A stretch of 64,000 nucleotides of DNA from a virus. Location: the IMG/VR virus record IMGVR_UViG_3300042569_003487, positions 32,001 to 96,000 of that record, one strand, 5' to 3'. Under the pieces are notes generated by a model. The model did not search any database, was not told the origin of the DNA, and saw only the letters and a list, made by a program, of their open reading frames with translations. The position numbers and the translations under genes were made by a program. This document shows positions 1 to 64,000 of this stretch, one piece after another. Position 1 is the stretch's first letter, and each line of letters begins with the position of its first letter.

Positions 1-271
1 CAATTTCTCCCAATAGCATGTTATGATTTTGTAGAATAACGAAAGCTTCGTTTGGTCCAGTAAATTCAACACTATTTTTTAAGAAATTTCTCAACCACTT
101 AAGATCATCTTGCGTCATAGATGGAACATCAAAATGACCACGACGTTGTGCTTTAAGACTTTCGATTTCTGATAATTCTTGTTGAGGTTCAGTTACCTCG
201 GTAGATTGATCCATAATCTGATCAACTTGTTCTAAAATTTGCTCTTCTTGAGTTACAGTTTCGTTTGACAT
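1..271 (-). CDS. Hypothetical protein, truncated by window start (MSNETVTQEEQILEQVDQ...)
   Basis: ATG at 271 and frame open to the window edge; AAC-N16-GTATAA element upstream at 297-321; absent from the ORF track because it is partial. Confidence 0.75.
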   Translation of the reverse strand, partial: MSNETVTQEEQILEQVDQIMDQSTEVTEPQQELSEIESLKAQRRGHFDVPSMTQDDLKWLRNFLKNSVEFTGPNEAFVILQNHNMLLGEI

Positions 272-296
272 AAATATCTTTGTTTTTGTTAAGATA

Positions 297-324
297 TTAT
301 ACCAAACTCTATTCGATAGTTTCA
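297..324 (-). promoter_or_regulatory. Putative ECF-type promoter TGAAAC-N16-GTATAA
   Basis: Minus strand reads TGAAAC TATCGAATAGAGTTTG GTATAA, 25 nt upstream of ATG 271; the same spacing recurs at four other sites. Confidence 0.6.
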
Positions 325-791
325 ATTAAACGTTGAGCAATTATCTGTTGAGATCTTGATAATTTTTCAACTGCTTCTTGGAATGGAATAAATCCAGCCC
401 AATCTACCTCCTCGGCTTGTAGTTGTTCTTTAGGTAATTTAGGCGAATCGAGGCCAATTTGTTCAAGACTCTCAATGTGTACCTCAAAATAAGCGCAGCG
501 ACTGTGAGGAATACCGCGACGGTAAAATACAAAATATTTCTCATTTTTATCAATTAGTTCTGGATCTACCGTAACCCCGGTCTCTTCTCTAGTTTCACGA
601 ATTGCGCAAGTTAAAAGATCTTCACCTAGTTCAATTCCTCCTTTAGGAATTCCAAAAGGTTGATTTTTCCAACTTGCATTTGATGGATGAATTAATAAAA
701 GCTTTCCTTCCCAGATAATAGCGAGGCCGGCTGCTCTAATTTCAAGCTGCTTTTCGCTTTCTGCTAAATAGTCTGTGAAGGTAAAAATCAT
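309..791 (-). CDS. NUDIX hydrolase
   Basis: Nudix box GGIELGEDLLTCAIRETREETGV (GX5EX7REUXEEXGU). Confidence 0.92.
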   Translation of the reverse strand: MIFTFTDYLAESEKQLEIRAAGLAIIWEGKLLLIHPSNASWKNQPFGIPKGGIELGEDLLTCAIRETREETGVTVDPELIDKNEKYFVFYRRGIPHSRCAYFEVHIESLEQIGLDSPKLPKEQLQAEEVDWAGFIPFQEAVEKLSRSQQIIAQRLIETIE

Positions 792-982
792 TTATTATTT
801 ACATCTCGCTTTTTTTGAATGTACTTTGCTTTATTAATTTCAGAACGACGCTTTACACTAGGCTTTTCGAATTCTTTACGGTCACGTAAGTTTTGTAATT
901 GCTTAGTGTCAATAACCTTTCGCTTAAGTATTTTTAGAGCTCGCTCTAATGAGTCTGAATTTTTTATATCAATAATTAGCAT
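788..982 (-). CDS. rpsU: Phage-encoded 30S ribosomal protein bS21 (Bacteroidota type)
   Basis: MLIIDIKNSDSLERALKILKRK...LRDRKEFEKPSVKRR...KAKY matches the bS21 signature; likely start is ATG 982 rather than 1012. Confidence 0.92.
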   Translation of the reverse strand: MLIIDIKNSDSLERALKILKRKVIDTKQLQNLRDRKEFEKPSVKRRSEINKAKYIQKKRDVNNK

Positions 983-986
983 TAAC

Positions 987-2597
987 TTAAATTTGTTTAA
1001 AGTCAACATCAATTAAATCATAATTAACTGAATAAAAATCATCTTCTAGGATTACCGCAGATTCAAATTTTGTTCCAATTAATTCTTGGGCCATTACCCC
1101 TTGATAATATCCCTCTTTATCTTTATATTTAAATGAATAAATGTTTAGACCGCTTTCTGACGTACCTATTAAATTAATATCGTCCTTTAGTCTAGAGTCC
1201 GACATAATTCCACCAACGGCTGGGTCATTGGGGTTAGATTGAGTAACTTTTGCTGGTGCAGCTGGTATGCTACTTAGAGCCTTTTCTAAAACATCTCCAC
1301 CTAATGCATTCAAATCTGATACAGCCTTAAACCAAGCCTCATCGCCAGAACCCTTTCCACCATCTGCTTCAAGCGCACTAATCGGAAAAGACTTTCCATT
1401 TGTCGATTGGAGTGGAGAAATATATTTTTCATAAGTCGACTTCCACTCTGAACTAACTTCTCCTAATATGTAATCGCTTAGACTTAAACTATTTGGAATA
1501 TTAATACCAGCAGTTTTAGCATAACCGTTAAGAGTATTTAGAGCAGATTGTCTTAGTCCTATTAATATTGCATAAAATGCTTGGGCTTCAGATGTATCAA
1601 AATTTGTACTGGACATGGCCTTTTCTACTTTATATGAGATGTAGTCATAACCAGAGGTAAATGTTGCATCCTTTGCAGGATCTCCTTTCTTACCTACTAC
1701 AGAATTACCTAAGTCTGCGATTGAGGCAAATGGCACAGAATCTATTCCGGGCGCAAACTGTGAATATATTTTATTTGTAACTGGCCAATACCCAGCTGTG
1801 TATTTACGAAGTGAGCTAGCATCAATTGTCATATCTTTTTTATTAATAAAGCCAGCCGGCTTAGTAAACACTTCGTAACCTTTACTTTCTAATTTGGTTT
1901 TAATTAAAGAGTATAGAGCCGGGCTCTCTGTTTTTAAATTAAACATTCTCATATAAAAATACCAAGATAGGTTGATACTTCTTCTTGAAAAGGAAGATAC
2001 TACTGCATTTAATTCAAGCTCACTACTTGGAACAACGCTTACATTAGTCTTTTCAATTTTACCGGTTGCTAAATCTATAATCTCAGACTGTCCGCCCAGT
2101 CCAGTTATTGTAAGCTTGCCGCTACCAATTGTATAAGTTCCACTATACAAATACGGAATATCCGTTGCAGACTTTTTCCAGTGAACTATTACTTCCTGTC
2201 CGCCTTCTGTTTTAAAAATATATTCTTTATCAGTTTTAACTGGAGTTTTACTTGTAGGAGAATATACTTCTCCACCAGTCGAAGTCCATGCTACAGCCCA
2301 AGGCCAAGGTTCTTTAATAGTTTTATCTGTTCCAACTTTAACTCCATCTTGATCATGTAGAATACTGCCTGGTAATTTCAATAGAGATACCCACGGCTCC
2401 TTATCTTTAAGTTCAGAGCGAGTGTCAGTAGGAGCGGGATCAGTATCAGTATCTGTGTTAGTATCATCCTTTCTAGTTCTCCTCCCTTTACCGTCAGCTG
2501 GTTGTGTAGTTGGAGTAGTAATAGTTCCACTTTGAAGAGCGCTAAGATCAGGTGGACCTTGCTCTAATAAAATAGATATCGATTTAATTTTCTTCAT
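987..2597 (-). CDS. Putative virion/internal protein with C-terminal S74-like intramolecular chaperone domain
   Basis: C-terminal SDSRLK...IYSFKYK...QGVMAQE...YSVNY motif; N-terminal MKKIKSISILLE resembles a prohead-protease site. Confidence 0.6.
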   Translation of the reverse strand: MKKIKSISILLEQGPPDLSALQSGTITTPTTQPADGKGRRTRKDDTNTDTDTDPAPTDTRSELKDKEPWVSLLKLPGSILHDQDGVKVGTDKTIKEPWPWAVAWTSTGGEVYSPTSKTPVKTDKEYIFKTEGGQEVIVHWKKSATDIPYLYSGTYTIGSGKLTITGLGGQSEIIDLATGKIEKTNVSVVPSSELELNAVVSSFSRRSINLSWYFYMRMFNLKTESPALYSLIKTKLESKGYEVFTKPAGFINKKDMTIDASSLRKYTAGYWPVTNKIYSQFAPGIDSVPFASIADLGNSVVGKKGDPAKDATFTSGYDYISYKVEKAMSSTNFDTSEAQAFYAILIGLRQSALNTLNGYAKTAGINIPNSLSLSDYILGEVSSEWKSTYEKYISPLQSTNGKSFPISALEADGGKGSGDEAWFKAVSDLNALGGDVLEKALSSIPAAPAKVTQSNPNDPAVGGIMSDSRLKDDINLIGTSESGLNIYSFKYKDKEGYYQGVMAQELIGTKFESAVILEDDFYSVNYDLIDVDFKQI

Positions 2598-2616
2598 TTT
2601 AATAAAATTTTATTAT

Positions 2617-4287
2617 TTATGCCTTTTTATAATATTCAGTTCGGTAAAATGTAATAGCTTGTGCTAAATCATTATCCCATCCAAAGCCCTTTTTAACTAA
2701 ATCTATGTCAGCTTGGATTGGTCCAGTTATCGATCCGGTCTTTCTCTTAGACATGGCTAGTAAATCAGCGGCAGTTGGGACTCTATTTAAAGTCGGTTGG
2801 CCAGAAATAGGAGATTTAGTTTGTTTATCTAGTAAAATTAAACGTAAAATTCCAAGGGCCGAATGTATTCCAGTAAAGTTTGGCGTAAAAATCTTAGCTG
2901 TTCCATCTGCATTAAATGCACCAATGTTAGATGTATCAAATTCAAGAATAATATTTCCGGTGCTATCAGTTGCCTTCCATGCAGAGGCGTTCTTAAAAGA
3001 ATCTCCAGCCGCAGTAACTAAGCCTGATGAAAAGGTTGGGTGTAATTTATTATTTACAAATATATCTGCATCAGTATAACCAGTACCTTTTAAAATTTCA
3101 ATAAGTTCCTGTTCATTTTCGATGCTAGTTGGTCCAGCTAAGCGTGCTGTTTGCTTTTTCTTCTTTGCAGCCAGTGTAGCTTGATCCATAGCCGAACCTT
3201 GTCCAGCAGCAGGTTGACCCGAAGCAGGCTGTCCGCCTGCCGGTGCGGCAGAAGCAGCGGCTGTTACCGAATCAATAAAAGTTTTTAGTGTTGGATATGT
3301 ATCAGTTTCAACCTCTGATCTTGGAATTAGCCCGTTATTTACTGCATAAATTAACCAAACTGACATAATTGAAACCAATTGAGTTTTTGTTAGTTTATCT
3401 AAATCGTATGATGGACCAACTTTATAATCAGGATCTCCGGATTTATTTAAGATCTCAGTAAATGCAGACTTAATGTCAGGGGTATACGAATCAACTTGGC
3501 CTTTAACTAATGAATTTAGTGGACTTTGTGAACTAAAAAATTTACTAAGCACAAGCATAACTGGAGACATGTCTCCTATCTTAATTATTTCATTATCTTT
3601 TAGTAGTACATCTGGTGAAGCTGGATTTCTAAATGTACCATTGACGACTTTTGTAAAATACACCATACCGCCATTAGGTTTTCCACCAGGTCCGGCCTTT
3701 GGCATAATTGTATTTAATTCCATCATTGTAAGCTTGGAAGTAGATTGAGCCGAAGTTGTAGTTGAAGAAGTTGTAGAATTAGTTGAAGCTTTGCCAGAAG
3801 AATTTATAATATTTGCCAAATTTTGCTGGATTGACTCTCCGCTTTTTCTTGGCGTAGAAAGAACATGAAGGGCTGTAATATTATTTGAGCCAGTTTTTCC
3901 TAGTAATTGCTCTGGATTTACAGATTTTACCGAATCATCTGTTACATTTTTAAATATGTAAACGTGGCCCTCTATACGGTTTTTTCCTCCAAGAAGACCT
4001 GCCTTATTTGAAGGATCTGCTGAAATTCCAACGGCAGCTGGGCTAGACAAACTATTGATAGTTGTCTTGATTTGATTAGCATCGCCTTCAGTTGAATTTA
4101 TAATGTAATCTAAAATTGATTTAGGCGTAATAATTGAAGTAGACTTCTTAGGATAAGTATAAGAATATGCAAATCGCTTAGGCACAAGTCCATTTAATAA
4201 GTTATCTTCTGGACGACCTTCTAATTTAAATTTAACGTCTTCTTCTGCTTCAAGTATTAATTGGTTTAGACTAGTATAGTTTTTCAT
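2617..4287 (-). CDS. Hypothetical protein, putative internal head protein
   Basis: 556 aa ORF; N-terminus MKNYTSLNQLILE; S/T-rich and A/G/P-rich linkers. Confidence 0.5.
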   Translation of the reverse strand: MKNYTSLNQLILEAEEDVKFKLEGRPEDNLLNGLVPKRFAYSYTYPKKSTSIITPKSILDYIINSTEGDANQIKTTINSLSSPAAVGISADPSNKAGLLGGKNRIEGHVYIFKNVTDDSVKSVNPEQLLGKTGSNNITALHVLSTPRKSGESIQQNLANIINSSGKASTNSTTSSTTTSAQSTSKLTMMELNTIMPKAGPGGKPNGGMVYFTKVVNGTFRNPASPDVLLKDNEIIKIGDMSPVMLVLSKFFSSQSPLNSLVKGQVDSYTPDIKSAFTEILNKSGDPDYKVGPSYDLDKLTKTQLVSIMSVWLIYAVNNGLIPRSEVETDTYPTLKTFIDSVTAAASAAPAGGQPASGQPAAGQGSAMDQATLAAKKKKQTARLAGPTSIENEQELIEILKGTGYTDADIFVNNKLHPTFSSGLVTAAGDSFKNASAWKATDSTGNIILEFDTSNIGAFNADGTAKIFTPNFTGIHSALGILRLILLDKQTKSPISGQPTLNRVPTAADLLAMSKRKTGSITGPIQADIDLVKKGFGWDNDLAQAITFYRTEYYKKA

Positions 4288-4289
4288 AA

Positions 4290-6821
4290 TTATTTAAATA
4301 ATACATTTGGATTTACGTCCGCGCCAAAAAAGTTTGGCATATAAGACGGGTCTGCTTTTACTTTAGCTAATTCAGATTTAATCCAAGCAATTTCAGTTGG
4401 ATTTGGATATAAAGAAGGTTTTGAGAGTCTATCGGCATTTGCTGAAACCTTATTATAATAGCTTCCATATAAATCCATTAATGAATTAATTTTATTTACA
4501 ATAGAGCCTTCGTATGATATTTCTCCATTTTGAATTTGTGCTAAGTGATACCATAATCCTCTAACTCCAAGATCGGCATCGAGTCTAGCTTCTGCAATTA
4601 AATTAGGATCAGTTCCAGCATTAAATTCTACAAAAATTCCTTCCGTTGAATTATTTACTCTCGGTACACCAGTTTGATCTAGAACTTGATTAACTGCATC
4701 ATCATTAGCAGTTGCGCTCAATGGAGTAGCTCCAGTTATCTCTTGAATTTTAGAAGTATTATCACCATGTCCGCCGGTATCAGTCAAAGTTTGGGTCGCA
4801 GCTGCAGTGTCGATAACTTGAGCTGGAACACTTAAACAAATATCATTAAAGCTCTTAGGACCAATAATTGCAATAAGCTGTGTATCTGCAATCTTTTTGG
4901 TTTCAACTGCTACTTCCTTTTTTAATTCTTCAGTTTGGATAGTAACGTTTGTATTTTGTTCAACACTTCCCCAATTACTGAACTCTGAGCTAGCTTTAAA
5001 TTCATCTTCAGTTTTAGTAGCCTCTGCTAAAAATTCGTATTTGTATTTAATATACTTTAATCCTTCATTAAATTCTCCAAATCCTTTCTTATCAGCAGTC
5101 TTTTCTGGTCCAAACATTTTACCAAGATTACCAGTAAGAACGTTTGCGCCCTTTGCCATAAAACTAACTGGGCAACGCAATGCTGCGCCGATTAAATATT
5201 TTGCAGTAATAAGGCGGTTTCTATTAAATCTTCTTCTTACTAAAGCTATACCAAGATCTCCCAATTCATCTTGAAGTTTTGCAAATTTTGCAGCAGCTTG
5301 GGTTCCAGCCTCTGACAATTTAATTGCAATTTCAGGGTTTTTTGCAAATACTCTAAATAGTTGAGTTACGCCTGGGCCAGCATCATTTAATACTTTGACT
5401 GTTTCTGGGTGGCTTACTAACCAACCAAAAAATTTCTTAATATTTTCGGGATCGTCCTTTAAAGTTTTAAAAATATCTGCTGATAGACTTGTACCCTTTC
5501 CACCAACTGCTGCGGCTGACCAATATTTTGCAAGAACCTCTCCGCCAGCCTCATCTAATTTAAGAAGACCTTTTACAAACAATTTATTTGATTCCATTTC
5601 ATAATAAACAGCTCTCATTTCATTGTCTAGCATATCAAGCTCAGCTTTTTCAATGGGCTTTTTCAACTTTGATCTAAAATCGATAAGTTCATTTTTAAAT
5701 TTATCAAAGTTTGCATCAACTGCCTTTCTAAATAGGTCTGGATTGGAAGCCATTTCCTTAGTAAATGCAAGTTCTGAACTTGCAAGCATTTTTCTGAAAG
5801 GAACATGTTGAGCAATATCTCCAAATTTTCCAGCTGCAATTAACTCATCAATATTATCTGTAATTTTCGAAATATCTCCAGTCTTTATTAGAGATGCAAT
5901 ATCCTCGCCGCCTTTAAGTACGGTCTCGCCACCAAATTTTTCTAGATTTCTAGCAACTGGTGTGATTACTTCATCAACCCAAGAAATAAGTTTCTTTCCT
6001 AATGCAGTACTTCCACCAAATGTAAGCCAACTAATAGGAGGCATACTTAATATATGGCCAATTCCTAAAGCAATACCATGAAAAACTTTAAGCATAATTG
6101 TACCAACTGATGACATTCCATCTAATACAACCTTTGCACCAGAGTCTGTAGCAAGCTCAGCAATAAGTTTTTCTTCAGCTTTACCTGTTTTAATAATAGA
6201 TTCAAATGCTTTTTCTAATTTGGCTGCATTTTTACCGTATTTTACCGCTTTTGCTGCATCACCAATTCCAGGTAAAAACGCTGCAATTGCACTAATTCCT
6301 GCATCCAACCAGCGTCCTCTAAACATGTAAATTATAGCATTTAATCCATCTGCAACAACATCAATTGGAAATCCAAAGTATGATGCTGGAATAAATCCAA
6401 TTAAATCTAATAAGAATTGAAGAATGCCAATTGGCGAACTGTCTTCAGTTAACGCATTCCATAAACCAGCTAAAAAATCAACTACTCCTTCATTAATTGA
6501 AGTATATTCATCGATAATTCTAGTTATTTGGTAATTTGATTCAACGAAAAGATTTTCTCCAATAAGACCCTTAGCAAATAGAGTATGCTCGATTTGGGTA
6601 ATTTCAGACTGGTTAAATCCAACGCTTTCTAATGAAAGCTGATACTTTCTAAAATCTGCAGTATCGGTTGCAGTTTGTACGTCCTGAATTCGGATTGCAC
6701 AGTTTTCAATAATGTTAATAAGAGACTCTCCAAACTCATTAATAAATGATGATAATCTCTCCGCGTCCCCAGGGTTTAGTGATAATACAGATTCCCTAGA
6801 TTGAATATATTTTGATGCCAT
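4290..6821 (-). CDS. Large helical protein with pre-toxin TG (PT-TG)-like domain
   Basis: LDLIGFIP...VADGLNAIIY..RGRWLDAGISAIAAFLPGIGDAAKAVK segment; late-type ATAAATA upstream at 6845-6851. Confidence 0.6.
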   Translation of the reverse strand: MASKYIQSRESVLSLNPGDAERLSSFINEFGESLINIIENCAIRIQDVQTATDTADFRKYQLSLESVGFNQSEITQIEHTLFAKGLIGENLFVESNYQITRIIDEYTSINEGVVDFLAGLWNALTEDSSPIGILQFLLDLIGFIPASYFGFPIDVVADGLNAIIYMFRGRWLDAGISAIAAFLPGIGDAAKAVKYGKNAAKLEKAFESIIKTGKAEEKLIAELATDSGAKVVLDGMSSVGTIMLKVFHGIALGIGHILSMPPISWLTFGGSTALGKKLISWVDEVITPVARNLEKFGGETVLKGGEDIASLIKTGDISKITDNIDELIAAGKFGDIAQHVPFRKMLASSELAFTKEMASNPDLFRKAVDANFDKFKNELIDFRSKLKKPIEKAELDMLDNEMRAVYYEMESNKLFVKGLLKLDEAGGEVLAKYWSAAAVGGKGTSLSADIFKTLKDDPENIKKFFGWLVSHPETVKVLNDAGPGVTQLFRVFAKNPEIAIKLSEAGTQAAAKFAKLQDELGDLGIALVRRRFNRNRLITAKYLIGAALRCPVSFMAKGANVLTGNLGKMFGPEKTADKKGFGEFNEGLKYIKYKYEFLAEATKTEDEFKASSEFSNWGSVEQNTNVTIQTEELKKEVAVETKKIADTQLIAIIGPKSFNDICLSVPAQVIDTAAATQTLTDTGGHGDNTSKIQEITGATPLSATANDDAVNQVLDQTGVPRVNNSTEGIFVEFNAGTDPNLIAEARLDADLGVRGLWYHLAQIQNGEISYEGSIVNKINSLMDLYGSYYNKVSANADRLSKPSLYPNPTEIAWIKSELAKVKADPSYMPNFFGADVNPNVLFK

Positions 6822-6847
6822 TTAATAGTAAGGCCATTTTTCTTTAT

Positions 6848-7927
6848 TTATCTAAATGGAAACAGATTTGAAATACACTTAGAATAGATGGAAGCTCGGT
6901 CAGAAGGGCTAGAGTCTTTAAAAAATGCCAGAATTTCTTCTAATTTAACCAAATCTGTAAATCCAAGAGCTTCATGAATACGATAATCTTTATATGAGAC
7001 TGGAATCGCGCCAAATATAAGGCTTTCGTATACCCTGGCTGGATAAAATCCGCGTTCTACATAAAGATCCTTTGAAATATTTAAACTAATAGTTGAACTT
7101 GCATATTCATTCCAAATATCAAAACGATCGTATCGTTTAATTAATTTAATATGTCTTTCTGTAAACTCTTCTGCTAAAGTTGGGTCAAGCTTTCCAGCTA
7201 CTGATACCTCATATTTTTTTCCAGTAAATGATTTAAACTCTGCAGAATTTTTAATTGCATCAACTACAATTGGATTTTTTGCATGACCTGCTTTATAATT
7301 TCCAAATGAAATATTTCCATAATAAAAAATCTTATTGTTTCTATCAAAACGATCTGTTTCTTCTAACCAAACCTTTTCGCAGTCTTTAATAAAGGCCTTT
7401 GATATGTTTGGATAGTCTATTGATGGAATTTCAAATGAGATTCCTTGAGATTTGCAAAATTCCACAAACTCTGGTTCTAGTGAAAGATCTGTATCTAGTA
7501 TTACAACCTTATTTGCCTGGCCACTTTGAATCGCTGCTGTAATAATTAGTTCAAACTGCTTAGCATCAGTTAATTGTTTAGTTAAAGTTGAAAGATTTCT
7601 AAATCTAGCCTTTAGAAATATTTTTTCATATCGACCCTTTTCAATATTTTCCATAATTTTCGGAAAACTTAAATTGTAGGAACGAATTCTTTCTTTGGTA
7701 AATTTTTCAAAAACTGGCGTAACTGGGCTCTTTGGCCAAACTGGAGATTTTTGATCTGCTCCAATCGAATCATGTGATAAGTAGGAATAAAAATCGACTT
7801 TATCTACATGATGAGAAAGACATAATTGATCAATTAGACCAAGTTGATAAAATGTGTGACCTGGAATATCTGTTGAAAAATCACCTAGATATCCAAAATA
7901 TGCATATAATGCAGCTGGGGTATTCAT
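6848..7927 (-). CDS. GT-B fold glycosyltransferase (CgeB / T4 beta-glucosyltransferase-like)
   Basis: C-terminal FYYGN...SLNISK...PARVYESLIFGAIPV resembles the GT-B nucleotide-sugar binding lobe; start probably ATG 7927. Confidence 0.6.
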   Translation of the reverse strand: MNTPAALYAYFGYLGDFSTDIPGHTFYQLGLIDQLCLSHHVDKVDFYSYLSHDSIGADQKSPVWPKSPVTPVFEKFTKERIRSYNLSFPKIMENIEKGRYEKIFLKARFRNLSTLTKQLTDAKQFELIITAAIQSGQANKVVILDTDLSLEPEFVEFCKSQGISFEIPSIDYPNISKAFIKDCEKVWLEETDRFDRNNKIFYYGNISFGNYKAGHAKNPIVVDAIKNSAEFKSFTGKKYEVSVAGKLDPTLAEEFTERHIKLIKRYDRFDIWNEYASSTISLNISKDLYVERGFYPARVYESLIFGAIPVSYKDYRIHEALGFTDLVKLEEILAFFKDSSPSDRASIYSKCISNLFPFR

Positions 7928-7962
7928 ATTTTTATTATACAATAGTTTCATCATAAGATTAC

Positions 7963-7987
7963 AAAAAAGGCCGAGTTTCCTCGGCCT
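7963..7987 (-). terminator. Intrinsic terminator after the FkbM gene
   Basis: AGGCCGAG-GAAA-CTCGGCCT hairpin followed by a T-run on the minus strand. Confidence 0.85.
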
Positions 7988-8008
7988 GTAGGTCTAGATC
8001 AACTTAAA

Positions 8009-8827
8009 TTAACCTCTCTTTACTGCTGCAAAGTGAGTAATCCAAGTTTTAGTATTTTCAACATTAGGGCAAACATAAATGTCATCAAAATTTGCTCTAA
8101 AAATATCTAAGATTTCATTGAATTTTTCAACACGCCCTTTAGAAAGATTACGATAGTGGAAATGGTATTCAATAATAGCAATTCTGATATTTGACCAATC
8201 TTCTACAGATTTAATCAAATCGTATTCAGCGCCCTCTACATCCATTTTTAAGCAGGTTGCTTCTTTAAGGGCTTCGCTAAAGTTTTTAGCAGGAACTGTT
8301 ACTTGAGTACGACCTCTAACTGGAAGTAGTGAGTGTTTACCTGAATCCCAAGCTAAAAAGAAGTCTACATTTTTTGTATCATCGTTTGGTACAAGTGCAG
8401 CCTCAATCATTTCACAACGGTCAGCTACGCCATTTTCTCCAAGATTAAGTTCAGCAAACTCAATATTATTACGAAAAGGTTCATACGACAAAACTTTCTT
8501 AATTCTTGGAAACTGAGTTAGCAAACGAGTAGCAAACACTCCAATATGTCCACCTGCATCTAACCACACGTCTTCCTGATCTAAGTCTTCTAACTGAAAT
8601 TGATGACCATTAGTATTCCAATCGGTTCTAAATAATGGACTAAAGTATTCCCCGCCTGTAGCAGTTTTACTGATGTTTTGATTAATATTGTATTTAACTT
8701 CATCTTCTGAACGTACAAATAAACTGTAATTAAAATACGGTGTGTCTTTTTTGGTATGGATTAGGAGTCCGCGTTCTCTAGCTTCTTCTAGACTAATCAA
8801 TACGTCTGCTGTTTTCTGTTTTGCCAT
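8009..8827 (-). CDS. FkbM-family SAM-dependent methyltransferase
   Basis: WLDAGGHIG (motif I), SYEP and LKMDVEGAEY motifs. Confidence 0.88.
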   Translation of the reverse strand: MAKQKTADVLISLEEARERGLLIHTKKDTPYFNYSLFVRSEDEVKYNINQNISKTATGGEYFSPLFRTDWNTNGHQFQLEDLDQEDVWLDAGGHIGVFATRLLTQFPRIKKVLSYEPFRNNIEFAELNLGENGVADRCEMIEAALVPNDDTKNVDFFLAWDSGKHSLLPVRGRTQVTVPAKNFSEALKEATCLKMDVEGAEYDLIKSVEDWSNIRIAIIEYHFHYRNLSKGRVEKFNEILDIFRANFDDIYVCPNVENTKTWITHFAAVKRG

Positions 8828-8854
8828 GTTACTACTTTAAGTATGTTTAGATTA

Positions 8855-8881
8855 TTATACTAATAAAAAAGCCCGAGTTAC
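8855..8881 (-). promoter_or_regulatory. Putative ECF-type promoter GTAAC-N16-GTATAA
   Basis: The -35 AAC lies in the loop/stem of the upstream terminator; the -10 element ends 27 nt upstream of ATG 8827. Confidence 0.55.
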
Positions 8882-8889
8882 CTCGGGCT
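8865..8889 (-). terminator. Intrinsic terminator
   Basis: GCCCGAG-GTAA-CTCGGGC hairpin plus T6, nearly identical to the hairpin at 7963-7987. Confidence 0.85.
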
Positions 8890-8915
8890 CTAAAAATATT
8901 TAAAATATTAAAAAA

Positions 8916-10580
8916 TTACATAGTTTCAACTTCTGGCATAATCTCGTCCTCTTTAACGGTTTCGCCATTGCTTAATTGATATAAACCATCTGCAGTAACT
9001 CCGCTAATTTCAACAGGTTCACCATTATGCATTACTTTATCGCCGATTCCGTATTTAGAACCGTTTGAACCTAACATAGGATCAGTTTCTAAACTATCGT
9101 CTAACGAAAGATATTCATCCTTAAGACCTACAATACTTGAATTAATTGTATGTTTAAGAGTTTCCAATTGATCTTGAGTTTCTTCATCTGCTTCTGCAAT
9201 TACTGAATCTAGTTGAGAGATAGATTCTTCTAATTTTGCAATATCAGCTTGGATTGCAGATTTTCTTTCGTTAACGCTTTTAATAAATTCTTGTCTTTCT
9301 GAAAGTTGAATTGCAAACATATCGCTTACGTCATACTTAAATGTTTCAGCAACATATTTATGGAAGCCTAACGTATCATATTTCTTAAGACCTTGTCTGT
9401 CTAAAACAAAAATACCAGATTTTTCAGTATTAATAGCATAACTTTGAGCACCTTCAGTAACAAAGCGTTGAACGAATTCAAATTGAGCAATCATATTTGC
9501 ATTTTCTAAAATCTTTGCAACATTTTGTTTAAATGAAATAGTTTCAACAACTAAAGTTTTGTAAATTTCAGAGCTATTTAAGTCTTCTGCAACTTTACCA
9601 TTGATTTCAAATGAAACTTCTCCTTCTGGAGAAACTTTAAATGCAATAGTATTTGCTTTACCTTTAGCTTCTACACCATGTTCAGTAGGTTTAAAACCTA
9701 AATCAGTGTAAGCTTTTGCAGTTTGAGTAAACTCGTCTTCTTGTGGAAGAGATGAGAAGGGAACCATTTCGGCTTCTTCTTCACCATTCATATCAATAAT
9801 ATGATTCTCGATTAAAACTCTAACTCCGTTTGCAGTTCTAGTATAAACTCCAACTACTGGATTAATTTTAGTTGAGCTATTACCTGAACCTAAATTAAAT
9901 CCTCCGTTTTGAGAAGATTCAAATTGTGAAAGTCTATTAAGAAGATTTTTGATAACTGGTTGAGCAGTAGCTTCTGCTAAAATCATAGTTAAAGCATCAA
10001 CTGAAGTTCTACCTTCAAGAATTGCTCCTTCTAGTTTTTCGCAAACTTTTGCATAATATGCGTTTGGTGCTTTCTTTAAATCTGCTATTGTATTGAAGAT
10101 TGCAATAGTTGCACGATTTTCTGATACATATTTAGTTAATTCAGCAACCACTGACTTAACAGTAGAGTCAAACGAAAATGGTGCAAGTTTAGTAATAACT
10201 GATTCTACCACGATTGGCTCAGAATTTACAGTTACTGCTTTTTCAAGACCTAAAACAACTGTTCTAAAAATAGGGTCTGCATATGCTGCAGATTCTTTAA
10301 TTTGAGCAATCTTTGGAAGAACTGCTGCGCCGTTTTCGATCATTTTTAATTTTTTAGCTGGAGTATTTGACATTTCGTTAAATTTCTTAACGATTGCATC
10401 AAGTTCAGTATTTTGTAGTTTTTCACTAACTTCAGCTAGATCGGCTAGAGCTTGCTCGATGTTGCCAGAAGCATTAACGTTGGCCTCAACGCCAGCGACG
10501 AACATCTGTAGCATTCTGCTTTCAGATACAGCTTGTGCTGCTTTTAATTCTTTGATTAAGTTTTTTGTTAAGTCGTTCAT
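8916..10580 (-). CDS. Coiled-coil protein, possible prohead core/scaffold
   Basis: Helical and acidic, long C-terminal coiled coil, many (I/L/V)xE sites, own late promoter (10602-10608) and own terminator. Confidence 0.4.
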   Translation of the reverse strand: MNDLTKNLIKELKAAQAVSESRMLQMFVAGVEANVNASGNIEQALADLAEVSEKLQNTELDAIVKKFNEMSNTPAKKLKMIENGAAVLPKIAQIKESAAYADPIFRTVVLGLEKAVTVNSEPIVVESVITKLAPFSFDSTVKSVVAELTKYVSENRATIAIFNTIADLKKAPNAYYAKVCEKLEGAILEGRTSVDALTMILAEATAQPVIKNLLNRLSQFESSQNGGFNLGSGNSSTKINPVVGVYTRTANGVRVLIENHIIDMNGEEEAEMVPFSSLPQEDEFTQTAKAYTDLGFKPTEHGVEAKGKANTIAFKVSPEGEVSFEINGKVAEDLNSSEIYKTLVVETISFKQNVAKILENANMIAQFEFVQRFVTEGAQSYAINTEKSGIFVLDRQGLKKYDTLGFHKYVAETFKYDVSDMFAIQLSERQEFIKSVNERKSAIQADIAKLEESISQLDSVIAEADEETQDQLETLKHTINSSIVGLKDEYLSLDDSLETDPMLGSNGSKYGIGDKVMHNGEPVEISGVTADGLYQLSNGETVKEDEIMPEVETM

Positions 10581-10648
10581 TATAGACGATCTATTTTTTA
10601 TTATTTATCTGTGCCTTATATAGCGATTCACTGGATTATTGTAATTGA

Positions 10649-12745
10649 TTAGAATTGAGTCGTTATATCATCTCCGGTAAATCTCCCGCCTGATCCAGGT
10701 CTACCTAAGGACCTTCCATATCCAGTCGAGAGTGGTTTAACTTGTCTGATTGGGTTAGAATCTGGCGCAGTATCTGACGTTGAGTTTGATGCCTGAGAAG
10801 TTTGGTACTTAATACTATTTTTTCTAAGGTTTGCATTTTCATCCCTAAGCTGATCAACTAAAGTAGAAAGCTCGTCAAGTCTCTTTCTTAAAGTTTCTTC
10901 AGCTTTAATTCTAGTTTCCTCTGCTGTGTTTTGAGTAGTTGCCTCAGTTGCTCCGTCTGGCTTATACCATTTTCCTGTGTATAGGGCAGTTCGGGTGCCG
11001 TCACTTCCTACCGATACAATATAGAATTTTGTATCTTCTAACATAAGAATCTTAGACGTTGTTGCTACATCAAACTTAAATAGAATTTCTCCAAGATCAG
11101 AATTAACTTCAGACTGTTTAGTAGTATTTTTAACAGTAACTCTTGAATTATCTGTTCCAAAAACTAATTCAAATGATGAAAATTGTGTAAGATCAACTGT
11201 TCTAATTACAGGATTACCTGAAGTATTTAATTTTTCTTGTTTTACTTTAAATTTAAAAACATTATCAAATGGACTTACTATAATAGAAAGTAAACCTTGA
11301 CCATATGCAACTTCAGTGTTTTGACCACTTCCAGTCATTTTACTGCTTTCCGCTAATAAAATGCTATTATTTGAAAATAATACTGGAACGTATTCGGTAA
11401 CAGTTCGGATTTCAATTTGAGGCACTGTTTCAACTGATTGAACTGCTAAAGCCGCCTGATTAGTCGAAGTAGCTGAGCGGTTTGCTTCAGTTTCATTGTA
11501 TACTTTAAGTGAATCTGTAACTTTAGTAATAATTAAGTTATTAATTCTATTAGAATTTGGTTTATCTGCCAATTCAAGTTTACTTAAAGATTTTCCATAC
11601 TTATTTGGATTAACTACTACTAGAGATCCAGTTCTAATAATTTGTTCGTTTGTTGTTCTATTAACTAATCTAACTGAATAGTCAATTGCCATGCTAACTG
11701 CCTCATTTGCATTTTTTAAAATTGGTCTATAAATTAGAGGTTCATCAAAATTACTTTCTTGAAAGAATGTTGCGTCACCACTTTTAATAAATGATGAGCC
11801 AATTTGTTCAAATATTGTAAGCTGGTGAAAGATTATCCAAGATTGTCCAGTACGTTTTTCAAGTATACCAATAAATTCTTCTGGGAAACCTTCATTCCAG
11901 GTTGCATTAAATTCAATATAATCTCCATCTAATGCTTCTCTAATTTTAGCACCAATTAAATCAAATTCATTTGCTTGACTTACTTGAGCGACATATGCTT
12001 GATTTACATCATATGTTGAATAAACCTCGTCTGCTGTATTAAAGGCTGGGCCCTCTTTACATTCAAATAGATTAACTGTAATTGGATTGTTTTTAACTAA
12101 ACCTACACCAGTTGCCGTGCCATTTACCGTAACGGTTGTTGCTTTATATTCAAAAGTAATCGCTGGATTTGGTGAAGTATAGAATTGCTCATCCATATTT
12201 TTAATAGATGGTACAATTATATCAATATATCGGTCGTACATTGCATTACCAATAATCATTGGTCTGGTTGCAAATAATAAAACATCACCAAGTGTAGTTG
12301 AATTAATTAGTATGTTTGCTAGTATTAAAGCATTACCATTATTCATATCTTGTCTAATTGATAGTACAAGGCTAGAAAAGTCATCAAATTGAAAACCAGA
12401 TGCAAAATGGAATCTTACTCGATCTGCAATAATTGATCCAGCTGGAATTAATGTTTCAGACGCTCCAGGAACTTTACTAATTGCATATTCTGTATAGTTT
12501 GGAGAATCTTCTGAGTCTAAATAAACAAATCGCCCGCTATTAGTTGACAGCGGAACTGCAGTCAAATCTTTAATGTTTCCAGTTTCATATAGTGCTGAAT
12601 CTGGGTTGTATAGGTAAATCTCTCCCTCGCCTAATGTTAATGCATAGAACGGAGAATTAATTAAAATCGGACTTGCCGGCGATAATGATTCATACTGATA
12701 TTCCAGTAAACAATAATCGGTTAATTTTATAAATCTAGACTGCAT
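10649..12745 (-). CDS. Hypothetical structural protein
   Basis: 698 aa beta-rich ORF in the late region with a C-terminal coiled coil. Confidence 0.5.
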   Translation of the reverse strand: MQSRFIKLTDYCLLEYQYESLSPASPILINSPFYALTLGEGEIYLYNPDSALYETGNIKDLTAVPLSTNSGRFVYLDSEDSPNYTEYAISKVPGASETLIPAGSIIADRVRFHFASGFQFDDFSSLVLSIRQDMNNGNALILANILINSTTLGDVLLFATRPMIIGNAMYDRYIDIIVPSIKNMDEQFYTSPNPAITFEYKATTVTVNGTATGVGLVKNNPITVNLFECKEGPAFNTADEVYSTYDVNQAYVAQVSQANEFDLIGAKIREALDGDYIEFNATWNEGFPEEFIGILEKRTGQSWIIFHQLTIFEQIGSSFIKSGDATFFQESNFDEPLIYRPILKNANEAVSMAIDYSVRLVNRTTNEQIIRTGSLVVVNPNKYGKSLSKLELADKPNSNRINNLIITKVTDSLKVYNETEANRSATSTNQAALAVQSVETVPQIEIRTVTEYVPVLFSNNSILLAESSKMTGSGQNTEVAYGQGLLSIIVSPFDNVFKFKVKQEKLNTSGNPVIRTVDLTQFSSFELVFGTDNSRVTVKNTTKQSEVNSDLGEILFKFDVATTSKILMLEDTKFYIVSVGSDGTRTALYTGKWYKPDGATEATTQNTAEETRIKAEETLRKRLDELSTLVDQLRDENANLRKNSIKYQTSQASNSTSDTAPDSNPIRQVKPLSTGYGRSLGRPGSGGRFTGDDITTQF

Positions 12746-12770
12746 CCGTGATTCAATTTAATTTTTATAA

Positions 12771-12995
12771 TTACGATAGAAGAGATTCTAATGTAATTTT
12801 TGCATCGACCTCTCCTATATTATCTATTAACACATGCTCACGCTCTCTTAGTGTTTCCAATCTGCTTAGCAAAAGGTCTTTTTGTAATTCTAGACTAGAA
12901 GCCAGCATTTCAAGTTTTTCAAGCTCTTCAAATATTTGAGAATATTCTGAAACTATAAGTTTGGCTTCGGTTTTAATATTAATAGGTACTTCCAT
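12771..12995 (-). CDS. Small coiled-coil hypothetical protein
   Basis: Leu-heptad-rich 74 aa ORF coupled to the upstream gene. Confidence 0.65.
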   Translation of the reverse strand: MEVPINIKTEAKLIVSEYSQIFEELEKLEMLASSLELQKDLLLSRLETLREREHVLIDNIGEVDAKITLESLLS

Positions 12996-12997
12996 TA

Positions 12998-14131
12998 TTA
13001 TGAGATTTTAACTTTTAATTGACCTGACTTTAGAATATTTAGCATCTGTAACATATATCCGGCTAAGGCTGGATCTCCAGAATTTACGGAAACTGTATTA
13101 GGTTGCATTCCATCGGCAGTTGCAGCTTGGTTTGGTTGTGGCTGATTTGGTGTAACCTCTTCTATTGGTTTAGGCTGAGGTTGAACTGGAGAAGTAGAGG
13201 CTGCTTGATTAACAATATTGGTTTGAGATACGATCTTTGAATTAGACTCGGCTACATCTGTGAGACCCTGTGCAATTGCTTTATTAAATGTCGGCGGCTC
13301 GACTTCTTTAGCAGGAGCTAACGGATTACTAATTAAGGATAAAATTGCGGCTGGGTCGTTTGAGCTAAGAGTCGCTGTTGTTTGTGCTTCTCGTTTAGTT
13401 TTTTCAATTTCGGCAGTTCTTTCAAATTCTTCAACTGCTGACGTAATACCTTTACTAAATGTATTTGACAATTCTCCTCCAGCAGCAGAGCCGGTTGCGC
13501 TAACTACATCGGTTTTAAATATAGTCGATAAATCTCCACCTGATGCTATAATAGAATTAACGTCAGCTTCGAGCTGATTTTCTTGTTGACTTAATGCAGT
13601 TCTAAATAAATCTAAGCTTACTTTGGGTTTATTTGAAACTGTCTCTTCTGGAACAGTAGTTAGAGCCTTAGTTGAAACAACGTCTGGGGTAGTTTTAGTA
13701 GATTCCTCCTTTGCGCTAGAAATATTTTTGATAAGATCTTCTAGAGCGGCAACATCCTTTATTGATAATTCAACTTTCTTTGGTTCAATCTTTACAAGAT
13801 CACTTGTAATTGACAGTGAATTATTTACTGTATTTAGCGTTGAATTATTTACAGTTGAGTTAGGTTTAGGTAGTCTTTCAGAAAGAGTTGATAGGGTATC
13901 AGAAAGACCTGATAAAATTTCATCGGAATTAACTATAGCAGATTGACCGGCAGGTAAAGTTTTTTCAGTAGCAGGACTCAATGGAGAACTTGCTGTAGAA
14001 ACAGACTCTGCCAAATTTAAATCTGGTACAAACCCTTCGGGCTGCATTAAATCCATTAAATTTGGAACGCTTTGCCCAGTGGTTTTCAGGGTTGGATTAA
14101 GTGCTCCTAGTTCTAAATATAGACCGCTCAT
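12998..14131 (-). CDS. Low-complexity S/T/A/P-rich protein (possible hub or tape-measure-associated)
   Basis: 377 aa ORF right after the gp26/gp51-like pair; late promoter at 14147-14153. Confidence 0.4.
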   Translation of the reverse strand: MSGLYLELGALNPTLKTTGQSVPNLMDLMQPEGFVPDLNLAESVSTASSPLSPATEKTLPAGQSAIVNSDEILSGLSDTLSTLSERLPKPNSTVNNSTLNTVNNSLSITSDLVKIEPKKVELSIKDVAALEDLIKNISSAKEESTKTTPDVVSTKALTTVPEETVSNKPKVSLDLFRTALSQQENQLEADVNSIIASGGDLSTIFKTDVVSATGSAAGGELSNTFSKGITSAVEEFERTAEIEKTKREAQTTATLSSNDPAAILSLISNPLAPAKEVEPPTFNKAIAQGLTDVAESNSKIVSQTNIVNQAASTSPVQPQPKPIEEVTPNQPQPNQAATADGMQPNTVSVNSGDPALAGYMLQMLNILKSGQLKVKIS

Positions 14132-14175
14132 TAAACTGCTTTTTGTTATTTATCGAAATATCCAGTAAAACCAAA

Positions 14176-14364
14176 TTATGCAAGTCTTCCCGGTAGATTC
14201 AATAATTCATCCTGTTCAGCTAGAATTCTAGCGTTAGATTCTTCTATTTGTTTATTAATAATAGTTAAGTAGATTGAATATTCATAAAATGGAAGCGAAT
14301 ACAATTGGTCCAATGGTTGATTCAGCTTCACCGCCAAGAACTTGTTAGTCTCAAACAAGTTCAC
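14176..14364 (-). CDS. gp51-like baseplate hub assembly protein / tail chaperone second ORF
   Basis: LDQLYSLPFYEY.IY..II.KQIEE pattern; weak GTG start overlapping the upstream gene end. Confidence 0.55.
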   Translation of the reverse strand: MNLFETNKFLAVKLNQPLDQLYSLPFYEYSIYLTIINKQIEESNARILAEQDELLNLPGRLA

Positions 14365-15271
14365 TAAATCCAGCTGAAATAAGGAAAAGATCTTTGACAG
14401 TGAAGCTGGAGTCCAAAAAAATTCTTGATTCTATTTTGGCTCCACATTTAGGGCAGTCATCCTTTAAAATCTGTTTTTTAGATTTTTGGATAGCATCTGC
14501 AAATTTAGTAATAAATGTAAATTTGTTAATATGCCAAGTCAAAGACTCTTCATTTAGTGCAGAAAACGTCTGTGGGGTAAGACTGTCCCAATCTCCAATC
14601 AAGTATGGAACTACTTTTAAGAAAGCCTTATCTATTTTTTTACCGGCTCGATTAATATCTAAGACAATATCTCTAAGTTTTTGCATTGTACCTAGGGTAG
14701 GTAAAAATAGATTAAATGAAGTATTAAGTTTTTCTGATTCTACTCGATATGCTTTAAGCTCTTCAGAATAAAAAACTTCAAGCTCTTCTGGAAAATCAAA
14801 TGCACTCAGCATTGAACTTGAAATAGGTTTCTTTTCACTGTATGGCTCGTTTTCATCGCATGCACATTCAAACTTATGAGGAATATAGTTTTCTCCATTT
14901 GGGAAAGTTAACTCTTGTATTCTAAATATAATATAGAATCTATCAATTTCCAAGATTTCTTTCCAACTCGCTGGAACTCCATCAATTGTTACAGTTGCAC
15001 AACGTTCTAAAATATAGTTTAATTGGTCGTCTACTGACAATAAGTCATTTTCATCAATGGTTGACCAATGACGAATTTCTGCAACAGTGGCAGACCTAAT
15101 TGAAAGTTCAAATCCAGGAAGATAATATTTTCCCTGACTTGGTAGAAATGATAATGGAATACTCTTTAGTCCTAATTGATTTGGTACAGAGACCTCTGGT
15201 TTAACCGAAGCCGCTTTTTTGGCCTTTGGACTAGGTGCAGAATTTTCTTGTTGAATGTCTATCTCTTGCAT
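14351..15271 (-). CDS. T4 gp26-like baseplate hub / tail assembly chaperone
   Basis: LPSQGKYY...IRSATVAE N-terminal motif, DRFYIIFRI, CAC and C-terminal CPKCG zinc motifs. Confidence 0.7.
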   Translation of the reverse strand: MQEIDIQQENSAPSPKAKKAASVKPEVSVPNQLGLKSIPLSFLPSQGKYYLPGFELSIRSATVAEIRHWSTIDENDLLSVDDQLNYILERCATVTIDGVPASWKEILEIDRFYIIFRIQELTFPNGENYIPHKFECACDENEPYSEKKPISSSMLSAFDFPEELEVFYSEELKAYRVESEKLNTSFNLFLPTLGTMQKLRDIVLDINRAGKKIDKAFLKVVPYLIGDWDSLTPQTFSALNEESLTWHINKFTFITKFADAIQKSKKQILKDDCPKCGAKIESRIFLDSSFTVKDLFLISAGFSELV

Positions 15272-15292
15272 TGTATTAATACTTGACCTTTT

Positions 15293-15751
15293 CTAGTCTT
15301 GTATTAAAAATTGCATAAAAGTTTTTGTATGGTGAGAGCTGGCTTCGTTAACAGTCATTAGCGAAGCAGGATAAACTTCAACTTTTTTATTAGACGCAGA
15401 GTCTCTAATAAAAGCTCTAATTACTTGGTTCTTTCTATCTAATTGAAATCCAATAAATCTTCCAAATACTTTATGAGATCCTCCCTTTTGGTGTTGAGTA
15501 TTTACTTCAACGCCGCTAAGTCTTTTACCAGGTCTAAATTGATCGTTTAAGTCATTTATTAATTGATCAAATTCTGATGTTTCAACCTCTTGCGGAAGAG
15601 AAAGATCCGCTAGCGGCAAAAGTTTAATTGTAATACCTGGAGTAAAGTTTGATTGGGATGCAACAAAACCAAAATCTCCTCTTCCTTGAAATGGAATACT
15701 ACTTATAAAGTTATTCTTTTGTCCATATGACATTACTGGTCTCATTAGCAA
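15293..15751 (-). CDS. Hypothetical protein
   Basis: 152 aa ORF coupled to the upstream gene; C-terminal KTFMQFL motif. Confidence 0.6.
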   Translation of the reverse strand: MLMRPVMSYGQKNNFISSIPFQGRGDFGFVASQSNFTPGITIKLLPLADLSLPQEVETSEFDQLINDLNDQFRPGKRLSGVEVNTQHQKGGSHKVFGRFIGFQLDRKNQVIRAFIRDSASNKKVEVYPASLMTVNEASSHHTKTFMQFLIQD

Positions 15752-16533
15752 TCACAATTATTTGGATCAACATCAGTTTTTGTCTTAATTAATAAGACAC
15801 TAACTTTAACGCTGAATTTTGAACTTGGGTTTAATAAAGTTAAGGTGTTTATAATCTTAGTTGGATCAGTAGTTGCCTCTGGTGCAAAGTACATATAAGC
15901 TTGTCCTATTGTAAAGTTAGATGGGCTGCTTCCACCATTTGTAAGAATCATAGAAATAGATCCAGTTAGTAGATATTCAGAAGGATTAATTTCTGCACCG
16001 TCTTCATCTAGCGTAGGGTAATTTACATAGATAATAACTCCCTTTACGTAAGCTTTGTTTGGATTTAAAACTTCAACAAATGTTAAACTAACGCTTCCGC
16101 TAGTTGCAGTAGCAGGCTTAGATAAAGTTACAGCCGTTCCGTTAACTGCAGTGACAGTAGTTCCATCGGCAATTCCACTTCCAGAAACTGTACTACCGAC
16201 TCTAATTGCTGAATTAGCTGAAGCCGTAACTACAGCAGTGCTATTAAGAGTCGTTGAAGAAACCGCAGTAGTTCCACCAACTAAACTGTTAGTAAATACC
16301 GTGGCAGTTTCGCCTTGACATATTTCTAATTCCTGTTTAACATAAGAATCCGCAGGATATGCCAATTTACCAAAGTCACAAAGATCAGCTTGGCTAACAT
16401 TTTTGTCTACTATTGAAAAACAGTTGTCAATAAGCCTAAGTGACTTTTTAACAGGGACTGGATCGCATAATTTAGCCATAGCCGAATTGACTCTTTTATA
16501 GCTTGGATCACCTTTAAATTTAATGTAAGACAT
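15745..16533 (-). CDS. Putative virion structural protein
   Basis: Contains the GSGIADGTTVTAVNGTAVTLSKPATA beta-module also seen in 61293-64000; GTAAATA element at 16553-16559. Confidence 0.55.
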   Translation of the reverse strand: MSYIKFKGDPSYKRVNSAMAKLCDPVPVKKSLRLIDNCFSIVDKNVSQADLCDFGKLAYPADSYVKQELEICQGETATVFTNSLVGGTTAVSSTTLNSTAVVTASANSAIRVGSTVSGSGIADGTTVTAVNGTAVTLSKPATATSGSVSLTFVEVLNPNKAYVKGVIIYVNYPTLDEDGAEINPSEYLLTGSISMILTNGGSSPSNFTIGQAYMYFAPEATTDPTKIINTLTLLNPSSKFSVKVSVLLIKTKTDVDPNNCDC

Positions 16534-16566
16534 TAGCCGAAGTTCTTTTTATTATTTACCTTCGAT

Positions 16567-17277
16567 TTAGGAAACAATTCCTCTAGAGATTCTTTCATCT
16601 GCTGAAAGTCTTCTGGTATCTCTATCTGGAACTTCAAGTAAATCGATATGCTTTGGCTTGGTTAAATCAACTTCAATTGGTCCAGTAGATTTTTCCTGGC
16701 TCACTGGAGTCTTTTTTTTAACTTTTGGCGCTTTATTAGGAGTCTCGACTTGGACACTTTCTTGGACAGGCTGTCCAACTGGTTCCATACTCGGTTCTTC
16801 TATAATAGAATCTTCTACAATGGGTTCAGTTTGAACGGTTTCTGGGGTAGGTTTAATATAATCAACAAGAGACTTAATAAATCCTAATGCAACAATTGGC
16901 AAAACTGCGCCTGATATAATTGCAAGAATCCTTTTTTGATAGATTAGATCTTCTTCTTGAAGTCCAAACAATTCAATCCAGCTTGTAAAATTTTCAAGAT
17001 GAGAAAACGCATAATACGTATTTCCCATTGCTTGCATTGCAGTTAAAAGAATAAAGAGACCCCAAACAATACCTTTATTCATTTTTTCTAAAATAATAAG
17101 AGATGCTAGGGATGCAGCTGCACCAACTTCAAAGCCAATTGCAAGAGAAACTGCTAGCCAAGTAGGATTTGATAATTTAAAAAAGTCGATTACGTGAATC
17201 GTAGAAATAATTGATACTAAGAGGTATAAAGTAACAAAAGAACCAATTATAAAGTAATGGGTTGCTTTATTTTTCAT
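16567..17277 (-). CDS. Integral membrane protein (about 4 TM helices, charged C-terminal tail)
   Basis: Four hydrophobic segments in the first ~140 aa. Confidence 0.7.
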   Translation of the reverse strand: MKNKATHYFIIGSFVTLYLLVSIISTIHVIDFFKLSNPTWLAVSLAIGFEVGAAASLASLIILEKMNKGIVWGLFILLTAMQAMGNTYYAFSHLENFTSWIELFGLQEEDLIYQKRILAIISGAVLPIVALGFIKSLVDYIKPTPETVQTEPIVEDSIIEEPSMEPVGQPVQESVQVETPNKAPKVKKKTPVSQEKSTGPIEVDLTKPKHIDLLEVPDRDTRRLSADERISRGIVS

Positions 17278-17552
17278 TATTGTGCTCCAAGTTTTTTCAA
17301 TTCAGCATCAATCTCAGATTGACGTTGAACGTCTAGCATTTTTCGGTCAGTCGCCTGAATCATGCGTTTTTCTGCTTTAAGACCCTCAATTTCAAGGTCC
17401 TTTTTTGTTGCTAGCGAGTCTAGAGTAGTTAATTGCTTTTTAATTTTAGTAACTTCACGGTCTACTCCGCAAGATTTCATATAGGTTAAAATTAATAAAA
17501 ATATTACTACCTTTAATCCGTTTTTCTGTAAAAATTGTTCTACTTTATTCAT
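17277..17552 (-). CDS. Small membrane-anchored coiled-coil protein
   Basis: N-terminal hydrophobic stretch ending in MKSC, then a coiled coil. Confidence 0.65.
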   Translation of the reverse strand: MNKVEQFLQKNGLKVVIFLLILTYMKSCGVDREVTKIKKQLTTLDSLATKKDLEIEGLKAEKRMIQATDRKMLDVQRQSEIDAELKKLGAQ

Positions 17553-17578
17553 AATTTAAGATTATTTGATACTATTAT

Positions 17579-18076
17579 TTATTTGGAATTTAAAGTTTGC
17601 CAAATTTGTGACCACTCTACTTGTCCAAGTGCAGGTATAAAAATTAGTGAAATTAAGAAAAATACAATAACTGGATAAATTATAATGTATAAAATTCTTT
17701 CTAGAGAAATTTGTTTAAAATCAAATTCCATCCAAACTAAATATGCATATACGTCTGGCGTTTTAATTCTACGGAAGCCGGTTTTAACAAAATCGATAAT
17801 ACCAAGTCTAGTAATAGGATCGTTATAGTCAGCTAGTGATTCTTTAACTTGCATTATTTCAAATCCAGATAAATCATCAGTATTTAAAAGAACTTCTGGT
17901 TGGAGATTTTTAACATAGTATAATCGACCAAGTCTAGTTCGTCTTAGATTTAATTTGGTAAGGTCTCCGTTTTTTTCCAATTCGGATATGATTCCCAAAT
18001 AACGTCTAAATATGTTTAATTCCTTAATCAAGGAGATTAACTTAGTTATAAAAACTATTGGATTTATGTATTTCAT
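17579..18076 (-). CDS. Hypothetical protein with C-terminal TM helix
   Basis: ILYIIIYPVIVFFLISLIFIPAL hydrophobic segment. Confidence 0.65.
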   Translation of the reverse strand: MKYINPIVFITKLISLIKELNIFRRYLGIISELEKNGDLTKLNLRRTRLGRLYYVKNLQPEVLLNTDDLSGFEIMQVKESLADYNDPITRLGIIDFVKTGFRRIKTPDVYAYLVWMEFDFKQISLERILYIIIYPVIVFFLISLIFIPALGQVEWSQIWQTLNSK

Positions 18077-18720
18077 TAGAAAAGATCCTTTATTTTTTCT
18101 ACCAGTTCAGGATTACTTTCCAAAACTGAGTCTTTTAATATTTTACGTGCTTTTCTGATTTTAGTTTTAACTGTATTGAGATTCATATCGTATTTGTCTG
18201 CAATATCAGCACCCTTCATCTTATTTAGCTCCTTGTCAATTAGGATGGATTTTTCTAACGATTCTGGCATCTCTTCAATTGCAAGCATAGTTGCAGTGTA
18301 AAGATTCTCCAAAGAATTCTCCTTTTCTAAATTATCTCGACTGTCATCGACTAAAAATAGAGAATTTCCAATTTTATCAATATCAGTTGTCATTTGCTGT
18401 TTAAGTTTATGCAAATGCAATAGAGATTCATTTCTGGCAATAGTATAGATCCAAGTTGTAAATCTATATTTTGGATTATAGCTATCAAGCGATTTGAATA
18501 TCTTAAAGAACGTATTGTGTAATACTTCTTCGGTTTCGTCCTTATCGTTAAAGAACTTCCAAATAAAGTATTTAAGTTTAGGTTCCATTATTCGAACTAA
18601 TCGATTTCGGTCTCTTTCGGTGAAAGTTTTAGCAACAATTGCTTCGGCAAGCTGCTGCATTTCATCATTGAGGCGGCGGTTTAGATCTTCGTAACCTGTG
18701 ACCTTTTTGTTTCCTGTCAT
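18076..18720 (-). CDS. RNA polymerase sigma-70 family factor, ECF-like
   Basis: Region 2 (EEVLHNTFFKIF...YRFTTWIYTIARN) and region 4 HTH (DIADKYDMNLNTVKTKIRKARK). Confidence 0.9.
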   Translation of the reverse strand: MTGNKKVTGYEDLNRRLNDEMQQLAEAIVAKTFTERDRNRLVRIMEPKLKYFIWKFFNDKDETEEVLHNTFFKIFKSLDSYNPKYRFTTWIYTIARNESLLHLHKLKQQMTTDIDKIGNSLFLVDDSRDNLEKENSLENLYTATMLAIEEMPESLEKSILIDKELNKMKGADIADKYDMNLNTVKTKIRKARKILKDSVLESNPELVEKIKDLF

Positions 18721-18760
18721 AAAAATTATTTTCTAGATAGAGTTATTGTACTTAACTAAT

Positions 18761-19462
18761 TTACCAATTAACTTTGTTATTTGCCTTCCATTCGTCATAT
18801 CTTTCCGTAATTTCTATTAGAATTTTATTACGAACGATATCTGCATCTCCAAAGGTATGAATTCCCATTCCTTTGATACCCTGCATCATTTCAATAAATT
18901 TTGGAAGTGCCACTTTGTCTCTTGATATGTCATATTGACTAACATCACCACAAATTAAGACCTTTGAATTTTTTCCCATTCGTGTAATGAATAGCATTAG
19001 TTGTCTAAAATCTGCATTTTGTGCTTCATCTAATACCATTAAGCAATTATCAAAAGTTGCGCCTCTCATATATGCAAGCGGTCTAAATTCAATAAGACCG
19101 TCCCCTTCCAATTTAATTAAGTTATCCCAACCAATAATTTTTTCAAGATTAGTTCGGTAACTTTCCATAAATGGGTCGATTTTCTCTTTAATATCGCCAG
19201 GCAAAAATCCTAATTTTTCTCCAGACTCTTGAATTGGCTTTGATAAAATTATACGTTGAATCTTATCTTCTGTATGTAGTTTCATTGATGCATAACATGC
19301 AACAAAGGTTTTACTGGTTCCAGCCGGTCCATGACATAGAGTAATATCATTGTTCATGATTTTATCACAATACTCCTTTTGTGAAGGTTTAAGCGAAACT
19401 TGCTTTAATAATTCTGGGATAGATTGTGTAGAGTTACCTCTTCTTTTAGTGGATTTTTGCAT
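18761..19462 (-). CDS. phoH: PhoH-like ATPase
   Basis: GPAGTSKT, LGFLPG, AYMRGATF, LDEAQN, TRMG and GDVSQYD motifs. Confidence 0.95.
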   Translation of the reverse strand: MQKSTKRRGNSTQSIPELLKQVSLKPSQKEYCDKIMNNDITLCHGPAGTSKTFVACYASMKLHTEDKIQRIILSKPIQESGEKLGFLPGDIKEKIDPFMESYRTNLEKIIGWDNLIKLEGDGLIEFRPLAYMRGATFDNCLMVLDEAQNADFRQLMLFITRMGKNSKVLICGDVSQYDISRDKVALPKFIEMMQGIKGMGIHTFGDADIVRNKILIEITERYDEWKANNKVNW

Positions 19463-19465
19463 TAG

Positions 19466-19729
19466 TTAGTTTGATTTTTTAATTTCTTCAATTAGCGAAA
19501 CACAGGTTTGGCACATTTCATAATCCTCAATTTTCTCAAAATGCCTTTTAGCCTTTTCGATAGCATCTTCCCATCCGTCCCTTAAAACGAATGCATCAAT
19601 TTCAGATTCTGCAACCTTAACACTAGGAAGCTCCGCAATTTCTACATCATTTTTAAGCGCATGCTGTATTGCAGCAATAGTTCTTCTAAAAATGACGTCT
19701 CTGTCTCTAGTCAAGTCAAAATTAATCAT
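19466..19729 (-). CDS. Hypothetical protein with UVR-like C-terminal helix pair
   Basis: A..HFEKIEDYEMC pattern. Confidence 0.55.
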   Translation of the reverse strand: MINFDLTRDRDVIFRRTIAAIQHALKNDVEIAELPSVKVAESEIDAFVLRDGWEDAIEKAKRHFEKIEDYEMCQTCVSLIEEIKKSN

Positions 19730-19735
19730 TCGTAT

Positions 19736-21694
19736 TTAGTTTTTTTGATCTCCATAAAATCCAGCCAGTGTCTTTTTATACGAATCTAGATAAGTTTCAT
19801 CAAAAACTTGACGCTGTCCAGGTTTTTTTAGTTGTGGAGTATCATTTAGATAACCTACTAAATCTGAGCTAATCTTGGTTGAGCCATCACCCTGACTAGA
19901 ATTTAAGATTTTTTCAGTTATTTCTTTTTTGTATTCCTCGCTTGTACTGTCCCAAACTTCTGTTCCTAATTCAAGAAAACTAGGAGAATCAAAGAATGCG
20001 GCAGTGTTAACACAAGTCATTGCTAAGTCATCGTTTCCACTTTGACTTCTATATGTACCATTAGTTGATCTACCAAATGATCCTAATTCCATTACAGTTT
20101 TACTTTCGTTTGGAAGAATTTTATTAACATTAACGTGGTATTTAAATCTTTCACAAAATTTAATTTTATTGGTAACGCTTAGTTTAAGACCGGGCTTAAG
20201 TAATTTAGTTGCTTCTGTGTGTTTGGAATGAATTAGTTGTCCAGGCCAATACTGTTCGTTATTTGCAATTTTGTCCAAGATAAAATCCCCTTTATGGTTT
20301 AATTCAATTAAGACTTTAAGATTTTCAAAATTAAAGAGTCTATAAACCAAATATTCTAAAACTTGAGCATATTCATTAATTGTTTGCTTATTACTTCTCC
20401 AAGTTGCAACTTGCACAAGGGATAGGCAATCCATTTCGCTTTTTACTAGATTTTTAATTGGTTCCAACATTTTAACTGGAAGAGGTGCAACTTTAAATAC
20501 ATTAATAACTGAAAAGTCTTTTCCTGTTCCGTCTGCTGTATCGACTGAAAATACATATCGATCTGGCGAATTTCTAAAATCCTGCTCGTCCCAATCCTTT
20601 AGATTTGGATGTACTGTAAAGTTCCCTTCCATTAAGGCAAGAACTTCCGGATCCCAATTAATATTAAGAGGCTCTTCATATTTAGTCATAATTCCAAAAA
20701 TCTTTTTAAGATCTTTAGAAGAAAGCAATAATCGATCGGACGAAAAGAACTGTAGACCATATTCCTGGTTAAAGTCTTCTTCTGATCCCATGTTTGCAAT
20801 AGTTTCAGCTTTCCATTTATCATCTCTACCTGGAACTTGCCACCAGTCTACTCTTAGCGGAGTATAAGTATTTAGTCCATTTACTGCATCCATATAGATT
20901 TCATAGAATCTATTCATACCATTTGGAGTTGATGTAATAATAATCTTGGAGGTAGTTGATGCAGAAATAGTAGGGTAAATTGCTCGATAAAAGAAATCTA
21001 AGTATGCTGGTGAGATGTGAGCAAACTCATCAATGTATAGTAAGTGAATAGTAAAACCAATACCTGTATTTTTGGTTGTAGTACGTCCAATTAATCTACA
21101 GCCATTATCGAACTTCATCGACATAACGTTATTTGAAATACAGCCAGGTTTTAGGAAAAATGGCAAATTTTCAAAAATAGATTTAATTTTATCAACAACC
21201 TCTTTGGTTGTACTTGCAATGTTGGCTACCGCTAAAACATTTTTATCTGTATGGAAAATAAGATACCATGCAACAAATACGCCAGACATTACAGTTTTAC
21301 CAATTTGACGGCTTGCCATTAAGATATTAAAGCGGTTTGCGCCAAATGCCTTAATAATTTCCTCTTGGTAATCACGTAAAACAATTTGTTCTACTCCATA
21401 TTCAGTTAAAACCTGAGCATACTTATTTGCAAAGTAACCTACATCAGATTTACAGCGCTTAATTTCTTCAAGTTCTTCTGGAGTATATTCAAAAACCAAA
21501 TTTTGCTTTTTCCAGGCAGGGTCATTATCCTTAAATGGAGAATTCTTAATGGTCTTAATATCAATTAAACCATTTTCAAAGTCTAGTAGAAGTTGATCTA
21601 CTTTTTTTGTAGTCCAGACTGCACTATTTTCAGTATCATCCATTCTAGATACCTGTACGCTAGTCCTTCCCCCTTTTGATAAAAAATCTTTCAT
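19736..21694 (-). CDS. terL: Terminase large subunit (T4 gp17-like)
   Basis: LRDYQ, Walker A ASRQIGKT, Walker B LLYIDEFAH, ITSTPNG, FNQEY, nuclease VDTADG and DDLAM motifs. Confidence 0.96.
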   Translation of the reverse strand: MKDFLSKGGRTSVQVSRMDDTENSAVWTTKKVDQLLLDFENGLIDIKTIKNSPFKDNDPAWKKQNLVFEYTPEELEEIKRCKSDVGYFANKYAQVLTEYGVEQIVLRDYQEEIIKAFGANRFNILMASRQIGKTVMSGVFVAWYLIFHTDKNVLAVANIASTTKEVVDKIKSIFENLPFFLKPGCISNNVMSMKFDNGCRLIGRTTTKNTGIGFTIHLLYIDEFAHISPAYLDFFYRAIYPTISASTTSKIIITSTPNGMNRFYEIYMDAVNGLNTYTPLRVDWWQVPGRDDKWKAETIANMGSEEDFNQEYGLQFFSSDRLLLSSKDLKKIFGIMTKYEEPLNINWDPEVLALMEGNFTVHPNLKDWDEQDFRNSPDRYVFSVDTADGTGKDFSVINVFKVAPLPVKMLEPIKNLVKSEMDCLSLVQVATWRSNKQTINEYAQVLEYLVYRLFNFENLKVLIELNHKGDFILDKIANNEQYWPGQLIHSKHTEATKLLKPGLKLSVTNKIKFCERFKYHVNVNKILPNESKTVMELGSFGRSTNGTYRSQSGNDDLAMTCVNTAAFFDSPSFLELGTEVWDSTSEEYKKEITEKILNSSQGDGSTKISSDLVGYLNDTPQLKKPGQRQVFDETYLDSYKKTLAGFYGDQKN

Positions 21695-21696
21695 AA

Positions 21697-22422
21697 TTAA
21701 ATGATTTCAAAAATAGTTGAGCTTAAATCTTCATCGTCATTTTCTTTTTCAATTAAATGCTCTAAGCCTCTTTCCGTCATCAATGAATTTTTTTCATTTG
21801 GATTAGTCAGCCTATTATCAAAATCATTATTCAAACCATCGCTCTCAATTTCTTTCATGATATTTTTAGTACCAGCCGTAATATAATAGTCTCCGGCTTG
21901 AATAGCATTTACAGAAGAGGCAGGGAGTCCAGCTTGGTCCCCCTTTGAATCAACTTCACTACGCATTTTCTTGTACGTATCCTCTAAGAACAACATATAG
22001 TTTGCTTGTGTTTTAGTAACTGTGGTAAGACGATCCTGCAATTGTGACATTACTTCAAATAAACGCGGATGTGCAGCACCCTGATTTATTTCTTCCATAA
22101 TTCTTTCAATCGCCATCTTAATAGTTTTATGCTGAAAGAACATGGTCTCGATATTCATATTATCGAGTTCTTTCTTTTGTTTTAGGTAATCGTGTTGAGT
22201 AATTAAACCTAAATCTACATAAAATTTAAATAGGGAATCTGTAATCTCAAGAGCTTTCTTCTTGAAACCTGAACTCATTTCATCAAAATCAATAGGAGGA
22301 TTTTGCTCAAGTTCATTAAAACGATCGTCGACTATATCATTTTCTGAAGTATCTCCAGAATAGGTGCTTAAGAAACTTTCGAGTTCGTTTTTTATTTGTG
22401 TTTTCTTCTCTTTGCTGATCAC
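21697..22422 (-). CDS. Terminase small subunit (T4 gp16-like)
   Basis: Helical protein with HPRLFEV motif directly upstream of TerL. Confidence 0.65.
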   Translation of the reverse strand: MISKEKKTQIKNELESFLSTYSGDTSENDIVDDRFNELEQNPPIDFDEMSSGFKKKALEITDSLFKFYVDLGLITQHDYLKQKKELDNMNIETMFFQHKTIKMAIERIMEEINQGAAHPRLFEVMSQLQDRLTTVTKTQANYMLFLEDTYKKMRSEVDSKGDQAGLPASSVNAIQAGDYYITAGTKNIMKEIESDGLNNDFDNRLTNPNEKNSLMTERGLEHLIEKENDDEDLSSTIFEII

Positions 22423-22428
22423 TGGACT

Positions 22429-22674
22429 TTAGTTTAATTTTGTCTCGTTCTTATCCAGAGCTGGGTTAGCAAATATTTTAATTTTTTTGACCGCTTCAAT
22501 ATTATTGTAAACTATATTATTAAGTTTAGACAAGAACGCGTCAAATGATGGAGTTGTTCTTAACATATAGTTAGATACTGTTTTTTCGATAATAACGTTT
22601 TTGTAATCAAATCCTACATATAAACGCTTTTCGTTTCTTTCAAATGTCTTTTTAAAAACTGAATCCTTATTCAT
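22429..22674 (-). CDS. Hypothetical protein (possibly baseplate associated)
   Basis: 81 aa ORF coupled between the baseplate wedge gene and TerS. Confidence 0.6.
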   Translation of the reverse strand: MNKDSVFKKTFERNEKRLYVGFDYKNVIIEKTVSNYMLRTTPSFDAFLSKLNNIVYNNIEAVKKIKIFANPALDKNETKLN

Positions 22675-22675
22675 A

Positions 22676-24346
22676 TTATCGTTTTATTTGTGTTTCTGCC
22701 TTAAATAAAATATTAACTGCTCCTAGTGAATTTTCAGATAAACCTGCAGCATAAGTATTACCCATTCGATCTTTAAATCCACCGCGTATAATTGCAAATT
22801 CAGATTCACCAATTATAATATCATTAAATTCATCAAGACCAGCTAGTGGTAAGTTTGGAGTATTTGGACGTCCAATAACAGCTGATTCATTTTTTTCACC
22901 AATTATTACAATACTAACTGAATCGACTCCGTCAATTTCTTCAATAAGTTTAATTAAATCACTTTTTGGAATTCTATCTTTTCTGGTATTATTAATAAAG
23001 TATTTTCCAAGTTTATCGTAAATCTGCGTTTTGATTGAACTTCTATCAAATCCAGAATAGGTTACCAATCCAATATTAAGAACATATTTGCTTGCAACTG
23101 GGTCTAATATTCTAATTCCAGTTGAAATTAATTTGGTTCCAGATTTTTCAATATATTTTAAAATTTCATTTTTTTGGAATGCTGTCAATTTAAACTTATC
23201 TTGAATTAGGTTAAAATAATCAGTTCCTTTTGAAAAAACTTTGGTTATGTCTGGAACTAAAAATAAATTAATCATTCGATCATCAGCTGAATCTAGAGTA
23301 ACTCTAACTGAAGAAAACATCTGTAATTTTTGCATTAATACTTCATAATTATCAAGATTTACTAGTGCATAGTTTTTAGAAGTTCTAGGTGCAATTAGAC
23401 GGGTTAAGGCTAAAGATTCTGGATCTGTTCCAAAGTTTGGAGCTCCAGTTACTGAAATTGTAACAGTATCTGCTAATGAAACTTCTTCTCCAATTGAATT
23501 AAATCCAGTATCACTAAATGACATTAAAATATCCTTTAAATTATCTAGGTTAATATTACCAGCTGAACCTTCAGTTACTAAATACTCTACAATAATTTCA
23601 GAACCTGCATTTGGAATTACGCCAAACGAATTGTTTCCGAAAAATATATCAAGACCGTTTGTTATACCAGTTCTACAAACAAAGCCTTTAGCTTTTCTTG
23701 GAATATCCAATAGAGATTCGTATTTGGTCCATTTTTCTCCATTAACATATACATTAACCATAAATTGGTCAATTAAAAAGTTATTTGGAAATCCTACTTG
23801 AAAGCTTTGGAAAGCTTGACCGTTTGCTGAAAATCTTTGTTGTTGTAGTCGACCTTGTCTAATAGTTAAGTTAACTCCGCCTGATCCATTTAAATTTAAT
23901 CGAATTTCGTCGCTTGGTAATTCAATAACATAGTTTAGCCCATTATTTTCACAGGCAACATTCATATAATTTGTTAAAATTAAAGTATTTCCAGGAAACT
24001 TAAGAAGATCTACTCCAGGTGCAGGCTTTACTAAAATGGTTCCAACTGATGAAATTGCACGACTTGGATTATGTCCAGCCAATGCAGCAAGGGAATATAC
24101 AGATGAAGGTCTAGAAGCTTCATATATGTTAAGTTCAGTAATTGAATCTTCAATATAGTATAAAATAAGTTGAGTTAAATTATGTAGAACTACTAAAAGC
24201 TGCCCAAACGGCGAAGCAATAGTAAATAATTCATTTTTAGTTTTAAACTTTTCTTGTAAAAACTGCTGCGCCTCATTATAAAGCTCGCCCGCATTAACGG
24301 ATAAGCTCCTGAAGATTTTGTATGCTGGTGAAAGTGTTTCAGCCAT
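22676..24346 (-). CDS. Baseplate wedge protein (T4 gp6 / baseplate J-like)
   Basis: SVYSLAALAGHNP, IFFGNN.FG.IP, VEYLVTEG..GN, G.DPES, IDGVDSV motifs. Confidence 0.85.
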   Translation of the reverse strand: MAETLSPAYKIFRSLSVNAGELYNEAQQFLQEKFKTKNELFTIASPFGQLLVVLHNLTQLILYYIEDSITELNIYEASRPSSVYSLAALAGHNPSRAISSVGTILVKPAPGVDLLKFPGNTLILTNYMNVACENNGLNYVIELPSDEIRLNLNGSGGVNLTIRQGRLQQQRFSANGQAFQSFQVGFPNNFLIDQFMVNVYVNGEKWTKYESLLDIPRKAKGFVCRTGITNGLDIFFGNNSFGVIPNAGSEIIVEYLVTEGSAGNINLDNLKDILMSFSDTGFNSIGEEVSLADTVTISVTGAPNFGTDPESLALTRLIAPRTSKNYALVNLDNYEVLMQKLQMFSSVRVTLDSADDRMINLFLVPDITKVFSKGTDYFNLIQDKFKLTAFQKNEILKYIEKSGTKLISTGIRILDPVASKYVLNIGLVTYSGFDRSSIKTQIYDKLGKYFINNTRKDRIPKSDLIKLIEEIDGVDSVSIVIIGEKNESAVIGRPNTPNLPLAGLDEFNDIIIGESEFAIIRGGFKDRMGNTYAAGLSENSLGAVNILFKAETQIKR

Positions 24347-24438
24347 TTTGGCGAATTCTTTTTTGTTATTTATTAGGGATAATTGCGACTTGGAAAAATT
24401 TTACCTTCGCTCTAGACCAAATAGATAATTCTTTAGTA

Positions 24439-24465
24439 TTATACTAAGAAATATGGGGCTGTTTT
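24439..24465 (-). promoter_or_regulatory. Putative ECF-type promoter AAAAC-N16-GTATAA overlapping the tmRNA 5' end
   Basis: Exact motif and spacing; points away from ssrA toward the baseplate wedge gene. Confidence 0.4.
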
Positions 24466-24921
24466 GGCGTTTGACAAGCGGTCGTAGTTCTTTGAATGCA
24501 GGCGGAGTTAGTATTGGAAACTCCTTAATAACCTATACGAATAATAACTGACAATAAGTCAACTTGGACTTTCGAAGACGCTATGTCTTTCGTAGGTGCT
24601 GATTTAGCAGTAGCTGCCTAATCGCTCCCGTATCACTCATGGGACTTTAATAAGAAGTGAAAGCTAAATCCAGGTGGCTCCCTTAATAGTCAAGGCTGAC
24701 CTTGAGCATCTGATCGTAGTCGATCTATACAGGGGGCGAAAGAGTTGGAGTAACAGGTCGGAGCTCTACTAAATAATTTCGAGACCAGGTTGTTTTTCTG
24801 ATGGGTTTCCCACATACATCAAATCAGATATTTTGTCCAATTTAGAAAAAATGGACTAAGCCTGTGAATGAATTCATTGAAGTAGCCGGATTGGACACGG
24901 GTTCGACTCCCGTCAGCTCCA
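24455..24921 (+). ncRNA. ssrA: tmRNA (transfer-messenger RNA)
   Basis: 5' GGGGCTG pairs with 3' CAGCTCC-A giving the G3:U70 Ala identity pair; T-arm ACGGG-TTCGACT-CCCGT; ATAACT resume context then tag ORF 24550-24621 (A)DNKSTWTFEDAMSFVGADLAVAA*. Confidence 0.93.
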
Positions 24922-24955
24922 CTACTGTATTTTTCTAGGTGAATAAATAACCTAT

Positions 24956-25711
24956 ATGAAGAATACAAATACACAGGATATATTCCTTCGTAATCTTACA
25001 ATCTCTTTACTTGATCTATTAAATAGACAGTTAGAGATTGAGATGTGGCGCGACGATCGCCCAGAGATTCACACAATCCCTTTTTACTTTAATCAAGGAA
25101 CCGATGAGGGATTTATGCAAGATTTCTTTATAGGAATCCCATCTACTTGTAAAATTTCACAATTGGCTGAGGGTAATTATGATCCAATTCCTAGAGGAAT
25201 AATCACACTAAGCTCATTTAATGTAAAATCTTCAGATCTTGTAAACAAATATGTTAGAGGAACTTTTCAGCGAGATGAATTTGATGAAAACGATACAAAG
25301 AAAAGTAAAGCCTATTCGGCTAGACTCTATTCGCTTCCTCTTAAAGTAAGCTTTGATGCAAAAATTATTGTTGATAATCTTAATAAAACATTTAAGGCAA
25401 CTGAAAAGTTATTTGATCTTTTCTACAGTAATCGAGTAATGTACTTTCAATATAGAGGAATCCGGATCCCTGCTCTATTTGTTTTTCCAGATCAGGCAAC
25501 CAATGATAAAGCTTATAAATTTTCATATACTGACAATAATAAAATAACAATTTCTTTCAGCATTGAAATCGAAACTTACTTTCCTAGCTTTGATAAGACT
25601 ACTGAGATGTTTAGAGGAAACGTTATTGATCAAATTTTAACAAAAACAATTGATAAAGATTCTGGCCAATTGGATGGTAAATCTTGGATTGATAATAATA
25701 ACCCGCAATAA
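24956..25711 (+). CDS. Tail sheath stabiliser / tail terminator (T4 gp15-like)
   Basis: FLRNL..LLDLLN, IPFY and IPRG pattern; late promoter at 24943-24949. Confidence 0.55.
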   Translation: MKNTNTQDIFLRNLTISLLDLLNRQLEIEMWRDDRPEIHTIPFYFNQGTDEGFMQDFFIGIPSTCKISQLAEGNYDPIPRGIITLSSFNVKSSDLVNKYVRGTFQRDEFDENDTKKSKAYSARLYSLPLKVSFDAKIIVDNLNKTFKATEKLFDLFYSNRVMYFQYRGIRIPALFVFPDQATNDKAYKFSYTDNNKITISFSIEIETYFPSFDKTTEMFRGNVIDQILTKTIDKDSGQLDGKSWIDNNNPQ

Positions 25712-26514
25712 TGAAATATCTATTAGAATATAAAACTTTTATCTTATCTGAGGGAGGTAATGCTTTTCCAGAAACAGTATCTGTTAAAAGAGAAGATATT
25801 CAAAGAATTGTTAAAGAGTTTAATGATAGAGTAGTCCAGGGGATACTCGGAAGCCAGCCTGGTGAACCAATTGGTAGCTGGAAACAGAAACCTATTTCAG
25901 GAGATATTGATTGCCTGGTATACACAGATTTAGAACTGCCTAAGATTGTTGAACTGTGTAAAGCTCAAGGAATTGATGCTAAAGCTTTTTATGGTTTTAA
26001 TATTGTTTCAACTAAGTTTGAACCAACTGATCATGAACCTGTTCAAATTGATATTTTCGTAAGACCAGATTCTGCAAATAAAGAGGCAACAGATATTTTC
26101 TATAAAAATATTGAAGAGGATCCCGATACTACAAAACACCGTGTCTATTTCCTATTTACAATTTTAGATTCGCGAAAAGAAGATATCGAAGGAGACTCTG
26201 CACAACCTTCTAAATTTACAGGTTATATGTTAAGACCAGATGGTCTCTATAAGATTGTAAAAGAGATGAAGAAGGTAAATTATAAAATCATGGATCGTCA
26301 GCTAATAGCTGAAACTGGCGAAGATATGGCAAAGGCAATTTTTGGAGAAGCCTTACCATTTAGTGAATGGAATACCTTTAAGAAAACATTTGATCTTTTC
26401 ATGAAGTCGCCACTCTATCCAAATAAACAGGATATTGTTATGGCTTATATTGAGAAATTAAAAGAAGAAGGTTTACCGTTTCCGACTAGTGTTAAACTAG
26501 ATTCTTACGTTTAA
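25711..26514 (+). CDS. Pol-beta superfamily nucleotidyltransferase-like protein
   Basis: GSW...SGDID and VQID acidic triad; N-terminal KTFILSE-GGNAF. Confidence 0.65.
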   Translation: MKYLLEYKTFILSEGGNAFPETVSVKREDIQRIVKEFNDRVVQGILGSQPGEPIGSWKQKPISGDIDCLVYTDLELPKIVELCKAQGIDAKAFYGFNIVSTKFEPTDHEPVQIDIFVRPDSANKEATDIFYKNIEEDPDTTKHRVYFLFTILDSRKEDIEGDSAQPSKFTGYMLRPDGLYKIVKEMKKVNYKIMDRQLIAETGEDMAKAIFGEALPFSEWNTFKKTFDLFMKSPLYPNKQDIVMAYIEKLKEEGLPFPTSVKLDSYV

Positions 26515-27143
26515 CCGATATAGTTAAGGCCCTCACCAAAGTCTAGGGCAATATCAAAGTTATAGAATTGGAATGTTACGTCAAACGTATTAAATTTCGG
26601 CGCATTCTCATTATAAGATAGCGAAATTTGAGTTAATCCAGTTAGGATTGGATGATTAAAAACAACTGATGATACAGCATAACCTTCATTATTTAGTAGG
26701 GTTAATCTAATTGGATCTAGCGTCAATCCCTGCGGATCTGCAACAGTTGGAACACCAACTCCACTTAAACTTTTTCTTAGGTTTGCTGGTTCAACGTTTC
26801 CTTGACTTAAATAGTTAAGAGCATTATCTAAAAAGATAAAGTAATTTAGGTATGCATCACTTAGTTTAAATTTAATTGTAAACTTACGCTCAAACATATC
26901 GGCAATCGGCTTAGCACTTTTAAAATCTTGAACCTTTCCAAGAGGACGTGTCTGTGTAACAAGAGGAACGGTAAAGCCATTAAACGTAACGGATTGAATA
27001 GTAGACGCCATGAAATCTTCAATTGTCTCATATGGCATAATAAGACTATTGTAGTATTTCTCGTATTTCTTACTTATCTCCTTTGAGAAGAAAGTCTCTG
27101 GGAAACTGATTAGGAATCCGTTTTGTCTTGCACTTAGTATCAT
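26511..27143 (-). CDS. Tail tube-like protein (gp19/gp54/gp3 fold family)
   Basis: IQSVTF.GF, LNYF, I.LSY, F.VTF.F pattern typical of tube-fold proteins; late promoter at 27150-27156. Confidence 0.5.
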   Translation of the reverse strand: MILSARQNGFLISFPETFFSKEISKKYEKYYNSLIMPYETIEDFMASTIQSVTFNGFTVPLVTQTRPLGKVQDFKSAKPIADMFERKFTIKFKLSDAYLNYFIFLDNALNYLSQGNVEPANLRKSLSGVGVPTVADPQGLTLDPIRLTLLNNEGYAVSSVVFNHPILTGLTQISLSYNENAPKFNTFDVTFQFYNFDIALDFGEGLNYIG

Positions 27144-27164
27144 ATAGATTATTTATTCCACCAT

Positions 27165-27195
27165 AAAAAAGAAAGGCTGCACTTTCGCACAGCCT
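27165..27195 (-). terminator. Intrinsic terminator
   Basis: AGGCTGTGC-GAAA-GTGCAGCCT hairpin followed by TTCTTTTTT. Confidence 0.8.
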
Positions 27196-27223
27196 GATCT
27201 TTGATAGTAGGATTTGTACTGTA

Positions 27224-27673
27224 TTAAGCCTCTACAAACTTAAAGAAGGTAGGGTAGTTATTACCACTCTTTACCTCACTAAGTGTTTCCAACTTAATTG
27301 GGTGATATGACAACTCTTTTTCTTGACTCAATAGCTCATTAAATTCCTTATTGAACTCTGCAAAGTTAGGGTTCATCTTAGAAACTTCTTTACCATCCTT
27401 GTCCATTTCTTTGATAACCATTTGGAGAGAAACTCCACCTTGATCGTCAGCTGTGCCATATTTTTTGATCAATTCTTCACGTTGAGTATCTAGAGTTTTA
27501 ACCTCTGCTGATACAACGTCGTTTAACTGGTTAATCCAGTATTTAGCAACTAGACCAATCTCTTCGTCTAGAATACCATTTTTTACCTTCTCTCCTGATT
27601 GCTGGTTGATCAAGCCATTAAGTTCGCTCTGTAGAGAGTAGATTTCAAAAAGTTTTACCTTTAAGTTCTTCAT
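27224..27673 (-). CDS. Hypothetical helical protein
   Basis: 149 aa ORF (REELIKKYG motif) with its own promoter and terminator. Confidence 0.7.
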   Translation of the reverse strand: MKNLKVKLFEIYSLQSELNGLINQQSGEKVKNGILDEEIGLVAKYWINQLNDVVSAEVKTLDTQREELIKKYGTADDQGGVSLQMVIKEMDKDGKEVSKMNPNFAEFNKEFNELLSQEKELSYHPIKLETLSEVKSGNNYPTFFKFVEA

Positions 27674-27695
27674 GAAGTTGTTACTTTTTTGTTTC

Positions 27696-27722
27696 TTATA
27701 CTATAGTTCCATTTCAGGTTTT
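27696..27722 (-). promoter_or_regulatory. Putative ECF-type promoter AAAAC-N16-GTATAA
   Basis: Exact motif 22 nt upstream of ATG 27673, directly after a terminator. Confidence 0.6.
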
Positions 27723-27729
27723 ACTACAT

Positions 27730-27759
27730 AAAAAAAGGGAACATAAAATATTCCCTTTT
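27730..27759 (-). terminator. Intrinsic terminator ending the fibre/lectin operon
   Basis: AAAAGGGAA...TTCCCTTTT inverted repeat with a T-run on the minus strand. Confidence 0.7.
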
Positions 27760-27779
27760 AAATAAATTAACAAATTAGA

Positions 27780-28130
27780 TTATGGTAATTCTGGTTCAGC
27801 TGGAGGCGTAACTGGAGTCGGTTCTGGTTGAACCCATTCAGTATCTCTAACCAATCCTGCTTTTGCTAATACTACATCAACAAATACCATATCATCAGTA
27901 CCCCAAGTGGCAGTATCTTCAGCTGTACAGTTAATGTGCTTAGACATAATTTGAACTGCTGCTGCAGCTGGTGCAGGTGCTCCTGGGTTAGGATCAGTTT
28001 CGTATAAATTAACCATAGCTGAAGCAATTCCGCTGGCTAAATCATAGTGCATTAAGTGAATTGTAGCAAATTCTGCAGTTTTGCCAAATCCGGTAATCGA
28101 TTCGATTTTTACTTTTAACATTGTGAACAA
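27780..28130 (-). CDS. Small fibre-associated protein (follows LamG cassette 2)
   Basis: 116 aa, Pro-rich tail; own late promoter at 28141-28147; start may be ATG 28121. Confidence 0.6.
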   Translation of the reverse strand: MFTMLKVKIESITGFGKTAEFATIHLMHYDLASGIASAMVNLYETDPNPGAPAPAAAAVQIMSKHINCTAEDTATWGTDDMVFVDVVLAKAGLVRDTEWVQPEPTPVTPPAEPELP

Positions 28131-28153
28131 TATTTTTTATTATTTATCTAGTA

Positions 28154-29281
28154 CTAAGATATGCCAAAACGGGTTTGGTACTTCTTGTAATTTTGACTAA
28201 CTTGAGGAGAGGTCATCCCAGTTGAATAAATTTTAGCAACTGCAATTTTTCCATTTAAAAAATATTGACCAGAGGAAGCCGCAGCATATGTACCTATTCT
28301 ATATGGAGTACTTATTGTTAAAGATGATGATCCAGTATTTCCAGAGCCCACCTCTATTCCATTTAAGTATAGTTTACAAGTAGATCCTATCCTAGTGCAA
28401 ATTAAATGATAATACCGTCCTACTTCAATTGATCGATAGCCGCTATTAACTTCAATATTACTATTTCCTCCAACTATTCTAATTTGGCTGCCATTATCAT
28501 CAAATAGTAGGTACATGGGCGAATTAGATTCTCCGCCATTTCCTCTTGGATCAATTAAATAGTGTCTTTTTCCTGGAAGAGCATCTGCGCTAAAAACTAC
28601 CTCCATTGCATAATCTCCCAATGAAAAGCTTTGATTTGGCGTAACTACCAATCGATCGTCAGTTCCATCAAATATAAGACCGGCGTTTGAACTAAAGGAC
28701 GCTAAATTATTAATAGAATTTTTACCTGTTAAATCTAAAATAGAAGTGGTGGCTGATCTTGACCCCTTTAAAAATTGGGTCGCATGAGAGTTTTCTTCAA
28801 TTTGTGGAGCCGCAATTTCAATAGTCCCAGCTTGGTTATATCGATATACTGTTACGGTTGAAATCGTGCCACCCATATCACCTCGAGTATAGGTATATCT
28901 CTGCCAATTTTGAGTAAGTGGGCCATCTCCAAAATAATACCAGCCTCCATCTGGACCAGTTCCAGTATAAACATACATTAAATACGTACTAGGCGTAGCT
29001 GATCTAGACCTCATCCATACTGAATAAGTAAATGTTCTACCGCTGGCCGAGGTTGGAGTTGTATCTCTTGGATTTACATAATAACCAGAACTATATTGCG
29101 CATATCCTATAACATTGGTACCAAATGGAACATCTGTACTTAAGACATTTGCGTTTCCATCTGGATCAACTACTAAGTTTGTGCTAGGTTCTCCTTTGTA
29201 TGAATTAACAATGTCACCGATGTCATAGGCAAAAATTAATCCATCGTGTATTGAAGCTCCATATCCTTGTTGTACTGCCAT
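28154..29281 (-). CDS. LamG/ConA-like lectin protein with inserted CBM-like domain (type C, copy 2)
   Basis: LIFAYD.GD..NSY, FDGTDD, LYLNG, GKIAVAKIY...V.QNY...RFG. Confidence 0.8.
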   Translation of the reverse strand: MAVQQGYGASIHDGLIFAYDIGDIVNSYKGEPSTNLVVDPDGNANVLSTDVPFGTNVIGYAQYSSGYYVNPRDTTPTSASGRTFTYSVWMRSRSATPSTYLMYVYTGTGPDGGWYYFGDGPLTQNWQRYTYTRGDMGGTISTVTVYRYNQAGTIEIAAPQIEENSHATQFLKGSRSATTSILDLTGKNSINNLASFSSNAGLIFDGTDDRLVVTPNQSFSLGDYAMEVVFSADALPGKRHYLIDPRGNGGESNSPMYLLFDDNGSQIRIVGGNSNIEVNSGYRSIEVGRYYHLICTRIGSTCKLYLNGIEVGSGNTGSSSLTISTPYRIGTYAAASSGQYFLNGKIAVAKIYSTGMTSPQVSQNYKKYQTRFGIS

Positions 29282-29286
29282 ATTGA

Positions 29287-31152
29287 TTAAGTCTTTTCTC
29301 TAAAATAAATTTCCAATGAATTTATTGGAAGTGGGCCATTACAACCGCCTCCAGGTAATACGTCAACTCCATATCTAAGATATGCATTATATGGCTGTGC
29401 GTAGTCTTGAGTCCAGCCGCTTCCGCCACACATTGCGTGTCCAGCATTAATAGTTGAATTACAGTCACAAGTATCATCATCCAATAAAAATGATTTAATT
29501 CCTTCTGATGTTCTATATTGCCAGCTGTCTTGGTCTCCTGTATAGATTCCACCGGATAATACCGTTGGATTAAATGCTCCACGTTCTGCCCAAGCTCCCT
29601 CAGTTCCGCTAAAAAATGAATCCCAAACTCGTTGTGAAGTTTCTGAAGCATTACTAAAATCCCATTTGTAAATATTACCCGCCCCATCCTTTGCTAATAT
29701 CTCAGTATTGGATTTAGTTAAATATTGAGGAAGCCTTTGAAAACCATAGTCTCCTCCCTGATTATGTGAACCAAACGAATAATCTAGTGCATGTAAACCA
29801 GAGGGCCAGCCCTTTCCATTATACCACCAAAATTTAGTCCAACCTCCTCCATCTGTTGTCATATCACAATATGCTAAGATTGGATTTGTTAATTGAGGAG
29901 GTTTTATCCAATAATAACCAGAAGTTGCTCCAGGTTTATGTTGTTTAATTTTCTTTGCGCTAAGTCCAGCTGTGGCTGAGCTATCTCCAAGTCCGCCTAT
30001 TCCAAACTTAGCTGAATTCATTCTGTAAATTTGTTTAATTTCGCTTTCACTAAGCGCTCTATTGTAAACTTGGGTCATAAGGATTTTTCCTCTATATAGC
30101 TCAGATGTTACTGTATTTGCACCTATTCTAAACGGAGTACTTCCATCTCCAACCGTTGCGGTAGCCGACCCAGTTTTTTTAAGCTCACCGTTAATATAAA
30201 ATGCAGTTGATTCACCAAGCCGACTTGCCGAAATCATAACTGGGCTAGTAGTAAATTCTGGCAGGGTTGTATTCCATGGAGAAGATCCTAAGTATGTACT
30301 AGAATTTCCAAGATGCATGCCAATATAGTTTGTTCCAAAAAATATTTGAAGATTACTCGATGGATAACTACCAAACGTTGTTCCTCCAGAGTTACTAGAA
30401 TTAGACTGTAATATTTGAACCACGGTAAAATCCCCAGCTCCTTGAATAACACCGCTTCCAACTCCTAAATAGTCGTCAGACCCATCAAATGTCATTTGGG
30501 CACTTTCGTCAAAAGATACAGTTGATAGATTTGGACTAACCTGTCCCACTATATCCTTTAGTCCTTGGGTAGAGGTTCTGGTTCCATTTGTATATGGTGT
30601 GACATGACTCTTTTCTTCGGCTTGCGCAAGCACAAAATACATTGGCCTATTTTGAGAAATATTTTCTGCTGCCCAATATGGATATAAACTATCAGTTTGA
30701 GAAGTTAATGTATAACTTATACGTTGCCAATTTCCAGTTAATGTTACAAATTGGCCTGGATTATATGTAATTGGCCCGTATCCACCCTGGTTATATTGAC
30801 CAAGTGTTCCTAATCCTTTTACGTATGCTGAAATTGTATAGGTTCGGCCGTTACTAAATTTTCCACCATTTCCTTGATGAAAGTGAGCATACGATGTATC
30901 AGAAGTTGTTCTTACCACCTTAAGCGCTGAAACTGGTACCCCAAACGGTCCAATAATAGTTTCAGTTGCGTAAGAATATCTGCCGCTGTCCCATGAACCA
31001 AAAATCCAATTCGCAGTACCTGAACTAAAATCAGAATTTGAAAAAAGGTTTACCGTAGGCTCTCCAATATAAGAATTTACCTGATCTTGCAAATCAAATG
31101 CAAAAACCATTCCGCTTTCTGAAAAAATATTTGGTCCTGCGTGAGTTGGCAT
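29287..31152 (-). CDS. LamG lectin protein with inserted domain and C-terminal fibrinogen-like domain (type B, copy 2)
   Basis: LamG motifs FDGSDD, FYING, VYNRALS; then SGYYWIKP...YCDMTTDGGGWT fibrinogen-C signature. Confidence 0.8.
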   Translation of the reverse strand: MPTHAGPNIFSESGMVFAFDLQDQVNSYIGEPTVNLFSNSDFSSGTANWIFGSWDSGRYSYATETIIGPFGVPVSALKVVRTTSDTSYAHFHQGNGGKFSNGRTYTISAYVKGLGTLGQYNQGGYGPITYNPGQFVTLTGNWQRISYTLTSQTDSLYPYWAAENISQNRPMYFVLAQAEEKSHVTPYTNGTRTSTQGLKDIVGQVSPNLSTVSFDESAQMTFDGSDDYLGVGSGVIQGAGDFTVVQILQSNSSNSGGTTFGSYPSSNLQIFFGTNYIGMHLGNSSTYLGSSPWNTTLPEFTTSPVMISASRLGESTAFYINGELKKTGSATATVGDGSTPFRIGANTVTSELYRGKILMTQVYNRALSESEIKQIYRMNSAKFGIGGLGDSSATAGLSAKKIKQHKPGATSGYYWIKPPQLTNPILAYCDMTTDGGGWTKFWWYNGKGWPSGLHALDYSFGSHNQGGDYGFQRLPQYLTKSNTEILAKDGAGNIYKWDFSNASETSQRVWDSFFSGTEGAWAERGAFNPTVLSGGIYTGDQDSWQYRTSEGIKSFLLDDDTCDCNSTINAGHAMCGGSGWTQDYAQPYNAYLRYGVDVLPGGGCNGPLPINSLEIYFREKT

Positions 31153-31154
31153 AA

Positions 31155-31865
31155 TTATAATCCAAATCTATTTTTATGTGCATTAAAATTTTGGAGGGCT
31201 TCCTCTGGCGTTAAATACTTTTTATACATTCTGGCCATGGCAATGCTACCATAAAACAAATATCCAACATTATTTGGATTATTTCCAATTTGCATAGACA
31301 TATTACTCCAAATAGTAGAACCGGACCACGCGCCTCCGCCATCTCCGGTTGTTTTTTGAACTCCATCTATATAGGTTGAAAATGTTGAACTATCTCTAGT
31401 GCATATAATATGATGCCAATTATCATCAAATAGATTTGTGCCATATACTACAGTATTATGTAAGTATGTGCCAGGATATCCATTGTCTGTATTGTAGATA
31501 TAGTAAACAAGTTCTCCGCCTGGTGCAATATAACTAATAATTCCATAGTCTGGGCAAAATAGGCCTCCGATAGATTGACCTGCACCTAGACCTGGAGATT
31601 TTATCCACAGTTCAAATGCATGAGTTGAAATACCACCGAATGAATTAACAGATGGAGTAAAAGCTATATCATCTGTTCCATCGAATCTAAATATTCCTAA
31701 ATTACTTGAGCTAAAGGTTGGAGAATTTGCAAGAGATGCATTTAGGCTTGGATTTGCCAGATTAGTCCACTCTGAGCCGGAACCAGTATATGAATTAGTG
31801 TCACCTGCGTCTAACGCAAGAACCAATTCATTTGTAATAATTTTAGGTGAGTGATGTAGAGCCAT
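31155..31865 (-). CDS. Short LamG lectin protein (type A, copy 2)
   Basis: LVLALDAGDTNSY.GSG, FDGTDD, WHHI, YIDG, QNFNA..RFGL. Confidence 0.85.
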   Translation of the reverse strand: MALHHSPKIITNELVLALDAGDTNSYTGSGSEWTNLANPSLNASLANSPTFSSSNLGIFRFDGTDDIAFTPSVNSFGGISTHAFELWIKSPGLGAGQSIGGLFCPDYGIISYIAPGGELVYYIYNTDNGYPGTYLHNTVVYGTNLFDDNWHHIICTRDSSTFSTYIDGVQKTTGDGGGAWSGSTIWSNMSMQIGNNPNNVGYLFYGSIAMARMYKKYLTPEEALQNFNAHKNRFGL

Positions 31866-31891
31866 ATAAGATATTTATTTGGCTCTTTACT

Positions 31892-32239
31892 TTAATCGGG
31901 TCGTCCTTCAGTAAATGGCTCTGTCCACTCTTCAGTTGAAAGAATTTCTAAGATTTCTTCGTGAGTATATTCAGTCATGCCCTCTTGCCAAATTGCAGGT
32001 CGACCGTATACTCCGGCTAGTGTGGTATGAGTTGTCTCTTCGCCAGTTTCTGCATTAATGTATTGAGACACAAGGTCCTCTTCTACAATCGTAATATCGT
32101 ATTTAATAAATGTTTTAGTACCATCAATTGAATAACGAAGAGTTTCAGCTGAGGTTTGGTGAACCTGACCAAAATCAATAGATTCTACATCAGTCGATGG
32201 AATAATTAACCATCTGCGGTTTGGAAATTGTGTGCTCAT
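31892..32239 (-). CDS. Small acidic fibre-associated protein (follows LamG cassette 1)
   Basis: 115 aa; TLRYSIDGTKTFIKY and YTHEEILEIL...EW motifs typical of small phage proteins next to lectin genes. Confidence 0.65.
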   Translation of the reverse strand: MSTQFPNRRWLIIPSTDVESIDFGQVHQTSAETLRYSIDGTKTFIKYDITIVEEDLVSQYINAETGEETTHTTLAGVYGRPAIWQEGMTEYTHEEILEILSTEEWTEPFTEGRPD

Positions 32240-32258
32240 ATAAGTTATTTATTAATTT

Positions 32259-33554
32259 TTACAAATTGAATCTGGTTTTATAGTGACGATAATTTTGCTC
32301 AATTTCAGAAGCAGTTAGTGCTCGGCTGTATATTTTAGCAATTGGCACTAAGCAAGGTAAGTGGGAATAGACTTGAGTTCCTCCGCCGTCTACCTGAGCT
32401 TTATTAATTCCAATATTACCAGCAGTTGGAGTTAATCCTGGATTATACTCTTGAGTGGCAGTACCTGCTGATCCATTTAAGGACCCATTTGCATAAAGTT
32501 TTATGGATCCGCTTGATGCGTCATTTACTAATACTAGATGGTGGTACCTGCCTGGAGTTAAGTCAAATGCGCCAGCTGTTCTATACGCGTCAGCTCCTCT
32601 AATATATGCATAAATTGTACATGCTGTTCCATCACTATTTCCATACCAATATAAAGCTGTTCCACTATAGTATGTAGCACCTACCAATACTCCAGCTTTA
32701 GTGGTGCTACCGTATCCATTAGGCGGAGCTGCTGCTGGGTATGCGTCAATCTTAACTGTACATTCTATAGTAAAATTTGAAAGAGCTGATAAAGTTGTTA
32801 ACGGGATCCCAGTATCAAGAGTATCGTCAGTTCCATCAAAAGTCATTTGACCAGTTGAATTAAATGATACAGTGGATAAATTCACTGTCCTATTTCCAGT
32901 TAAATCTAATAATCCCTGAGTTACACTTCGAGTTGTACCAAATGGGATAAATTGCCTAGGTCTCAAAACTTCTGGACCCTGAGTAAACATTACACCAGCA
33001 ATATCAATTGTATTATATGTTGCATACTCATACATATAAAAATAAAAATACATTGTAGTTGTTCCAGGCTGAGTTGTTAGATTTCCCCATGCATGATACC
33101 AACCATCTCCGAGGTGAGTGCGATTTCCATCATTGTGTAAACCGCCTTCTGTAATATAACCAGATGCACCATATTCATATCTGTACATAAAATTTGGATG
33201 AGTATAACCAGAAGAGCTTCTATAAATTATTGAATATGCATATTGAGTACTGCCAGAAACGCTGGATCCACCTAAACTCCAAGCCTGCTGACAGCAAACT
33301 CCAGAACCTCCTCCATAATCATTATATGTTTCGATTGTTTCAACTGTTCGTACGCCTAGGGTTGGAACAAAAACATCTCTTGAATAATATTGAGTTTTAA
33401 AAACTGAACTAGATTGATTACCATAAGTTCTACCATAAGAACTTAATAAATTGGTTTTTGGCGCACCCTTAAATGAGTTATCCATATCTCCGGTATCGTA
33501 ACTAAAAATTAGGTTATTAGTGGTTGTTTTTCCAAAGCCTTGTGCAATTGCCAT
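32259..33554 (-). CDS. LamG lectin protein with inserted domain (type C, copy 1)
   Basis: LIFSYDTGD..NS, FDGTDD, LYANG, KIYSRALTASEIEQNY...RFNL. Confidence 0.8.
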   Translation of the reverse strand: MAIAQGFGKTTTNNLIFSYDTGDMDNSFKGAPKTNLLSSYGRTYGNQSSSVFKTQYYSRDVFVPTLGVRTVETIETYNDYGGGSGVCCQQAWSLGGSSVSGSTQYAYSIIYRSSSGYTHPNFMYRYEYGASGYITEGGLHNDGNRTHLGDGWYHAWGNLTTQPGTTTMYFYFYMYEYATYNTIDIAGVMFTQGPEVLRPRQFIPFGTTRSVTQGLLDLTGNRTVNLSTVSFNSTGQMTFDGTDDTLDTGIPLTTLSALSNFTIECTVKIDAYPAAAPPNGYGSTTKAGVLVGATYYSGTALYWYGNSDGTACTIYAYIRGADAYRTAGAFDLTPGRYHHLVLVNDASSGSIKLYANGSLNGSAGTATQEYNPGLTPTAGNIGINKAQVDGGGTQVYSHLPCLVPIAKIYSRALTASEIEQNYRHYKTRFNL

Positions 33555-33555
33555 A

Positions 33556-34746
33556 TTACATATTAAATCTTGTTTTATATCCTAAGAAATTATTATAAAT
33601 TTCAGAAGGCAATAGCGGTCTATTATAAACTTTAGTAACTGGTATTTTTCCGTTTACTAATCTAGGATTTGCATTATTACCCTTTCCAACATATCTAATT
33701 TTAAGACCGGCATAATCACGATTCCATACTTGTGAAACATGATCACCGCCTTCCGCGATACCATTTAGATAAAATTGATATTTAGTTCCATCATTTGAGC
33801 AAGTTATTGTAACATGGTACCATCTATTAGGCTGTAGTGTAGTTGAGCCATATCTCCAATAGCCAGGTGAAACATTCCATAGAGCTAGTCTATTGTCCAA
33901 AACTGACCAATACCAACTATTATAGTCAATTCCCTCTGATCCGATAAAGTTTGCCGGAGAAGTTGTATTGTTATAACCACCTGCTACGCTATTATAGTAG
34001 ACAACTGATTCGACTGTCCACCCTCCAGTTGTTTTAAACGTAATATCTGAACCAAGTGAAAGAAAATCATCTGTGCCATCAAATACAATCTCTTGTGAAG
34101 AGTTAATAGTAACATTGGCTAAGTTAATTTGGTTAGCCCCTGTTAAATCCAGTAAGCCCTGGGTACTTGATCTAGAACTAGCGGTAAATCGGGTTGCATG
34201 GTCTTTCTTTTCTAATTGCGGATTGTACATATAAAGTACAAAATCAACATCCTGTGGATCTCCGCCGCCTCTGGCAAACCAATAAAAATAGAATGGAACT
34301 GAACTTGAAGTATTTGTTACACTTGCTTCAAGCTTTTGCCATGTACCAACTCGGCTAAGATCATAGTAAGCATTTTCTCCGCCTGATCCTCCGTGAGTTG
34401 CATTAACATTTGGAGTCCATGCAAATTTACCATTGGGTTCAATATAGAGTTCGCAAGATCTGGTAAAAATATCACCAACTGCACCAACTGCAGAAATTCC
34501 AGAATAGGCTCCAGTCCAGTTAGGATTATTGCCTGGGCTAAAAACATGGCATCGCAAACACGTGCGTCCTTGGAACTCGACGACTGATGTCGTAACCCAA
34601 CTCCAACCATATCCAGAAAAAGTTACTGGATTACTTGTTTCTAAATTGGTAGTAGGTTCGCCGATATACGAATTTATAATATCCCCGGTATCGTATCCAA
34701 AGATAAGACCAGATTCTGATTTATTTGGCCCTGTACTATTTGCCAT
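33556..34746 (-). CDS. LamG lectin protein with inserted domain (type B, copy 1)
   Basis: LIFGYDTGD..NSY.GEPT, FDGTDD, WYHV, FYLNG, VYNRPL. Confidence 0.8.
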   Translation of the reverse strand: MANSTGPNKSESGLIFGYDTGDIINSYIGEPTTNLETSNPVTFSGYGWSWVTTSVVEFQGRTCLRCHVFSPGNNPNWTGAYSGISAVGAVGDIFTRSCELYIEPNGKFAWTPNVNATHGGSGGENAYYDLSRVGTWQKLEASVTNTSSSVPFYFYWFARGGGDPQDVDFVLYMYNPQLEKKDHATRFTASSRSSTQGLLDLTGANQINLANVTINSSQEIVFDGTDDFLSLGSDITFKTTGGWTVESVVYYNSVAGGYNNTTSPANFIGSEGIDYNSWYWSVLDNRLALWNVSPGYWRYGSTTLQPNRWYHVTITCSNDGTKYQFYLNGIAEGGDHVSQVWNRDYAGLKIRYVGKGNNANPRLVNGKIPVTKVYNRPLLPSEIYNNFLGYKTRFNM

Positions 34747-34873
34747 TTTCTTCGATCCATTTTTCGCAGTCTTCTTGACTTAGAAAACACGCAAGCGGAG
34801 TTAGGTCAATTGCATCTTTAAATATGCAAAACTGACTTGGTAAATCTTTATACTTAATTTCTTTAATTACCAT
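34736..34873 (-). CDS. Small hypothetical protein (45 aa)
   Basis: ATG 34873 sits immediately after the upstream stop and the ORF fills the gap between two LamG genes; the longer ORF-track start overlaps another gene. Confidence 0.5.
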   Translation of the reverse strand: MVIKEIKYKDLPSQFCIFKDAIDLTPLACFLSQEDCEKWIEENGK

Positions 34874-34874
34874 A

Positions 34875-35570
34875 TTATGATAAGCCATCATTTTGTAAGC
34901 CAGTTCGACTTGAAAGAGCCTGATAATTTTTAAGAATTTCAGAGTTTGAGAGAGGCCGATTATAAATCTTAACATTTTTGATTTTACCATTAAGATTAAA
35001 ATATCCACCTGCATAGGTTTCACGACCGATCATTGTATTACCGGCATCGCTTGTAAGAGGGCGATCATTTTGGCTACCAGTATAATCACCGCCGGTTTGA
35101 ACCCCATTAACAAAGAAATTGTTAACGCCCCTAGACCTTCTCCAAGTTACATAATACCATATACCAGTATTAAAGGTATAGGGCACAGATATGTATGGCC
35201 GCCTCATTTCAATAGAAGCATTATTTTGATTTATCGCAAATGCCCAATGTTCAACATTCCAGTTACCAGACGAAACTAGAGTTCCATGATAATTATCATG
35301 ATTGCCTCTTACTGAAAAAAGAACTTCCATTGTAAGATCATCTAAATCAGTAAAATTTCGTTCAACATTAATATAAGAGCCATAATCTGGCTCAAAATTG
35401 AAAACCTTACCATTCAGATAAGATTCACTCATATTAGAAGATAACGTATAACCATTTAGGGAAAGATCGTAAACGGTTTGGCCAGATCCTGGATAACAGC
35501 TAGGATCCGCTGCTTCGACATAAAGTTGAAGTCCGCTTAATTCAATTCTTGGATTATAGTGTAGTGCCAT
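34875..35570 (-). CDS. Short LamG lectin protein (type A, copy 1)
   Basis: LQLYVEAAD.SCYPGSG..VYDLS, WYYV, FVNG, KIYNRPLS..EI..NY. Confidence 0.85.
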   Translation of the reverse strand: MALHYNPRIELSGLQLYVEAADPSCYPGSGQTVYDLSLNGYTLSSNMSESYLNGKVFNFEPDYGSYINVERNFTDLDDLTMEVLFSVRGNHDNYHGTLVSSGNWNVEHWAFAINQNNASIEMRRPYISVPYTFNTGIWYYVTWRRSRGVNNFFVNGVQTGGDYTGSQNDRPLTSDAGNTMIGRETYAGGYFNLNGKIKNVKIYNRPLSNSEILKNYQALSSRTGLQNDGLS

Positions 35571-35824
35571 TATGCTTGAGTTGCTGCTGCATTTTTTGCC
35601 TTATTATGAAATATTTGAGCATAGAACGCAAAATTATGGGTGATAAGACCAAATTCAGGCGAGCCTATATGAATAGCCCCTTCTTCGCGTTCACAAATAA
35701 AGAATATAGTTGAATTTACATCAATAATTCCTACAACTTTCATTCTTGAATTTGCTCCAATATTATAATAAGTGTCTAACTCATAGACAGCTTCTTCGAT
35801 TTGATATGATTGTAAATTTTGCAT
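35570..35824 (-). CDS. Hypothetical protein
   Basis: 84 aa ORF translationally coupled on both sides. Confidence 0.6.
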   Translation of the reverse strand: MQNLQSYQIEEAVYELDTYYNIGANSRMKVVGIIDVNSTIFFICEREEGAIHIGSPEFGLITHNFAFYAQIFHNKAKNAAATQA

Positions 35825-35825
35825 A

Positions 35826-37145
35826 TTATACGATTCCTTCTTTTCTATTATGTGATACTACATCTTCAATTACATAAGTATGTGCTTGATCAACTTCAAT
35901 TTGAATAACCGGTAATTCTCCAAGTTCCTCAATTGATTCAATTTCCGCAATACCATCTATAGTTTGTACTTTTGCACCAACCCATAGTTCTGATAAGGCT
36001 ACAAATCCCATACTTTCAGTTAAAAATTTGTGATTACTTGATACCTTTAAAGTTTTTCCACCAATTACAGTTTGACTTACAATATTGGTTGCAGGGTTTG
36101 CTAGGGTCACCTGGTATGATCCCCATTCACCAGTATGCTCGTGTTTAGTGTAAACATAATCTCCAACTTTAAGATCTCCTGCCATCACCCAAGTGTTAGG
36201 GGCAATTAGGATTGGCATATCTGGGGTTGGACAGACTCCAGATCCACACACCTCGTTAAGGTTACCATATCCACCATATGCGATTTCAAATCCACAGAAA
36301 AGATATTCTCCCCAGCAACAAGCCCAACCTTCAACTCGGTTATTATTACAATCAGTACCTTGCCACCAACCGCTTCCATCTGAATAAAAGCTATAACAGT
36401 CTTCGGCTGGAGGAACATATCCGCATGATGCAGAATTACTCTCAATTAAAGTCGAATAGGTTCCATTACAGCCATCTGAATAAGTATAATAAAGATTGTA
36501 ACCTGAACAATATTGACTTAGGTATGTTCCGTATGATGGAGAACAACAACAGCCTCCGCATGCAGTGGTACAACCTTGGTTTGTATCGTAAGTTCCGCAG
36601 CTACCGTTTGCATATCGATAATAAAGAATACAGCCTGAACAGTATTGACTTAAGTAAGTTCCATAGGCTGGACAGCCGGCTCCAGTAGTTATACTAAGTT
36701 GATTTGAATATCCAGAATAACCATTAGTTGAAGTACAAGTTATACGTACTCTTATTAAATATGTTGTACTTGCAGAAAGTCCGCTAATTGTTTTGGTTCC
36801 TTCGCAGCCTCCAGTATTGTTACTCCAGCTGCTACCTCCATTTGAGCTATATTCAACGTGCATTGCTGTACAATTTGAATAACTTACATTAATTGTAATT
36901 GAACTTGATGTACTTGAATTACTTGAAATACTTGGTGCATTACAACAGGCAAATGTATGGTTATAACCTCGCCACTCAGACATTGCCGCAGAATTGGCTG
37001 AACTAGGTCTACTTGGCGAGCAACTGTTAATTGCAACATATCCGCCATCCTCAGCTGATCCTAAACTAATTGGCGCTGCTGCGTTTCTTCCTAACTCAGA
37101 ATTAATCTGACTCATTCGGATTGCACCGCTGCTCGGTAATGCCAT
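35826..37145 (-). CDS. Putative fibre-tip adhesin: FN3-like + Cys-rich repeats + C-terminal Hint (intein-like) domain
   Basis: MALPSSGAI.MSQINSELG N-terminus; FN3-like (ISGLSASTTYLIRVR); Hint motifs C-PTPDMPI, DLKVGD, SSNHKF, HTY...VSHN. Confidence 0.75.
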   Translation of the reverse strand: MALPSSGAIRMSQINSELGRNAAAPISLGSAEDGGYVAINSCSPSRPSSANSAAMSEWRGYNHTFACCNAPSISSNSSTSSSITINVSYSNCTAMHVEYSSNGGSSWSNNTGGCEGTKTISGLSASTTYLIRVRITCTSTNGYSGYSNQLSITTGAGCPAYGTYLSQYCSGCILYYRYANGSCGTYDTNQGCTTACGGCCCSPSYGTYLSQYCSGYNLYYTYSDGCNGTYSTLIESNSASCGYVPPAEDCYSFYSDGSGWWQGTDCNNNRVEGWACCWGEYLFCGFEIAYGGYGNLNEVCGSGVCPTPDMPILIAPNTWVMAGDLKVGDYVYTKHEHTGEWGSYQVTLANPATNIVSQTVIGGKTLKVSSNHKFLTESMGFVALSELWVGAKVQTIDGIAEIESIEELGELPVIQIEVDQAHTYVIEDVVSHNRKEGIV

Positions 37146-37146
37146 A

Positions 37147-40100
37147 TTATGCTCCTCTTAATTTTTTAACTTCTGCTTTAAGCTCTTCAATTTGTACTTG
37201 TTGAGCTTTAATAGATTCAATAAGTAGGGAGACTGTGTTTCCGTAAGAAACTGAAAGCTCACCATTTGCATTTTCAGATACGGCTTCAGGCAGGGCTTCT
37301 CGCATTTCCTGTGCAATAACTCCAGTATATCTTTTAGTAGGATCGGCTAAGTCTGTACGTGTAAATGTTACACCTCTAACTTTGCTAAGTCTTTCCAATG
37401 GATTATCAATTACCTCTATATTTGCTTTTACCCTAGCATCCGAATACGCAATAATATCGCCAATACACCAAATTGTATCTGAAATTGCAGTCCAAGTTCT
37501 ACCTACATTTTGTACTAACATACCATGGTTAGTTAAGTTGGCAGCTTCTCCGCCAGCATTTGGGTGGGACCATGCTATACCGTAATGATTGGCACAACTT
37601 GTACCGTCAGCCGCTAGCTTATAGGCATCGCCCATCGCAAATACACCTTGGAATCTCGTTGAAGTATAAACTCCAACTACAGTATTACCATAGTTATCAT
37701 CGATATAAAAGTTACCATTTGCTCGGGTTGCTCGAGCTGCAGTAATTGACCAAGAACCCGATGCAACTCCACGAATAATATCGGCTGCAACCGTTGTTGT
37801 TGCAGATCTATGATAGCTATCACCATTTTTAATTACAAATCGAGTTATTCCACTTTCATCATTATCAGTTGTGTTAATATATTGGAATCTTCCATAACCG
37901 CCGGCTGGATAAATTTCAGCCGTACCTGATGAAGAGTATACGCTATTTCCGCTATGCCATAGAATTGGGTACCATGAGCCTGAACCATTTCCTGAGTTAA
38001 CGGTTACAGTTGATGCAATTGTTGCAGAACTCGCTGAACTTGCAGAACTTGCTGAACCAGCTGAGTCTGCATATGCAACCTGAACTCCACTTGGGTGGTT
38101 TGATGTTAATTGCCAGTAAGATCCTGTCCAGTTAGCTCTAACATAATAGTCAGTAGGGTGAGATTCTGCCCATAATTTAAGAGCACCGTCTGCTCGGCTA
38201 ACCGTTTGCGATCCAATATTACCTGAGTGAATCATTTCGACCCAACTTCTAGGCGTATCCCAAGCACTTCTCCAAAACCATCTGTTATTTGCCTCTTGTG
38301 AACAAACCATTTGCCAACCATGGAATCTAGAACCATCCGAATTGTTATAATGGAATGCTTGCATTCCAACATAATGAGAAGAGGCACCAGGACCATTAGC
38401 GGGTGTTGACCAGGTATCAAAAAACCCAGACCCCCAATAAGAACCTATAGTATTAAGATCATATTGACCCCAACCCATTGCTCCTGTTTGATAAAGAGCT
38501 CCTTGTGCTGCTCTAGTACTCCATGGAGAATTGCTCTGTTTAGAGTTTAAACTATGTCTGTTTAGAGTAGCATCACCAAATCTATAAAGATTAGATGTAC
38601 CATTAGGATCTAAATAATAACCAGTATCATCTGAATCGTAGAATATTGGAGATCGCATTGAACCTGCTGCTTCCATATAAACGTCTGAATAAACTCGACC
38701 GTCTTCGATTAAAAGTCTACGGTTACCGCCTCTCATAATACTTACGTTATGGCCAGTATAACTACCAATATAAACCTGATCTGGCGTATGCACATAAATT
38801 CCAGCTTGAATACCTGGAGTCCTCGCCTCTACTACAAATCGGGTATGCGGTGCATTACTAAACCATACTTGGGTACCCCATCCCCCTGGATCTGACCAGT
38901 TACTTCCAGAATCTCCAACATAAAGATTTCGGATTCGGGATGATCCGGCTGGATCTAGGTAAAATGCACTATTGTCATTATCATAAAATGCTGCAGCATA
39001 CATGCCGGCACCAGTTATCCAGTTTCCACTATCATCACACCAACTACCCCAACTACCACTTTGATTTAAGAATCCAATTCGGTTAGAGTTACAATGAATT
39101 TCGCGAGTTCCTTCATCTGAATCGTGCATAAAGATTGATGAAGCACCTACTCCCTGCCCAACCGTAAGATTTCCATAAAGAGTAGTACTTCTGGCACTGT
39201 CTGTTAACAGCGACCAGTTTCCAGCATTATTCAAGAATCCAATATTATTAGAAGTATCAGCATAAACATATCCGCGAATAGTGCTTTGGTGATTACTTCT
39301 AAACACAAGTTCAACTACTCCGCCACTACCGGTAACTGTCCATCCAGATCCATTGCTTGAATAGAAATGAGTTCCGGTTGCCTGGTTGTATACACCTTCA
39401 TTTGTATTATAATTTCTAAACCATCCATAATTGTATACATTGGTAAAGGTAACTGCGTCTGATGTTCTAACATATTGATTCATATTGGAAGGATACGGAT
39501 CGGCTGATGTATTTAACGCTCTAAACCAGCCAGACCAGTCGTCAGCGCCTCTCCTAAAATATAAGTTGTCATAGGCGTATGGAATATAAATTTGAGCGCC
39601 TCTAGTTCTATTACCAATACCCCAAAGACTTGCATTATATGCAGCATCAGGGCCACCGTAACCGTTTATTGGGCCATATCCATCTAAGTTAACGGTGTAT
39701 TGTCCATCTAGGTCATTTAAGTTACCAACATTAACTTGATAACCAAGATTTCTTGTATATCGGCCATCTGCTGTTGCTTGTGACATACCTCCGCTTGGAA
39801 TAGTTACAGAGTTACCGCCGCTAATCGTAAGCGTAGATCCGTTGATACTTAAGGTTTGTCCATCGCTATTAGTATCTGTATCAATATCATTAAATGCTGC
39901 AGTTAAAGTTGAGCCATCACCTAAAGTTAAGGTTAAAGTTTTGGTTGAACTTCCACTAAATGCAACTCCAGTTGGGCGTTTATTATATGCAGTATTCCAG
40001 TTTGAAGCTGAGCTAATATATGAATCGCTAATTGCAGTACCATTCCAAACTGCGTTAGATAAAGTAGCGCCGCCCCAGCTCATATTTCCAATAATAGAAA

Positions 40101-41901
40101 ATGCACTACCATTCCACATGATTCTTCCTTGATAATCAGTTGCGCTATTTACAAAATCAATATAGGCGCCGGCCGTTCCGTATAATTGCAATTGAGCATA
40201 ACCATCTGCTAAATTGAATCCCATACCAGGATTAGTTAAGTTATATCTAGATGAAGAGGTGCTTCTGTCACCTACATAAAATGGAAATTTAGCATCAACT
40301 GAATCGCTATTAATTGCTATTTTACTATCTGAAATTGTTATTGAATTTGCACCATATTTACCAATTTTAACTGTGCTATTTGCTAGCACTTCAATAATAG
40401 GTAAACCTGCAATAGTATTAACACTATAAATGGTGTCTAACACTGAATCAGTTACGGTAAATAATCGACCATTAACCCCGTCTACTGCTAGGACATCGGC
40501 TCCATCGGTTGAACCCTTTACATATACAGTCGCGGAAGGCAATGAATATGCATAATTGGCAACCCCAACTGCTAATCTATTTTCAAGATTTAAGTAACTA
40601 GTTATAGCAGATGTACCTGAATGCCATCTACCTAATCGATATACGCTAGCTCCTCCAGCAGATGCGGTAAATGTGATACCTCTAACATTAGAACCTCCAC
40701 TTTGCATAGTATTAATTAATAAATCATGGTGGCCGCTTACTGCACTAGTATACCATTGAGTATTACCGGCTCCAATCCAAAAATCCTGATGTCCTTGAAA
40801 ATGGACATTTGTAATTGTACCGTTTTGACCGTTTAGGGAACCACTATCCCAACCTGAACTTGCTCCAAAATAAGAATATCTTCCATTTACATAAATTTCA
40901 CCAAATGTTGGGTTTGCTCCAGTTTGAACGCTTTGGTTTAACCAACTAGAAAGCCAAGTACTTCTAGTTCCTAAATATAAATCGCCGCTTGCTCCAAAAT
41001 TACCGTTTGTCCATAATCCAGAGTTTGCTTGGTATAAGTAATATGATGTTTGACCCGATGGATAAATTCCGCCTGTCATTATTAAATTTCCGCCGTTATC
41101 TACATCAAGAATATTTGTTCCGTCTGATCTTCTAAAAAAGAAGTTTCCCCCGCCTCTATTTTGAAAATATAGATGGCTTGAGTGCCACTGTATTTTATTT
41201 TGTTCACCTGTCCAAGCTCCATGCGTTCCAACATATGCAGCACCTGCATCTAATGTAAGGCTACCTGACATTGAGTCTCCTGATGCATTTACAAATCTTG
41301 AATCAGATTCAGATTCAGTATAATATCTGTCATCATGACTATGGCTAATTGCAGCAAATCTTGAATCAGATTCCGATTCAGTATAGTATCGGTCATCGTG
41401 ATTATGTGAAGGAAGAGCTGTTAAGTAGCTTTGAGAAGTTACCCAGCTGCGAAGAGCTAGCGGTTCATTATCTACTGCAAATAGACCATCTGCTCGAACT
41501 CCAAATCGTTGAACGTGTCGATTTCCCCAATGAAATGTAATTGCAGGGGCATAGTTCCAATCACTTTGGTTAGATCCAACATATCCTTGTTCACGGATTT
41601 GAATCGCACCTTCATATACTCCAGTTCCAATAGAAGGTATGTAGAGTTGGCCAGTCATTGTACCACCAGATAGGGACAGTTTTCCAGCTAGAGAGTTTGT
41701 TAGTGTACTAGCAAAACTTGCATCATCTCCTAATGCAGCAGCCAATTCATCAAGGGTATTTAAAGCACCAGGTGCACCTGCAATTAAGTTATTAATTTGC
41801 GTAGTAACATAAGAGGTTGTTGCAATTGAGTGGTCTGCCATGTTACCGGCATGAATTGCAATATGTCCATTGATTGTGGTTCCGTGTATTAATTGTGCCA
41901 T
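37147..41901 (-). CDS. Long tail fibre with C-terminal peptidase S74 chaperone
   Basis: APGALNTLDELAAALGDD N-terminal motif; G/S/N/W-rich shaft; YSDARVK...GVIAQE...VSYG...coiled coil. Confidence 0.9.
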   Translation of the reverse strand: MAQLIHGTTINGHIAIHAGNMADHSIATTSYVTTQINNLIAGAPGALNTLDELAAALGDDASFASTLTNSLAGKLSLSGGTMTGQLYIPSIGTGVYEGAIQIREQGYVGSNQSDWNYAPAITFHWGNRHVQRFGVRADGLFAVDNEPLALRSWVTSQSYLTALPSHNHDDRYYTESESDSRFAAISHSHDDRYYTESESDSRFVNASGDSMSGSLTLDAGAAYVGTHGAWTGEQNKIQWHSSHLYFQNRGGGNFFFRRSDGTNILDVDNGGNLIMTGGIYPSGQTSYYLYQANSGLWTNGNFGASGDLYLGTRSTWLSSWLNQSVQTGANPTFGEIYVNGRYSYFGASSGWDSGSLNGQNGTITNVHFQGHQDFWIGAGNTQWYTSAVSGHHDLLINTMQSGGSNVRGITFTASAGGASVYRLGRWHSGTSAITSYLNLENRLAVGVANYAYSLPSATVYVKGSTDGADVLAVDGVNGRLFTVTDSVLDTIYSVNTIAGLPIIEVLANSTVKIGKYGANSITISDSKIAINSDSVDAKFPFYVGDRSTSSSRYNLTNPGMGFNLADGYAQLQLYGTAGAYIDFVNSATDYQGRIMWNGSAFSIIGNMSWGGATLSNAVWNGTAISDSYISSASNWNTAYNKRPTGVAFSGSSTKTLTLTLGDGSTLTAAFNDIDTDTNSDGQTLSINGSTLTISGGNSVTIPSGGMSQATADGRYTRNLGYQVNVGNLNDLDGQYTVNLDGYGPINGYGGPDAAYNASLWGIGNRTRGAQIYIPYAYDNLYFRRGADDWSGWFRALNTSADPYPSNMNQYVRTSDAVTFTNVYNYGWFRNYNTNEGVYNQATGTHFYSSNGSGWTVTGSGGVVELVFRSNHQSTIRGYVYADTSNNIGFLNNAGNWSLLTDSARSTTLYGNLTVGQGVGASSIFMHDSDEGTREIHCNSNRIGFLNQSGSWGSWCDDSGNWITGAGMYAAAFYDNDNSAFYLDPAGSSRIRNLYVGDSGSNWSDPGGWGTQVWFSNAPHTRFVVEARTPGIQAGIYVHTPDQVYIGSYTGHNVSIMRGGNRRLLIEDGRVYSDVYMEAAGSMRSPIFYDSDDTGYYLDPNGTSNLYRFGDATLNRHSLNSKQSNSPWSTRAAQGALYQTGAMGWGQYDLNTIGSYWGSGFFDTWSTPANGPGASSHYVGMQAFHYNNSDGSRFHGWQMVCSQEANNRWFWRSAWDTPRSWVEMIHSGNIGSQTVSRADGALKLWAESHPTDYYVRANWTGSYWQLTSNHPSGVQVAYADSAGSASSASSASSATIASTVTVNSGNGSGSWYPILWHSGNSVYSSSGTAEIYPAGGYGRFQYINTTDNDESGITRFVIKNGDSYHRSATTTVAADIIRGVASGSWSITAARATRANGNFYIDDNYGNTVVGVYTSTRFQGVFAMGDAYKLAADGTSCANHYGIAWSHPNAGGEAANLTNHGMLVQNVGRTWTAISDTIWCIGDIIAYSDARVKANIEVIDNPLERLSKVRGVTFTRTDLADPTKRYTGVIAQEMREALPEAVSENANGELSVSYGNTVSLLIESIKAQQVQIEELKAEVKKLRGA
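41292..41405 (-). repeat. Tandem H.HDDRYYTESESDSRF repeat (2 copies)
   Basis: Direct repeat visible in both the protein and the DNA. Confidence 0.85.
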
Positions 41902-41906
41902 ATTAG

Positions 41907-44900
41907 TTATCTATTTTCAAGATCGTCAATTCTCTTGGTTAAATTTTTTATAAGTTCTTGTTGTTCTTGAATAGTTTTAATCAAGATTGGTGCAATACGC
42001 GTATAGTTAATACCATCGACTTGACCAGCATCATCATATTTAATTAATTCAGGGTAGATTTCAGCAACCTCTTCTGCAATTAAACCAATTTCAGTTGAGC
42101 CAGTTCCACCAATTTTGGTATAGTAAACAGGTCTTAGTTGTAATACTTTGTCTAGTGCTGGAGTTAAGGACTCAACATTAGTTTTATATCTAATAGATGA
42201 TAATTCTACCAATCTATTTGAAAGAGTTAAGGTACCTCCAGTATCAAATGTCATTCTAACATTATTGTCTGGAACGTATACAAACTGTAAATTTCCAGTC
42301 TGGTTTGAATTATCATTTGGCGAATCACAAATAAACCAACTTTCCCATTGAATTCCTTCTCCAAATCCAGAATCTGACATTGTAATATGTCCAACTCCAT
42401 CTAAGTTATTATTGGAAAAATTAACTGTTCCAGTAATAGTTCCACCGCTTAGTGGTAGATAATAACCATCAATTACTTGACTTCTAAAGTGGGCTGGTGT
42501 AGATTTTCTTAGGTAGTTATCACTTGTATTTTGTGTCCAAATCTGACCAATCGTTGGGTTTTCTGAGTTACCATTAGATGCATTAAAATAGGTTCCTAAG
42601 ACATAGTTTGAATAGATATTTCCACTACTGTCTCTTCGTACAATTGTATTTACATTGGCAACAGTATCTGCATTATATCCATCCAATAAGTCAGCATCTA
42701 ATCCAGAACCTGCTCCATCATTTCCAGCGTGCCATATAGTATTGCCATTATATGTAAATCCAGTAAGATTTTCAAAATAAAGTGCTCTTGAGTTGTTAAT
42801 GTATATTCGACGAGCAATATCAGCATCAGCTGAACTCCTAGTATAAACTGCATAATCTGTATAGTATGCATTAGCTGTACTATATCCATCAAAACCGATT
42901 CGACCAACAATAGTTCCATCGGGCTTAGTTTGTTCAATCCATGAATTATCATCATTTGTTAATAATCTAAGGTTATTATAACTACCTGTGTTTCTGATCA
43001 CTAGATCACCTGTCATAGTGTCTCCACTTGTATTAACCCATACATCAGATACTCCAGTAATATAACCTTGAGAAGTTACCCATGATTGAGTTGCAAGTAA
43101 GTTACCTCCACCATACGGCACATTTCTAAAATATGCAACATTGGCAGATGTTATTTCAAGTGCAACTGAAGTAGGTTCATAAATATCACCGTACCCTAAT
43201 TTAAAGCTATCTGTGTTATTATTATTGGTCATTCCCATTGACCACATAGGCATTCCAGTATAATCCCATGCAACACCTTGTGAAACATTCATTCCAGTGG
43301 TAAACATTAAGGTTGCCTGATTTCCACTAGCCTCTCGATTAATGAATACTCTTGAAGTTCCAGTAGATGCGCTAACATATAATTCTGGGTTGGTTCCGAC
43401 CAATTGGATTTGTGCTGGATTGCTTGATGGATAAACATACAAGTTGCCACTCATTGAGTCTCCTGTTACATTAACATAGAGAGAATCGGCTGTTCCTTGT
43501 GAAATACCTCCAGTTGGAAGCGTAATTGAGTTACCTCCACTAATTGAAAGAGTACTTCCATTTAAAGTTAGGGTTTGAGCATCAGTATTTGTATCAGTAT
43601 CGATATCTGTCCAGCTTGCAGTCACAGTACCTCCATCTCTTTGAGTAAGAGTTAAGGTTTTAGTTGAGGTTCCGCTTACTGAGGCAGAAGTTATAGTATC
43701 ATTATATGCAGAGTACCAATTTGCAGATGTACCATGACTTGGAGTTGAAATACCACTTGCATTAATTGTAATTGGTGCAGAGAAAGGTCCTAATTTAACT
43801 GTATTATTTGCAAAGGCTTCTATTACTGGAAGACCTGCAATTGTATTTACAGAAAATAGGGAATTTGAAAGATCATCGGTAACCGTAAATAGTCGACCGT
43901 TAACTCCATTTACTGCAAATAATTCTTGTCCACTTGTTACTCCGCTAATTACTAAAGGTCCAGTCATTGAATCTCCAGTAATATTTACGTATAGAGGATC
44001 AGCTGCAGCTTGAGTTAACCAGCCACCATAATTTCCAAGCGAGCTTCTTACATGAGCAAGGGTAGATTTTCTTAACCAACCATCTCCATTTGATGTAAAG
44101 AAAGAATTAATACTTGGATTTTCGGTTTCACTAACATTAGTATTAATATAATTAGCATAAATATAACCGTTACCATCTCTAATAACTACAGTGTTTGCTC
44201 CAACTGAACCCGATGCATGATAACCATCTAATAAGTCTGCATCTAAGCCAGAACCTGATCCGTCATTTCCTGGATGCCATGGAGTATAACCTAGAGCAGT
44301 AGTAACATTTGCTGAAGTAATTCCAGTAATATAACCGGAACCATTTGTAAGCTGGTTATTATTTGTAATAGTATTTGTAATTGTAACCTGTTGGTTTGAA
44401 GTACTAACCGAAATACCTGCTCCGGCTACTGCGCTTAATAAACCAGTATTATTAATAGTAACCTGTTGATTTGATGTACTAACAGTAATACCTGTACCAG
44501 CGGCTGCACTTAATAAACCAGTATTATTAATAGTAAGGTTTTGGTTTGAAGTACTTACTGTGATACCTGTGCCTGCCGTTGCACTAAGTAGAGCAGTTGT
44601 ATTAATAGTAAGGTTTTGGTTTGATGTGCTTACTGTGATACCGGTTCCAGCCGTTGCCGATAGTAAGGCAGTTGTATTGATCGTAAGATTTTGATTGGAT
44701 GTACTTACGGTAATACCTGTTCCAGCGGTCGCAGACAATAATCCAGTATTTGTAACAGTAACTGCGCCGGTAGTCGAGTTTACTGAGATTCCGGTTCCGG
44801 CCGATACCGAAGAAACGCCAGCCGTAATTGTCCAAGATCGGTTTGCCGATAAGTCATAGGTTGTACCATTAATTGTAAGGGTACGGGAAGTAGGAACATA

Positions 44901-47900
44901 TCCAGATAAAGCAGCTGAAGTAATATAACCTGGACCATTTGTTAATTGATTTAAGTTAGTTAGGTTACCACTATGCCAAATTAGGTGTCTAACTGCTCCG
45001 AGTGACCATCCGCCCCATACTAAGTCATTTTCTACACCGCCTAATCCAAAATAACCGGCGTAATCCCCTTCAATGTGAAATGTAATATATGCATCTCTGC
45101 CTGCAGAGTCTTGTAATATCGTTAATCCTCTATCGCCAGCCGCAACCACGTCAACCGTTGTGCCTGAGGTTTGATAAAATCTTGTAGTTCTAGCCGTAGT
45201 ATCACCACGAGAAATTACACTATCAAGAGTATCGGTCTCAGTATAACCAGTAATATAACCTGGACCGTTTGTTAATTGGTTAAGGTTAGTTATTGTATTT
45301 GTAACCGTAACGTCTCCTGTAGTCGAGTTTACTGAGATTCCAGCGCCGGCCGATACTGAAGAAACTCCAGCTGTAATTGTCCAGCTTCTATTTGCTGATA
45401 AGTCGTAGGTTGTACCATTAATAGTAAGAGTACGAGAGGTTGGAACATATCCGGAAAGTGAGGCAGACGTAATATAACCTGGGCCATTTGTTAATTGATT
45501 TAAGTTAGTTAGGTTACCGGCATGCCATATAACATTATTGCCATATGTTAAATCACCTGGACCAGTTCTACCTAGCGCAGTATTGTCAGCTTCACCAAAT
45601 ACAATGTATGCTTCATTTGGGTCTTGTGCACCCTGAATTCTAAATGTATTAGCTAAGTTAATGTCTCCTATCCAAGCATCATCACCTATTCGAAAGTTTG
45701 TACCATTACCATTATTTGTTGTTATAACTGAATCGACAGTTATTTGAGCGGTTGAGGTTGCGCCTCTTCCAACTACACTTGCAAGGGTATCAGATTCCGC
45801 TGTTAAATATACGTTTGAATCTAGTGTCCACGTATTTGTTCCTGTTCTTTTTAAGAAACCAGTTGCGGTCAATCCAGCAATTGCAGTTAGGTCTCCGTCT
45901 AATGGTTGATATGTAGTAGAGGCAGTTCCAGTAGTTAAATAGGTATTTGAATCAACTGAACCATCTGCTTTTAAAAATTGACTTGATGTTCCTCCAACCT
46001 TAATAAAGGATCTGCCTGTAATATCGTTTGCAGCAAGATCTGCAAGTGCAAATGAAGCATGTGAAGTATCAATAAATGGAGAAGCATCTGGTTCTGGCGT
46101 ATATCCCTTAAAGAATTTCCAAGTATTATCAGTTGCATCTCTAAATAATCCGGCATGGGCATAAGAACCATCATTGTAACCAGCAGCAAATCCTAAATCT
46201 GGATTAGCATTTGATTTAGCTCTTGCAGTACCACCTGAACTATAGGATCCAGTTGCACTATTTGCAATTGTAAATGAGTTTGTTGAAACTCCAGTAATTA
46301 TTTGATTTGATAAGTTGTATGCAGTTGGACTTACACCAGTAATAGTAACTGACATTCCAATAACATAGTTATGGGTCTCTTGCGTTGTATAAACTACGCT
46401 TGAACCATTTCCTACTGCATTTGTAATTGTAGTAGCAATTCCATTGTTCAGATAAATCATGTTATCTGATACTGCTAGGTTTTGCGCATAAACTGTAGTC
46501 GTAGTACCTCCAATTATTAAGTTTCCTACTACATTAAGATCTCCACCAACATATAGATTCTTTGCAATACCTACACCGCCTGCTGTAACGATTGTTCCAG
46601 TTGAGGTTGATGTTGCTTGCGTTGTACCCGAAAAAGTTTTAATTCCTGCAATAGATTCATTACCTGTGGTATGGACAACATTTGCATCATTGGCTGGTGT
46701 AAATCCTAACCAGCCTGCAATTGTTTTATTAACCCATAAGGTTCCATCGTATCCTAAAATATGTCCATTAACTGGAACAGTTGTAATTAGGTCAACATCA
46801 TGAATTTCCTTTAGTTCAAATCCATTTTGAACTTTAACAAAGATCTCACCAGTATTTGCATTTTTTCTGGTAACAATACCGATAAAAACAAGATGTCTAG
46901 GCGCATATGGCTTATTAGGTAAACCATAAATTAAGTTTCCATTATCGCCTAACCAAACTGGATCACCTTCAGTTCCAGCTAGAGACGTATCTAATCCGGC
47001 TAAAAGACCCTCTGTTACAACATTGGCCATTCCATTGATTGCAACGGTTGCATCTAAGAGACCCATTGTTTTTGATGAAGTTGCTTCACTTCCATTTGAT
47101 GCAAGATCTACAATCATATTGGTTCCATCTGCACTTGTTACATAAACAGCTTGACCTTTATTAATTGCAACGGCTGCTTTTACACCATGTTGAACTCTTG
47201 ATACATAGCTAACCGTATCAATTGTCCAAGCCCTGTTTGCGCTTAGGTCATATGAAGTTCCATTAATAGAAAGGGTTCTAGAAGTTGGTACATAGTTTGG
47301 AGTCCAATTAACCCATTGAGATCCATTAAATTGTAATAATTGTCCAGTTGCGGCTAATGAAATTGTAACATCAGTTAGGCTATCTAAATTAGTAGGAATT
47401 GAAATATTTGTTGCAGATACTGCAGTAACCAAACCTTTGCCGTTAACTGTAATCACAGGAACTGCTGTTGCTGAACCAAATGTTCCAACGTTTGAGTTAA
47501 CTGTTGCTAAGGCTAGGCCAATATTTCCGTTTGAAGTTAAAGGAGAGTTTGCAATTACAAAATCAGAACCAGTAATTCCAACTGAAGTTAAGGGTGGAGT
47601 TACTGTATTGTAACCAATCGTCCACCAATAAGTTGTACCATCATAATAAACACCTAGAACATCTGTTGCATTTGCAGCAGAGCTTGCTGTATATGAACCT
47701 CCACCAACGATTGAACTTCCTCCAGGTAGAGTTAAGGTACGACCGCCGGCTGCATCTTGTTTAACTAAGATTAAACCAGTATCGCCGGCTTCCATATTGG
47801 CAATAACTAGAGTTCTTGCTCCAGCAATGGTTACCTTTGCATTAGCACCAGAATTAAAGTCCCAAGTAATAGCGGCGCCATCAGTTAGGGTCTGTTGAGC

Positions 47901-48077
47901 CATCGTAACTTTACCATTAACCTTAAGATTTCCACCAATTGTGAATTTTTTGGCAGACTGTAGGGTTAGGGTAAGATTACCGGCATTATCATGTTGTAGG
48001 ACTGGCTTATTAGCAACGTTATCGCCAATAAATTCTAGTAAGCCTGTTGCTGGGGTTATCTTGACCGTTTGCGCCAC
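41907..48077 (-). CDS. Very long modular tail fibre with C-terminal peptidase S74 chaperone (2056 aa)
   Basis: GTG start; repeated GSGLDADLLDG, WH.GN and NQLTNGPGYIT modules; SSIRYK...GLIAEEV...GINY...coiled coil. Confidence 0.9.
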   Translation of the reverse strand: MAQTVKITPATGLLEFIGDNVANKPVLQHDNAGNLTLTLQSAKKFTIGGNLKVNGKVTMAQQTLTDGAAITWDFNSGANAKVTIAGARTLVIANMEAGDTGLILVKQDAAGGRTLTLPGGSSIVGGGSYTASSAANATDVLGVYYDGTTYWWTIGYNTVTPPLTSVGITGSDFVIANSPLTSNGNIGLALATVNSNVGTFGSATAVPVITVNGKGLVTAVSATNISIPTNLDSLTDVTISLAATGQLLQFNGSQWVNWTPNYVPTSRTLSINGTSYDLSANRAWTIDTVSYVSRVQHGVKAAVAINKGQAVYVTSADGTNMIVDLASNGSEATSSKTMGLLDATVAINGMANVVTEGLLAGLDTSLAGTEGDPVWLGDNGNLIYGLPNKPYAPRHLVFIGIVTRKNANTGEIFVKVQNGFELKEIHDVDLITTVPVNGHILGYDGTLWVNKTIAGWLGFTPANDANVVHTTGNESIAGIKTFSGTTQATSTSTGTIVTAGGVGIAKNLYVGGDLNVVGNLIIGGTTTTVYAQNLAVSDNMIYLNNGIATTITNAVGNGSSVVYTTQETHNYVIGMSVTITGVSPTAYNLSNQIITGVSTNSFTIANSATGSYSSGGTARAKSNANPDLGFAAGYNDGSYAHAGLFRDATDNTWKFFKGYTPEPDASPFIDTSHASFALADLAANDITGRSFIKVGGTSSQFLKADGSVDSNTYLTTGTASTTYQPLDGDLTAIAGLTATGFLKRTGTNTWTLDSNVYLTAESDTLASVVGRGATSTAQITVDSVITTNNGNGTNFRIGDDAWIGDINLANTFRIQGAQDPNEAYIVFGEADNTALGRTGPGDLTYGNNVIWHAGNLTNLNQLTNGPGYITSASLSGYVPTSRTLTINGTTYDLSANRSWTITAGVSSVSAGAGISVNSTTGDVTVTNTITNLNQLTNGPGYITGYTETDTLDSVISRGDTTARTTRFYQTSGTTVDVVAAGDRGLTILQDSAGRDAYITFHIEGDYAGYFGLGGVENDLVWGGWSLGAVRHLIWHSGNLTNLNQLTNGPGYITSAALSGYVPTSRTLTINGTTYDLSANRSWTITAGVSSVSAGTGISVNSTTGAVTVTNTGLLSATAGTGITVSTSNQNLTINTTALLSATAGTGITVSTSNQNLTINTTALLSATAGTGITVSTSNQNLTINNTGLLSAAAGTGITVSTSNQQVTINNTGLLSAVAGAGISVSTSNQQVTITNTITNNNQLTNGSGYITGITSANVTTALGYTPWHPGNDGSGSGLDADLLDGYHASGSVGANTVVIRDGNGYIYANYINTNVSETENPSINSFFTSNGDGWLRKSTLAHVRSSLGNYGGWLTQAAADPLYVNITGDSMTGPLVISGVTSGQELFAVNGVNGRLFTVTDDLSNSLFSVNTIAGLPVIEAFANNTVKLGPFSAPITINASGISTPSHGTSANWYSAYNDTITSASVSGTSTKTLTLTQRDGGTVTASWTDIDTDTNTDAQTLTLNGSTLSISGGNSITLPTGGISQGTADSLYVNVTGDSMSGNLYVYPSSNPAQIQLVGTNPELYVSASTGTSRVFINREASGNQATLMFTTGMNVSQGVAWDYTGMPMWSMGMTNNNNTDSFKLGYGDIYEPTSVALEITSANVAYFRNVPYGGGNLLATQSWVTSQGYITGVSDVWVNTSGDTMTGDLVIRNTGSYNNLRLLTNDDNSWIEQTKPDGTIVGRIGFDGYSTANAYYTDYAVYTRSSADADIARRIYINNSRALYFENLTGFTYNGNTIWHAGNDGAGSGLDADLLDGYNADTVANVNTIVRRDSSGNIYSNYVLGTYFNASNGNSENPTIGQIWTQNTSDNYLRKSTPAHFRSQVIDGYYLPLSGGTITGTVNFSNNNLDGVGHITMSDSGFGEGIQWESWFICDSPNDNSNQTGNLQFVYVPDNNVRMTFDTGGTLTLSNRLVELSSIRYKTNVESLTPALDKVLQLRPVYYTKIGGTGSTEIGLIAEEVAEIYPELIKYDDAGQVDGINYTRIAPILIKTIQEQQELIKNLTKRIDDLENR
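44377..44826 (-). repeat. 75-bp (25-aa) tandem repeat, 5 copies plus 1 degenerate
   Basis: LLSATAGTGITVSTSNQNLTINTTA units in the fibre; boundaries approximate. Confidence 0.9.
44746..45528 (-). repeat. Dispersed duplication of a ~78-aa fibre module (about 44746-44979 and 45295-45528)
   Basis: WH.GNLTNLNQLTNGPGYITSA.LSGYVPTSRTLTINGTTYDLSANRSWTITAGVSSVSAG occurs twice with mostly synonymous differences. Confidence 0.85.
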
Positions 48078-48098
48078 GTATGTAATAGACTATTTGAA

Positions 48099-48527
48099 TT
48101 ATTTATTCATGTCTATCTCAATTTGCAATGGTTTAACATCTTTACGTTCAGCCTGAACTAAATAAAAGAATTGTGGTTTATGAGAGCCTGCTACTTCAAA
48201 ATAAGTATCAGTAATTGCCTTAATCCAAAGCGATTGAGATTTACCGAATGGTGTAATTGTAACTGTTATTGAGTCCTTATTTGCTAGGCTTGCCCAATAT
48301 TCTGGAAAAAAGATACGTTTTTCTTCACTTTTACCTCTAACATAGATTCCATGTTCAGGTCCCTCTAAGTTACCGTGAGCAAGCTTAAATCCTGGCTTAG
48401 TTGGATGATCGATTAAGAACTGCTTAGTTACAGCTGAAAAATTTCCATTATGATTAATATCTCCGGAAGATTCATTGTACGTCATGTGCGCACTAATATT
48501 AACTTGCTTTAATTTAACTTGAGCCAT
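48099..48527 (-). CDS. Small protein consisting mainly of the K.F.IDHP...EGPE fibre C-terminal-type domain
   Basis: KQFLIDHPTKPGFKLAHGNLEGPEHGIYVRG...P.YW..L...VQAERKD. Confidence 0.65.
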   Translation of the reverse strand: MAQVKLKQVNISAHMTYNESSGDINHNGNFSAVTKQFLIDHPTKPGFKLAHGNLEGPEHGIYVRGKSEEKRIFFPEYWASLANKDSITVTITPFGKSQSLWIKAITDTYFEVAGSHKPQFFYLVQAERKDVKPLQIEIDMNK

Positions 48528-48553
48528 TTATGAATTTGTATCTTTTCTATAGA

Positions 48554-48561
48554 TATTTATA
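48554..48561 (-). promoter_or_regulatory. T4-type late promoter TATAAATA (exact match; representative of about 19 ATAAATA-type sites)
   Basis: Lies between the terminator at 48586-48609 and ATG 48527. Confidence 0.7.
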
Positions 48562-48585
48562 CTCCTAGTTTGGACTTTGGATAAT

Positions 48586-48609
48586 AAAAAAGCCTCCATA
48601 AAGGAGGCT
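48586..48609 (-). terminator. Intrinsic terminator
   Basis: AGCCTCC-TTTAT-GGAGGCT hairpin plus T-run. Confidence 0.85.
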
Positions 48610-48634
48610 CTTATTTAAATAGTTAAAATATTAA

Positions 48635-50110
48635 TTATGCTTGTCTGTATGTAATTTCAATTTCGTCAGTTGTTTCAATTGCATACGGTATACTATATAG
48701 CGCAAGCTCATTACCTGCATCTAATTCCCATTGACTTACGAATTTTAAAGCAACTCCATTTATAGTAACTGAGAAAACTTCTGCCACTTGATTTGTTGTA
48801 GTAAGGTTTATTGTAGCATTAGCGGCAGCAGTTAATCCAGTAAATACCTGAAAATGTATAGGATTATTACTAACAGTTAGGGTAAGTGTATTGGTTGTAC
48901 CTGGAGCAGCAGACCCGGTTGCAGCAAAGGTTAAACCCGCACCGGTTGCAAAGTTTAGAGTATCTGTATCTAAATCAAAACTAGTTGCAGTAGCACCTTC
49001 AGCACTTATATTTAATTGACTTGCAGCACCGATTAATGTTTTAAGATTTGCAAATGTAATTTTTTGGTTAACTGCTCCAGATGAACTGATTGCAATAAAG
49101 TCTGCATCTGCGATTGTCGTAACTGTTGTTAATTCAGAAAGATCTAAGTTAATAGTTAAGGTTCCAGAGCTATATGCAGTATCAATTCCATTTGTTCCAC
49201 CCGCGATAGTTAGAGTTGAACCCAATGCAACTGTACCTGTTCCAGTATCTCCAGCAAATGTGTGCGTGCTATTTACAAGCATCGCATTAGTTACTCCGCC
49301 ATTTTTAATGTATAACGCGTCATTGATATCAATTCCAATTGAAGAGTTATCGAAGTTTACATTAAACTTGGTACCGACTCTAGTTAATCCAACTCCCGCT
49401 TCAGCGACTCCCGCTGCTGAGAACTGTGTAAATTGAATTTGAGCGTTTCCTGTAGGGTTTTCATCAAAGTGCCATAAACCAGAAGTTCCAGTCGCTGGAA
49501 TTGAACCATTTGGAAAACTTAGAACCCATCCGGTATCTCCATAAACTGTTCCTTGTTCAACAAAGGTAAACATACCACCTGAAACTTCTCCAGTTTCGAC
49601 TTGGTTATCTGAATCGGTTGCTCTAACTAGACGCTGAGCCTCAAATACATAAATACCATTTATTTTTTGTCTTCCAGCCTCTTCTGCTGCAATTAATACT
49701 CGATCTCCATCTGCAAGTGTAACACCATCTAACATAAGAGTTGCGATTGGAGTTCCATTATTCATCGTAGTAAATAGGTCTTGGTCAATAAACGACGAAC
49801 CATTCAATTCATTTTGTACTGAAATTGCAGGAGTTCCGCCTGATGCTGCAGTAGATGGTCGATAAATCGCAACTACTGATTTTTTTACGTCTAATCCAGT
49901 CGCAACTGAATCAACATAGGCTTTGTTTACAGCGTGGTTATCTGCACCCGGAGTTCCATTGATTTGGATATTTCCAACTGTTGCTGAAATTAAACCATTT
50001 AATATATTAAGAGTTCCTGTTGCAACACCGCTGCCACCAGTAGTTCCTCCGAATAATTTAGTTAGGTTAACTGAGTTGTTTTCCAGCTGTTTACCTTTAA
50101 TTAGTGCCAT
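48635..50110 (-). CDS. Tail fibre / virion structural protein
   Basis: AVNKAYVD..ATGLDVK.SV, DGVTLADGDRVL, NGIYV, FTFVEQGT and FTQFS motifs common in phage fibre proteins. Confidence 0.75.
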   Translation of the reverse strand: MALIKGKQLENNSVNLTKLFGGTTGGSGVATGTLNILNGLISATVGNIQINGTPGADNHAVNKAYVDSVATGLDVKKSVVAIYRPSTAASGGTPAISVQNELNGSSFIDQDLFTTMNNGTPIATLMLDGVTLADGDRVLIAAEEAGRQKINGIYVFEAQRLVRATDSDNQVETGEVSGGMFTFVEQGTVYGDTGWVLSFPNGSIPATGTSGLWHFDENPTGNAQIQFTQFSAAGVAEAGVGLTRVGTKFNVNFDNSSIGIDINDALYIKNGGVTNAMLVNSTHTFAGDTGTGTVALGSTLTIAGGTNGIDTAYSSGTLTINLDLSELTTVTTIADADFIAISSSGAVNQKITFANLKTLIGAASQLNISAEGATATSFDLDTDTLNFATGAGLTFAATGSAAPGTTNTLTLTVSNNPIHFQVFTGLTAAANATINLTTTNQVAEVFSVTINGVALKFVSQWELDAGNELALYSIPYAIETTDEIEITYRQA

Positions 50111-50150
50111 TGTTTATGGAGTCTTTTTATTTAAGTTATTTATTTGTTAG

Positions 50151-51440
50151 TTAGGGCGTAAATGTAAATCCCCAAGTTGAACCTATGACAACCTGTCCAG
50201 CTGTTAAAGTTTGTGGATCTGGTGTAACATAGACATCTGTCCATGCAAAACCTGGATTGGTTGGAGTAGTTGTGACAGTCCACGTCCCATAGTTAACAGT
50301 TGGATTATTTTTATCAAATCCTGTAATAGTTGTCCCAACTGGTAGGCTAGTTAATGTTGAGAGTATTGATGTTTGTGGATTTCCATTTACATCATCTGGA
50401 ATATTGTTTAATCCAAAGTAATGGGTTCCAAATGGTGCATTATATCCTCTAACAAACTCCCCTGGATTTGAACTACTGCCACCAGTCCAATAGTATGTAG
50501 CAGACGGCGCTGGCTGTGCCAGAGTAACAGTTCCTCCACTAAAATATTCAAGCAAAATAAGATCAGTTGTTTCTAATCCATGTTCTAAATATGCTGGGCG
50601 AACATATAGTGAATCGCCTGCTTCTACTTGAGCTAATAATAATTGATTACCTCCGCCAGTTCTGCTAAAGAAGAAAGGCGATGTATTGGAATCAGTTAGG
50701 AGTCGTCTTACTCCGTTTACGCTAATACAAACAGTTGAATCTACGTGAATAGACTTAGTAATTGGCGAGTTTGCAGCAAGAGAATAACTTCCAGTATTTG
50801 AAGTATATGCAACAAAATTTGCGTTTCCTTGTTCAGCACTAGGTGTAATTGGTGCAATCAGACTTGGAATAACTCGGATATGTCCTTTCATTACAGTCTG
50901 ATTAGCTGTACATACATAGAAAAGATCGTCTGGCGCATCAAATGGAACGGTCCATAAGATATAACCGCCGGTATTTTGAGTATTAGATCCAGTACCACTA
51001 GTTGGCATTCCAACCGAATACGAAGTTCCATCTGCACTTCGGATTTGAAGTGTGTGTCCTATACTTGCAGCAACTTTAAATTTGTAAATGTTTCCTCTAA
51101 AAACATAAATTGTAGGATTAGCATTATTACCACTATTAAAATCAGATGCCTCATTTACTAACCATGAAGTATTTTGAGGATGTGCAACAAAGGTTAAGAG
51201 ATTTGCATTAGTTGGTGAAAATTCAATAAGATCTGCATCTAGAACTCCATCTTTAAACCAATACATTTTATTATCGTCATTATCGACGATTCTAACCATC
51301 ATTGTAGGGAATCTAATAGCCTGTGGAATATTAGATAGCGCTTCAGTTGTAGTTGAATATGGACCAGAATAACCGTCCACTGGAACTGGATTAACTGGTG
51401 TAATACCATAAGGTAATTGAAGTCCTGGTGTAAAACTCAT
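50151..51440 (-). CDS. Virion structural protein with cupredoxin-like domain
   Basis: NPTIYVFRG..YKF...GH.LQI...VPFDAPDDLFYVC...M.G.I. Confidence 0.55.
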   Translation of the reverse strand: MSFTPGLQLPYGITPVNPVPVDGYSGPYSTTTEALSNIPQAIRFPTMMVRIVDNDDNKMYWFKDGVLDADLIEFSPTNANLLTFVAHPQNTSWLVNEASDFNSGNNANPTIYVFRGNIYKFKVAASIGHTLQIRSADGTSYSVGMPTSGTGSNTQNTGGYILWTVPFDAPDDLFYVCTANQTVMKGHIRVIPSLIAPITPSAEQGNANFVAYTSNTGSYSLAANSPITKSIHVDSTVCISVNGVRRLLTDSNTSPFFFSRTGGGNQLLLAQVEAGDSLYVRPAYLEHGLETTDLILLEYFSGGTVTLAQPAPSATYYWTGGSSSNPGEFVRGYNAPFGTHYFGLNNIPDDVNGNPQTSILSTLTSLPVGTTITGFDKNNPTVNYGTWTVTTTPTNPGFAWTDVYVTPDPQTLTAGQVVIGSTWGFTFTP

Positions 51441-51442
51441 GG

Positions 51443-53674
51443 TTATGCGATAGTTATTTGGTGACGGTGATCAGCACTATAAGGAATAGCATTGGTCAAC
51501 GTGTATATTTTATATGCAACTGGAGTTCCTCCACCATCATTAACATTAAAGGTTGAAAGTACATAGTTTGCTGTGATATTTGCGTTTAGTGCATCTAAGT
51601 CTAATACTTCAGTTAGTGACATGGTTGCTGGTACTGCCACTGTAAATATAGTTTGAGCAGCTCCAGTATTTAAGATAAAGGTATTTCCAGCATCGGTAAA
51701 TCTCCTATTGGCTAGTGCTCTAACTCCAGCTGAATTTGTTGGTGCGCTTGCACTAGGTCCATAGAATACCACGTATTTGTAAGTTATGTTATATGACGCA
51801 GTTGCGGTTGTATAAGAATCTGTAACTGAAACTCGATAGGTTGCACTGGTTGCAGACGAAGTAATTGAAGTATCTGTAAAATTCGTAAAACTTCCTCCAG
51901 CATCAGCTAAGGTTCCAGCTGTTCCAATATTTGCATAGGCTCCACCATTAAATGAAACCGCATATTGATAACCGCTAATTGGGACATTAACTCTATTTCT
52001 AGAAGTTGATCCTTGTAAAACAGATGAAGTATTTCCACGCTCTCTAACCTGATTGCTTTCAATATTAAGAGCTAGGGTTGAAGCTGGTGCGCTAAATGAA
52101 ATGCTTGGAGATTGATATGATTGTGGTGTAATTGTCCAAGTGGCAGTCGCAGTTGCGCTAGCACTATCGGTTACAATATATTGATAGTTGAACGGTTGCG
52201 TATTAAATGCAGTATCAGTTAGGGAATGGGTATAGGTTGAAGCATTAACATCTGACATTAATGTTGTCCAAGCACCTGAGTTATTGCGCCTCCACTGTAA
52301 AACTGCAGTTGCCACATTTGCACCAAGCGTATTAATTGTTTTGGAAAAATTTAGGACATTTACAATTGGGAGTTGATTAAATAAGATACTTGTAGGGGAA
52401 CTTAGAGACACCGTAGGCGCAATTGGTTCTTGCGCAATAAGGTTAAACACCTCTTCAGCAGTTTTACCCGCAGCGGGAATCGTTTCGCCACTATTATATC
52501 GACCTACCGATTTACCAAATGGTAAACTTACAACAATATCTGCATCAAATGTAGGAGGAGCGATTGGTCTTACAAAAACTGTTACCTTATCACTAGATGG
52601 ATCGGCTACTGCTAAAATTGATGAACTTAGGTTAGATGGACCCTCTTTAAAATCGAGTTGTTCCATTTTAGTTAAGTTTGTAGCAGGATCAGTTGATGCA
52701 ATATCGGTTCCATCATTACTTACAGTAAATGCAGAAACTGAATTAAGCGCTTCGGAATCAATTGAGATTGAAATCTGCTTGGTCGCTGGATTAAAATTAA
52801 TATTAACTCCATCTTCTCCAGCAATTCTAACCGTATCATTAATTGAGGCAGCTTCAAATTGGATAGATCCGCTTGCACTTGCAATTTTAGAAAATCCTGG
52901 AGTTTGAACTGGCGAATTAATTGTTACCTTATTGGTTGCGTTATTAAATGAAACTGTAGTATCTCCAGTACCTTCAATTCTAAAAATACTTTCTGGACCG
53001 GCTGCTGTTAGTTGAACGTTACCTAGAGCATTTGCAATTTGACTAAATGAATTAGTATTAGCATTTGCTGAACTAATTATGACTCTCTTATTTACTGAGT
53101 CTAAAGTTACGGTAGTACCGCCCTGTCCTTCAAATCCTAAAGTATCAGTTGCATTACTTGCTCCAAATATTACGGTACCTTGCGCATTGGCAATTCCAGT
53201 AAATGCTGTTCCAACTGGACCAGATGCAGCTTGACCGCTGGAGAGCTTAACCCAACCGTTATCTTCAGTATAACCATAGAAACCTTCTCCGGCTGGAGCC
53301 GTATCGTTTGCATAAATTACATCTCCAATAATACCAGCCGCTGCAAGCTTTCCAGTATTATCTTGAAGTCTAAGTAAAGGTGTTTGAAATAGATTAGCAA
53401 GGGCAGATTGGGTTGTTAAAACACCATCTGCATCAACCTGCATTTTAATTGAACCATTCTGAACAACTCGTATCGTTGAATTTGCAACAATTGAAGTTGC
53501 ATTGATTTGATTTACCGAAATATTATTATTGGTTTCGTCAAATGAAATCGCCGATAAAAATGCCTGGATGGCTGCCTGTAAATTATCAAAATTCTGGTTA
53601 GACGTCGATATACTCGAGCTTAAGCTTGAATCAGATAAATCCGTAATGTTTGTTAAGTTAGAATAGACTCCCAT
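51443..53674 (-). CDS. Virion structural protein (fibre/Ig-like)
   Basis: 743 aa, S/T/A/N-rich, three internal F..IA.A.G...F.A....T..F.G repeats; late promoter at 53696-53702. Confidence 0.6.
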   Translation of the reverse strand: MGVYSNLTNITDLSDSSLSSSISTSNQNFDNLQAAIQAFLSAISFDETNNNISVNQINATSIVANSTIRVVQNGSIKMQVDADGVLTTQSALANLFQTPLLRLQDNTGKLAAAGIIGDVIYANDTAPAGEGFYGYTEDNGWVKLSSGQAASGPVGTAFTGIANAQGTVIFGASNATDTLGFEGQGGTTVTLDSVNKRVIISSANANTNSFSQIANALGNVQLTAAGPESIFRIEGTGDTTVSFNNATNKVTINSPVQTPGFSKIASASGSIQFEAASINDTVRIAGEDGVNINFNPATKQISISIDSEALNSVSAFTVSNDGTDIASTDPATNLTKMEQLDFKEGPSNLSSSILAVADPSSDKVTVFVRPIAPPTFDADIVVSLPFGKSVGRYNSGETIPAAGKTAEEVFNLIAQEPIAPTVSLSSPTSILFNQLPIVNVLNFSKTINTLGANVATAVLQWRRNNSGAWTTLMSDVNASTYTHSLTDTAFNTQPFNYQYIVTDSASATATATWTITPQSYQSPSISFSAPASTLALNIESNQVRERGNTSSVLQGSTSRNRVNVPISGYQYAVSFNGGAYANIGTAGTLADAGGSFTNFTDTSITSSATSATYRVSVTDSYTTATASYNITYKYVVFYGPSASAPTNSAGVRALANRRFTDAGNTFILNTGAAQTIFTVAVPATMSLTEVLDLDALNANITANYVLSTFNVNDGGGTPVAYKIYTLTNAIPYSADHRHQITIA

Positions 53675-53721
53675 CTATGCCCAGTTTGTTTTTGTTATTT
53701 ATTAACCAGAACTGGCTTTGC

Positions 53722-55032
53722 TTAAAGAGCAATCTCAGTCTTAGAATCTTTAGTTGCATGGTATGCAAGAGGCGACCCTACGACTAGGCATTCAGTTAAA
53801 TTTGCAGAAACTTGCATGTCTGGACGACCCTTAATTGTTGATTGTTGAATCGTATTAACTCCAGATTGATTAAAATTACAATTAGAGAGATTTGAATATC
53901 TAATATCATTTTTATCAAAAATTGTACACTCTAATAATCTAGAGCTTCTAACTTTACAGTTAAGAATTGTACATTCAGAAAGTTCGGCTTGAATAGACGA
54001 GTTAATAAAAACAATATTTGAAAGATTAAATCCATTTTTAATTCGACCCTCTAAAACTTCAATTTGATTAGTTTCAGAATTATAGTTGACATTTCCTCTA
54101 ACAAGACCGCCGTATGTTACCAAATCAAAAAGTTTTTCTCTAACAAGATTAAATTTAGCTGATAAAATTTCTGGTCTAGGATCTAAATCCATTGTTAATT
54201 TTATCAGTGGATATTTAGTTTCAAATGTAGAATAGCTTTTTAGTCCGCTTAGGTGGGTTTTTTGTTCAGTTAAAATTTCTTTAATTTTTGCACGATCTGT
54301 ATCTGAATAAACTGAATTTGATTTTAGTGTTGAAAATAAGGATTCTATTACTAGATTTAAAAGTTCAACGGCTTGGGTTGATCTCTTTTCATAGTTCTTT
54401 CCGCCAATATACTTAACTGTCACAAAACCTTCGCTTATTCGGTCAAAGTTAACACCAAATTGTTTTGATCTTGGAAAGCTAAATTCCATTTGTGAAGAGT
54501 AACTTCCAGCCGGAACGGTTGCTTCAGCAATAAATTTATTTTTTGGGTATATTAGATTTATAGAATGCTTGAAAATTTTACTAGAGCGAATTTCTTGGGG
54601 CCACAACTCAAATGCTTTAGCTTCATTAAAATTAAGTAAAAATTTAAATTTATTTAGTTGAGGAATTCTTGCTCCCTCATTCATTTTTGAAAAGCCTAAA
54701 TCAATCTTAACTTTACATAATTCATTAGTATAACCATTTTCTTCAATAAACTTAAATGATTTAAGTAAAGCATTAACCCCTTCATAGTAATAAACTGGGC
54801 CAATTGTCATGCGCTTCATTTTAAAACCATTATTATAGAGATTAGTTAACCTTGCTCCATTTTCTTTTACTGGTTGCCAAGCATCCTTTGTTGCGCCAAC
54901 TTCTACTTCTCTATGTAAAGAAGACTGGGCCTTTTCTGCAAGCTGTTGAATTGATTTATTTGAAAAGAAATCCACAGTAAGTACAAACTGTGCAGATTCA
55001 ACCTGTTCTCTATTTTTAATGTCTAAAATCAT
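53722..55032 (-). CDS. Amidoligase (COOH-NH2 ligase)-like protein, apparently degenerate, with C-terminal beta-helix
   Basis: GP..Y.E....L.K....I.ENG.T...C, FGVNF and YIGG.NY scaffold motifs; Cys/Ser/Asn repeat tail. Confidence 0.5.
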   Translation of the reverse strand: MILDIKNREQVESAQFVLTVDFFSNKSIQQLAEKAQSSLHREVEVGATKDAWQPVKENGARLTNLYNNGFKMKRMTIGPVYYYEGVNALLKSFKFIEENGYTNELCKVKIDLGFSKMNEGARIPQLNKFKFLLNFNEAKAFELWPQEIRSSKIFKHSINLIYPKNKFIAEATVPAGSYSSQMEFSFPRSKQFGVNFDRISEGFVTVKYIGGKNYEKRSTQAVELLNLVIESLFSTLKSNSVYSDTDRAKIKEILTEQKTHLSGLKSYSTFETKYPLIKLTMDLDPRPEILSAKFNLVREKLFDLVTYGGLVRGNVNYNSETNQIEVLEGRIKNGFNLSNIVFINSSIQAELSECTILNCKVRSSRLLECTIFDKNDIRYSNLSNCNFNQSGVNTIQQSTIKGRPDMQVSANLTECLVVGSPLAYHATKDSKTEIAL

Positions 55033-55042
55033 AAAATATTTA

Positions 55043-57106
55043 TTATCTGTTTATACCAATATAAGGAATATTTAATCTTGGACGGCAGTTATCGATTATT
55101 CTTAGGATCGATTCATCCTTAATGAATAATTGGCTGATTACAAAATCATGGTCTTCCTCTTGAACCATTGTATTAAAAATTCTAATATTTGCAATATCAA
55201 TCGGTGAAGAAACTAATCTAAAGTTTTCATTAATTGAAAAATTAAATGAACTTGCTCCAGTTAGGGTCTTTGCTGAATTATGTAATTGCGTAATTTCATT
55301 AAAGTTATTTGCATTAGCTGGATCTTGAGTAAATCCATAAATTGTTAATGCGGCTTGATTAAATTGACTTGAAATTGGAACAAATATTGCATACCATTTA
55401 TCAATCTCTAACCTAACTTGATTAAATTGAGTTAGAGTTGAATTTATTTCAAGTCTAACTGTTACATTTTTATCGGTTGAATTATTAATAGTACTAATAC
55501 TTCCATCCAGTTTTAATCCCTTTGAATTATTATTATCGTAAGTATCAATAAAACTAATTGAATCAGTTAGCGAGTTTATTTTAAATAGCGCAAAGAACGT
55601 CATATTAGACTTGTCTTCTCCGAGTTTTCCAACTTCATTATAGACTACTCCATAATCTCTAGTTAAAATATGCACATGTCCATTTACATCTTCTTCAAAT
55701 GCTAATTGTCCAGGCGTAAAAAAGTTTGAATCATTATATCTGTCGATTTTAATATATCGACCTAATAATGGATCGTTTGAATTATACGGTCCTCTAATTT
55801 TAATTGGAGCACCATTACTTAAATCATAGGTTGTTAATTTATAACCCGCCCATAGAGCAAACAGCTCAGATTCTTCGTATGCGATTAGAGTGTATTTAGT
55901 AGCTGGATCTTCATATTTAACCGAGTATTTAGTAAAATTCGTTGAAACTGGATCCACTGTAATTGGTACGCTAGGTACGCTTTTACTTTCATAATAGTAT
56001 TGAATTAGCGGCGAATAATTATAGGTTAGGGCTAACTGTTTAATCTTAAGATCTGGATGAAGAGCCTTACGCGTTTCATCAAATCTAGTAGAAATTGTTT
56101 TAAATTGTTGAGGCATAGTTGCATCTTTAACCTCATCAATCATTTGATCTGCAAATAATTCGTCAGTACTTGTAATAATATTATCCAAGAACGTACGGTC
56201 CTCGGCCTTCATCATCATATCAATATTAGGTTGGAATTTAACTAATTGAATTTTCCAATAAACTGGTTCCTGCATAATTCCACGATATAAGTAGGTACCT
56301 TGAATTTCATACATACGATTAGTTAATGGAAAATAGAGGAAATCTTTTTTGCGAGGATGCGCCGCTGCACCAAAGATTGTTTGGAAATATTCGTGATCGA
56401 GATGGATTTCGAACGGCATTTCAAAATCAACACCAAATTCTGCGTATGTAGGCTTATTATCTGGAAATTTATTTCCGGGTACAAGGACCTTAATGCACTT
56501 TCGGCTAATAGTTTTGAATAGAGTCCACTCTTTGAAAACATAGTCTGCAGAGTCTCTATCTGGTTCTGTTTTAAAATAAACAACTTCATGTCCAAATAAT
56601 TTATTAGTATTAAAACTTAATTGTTTAAAAATATTTACTGCCTGGTCTGCCGCATAAGGATTAAACGACATTGTACCAGTTGAAATAAGAGCTGGACAAA
56701 CCTCATCACTGCAAGTAATACTTGGTGTAAATAGACTTGGCACAGAATCCGCTGCAACAATTTTAAACTTTATTTCATTTACAACAATTGGATTTGCAAG
56801 TTGGTCCCTAGTCGTATTATTATATTCATACTTTAATTCAACAAATAAATCCGAATTGTTAAAAGCAAGTGCTGTAATGTCCGCAATATCATACCAAAGT
56901 GACCAGTTTCCACGGTCTACTGAATATCTAAACTTTTTGCTTAAATAGTTTTGGTTATTACCGTTTAAGTCAACATCGTCAGTAAAACTTGTAATTGAAT
57001 ATGCTCCAGGCAAAGGATCCTTTGTTGAAAATAATCTATAGTTACTACTGAATGTCAGACTTGACTTAGAAGTCTCTGGAATAAGCTTTAGGGTAATTGT
57101 CTGCAT
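55043..57106 (-). CDS. Neck/head-completion protein (T4 gp14-like) fused to a C-terminal LamG-like domain
   Basis: LFGHEVVYF, FG...KDFLYFPLTNRMYEI; C-terminal WYAIF...IANIRIFN. Confidence 0.6.
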   Translation of the reverse strand: MQTITLKLIPETSKSSLTFSSNYRLFSTKDPLPGAYSITSFTDDVDLNGNNQNYLSKKFRYSVDRGNWSLWYDIADITALAFNNSDLFVELKYEYNNTTRDQLANPIVVNEIKFKIVAADSVPSLFTPSITCSDEVCPALISTGTMSFNPYAADQAVNIFKQLSFNTNKLFGHEVVYFKTEPDRDSADYVFKEWTLFKTISRKCIKVLVPGNKFPDNKPTYAEFGVDFEMPFEIHLDHEYFQTIFGAAAHPRKKDFLYFPLTNRMYEIQGTYLYRGIMQEPVYWKIQLVKFQPNIDMMMKAEDRTFLDNIITSTDELFADQMIDEVKDATMPQQFKTISTRFDETRKALHPDLKIKQLALTYNYSPLIQYYYESKSVPSVPITVDPVSTNFTKYSVKYEDPATKYTLIAYEESELFALWAGYKLTTYDLSNGAPIKIRGPYNSNDPLLGRYIKIDRYNDSNFFTPGQLAFEEDVNGHVHILTRDYGVVYNEVGKLGEDKSNMTFFALFKINSLTDSISFIDTYDNNNSKGLKLDGSISTINNSTDKNVTVRLEINSTLTQFNQVRLEIDKWYAIFVPISSQFNQAALTIYGFTQDPANANNFNEITQLHNSAKTLTGASSFNFSINENFRLVSSPIDIANIRIFNTMVQEEDHDFVISQLFIKDESILRIIDNCRPRLNIPYIGINR

Positions 57107-57186
57107 TACAGATGGCGCTTTCTTTTTATTTATCCAAGTTTGGCCTGGCGGCTAACTTAAATAAATATCAATAAAGATCCGGCACC

Positions 57187-57987
57187 ATGAAGTCTAACTT
57201 GAATGTGCCAGTCCTGGATCCACTATGGCTGGCAAACTCTAAATATGTGGATCTCGAATACTATAATTATGTTTTGCTTGATGCTAAACAAAAGTATCTC
57301 GCAGATCTTAAGTCGGGATCTTTTTCTAGATTCCATGAAATCCTATTTCATTATCTGAATTTAAACACTGTAATTGTCGATAAGGGAGTATACGATTCTT
57401 CCTATAACTTTAAAAAGGACGATCGGCACGTTATGGAAATTATTGCCTCATTAACCAGAAGTAGAGAAGAATTTGGTGGAGAAATCCTAAGAATGGGGTC
57501 TACAATTCTCTCAGAAACCCTTACTGAATATTTAGATATTATGCTAGATAAACTGGCATACACTAGACTCTATTTTAACTCAGCTAAGCTCCATAAGTTA
57601 GATTCAATTTATGTTGCTACTACGCAAAATCGGGCTAAACTAAATCATATTTGGAAGATTGCTAAAGATAAAGACGTACCATTTATGATTAGTCATGAAC
57701 ATCAACTAGAAATTAATGAGTTTTCTTGTGAAGATGGAGAATTTGATGAACTGCTAAGTCAAGTTAAGCCTGAAATTAAGGACTTTTCTGCTAAGAAGAA
57801 TGTTATGGTAATATCGTCAGTTAAGAAAATAAAGGACGATCGGCTGTTTGATCTAGCATTGGCTACGATCGTTGCCAATAAGCTTCTGAATCACTCCAGT
57901 GGATTTAATTCCAATATCTTATTGGATATTAAGTCTACATTTGAAAGAGGCCAGGTGATCCCCTATAAGCTCAGATCTTTAACTTAG
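57187..57987 (+). CDS. Hypothetical protein
   Basis: 266 aa plus-strand ORF with ATAAATA at 57161-57167; DLEYYNYVLL..KQK motif. Confidence 0.7.
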   Translation: MKSNLNVPVLDPLWLANSKYVDLEYYNYVLLDAKQKYLADLKSGSFSRFHEILFHYLNLNTVIVDKGVYDSSYNFKKDDRHVMEIIASLTRSREEFGGEILRMGSTILSETLTEYLDIMLDKLAYTRLYFNSAKLHKLDSIYVATTQNRAKLNHIWKIAKDKDVPFMISHEHQLEINEFSCEDGEFDELLSQVKPEIKDFSAKKNVMVISSVKKIKDDRLFDLALATIVANKLLNHSSGFNSNILLDIKSTFERGQVIPYKLRSLT

Positions 57988-58599
57988 TTATCGATTAGTA
58001 TTAGCGAAAAAGTATCTATAATCTTGCTCCAAAACAATTGAGGCTGGAATAGATGCTTTTAAAGTTCGGTTTGGATATCTTATGATTCGGTCAATAATCT
58101 TAGAGTCAGTAGGATAGTCACGAGTTAATTCTACTAAGTATTCTCCTATTAGAGTTACGTCAGGTGAATTACGGCGGTCGACTAAAAACGAACCCTCAGA
58201 GGAGTCCTTTTTTAAAAATCCTATCTTTTTATGAGTAATCTGTGTTGGCTTAAAATCTAGCGAAGTTATTTCAGAAAATGAAATATCGTGAATTAACTGG
58301 CTTGACCATTGTACGTCAATTAAAATTGCACTAGTATTTAGGGCTAAGTCGTACATTAAATATAGATCTCTTTCGAGCTGAGCATTATCAACAGTATCTG
58401 ACAATAAAACCAGATCGACATCCCAAGTTGAATTAAAGTCATATAAAATTCCACCGGTTATATGCACAGAATATCGTTTAAGAATATCTGTATTGAATTG
58501 TAATTCCAATAAAAAGTTTTTAACACTTTCGTATGAGGGTCTATTCCACGGAATCGTCGTCGATACCTTACCAATTTGATAATAAAATGGGAGCCCCAT
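57988..58599 (-). CDS. Nucleotidyltransferase-like protein
   Basis: HITGGIL....TWDVDLVL (GG...DxD) and LIDV third Asp; likely start ATG 58599 just after the upstream stop. Confidence 0.6.
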   Translation of the reverse strand: MGLPFYYQIGKVSTTIPWNRPSYESVKNFLLELQFNTDILKRYSVHITGGILYDFNSTWDVDLVLLSDTVDNAQLERDLYLMYDLALNTSAILIDVQWSSQLIHDISFSEITSLDFKPTQITHKKIGFLKKDSSEGSFLVDRRNSPDVTLIGEYLVELTRDYPTDSKIIDRIIRYPNRTLKASIPASIVLEQDYRYFFANTNR

Positions 58600-58600
58600 A

Positions 58601-59638
58601 TTACTGGAAGCTTTGATAGAAACCTCCACCGCTTGACATTCCACCACCGCCAGAATAACCACCTGAATAGTAAGTTTCACCACCAGAATAAGTAAAGGTT
58701 GAACTTGTAATTGGTGCAGTATAACTAAATACTAGATCAATTTCGGTAATCGTTTGATTTGATAATGCAGGGGTTGGGTTTGTACCTGATCCAATTAGTT
58801 CTTGATTAAATGGTATGCTTGTACTTTGTGAGCCGGTCGTCGGAGACTTTAACTGCCAATAAGAGAAAGAATAACCAGAAGGAAGCGACGAAGAAACTGA
58901 TACGTTAACATTTTGATTACTACTAAATGATCTAATAATTTGATTAGAGTTTCCAGATTGAGGAATACCTGCAAAACCATTTGATGTAATTGTAATGTAT
59001 GAAGATAGAGTACTTGATGAAATTGATGCTCCAGTTGTTCTAATTAAATTTACTTTAAAAATACCTCCATAAAAAGTTGCAGCAGTCGCAGATGCACCAA
59101 CGGCAGGGGCATAATTTGCAGAAATAATTCTCCAAGTATAAGTTTGAGGAGTAGCTAATCCTCTAGATGTACGTTGACACTGAACGGTTACCGAGTTAAT
59201 TGGAAGGTTTGCAACAGTTGTAATAGCAGCACTAGTTAAAGGAAGAGCCGATAAATTTATTACAGTTGTATCAGTATTACCTGATGTAAACTTAACTTCG
59301 ATTGGCGAACTTTTTTGATTAACTAAAACATAGGTCCTGTGCAAAACTTCTGCAGTAGGCGACGGTAGAACCATGCTAGTAATTGCGCTAGTCGATCCAG
59401 CGTATACAGCATAGTGTCCATTATTTAGTTCTAATGCTCCACTCTTGTCACTTCCAAAATAGGCGACCGACGGCAAACTTAATGATCCATTAAGCATAAA
59501 GTGTGAAGTTGGATTAGAAAGAACTGCATCCATGGTTGCATCTTCATAATAATTAAACTTACCAGCTGCCATTCTACCATCACGAGTAACGGTAAATTTA
59601 ATAGCTTTTAGTACGTTAGATAGACTTAATGTTTTCAT
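58601..59638 (-). CDS. Putative structural protein with Gly/Tyr-rich C-terminus
   Basis: S/T-rich beta protein in the tail operon. Confidence 0.55.
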   Translation of the reverse strand: MKTLSLSNVLKAIKFTVTRDGRMAAGKFNYYEDATMDAVLSNPTSHFMLNGSLSLPSVAYFGSDKSGALELNNGHYAVYAGSTSAITSMVLPSPTAEVLHRTYVLVNQKSSPIEVKFTSGNTDTTVINLSALPLTSAAITTVANLPINSVTVQCQRTSRGLATPQTYTWRIISANYAPAVGASATAATFYGGIFKVNLIRTTGASISSSTLSSYITITSNGFAGIPQSGNSNQIIRSFSSNQNVNVSVSSSLPSGYSFSYWQLKSPTTGSQSTSIPFNQELIGSGTNPTPALSNQTITEIDLVFSYTAPITSSTFTYSGGETYYSGGYSGGGGMSSGGGFYQSFQ

Positions 59639-59652
59639 TTGTTATGTGTATT

Positions 59653-59677
59653 TTATACTGACTCATTTAAATTTGTT
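59653..59677 (-). promoter_or_regulatory. Putative ECF-type promoter AAC-N16-GTATAA
   Basis: Exact spacing, 14 nt upstream of ATG 59638; overlaps the upstream stop codon. Confidence 0.4.
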
Positions 59678-61290
59678 GATGCTAAAGTTCCTACAAAGTC
59701 AACTAAAGCAGGATCGCTTGAATATGATAAGAAATGTAAACTACCATCTCTTGTTGTAATAAATGCAGATCCAGTTCCAATTGTTCCAGTTGGATTATCA
59801 TCGCGGTATGTAAAGTTCATATTACCATTATCATCAAAATAAGAATTAAATCCAACATAGCTTGCAAGTTGTGAGGCAATTGCAACATTAGCTGGAATAA
59901 GTTCGCCTTGACCGGTCAATAGAGTTTTGCGTGGCTTAAATAATTCAGTAAGACCAGAACCAGATGTAGGCAAACTGTTTTTTGTCATTGAACCAATATT
60001 AACTTGGTCAGCTAAATACCTAGTATCAGAAACACTATCAGTTGTACTCTTGGTTCCATATACAGTAACTGATGAATTTGGTGATCCACCAAAACCTACT
60101 GCAGTTGTTTTATCATTTAGGCCAAATCTTTTCGCAACAACCTTTTTAGTATCATTAAGTGTTGATCCAAATACTCCAATTGAAATATCACCAGATGCGC
60201 AAATATCAAATGCAGCCTTTGTAATAAGGTATGATATGTTTGAAGAATTTATACCTAGAGCTAATCTAGTCTTTGATGAAGCAGTTGCTCTTTCAATTAA
60301 TAATCCATTTAGATCAAATGTTGCATCATTATCAGCAAAGCTCTTAATTGCAGAAGAACCTCCAGTATAAAGAGTAACTCCATTATGTGCAGAACCATCC
60401 ATTTGAGATGCCCTAAACTTAAACGCTGAGGTTGCACCATTTACTGAATTTGTATATGAAGAATCTCCACCTGCATTAAATTCAGATAGGAAGTATGCAA
60501 CCGAAGGACTTGCTGTTGTGTTATTAATTAGAGCGTGCTTAATTCTAAGGTTATTTTCGGCAGCACTCATTTGATGTTGACCGTTTGGCAATTTATACAA
60601 AGATCCAAGTTGAATGTGGTATCTACTTGCAGATTCATCGGAAGTTGTTACAAAGTTAGAATAAATTGTAGTAATTGCTTTGCTAACATCTCCAATAAGA
60701 GCGTCGACACTGCTATTTGCAACAAAATTATTTTTGTAAACGTCTAAATCGAAGTTATTTAAAAATAAAGTTGAATTAGTATAAGTAGAAGAAGAACTTC
60801 CATAATTAATTCCGTCTGGGTTAACGTCGGCTAAGTCTGCACCAGCATTTTTAAGAAATCTAACAATTCCATAGTTCTTTTTCTTGGTGCTTGCAGTAAA
60901 GTTTGAGTCATTGTCACTAATTGTAAATAATTGCTTATTTAAGAAAAATTCAGTAGAGACTGCTAATAGGTCATTTATATTAAATATTTGTGACCAGGCA
61001 TTAGTAGTTTTTGTGTAGAATTTACCGCCAGTTGTAATAAAAATATCGTCGACTACCGCTGTAGTATTTGTGGTTTGATCGGCTCCACTAAATATTCTAG
61101 AACCCTTTACTCCCCTAGGTCCGATTGGGCCAGCTGGGCCAACTCCACCGGTTGCTCCGGCAGGACCGCTTGGACCGACTGCGCCTATTCCAAGCTCAAT
61201 TAACTTCGTAAAGTTAAAATTTAGTTTGTCTGCCAATACGGCTTGGTTATCTGTTGTAAAAACCTCTTTAAGATTTAATTGTACTGGCAT
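59653..61290 (-). CDS. Structural protein with short collagen-like repeat
   Basis: KLNFNF..L then GPSGPAGATGGVGPAGPIGPRGVKG (Gly-X-Y). Confidence 0.7.
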   Translation of the reverse strand: MPVQLNLKEVFTTDNQAVLADKLNFNFTKLIELGIGAVGPSGPAGATGGVGPAGPIGPRGVKGSRIFSGADQTTNTTAVVDDIFITTGGKFYTKTTNAWSQIFNINDLLAVSTEFFLNKQLFTISDNDSNFTASTKKKNYGIVRFLKNAGADLADVNPDGINYGSSSSTYTNSTLFLNNFDLDVYKNNFVANSSVDALIGDVSKAITTIYSNFVTTSDESASRYHIQLGSLYKLPNGQHQMSAAENNLRIKHALINNTTASPSVAYFLSEFNAGGDSSYTNSVNGATSAFKFRASQMDGSAHNGVTLYTGGSSAIKSFADNDATFDLNGLLIERATASSKTRLALGINSSNISYLITKAAFDICASGDISIGVFGSTLNDTKKVVAKRFGLNDKTTAVGFGGSPNSSVTVYGTKSTTDSVSDTRYLADQVNIGSMTKNSLPTSGSGLTELFKPRKTLLTGQGELIPANVAIASQLASYVGFNSYFDDNGNMNFTYRDDNPTGTIGTGSAFITTRDGSLHFLSYSSDPALVDFVGTLASTNLNESV

Positions 61291-61292
61291 TT

Positions 61293-64000
61293 TTAAATAA
61301 ATTTCATTTTTGGTTCAATAATTAAACTCAACTTACCGGTCGTTTTTAGAGGAACTCTTAACTGAACGGCTAGTCCGTTTTTAATATTTATTTGAACTCC
61401 TTCCAGCTTCTTATATCCTAACGCGTAGCGTTCGGCAGCAGTCTTAGTAACTATTTCTAGACCAGTAGGCTTGCCTTTATCTTCTACATACCAAATAGCT
61501 AATTGGTCTATTGCATAGGTTGGAAGAATATTTTCGATTGCATATTGTTTAACATATGAGGTAAAATCATAGGCACCTAATAATTCTGGGTTTCTAACAG
61601 TTGGGTCAATGTTAAAACTAGATAAAATTTTAGCTTCTAACCCAAGATCCATTACCTTTTTAGTAAAGACATTTGTTAAATTTATATCAAGTTGAGCATC
61701 CGTTGTATTTACTTTATACAAAACGTCAAAGTCTCTATTAATGTAATCAGTTGAAATTGAAGGAAACTCGGTAACTTCCTTTGAAGTAACTGTGTCTATC
61801 TCAATTGAAGTTGGTAATGAAGCAAGTTTTGCCATGAAATATGAGTCTTCTGCAATTCGTCTGGTACCAAATGCTGGAACAGATTCAGTTTTATTAATAT
61901 ATTCTAAATGGAATCCATAATCCCAGTTTGATGCCAATAAGTATAGATCTCCGCTTGAAATTGGGGTTTCCCCAATTAACTCAAACATTGGTTTATATTT
62001 GTCATTACCTTCAAGTTCCAAAATCTTCTTTTCTGAAACTTTAATATGTTCAAATCCTTTAACTTCAAAAAATCGGTTTGCAATTGGATTAAATTTACAA
62101 TTAGCGTCCTTAACCTCTTCTGAATTCAAGGTCGTATCTGGCATAAACGCGGTAATTTCTCTAAATATTGGAGAGTATGTCGATCCATGTCTTCTTAAAT
62201 ATATTGGATTTTGTAAATAGGACTCAGTTGCAGTATACCCAACTAAATTAGAAGCCTGTCTTTTACTTGTAGTATCAGCTTGTGTCAATTGAATATTAAC
62301 TGGAGAAACGGTTGGAATCTTTAATTTTTCAACAATAGTTGCTTCTTCTAACTCAATATAAAATTCATTTGTACTTACAGTTCCATTAGAATATGTAGTA
62401 TATGTAATGTTGGAACGGCTTCTTTCAATTGATCGCTTAAAGTCATTAAAACTTAGTCTTTTAAATAAGCCCTTATAATAAGAGTCGCCGCCTAATAAGA
62501 ACGCAAAATTAATTGATTCCCAATGGCTTGTATCTAAAGAAGGAATAGTAGACTCTCTCTTAATAATTTTATCAATGTTAAATGTAGTAGTTCCAGCTGA
62601 AGTTTTTGAAACAGGTAAGCCAGTAAATAGCATTTCCCCTATTCCAGCATTAGATGACATAACTATTCCATTTGGTAAGATTTCAGAAATGCCCGAGTAG
62701 TTATCTAGCCTATAGATAACTTGATCAATTATTCTAAGTAATCTTTTATTAGTATCTCCGGCATAAGGCAAAATATTAAATGTTGAATTTGTTTCGGATG
62801 CCAATAGCTGAGCGTTTGGATAAGTATATCCAGTTGCACCAGTTGAAGTATTCTTCAATTCTAAGATATCGATAACGTTTATTAGAGAAGAACTTGCAGA
62901 GGCTACTCTATTTTGAGTTGCAATCGCATGTTTAATTTCAGCTTGATAAAAATCTGCTGATGCAGCCGCTGCCTTTTGGAAAAATTTAATACCTACTGGA
63001 GAAGATGTTACTGTTGCATTAGCGGAAAGAGTTATCTTTGGCCTGGTTTGGCCGTTTGTATCAAGAACAGTATTATCAACTGCAACGATGTACGCCCCAG
63101 CTGGAATACCTGTACCTGTTACATAAACCTTATTGGATGCGTTGTAGTTTTGACCAGATGGATCTCCATATGAGGTCACATCTAAATTTATTCCGTCTAA
63201 TAAGTAAATATCTGGGCTACCCGAAGTTAATTCAGCAACTTGATTTTGCTTAGCAATATTGGATAAAATTGGTTTACTTATTGTTAAGGTAGTTCCACTA
63301 ATTGCAGTAACGGTTGTACCAAATTGAGTCCATCCGGTAATTCCAACCTCTGCTCCAATTAAAATTGGAGTTGCTGGAGTTGCGCTTAGTATAATGGTAG
63401 AAGAACCTGCTTCAACACTTGCTGTAAGAGGAGTTGGTGTAACGGCGCTTCCGGTTATAGCGATTTGATTAACAAACGAATACTTAATACTATTAGAAGT
63501 AACTAAACGATCTTTAATAAATGGATATAAACTTAAACCTGATGCCAAGTAGGAATTATTCTCAGTGGTGGTAATACCTTGGCTAGTTCCACCTGGGAGA
63601 GTAACTATATTAATTGCTTGACCCTGTCCGTTTGATCCTAATCCATTTGCGTCAATAGGGAATTCAATTGTATAATAATCAAATGCGGCTGTACCAAACA
63701 CTTTAGTTGAAGTGTTATCTTTAAATGATAACATACTGTTTTCATTAACTCGACTAATTTCATCTACGATTTGAATATCTGTGCCCTTATCGATTGAAAA
63801 TATAAATGGAAGACCTCTATCTCCATAATTAGTAGGTAATGATAGGTCAAAACTATTTACTAGATTTATACTACTAAAGCTGGCCGGTAAAGTATTATAC
63901 TTTTTGTTTTTAGCATAATACATAAATGCAAGGGTAATATCAGAAATTGGTTTATTTCCAGCTGGAGTAGGTGCTGAATTTATATTAATTTTGTAATCAG
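61293..64000 (-). CDS. Large structural (baseplate/tail) protein, N-terminus beyond the window
   Basis: Frame stays open from 63923 to the window end; contains G.GI..G....A....TLS..AT beta-modules. Confidence 0.65.
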   Translation of the reverse strand, partial: DYKININSAPTPAGNKPISDITLAFMYYAKNKKYNTLPASFSSINLVNSFDLSLPTNYGDRGLPFIFSIDKGTDIQIVDEISRVNENSMLSFKDNTSTKVFGTAAFDYYTIEFPIDANGLGSNGQGQAINIVTLPGGTSQGITTTENNSYLASGLSLYPFIKDRLVTSNSIKYSFVNQIAITGSAVTPTPLTASVEAGSSTIILSATPATPILIGAEVGITGWTQFGTTVTAISGTTLTISKPILSNIAKQNQVAELTSGSPDIYLLDGINLDVTSYGDPSGQNYNASNKVYVTGTGIPAGAYIVAVDNTVLDTNGQTRPKITLSANATVTSSPVGIKFFQKAAAASADFYQAEIKHAIATQNRVASASSSLINVIDILELKNTSTGATGYTYPNAQLLASETNSTFNILPYAGDTNKRLLRIIDQVIYRLDNYSGISEILPNGIVMSSNAGIGEMLFTGLPVSKTSAGTTTFNIDKIIKRESTIPSLDTSHWESINFAFLLGGDSYYKGLFKRLSFNDFKRSIERSRSNITYTTYSNGTVSTNEFYIELEEATIVEKLKIPTVSPVNIQLTQADTTSKRQASNLVGYTATESYLQNPIYLRRHGSTYSPIFREITAFMPDTTLNSEEVKDANCKFNPIANRFFEVKGFEHIKVSEKKILELEGNDKYKPMFELIGETPISSGDLYLLASNWDYGFHLEYINKTESVPAFGTRRIAEDSYFMAKLASLPTSIEIDTVTSKEVTEFPSISTDYINRDFDVLYKVNTTDAQLDINLTNVFTKKVMDLGLEAKILSSFNIDPTVRNPELLGAYDFTSYVKQYAIENILPTYAIDQLAIWYVEDKGKPTGLEIVTKTAAERYALGYKKLEGVQINIKNGLAVQLRVPLKTTGKLSLIIEPKMKFI

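Follow-up and report, generated by a model that had tools for sequence, protein, structure and literature searches.

What the six LamG genes of this locus encode, and why they come in two sets of three, is the question addressed here. In the window, i.e., the whole 64,000-nt stretch of DNA that was analyzed, ORF calling placed all six on the minus strand in the order A-B-C, A-B-C, and no further copy of the family was found in the whole 141,925-bp record. An earlier note had read them as swappable receptor-binding proteins assembled into A/B/C heterotrimers. We consider it probable (roughly 0.6) that they represent a three-slot lectin module, widespread among aquatic tailed phages, in two sets that encode accessory host-recognition subunits. 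Most likely, A, B, and C would be glycan-binding subunits carried on the fiber apparatus; a short N-terminal tag would direct each subunit to one of three non-equivalent docking sites, and lectin domains would be swapped horizontally between slots and phages, thereby retargeting the virus.

Two ordered trios of LamG proteins

The first trio comprises A1 (34875-35570, 231 aa), in which the tag MALHYNPRI is followed by a plain LamG domain, B1 (33556-34746, 396 aa), and C1 (32259-33554, 431 aa), a mosaic protein with the tag MAIAQGFGK. The gap between A1 and B1 is filled by a 51-codon ORF on the same strand (34736-34891), which overlaps both genes, A1 at its end and B1 at its start, and is conserved in a relative, L007. 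The second trio comprises A2 (31155-31865, 236 aa; tag MALHHSPKI), B2 (29287-31152, 621 aa; tag MPTHAGPNI), and C2 (28154-29281, 375 aa; tag MAVQQGYGA). All six proteins pass the Pfam gathering cut-off of 27.6 bits (whole-protein score) for Laminin_G_3 (PF13385), which Pfam places in the concanavalin A-like lectin/glucanase superfamily, with 49.7 (A1), 47.4, 42.2, 60.5 (A2), 40.6, and 74.2 bits. Because no sugar-binding residues were identified in these proteins, LamG denotes a fold here and not a function.

In the B and C proteins, a beta-sandwich of ~150 aa interrupts the LamG jelly-roll after its first strand. B1, the only one of the six that was folded, illustrates this layout: residues 1-10 form the tag, residues ~12-30 the first LamG strand, and residues ~37-185 the inserted beta-sandwich (nt 34192-34638), followed by the remainder of LamG and a C-terminal helix. 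The AF2 model (pLDDT 79.6 overall, ~51 at residues 1-10) consists of two beta-sandwiches and one short C-terminal helix, with residues ~12-30 and 186-389 forming one LamG domain around the insertion, and the tag is unstructured in this monomer model. Single LamG domains of ~200 aa align with the model over the range 10..389 (~188 residues, Z 18-19), e.g., domain 4 of AbnA (5hon_A; Z 18.0, rmsd 2.9, 188/206 residues aligned, range 10..388), so that B1 is predicted to have a jelly-roll beta-sandwich fold. The tailspike of the cyanopodophage Pan3 (PDB 9vyh chain p, 269 residues) has the same jelly-roll (Z 16.2, rmsd 3.5, 207 residues aligned), a likeness at the level of the fold that bacterial CBMs and toxin binding domains equal or exceed.

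The inserts of B1, C1, and C2 have no Pfam match, and the CBM-like insert of B2 stays below the threshold of CBM_4_9 (PF02018; 23.1 vs. 25.9 bits), its resemblance being that of a beta-sandwich only. Beyond its LamG domain, B2 ends in a fibrinogen-C-like domain (nt 29287-29997), which reaches 24.4 bits against Fibrinogen_C (PF00147, cut-off 22) over profile positions 11-46 of 221 only. At other loci, fibrinogen-like domains homologous to this C-terminus are carried by proteins of slots A and C.

Slot tags and exchange of LamG cores

The trio and a small partner protein, s1, recur together in the cultured Flavobacterium phage immuto and across dozens of divergent phage contigs from IMG/VR, and the A-B-C order with its class-specific tags recurs in the loci found through B and C proteins. 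The claim of the earlier note that the triplets are ordered, and would be syntenic in relatives, is thus borne out as a conserved rule across divergent phages, with one locus (L022) in the order B-A-C. In a reciprocal test, complete (untruncated) clusters were picked through s1 alone among the matches listed; exactly three family genes and one s1 were present in 41 of these 53 clusters and six genes in 3/53, counts that are not fully independent because many of the compared loci come from related phages. The number differs from three in 8/53, and arrays of four or five also exist. Taken together, the module reads as three paralogues in fixed order plus one s1 of ~110 aa within a late tail-fiber operon, situated almost always directly behind a long fiber gene, which is the upstream neighbor of the trio in nearly all loci. 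Among cultured phages, the closest carrier is a Flavobacterium myophage; immuto has one canonical copy in genes 218-223, with the trio in gp219-221 and s1 in gp222, the latter 68% identical to s1 of the window and the lectins ~30%. In immuto and S-PM2, relatives bear the annotation "structural protein", a label for which no proteomics source was traced.

When gene order alone was used to define the slots, identity over residues 2-10 was 51% among proteins of one slot and 19% among those of different slots. These residues predicted the slot in other phages for 73/75 proteins, and the LamG core for just 58/82. A second cassette type, of the order F-s1-F-F, has its own three tags, from which the slot was predicted for 37 of 42 proteins, and the slot A tag is kept even where LamG is replaced by a fibrinogen-like domain. 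By these comparisons, it is the tag of ~10 residues that marks the place in the trio, and the LamG cores do not. The position-specific N-termini described in the earlier note are present as quoted, and order and tags recur across many divergent phages. Its broader statements need narrowing: the paralogues pair by position in their first ~10 residues and in architecture, but not over their full length (B1-B2 126, B1-C1 122, C1-C2 117 bits), and the conserved N-terminal segment is slot-specific for those ~10 residues, whereas residues ~12-30 are mostly the first strand of the LamG fold. Neither a lack of positional pairing nor a loss of gene order in relatives, the two sequence outcomes that the note had named as counting against it, was found when both were examined.

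LamG cores have demonstrably been exchanged between slots and between phages, to judge from cross-slot sister pairs with good support in the LamG tree and from segment mosaics. The LamG of C1 has 79% identity with a non-C protein of L024 and 76% with the C protein of the second trio in L007; the inserted domain of C2 shares 77% identity with its counterpart in a slot-B-like protein of L024; and the fibrinogen-like part of B2 is 65% identical to C-terminal domains of slot-C proteins in L032 and L027. A1 is 86% identical to the A protein of L007, and the LamG of A2 is 60% identical to that of an L028 A protein and has no similarity to A1 detectable by segment BLAST. Replacement extends even to near-identical relatives: for L007 and L023, flanking genes are 83-91% identical and second-trio lectins 28-35%. 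The binding domains are swappable, as the earlier note had supposed, and swapped binding domains behind conserved tags are what a host-recognition kit should look like.

The same data bear on the origin of the second trio. Order, tag classes, and architecture are alike in the two trios, as they would be if the second were a recent tandem duplicate of the first and the paralogues redundant. However, the paralogues are 21-30% identical, no DNA repeat longer than 29 nt is common to both trios, each domain is nearer to domains of other phages than to its own paralogue, and L007 also has the double arrangement with different lectin domains. We therefore rejected recent duplication, which has almost no probability left.

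Small partner, fibers, and the proposed assembly of the trio

The module partner s1 (31892-32239, minus strand, 115 aa) is far more conserved than the lectins, at 45-83% compared with ~30%. It is present in 65 ORFs of the LamG-selected loci, and its relatives are encoded in at least 547 IMG/VR stretches; among metagenome clusters, a word-based search that took up to 8000 candidates gave at least 7995 that match s1. Subfamilies of s1 track the cassette types, and a short s1 goes with all-short trios. The protein is a compact domain free of repeats, with no match in Pfam, PHROG, or PDB sequences; its model is confident and has no known fold, Foldseek returning nothing at E ≤ 0.001 and the best VIA comparison, with RRM-like folds, reaching Z 3.8. 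The s1 domain is also fused to a fiber C-terminus (P0121) and to LamG proteins (P0122-P0124); there are only a few such fusions, and one group of them belongs to a secreted LamG array of cellular origin (L171). The earlier note had each triplet trailed by a small gene of ~115 aa, which holds for s1 but not for s2 (27780-28130, minus strand, probably starting at the ATG at 28121): s2, with its Pro/Ala-rich tail, has no detected similarity to s1 and is a lineage-specific protein confined to close relatives.

Two long tail fibers lie upstream of the lectins on the minus strand, as the earlier note had stated: fiber 1 (41907-48077, 2056 aa), which matches BppL_N and PHROG tail-fiber families, and fiber 2 (37147-41901, 1584 aa), assigned by PHROG and Pfam. 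Each has a C-terminal Peptidase_S74 chaperone domain (PF13884; 43.6 and 47.1 bits, cut-off 22), and because this domain is self-cleaving, both are complete fibers by themselves. Between fiber 2 and the first trio, p439 and p84 (35570-37145, minus strand) occur only in the close relatives L007 and L023; p439 is Cys-rich and has a Hint-like domain at its end. On the far side of fiber 1, p142 (48099-48527, minus strand) is a free-standing homologue of a C-terminal domain of ~130 aa that ends long fibers elsewhere. It has no match in Pfam or PDB, and jackhmmer aligned it at full length to fiber C-termini in L009, L019, L020, L034, L054, L087-L092, and others. In many other phages, the p142-like domain terminates the fiber directly preceding the trio, which makes p142 a candidate docking platform.

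How the three lectins would be put together is less clear than what they are. One possibility, which we regard as tentative, is an A:B:C lectin head, with or without s1, at the fiber tips, in which tags set the positions and each position is re-equipped independently by recombination. The ratio of three genes to one s1 fits an A/B/C heterotrimer and the docking of tags on s1 or on a fiber-tip domain equally.

The earlier proposal is the stricter form, in which A, B, and C associate 1:1:1 through their N-terminal peptides and cap the tip of each long fiber, so that the two fibers would match the two trios. Three distinct conserved tags, two S74 fibers beside two trios in the window, and exactly three tightly packed genes in fixed order are all compatible with it, the last with equimolar subunits. 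Yet LamG domains are normally monomeric modules, and no trimerizing element (triple beta-helix, coiled coil, collagen repeat, or beta-prism) was found in the LamG alignments or the B1 model. Since LamG cores cross slots freely, specificity would have to come from ~9 residues that bind generic surfaces; both trios bear the same tag classes, so that tags cannot assign a trio to a particular fiber; the S74 fibers are complete without a cap; and s1, the best-conserved component, is left without a role. On balance, a strict heterotrimer is rather doubtful.

A hub would give s1 such a role: one copy of s1, or a p142-like fiber-tip domain, would offer three pockets, one for each tag, to form A:B:C:s1 on the fiber tip. 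The 3:1 gene ratio, the high conservation of s1, the match of its subfamilies to cassette types, its fusions to a fiber and to LamG proteins, and the p142-like fiber ends all point this way. Against this, s1 is small, its fold gives no hint of peptide-binding grooves and finds no PDB match, the window encodes a single s1 alongside its two trios, fusions are scarce and partly cellular, and s1 might just as well be an assembly chaperone that is not retained in the virion. A hub thus stays a tentative idea, slightly ahead of the strict heterotrimer.

Alternatively, A, B, and C may be separate receptor-binding proteins, as monomers or homo-oligomers, at different baseplate or fiber sites, the trio being an old and stable operon. 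In branched tailspike sets such as those of CBA120 and G7C, separate receptor-binding proteins each have a class-specific N-terminal anchor, clusters with 1, 2, 4, or 5 members occur, and the B-A-C locus also speaks for independence. But three members are strongly preferred over very divergent loci and two cassette types, a tag of ~9 residues is short for an independent virion anchor, and the constant pairing with one s1 would go unexplained; we regard independent adhesins as unlikely. Much less probable still is a string of LamG proteins along a separate rope peptide. Chain-like fibers exist in the podophages GP4 and A1002, where subunits dock by beta-strand augmentation (PMC13730344). In such fibers (GP4, VP1, A1002), many copies of one bead dimer sit on a rope protein whose docking segments are repeated, whereas the beads here would be three different proteins, and there is no repeat-bearing rope candidate among the small cassette proteins, s1 being compact and p84 and s2 lineage-specific.

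The three-slot lectin module would belong to a known kind, modular phage receptor-binding proteins, and what appears new from the gene comparisons is the fixed three-slot order, the slot tags of ~10 residues, and the dedicated s1; no published description of such a module was found in the literature searched. As in CBA120 and G7C, attachment would depend on a conserved N-terminal part while the variable distal domains pass horizontally between phages, genes for several different binding proteins adjoin one another behind the fiber genes, and the region is the hypervariable spot between close relatives. Unlike in those systems, the class-specific part is a stretch of only ~10 residues rather than a folded anchor domain, LamG jelly-rolls (a normally monomeric fold) take the place of trimeric spikes as binding units, and number, order, and partner are fixed. 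In phages of the T2/T6/S16 type, the gp38 adhesin is a separately encoded, non-trimeric protein on the tip of the trimeric long tail fiber, and small tail-fiber assembly proteins are encoded just downstream of fiber genes. The module resembles this system in its non-trimeric, separately encoded binding proteins (placement on the fiber tip being our proposal), in the small gene directly downstream of the binding genes, and in a gene order that mirrors assembly order. It differs in having three different proposed caps instead of one, and neither s1 nor the LamG proteins were found to be similar to gp38, gp57A, or Tfa, with s1 searched by sequence and fold (Pfam, PHROG, PDB, and fold searches).

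Complement C1q offers another parallel: its A, B, and C chains, encoded by three tandem genes, assemble into a heterotrimeric head of jelly-rolls in which each chain has ligand preferences of its own. Both have three paralogous lectin-like jelly-roll heads from tandem genes and a proposed combinatorial recognition; C1q, however, trimerizes through its collagen stalk and the head itself, whereas no collagen or other trimerizing segment is present here, where the heterotrimer is a proposal. If the hetero-oligomeric head exists, it would resemble C1q as a combinatorial device for glycan recognition, common among aquatic phages and undescribed so far. The umbrella toxin particle of Streptomyces docks diversified lectins on a common scaffold (PMC13274773). 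The likeness is one of principle only, in that diversified lectin subunits on one scaffold set target specificity; the proteins are unrelated, and the particle is a bacterial toxin, not a virion.

If confirmed, the three-slot module would mean that large aquatic phages, many of which apparently infect Bacteroidota, retarget themselves by fitting exchangeable sugar-binding domains into three fixed slots, and it would give a role to s1, an abundant family of small "hypothetical" proteins. No module component currently bears an informative annotation, and a simple rule could be applied: the first ten residues give the slot and the remainder the specificity. Since immuto carries the module, location, stoichiometry, and sugar binding are directly testable in a cultured phage.

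Putative transcription signals of the fiber and lectin genes

The motif ATAAATA stands directly upstream of s1 (32246-32252), A2 (31872-31878), and s2 (28141-28147) and also precedes fiber 1 (48100-48106); none was found before A1. The earlier note had given both small genes and the second trio late promoters of their own, and the motifs agree with this. Overall, the motif is scarcer than chance would give (24 copies; ~40 expected), yet most copies stand directly before gene starts and on the coding strand. This is the pattern of T4-type late promoters, (T)ATAAATA directly upstream of late genes, and we regard the motifs as putative promoters. Conservation of the tags, which are very short, could serve a role other than docking, e.g., in translation initiation on leaderless late mRNAs, given that only 6 nt separate the promoter-like motif from the ATG. 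At the other end, a GGGAA/TTCCC hairpin followed by a T-run (27730-27755, minus strand), read from the sequence, is likely the terminator of the fiber/lectin operon.

The lectin operon and its six LamG proteins

The two lectin trios lie among the late structural genes of a contractile-tailed phage, including a large terminase, a baseplate wedge protein and fibres, and the window corresponds to bases 32001-96000 of a 141,925-bp IMG/VR virus record with a CheckV completeness of 55%. On the minus strand, the operon runs in the order p142 (48099-48527), fibre 1 (41907-48077; 2056 aa), fibre 2 (37147-41901; 1584 aa), p439 (35826-37145), p84, A1, a 51-codon ORF (34736-34891), B1, C1, the small gene s1, A2, B2, C2 and a second small gene, s2, with a likely hairpin terminator at its end. 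Both fibres end in a Peptidase_S74 intramolecular chaperone domain. The cysteine-rich p439, located between fibre 2 and the first trio, has a Hint/intein-like C-terminal domain (weak PT-HINT match, 23.1 bits) and is kept in the relative loci L007 and L023. The 51-codon ORF, which L007 also has (9874 onward), occupies the A1-B1 gap, overlapping the end of A1 and, with its stop codon, the first codons of B1. The late promoters that the earlier note assigned to the small genes and the second trio stand as a motif observation because ATAAATA sits directly before many gene starts, among them those of s1, A2, s2 and fibre 1; the motif is rarer in the window than expected by chance (24 copies versus ~40). 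No isolated phage matched the 9.4-kb region in a megablast search, and tblastn of B1 against isolated phages gave matches only in the cultured Flavobacterium phage immuto and in S-PM2, confined to the LamG half.

All six trio proteins score above the Pfam Laminin_G_3 threshold, as the earlier note had recognized, its quoted N-termini read identically, and there is no seventh LamG copy in the 141,925-bp record. A1 and A2 consist of a tag (the first ~10 residues) and a LamG domain. B1, B2, C1 and C2 carry ~150 extra residues after the common segment LIFxYDxGDxxNSYxGEPTTNL, and B2 is extended C-terminally by a further 236 residues that match Fibrinogen_C weakly. The paralogues had been said to pair by their position in the trio (the slot); this holds for the N-termini as quoted and not over the whole length, where B is not separable from C (B1-B2, 126 bits; B1-C1, 122; C1-C2, 117; B2-C2, 117). 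PDB sequence searches with the lectins returned generic LamG/CBM40 matches only.

Structure models cover B1 and s1 only. The AlphaFold2 model of B1, built from 64 homologues, has a pLDDT of 79.6 and a pTM of 0.82, with a confident strand at residues 14-19 and a pLDDT of ~51 at residues 1-10. Single LamG/ConA-like domains of ~200 residues align to it at Z 18-19 (~188 residues) across the model range 10-389, and therefore the first strand and residues ~186-389 of the model constitute one jelly-roll, within which residues ~37-185 form an inserted domain. Since the first strand belongs to the jelly-roll, the conserved N-terminal segment described earlier is, in this model, mostly the first LamG strand, and what is extra is the ~10 residues preceding it.

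A conserved module of three tagged lectins and a small gene

The trio and s1 form a conserved 3+1 module. An IMG/VR scan with a B/C alignment yielded 77 loci, nearly all with tandem arrays by the family HMM. The recurring unit comprises a short protein starting M-[AG]-L-x-[YH]-[GN]-P-x-I, a long one starting M-P-[TS]-x-x-G-P-N and another long one starting M-A-[VI]-x-x-G-[YF]-[GS]-K, followed by an s1 homologue (65 ORFs across the 77 loci). The predicted synteny of the A-B-C unit was thus recovered in the IMG/VR loci and also in immuto, which has the canonical set of a fibre (gp218), gp219 with the A tag, gp220 with the B tag on a short protein lacking the insert, gp221 with the C tag, gp222 (68% identical to s1) and a second fibre (gp223). 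In the literature searched, no proteomics origin was found for the “structural protein” label of gp219/220. In the reciprocal direction, 80 loci were chosen through s1 alone, and 41 of the 53 clusters uncut by contig ends contain exactly three family genes (F) with one s1, arranged as F-F-F-s1 or F-s1-F-F, while six family genes occur in three clusters and counts that are not a multiple of three in eight; related phages are among the compared loci, and these counts overstate independence.

Variants of the module were also observed. Apparent B-C pairs in some loci are really trios, in which the slot-A protein joins an A tag to a fibrinogen-like or other domain replacing LamG. A family of 70-74 aa (...KPMKL...YFDGWExQL...NIVEVERFI) always follows slot-A proteins with the fibrinogen-like replacement (L088:4347-4568, L089:3411-3632, L116:6788-7000 and L156:4336-4551, plus others) and may serve specifically as the partner of this domain. 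All-short LamG trios (~230 aa), sometimes two or three consecutive, occur in the IMG/VR loci L071, L072, L058, L065 and L081 and accompany a shorter s1 subfamily (85-95 aa) without the central hairpin. In Synechococcus phage S-SKS1, a 960-aa protein (L085:6091-8973, SWZG_00005) starts with an A-type tag and has three more LamG domains nested in an outer LamG; the C-terminal helix of the outer LamG forms the end of the protein. The 960-aa protein is followed by an s1-like gene and preceded by two two-LamG proteins, which gives this siphophage, too, a set of three lectin genes with s1.

Slot identity is carried by ~10 N-terminal residues. After dereplication of the loci at 90% s1 identity, residues 2-10 in 25 F-F-F-s1 loci, with slots assigned from gene order alone, are 51% identical within a slot versus 19% between slots, and a nearest-neighbour rule on these residues, own locus excluded, is correct for 73 of 75 proteins. 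The 14 F-s1-F-F loci have three tags of their own (MGIxRGPNI, MATxxGPN and MYTGPK), from which the slot is correct for 37/42. The rule is valid in both cassette types, across lectins just 25-30% identical. Slot-specific C-terminal tails were rejected as a general feature, the tails in the second type giving 15/42, about chance. An alternative reading is that tag conservation serves translation initiation on leaderless late mRNAs: exactly 6 nt separate ATAAATA (32246-32252 and 31872-31878) from the start codons of s1 and A2, whose mRNAs would be almost without a leader if transcription begins a few bases downstream of the motif. However, this reading leaves three distinct peptide classes unexplained.

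Exchange of the binding domains

The binding domains are freely exchanged among slots. As a slot predictor, the LamG core is right for 58 of 82 proteins; restricted to B and C, it is right for 39 of 57. A maximum-likelihood tree built from the 82 cores (quick search, SH-aLRT support only) mixes B with C proteins, and its starred cross-slot sister pairs include L011_C+L028_B, L023_C+L037_B, L048_C+L054_B, L013_C+L017_B and L034_A+L049_B. The earlier note anticipated A-A, B-B and C-C pairing for the terminal regions; in this core tree the window paralogues never pair together. A2 falls with the L028 and L077 A proteins, and C1 with the C protein of the second L007 trio. The closest matches of four window segments elsewhere are a non-C protein of L024 for the C1 LamG (79%), a B-like protein of L024 for the C2 insert (77%), a short A-type protein of L008 for the B1 LamG (56%), and domains that slot-C proteins carry in L032 and L027 for the B2 fibrinogen-like domain (65%).

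Relative to the window, L007 has flanking genes 83-91% identical and A1 and B1 at 86%, with C1 a hybrid and A2, B2 and C2 just 28-35% identical. In L023, all six lectins are at most 33% identical and the flanks 82-91%. No long DNA repeat is common to the paralogues. Given the low lectin identity in relatives and the lack of such a repeat, recent duplication of the first trio is rejected as the source of the second, as is gene conversion between the trios; the sole shared DNA is a 23-nt motif encoding FDGTDD. These comparisons mark the lectin domains as the replaceable part, as expected of host-range determinants.

Possible docking sites, the small partner and the fibres

Phage receptor-binding proteins are well known to combine a conserved N-terminal anchor with a distal binding domain that can be exchanged. 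The trio module differs in its fixed number of three, its very short slot tags, its LamG units and its dedicated small partner. The trio proteins would be mounted on the fibre apparatus, with their tags as docking elements and glycans as ligands, and the non-equivalence of the three tags suggests that the sites, too, are three and non-equivalent. These could lie on one another, as in the heterotrimeric cap proposed earlier, but the trio proteins have no trimerising element, their LamG cores are interchangeable between slots, the same tag classes occur on both trios, and the S74 fibres are complete by themselves. The LamG fold, moreover, is normally monomeric. Alternatively, s1 or a fibre-tip domain could provide the three sites. 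Chain-like “bead on rope” fibres are another known way to mount small beta-sandwich subunits (PMC13730344); no rope candidate is present at the window's trios. We found no description of the trio in the literature searched, where “heterotrimeric” in the context of phage tails refers to baseplate wedges, and the three-slot trio with s1 is apparently undescribed there.

A long fibre gene lies upstream of the trio in nearly all loci, and many of these fibres end in a ~130-residue domain homologous to p142, a domain that is therefore a candidate docking platform. The p142 protein is a free-standing copy of this fibre C-terminal domain (ending ...AERKD...) and has no Pfam match; in the window it is separate from the fibres, which end in S74 chaperones instead.

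The small gene after each triplet had been presented as a paired feature, but s1 and s2 have no similarity, and s2, like p84, is confined to the close relatives L007, L023 and L055. The s1 model is confident (pLDDT 89.5). Foldseek gave no match in the PDB, the best hit of a wide VIA search (Z 3.8) was not credible, and the BFVD fold search retrieved only uncharacterised small viral proteins. Neither s1 nor p142 has a PDB sequence match, a protein-atlas search added no information on either, and s1 belongs to no Pfam or PHROG family. In metagenomes s1 is very common (at least 7995 matching clusters, all unnamed). Prophage or cellular copies were discounted, with just 9 matches, each on a MAG contig, in a search of 185,579 species genomes; this scarcity fits lytic phages, and the four Bacteroidota among the nine fit the proposed host phylum weakly.

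Fusions of s1 occur in P0121, a 764-aa fibre-like protein with an s1 domain at its end, and in three clusters, P0122-P0124, where s1 is combined with LamG and Ig-like domains; these three belong to a cellular array from a Flavobacterium MAG whose LamG proteins are secreted. This array (L171:503-14240, Flavobacterium sp. MAG contig) encodes five LamG/Ig-like proteins with signal peptides, and the one at 5564-7249 has a complete s1 domain at its end; with such a domain in a secreted bacterial protein, part of the phage module seems to have been captured.
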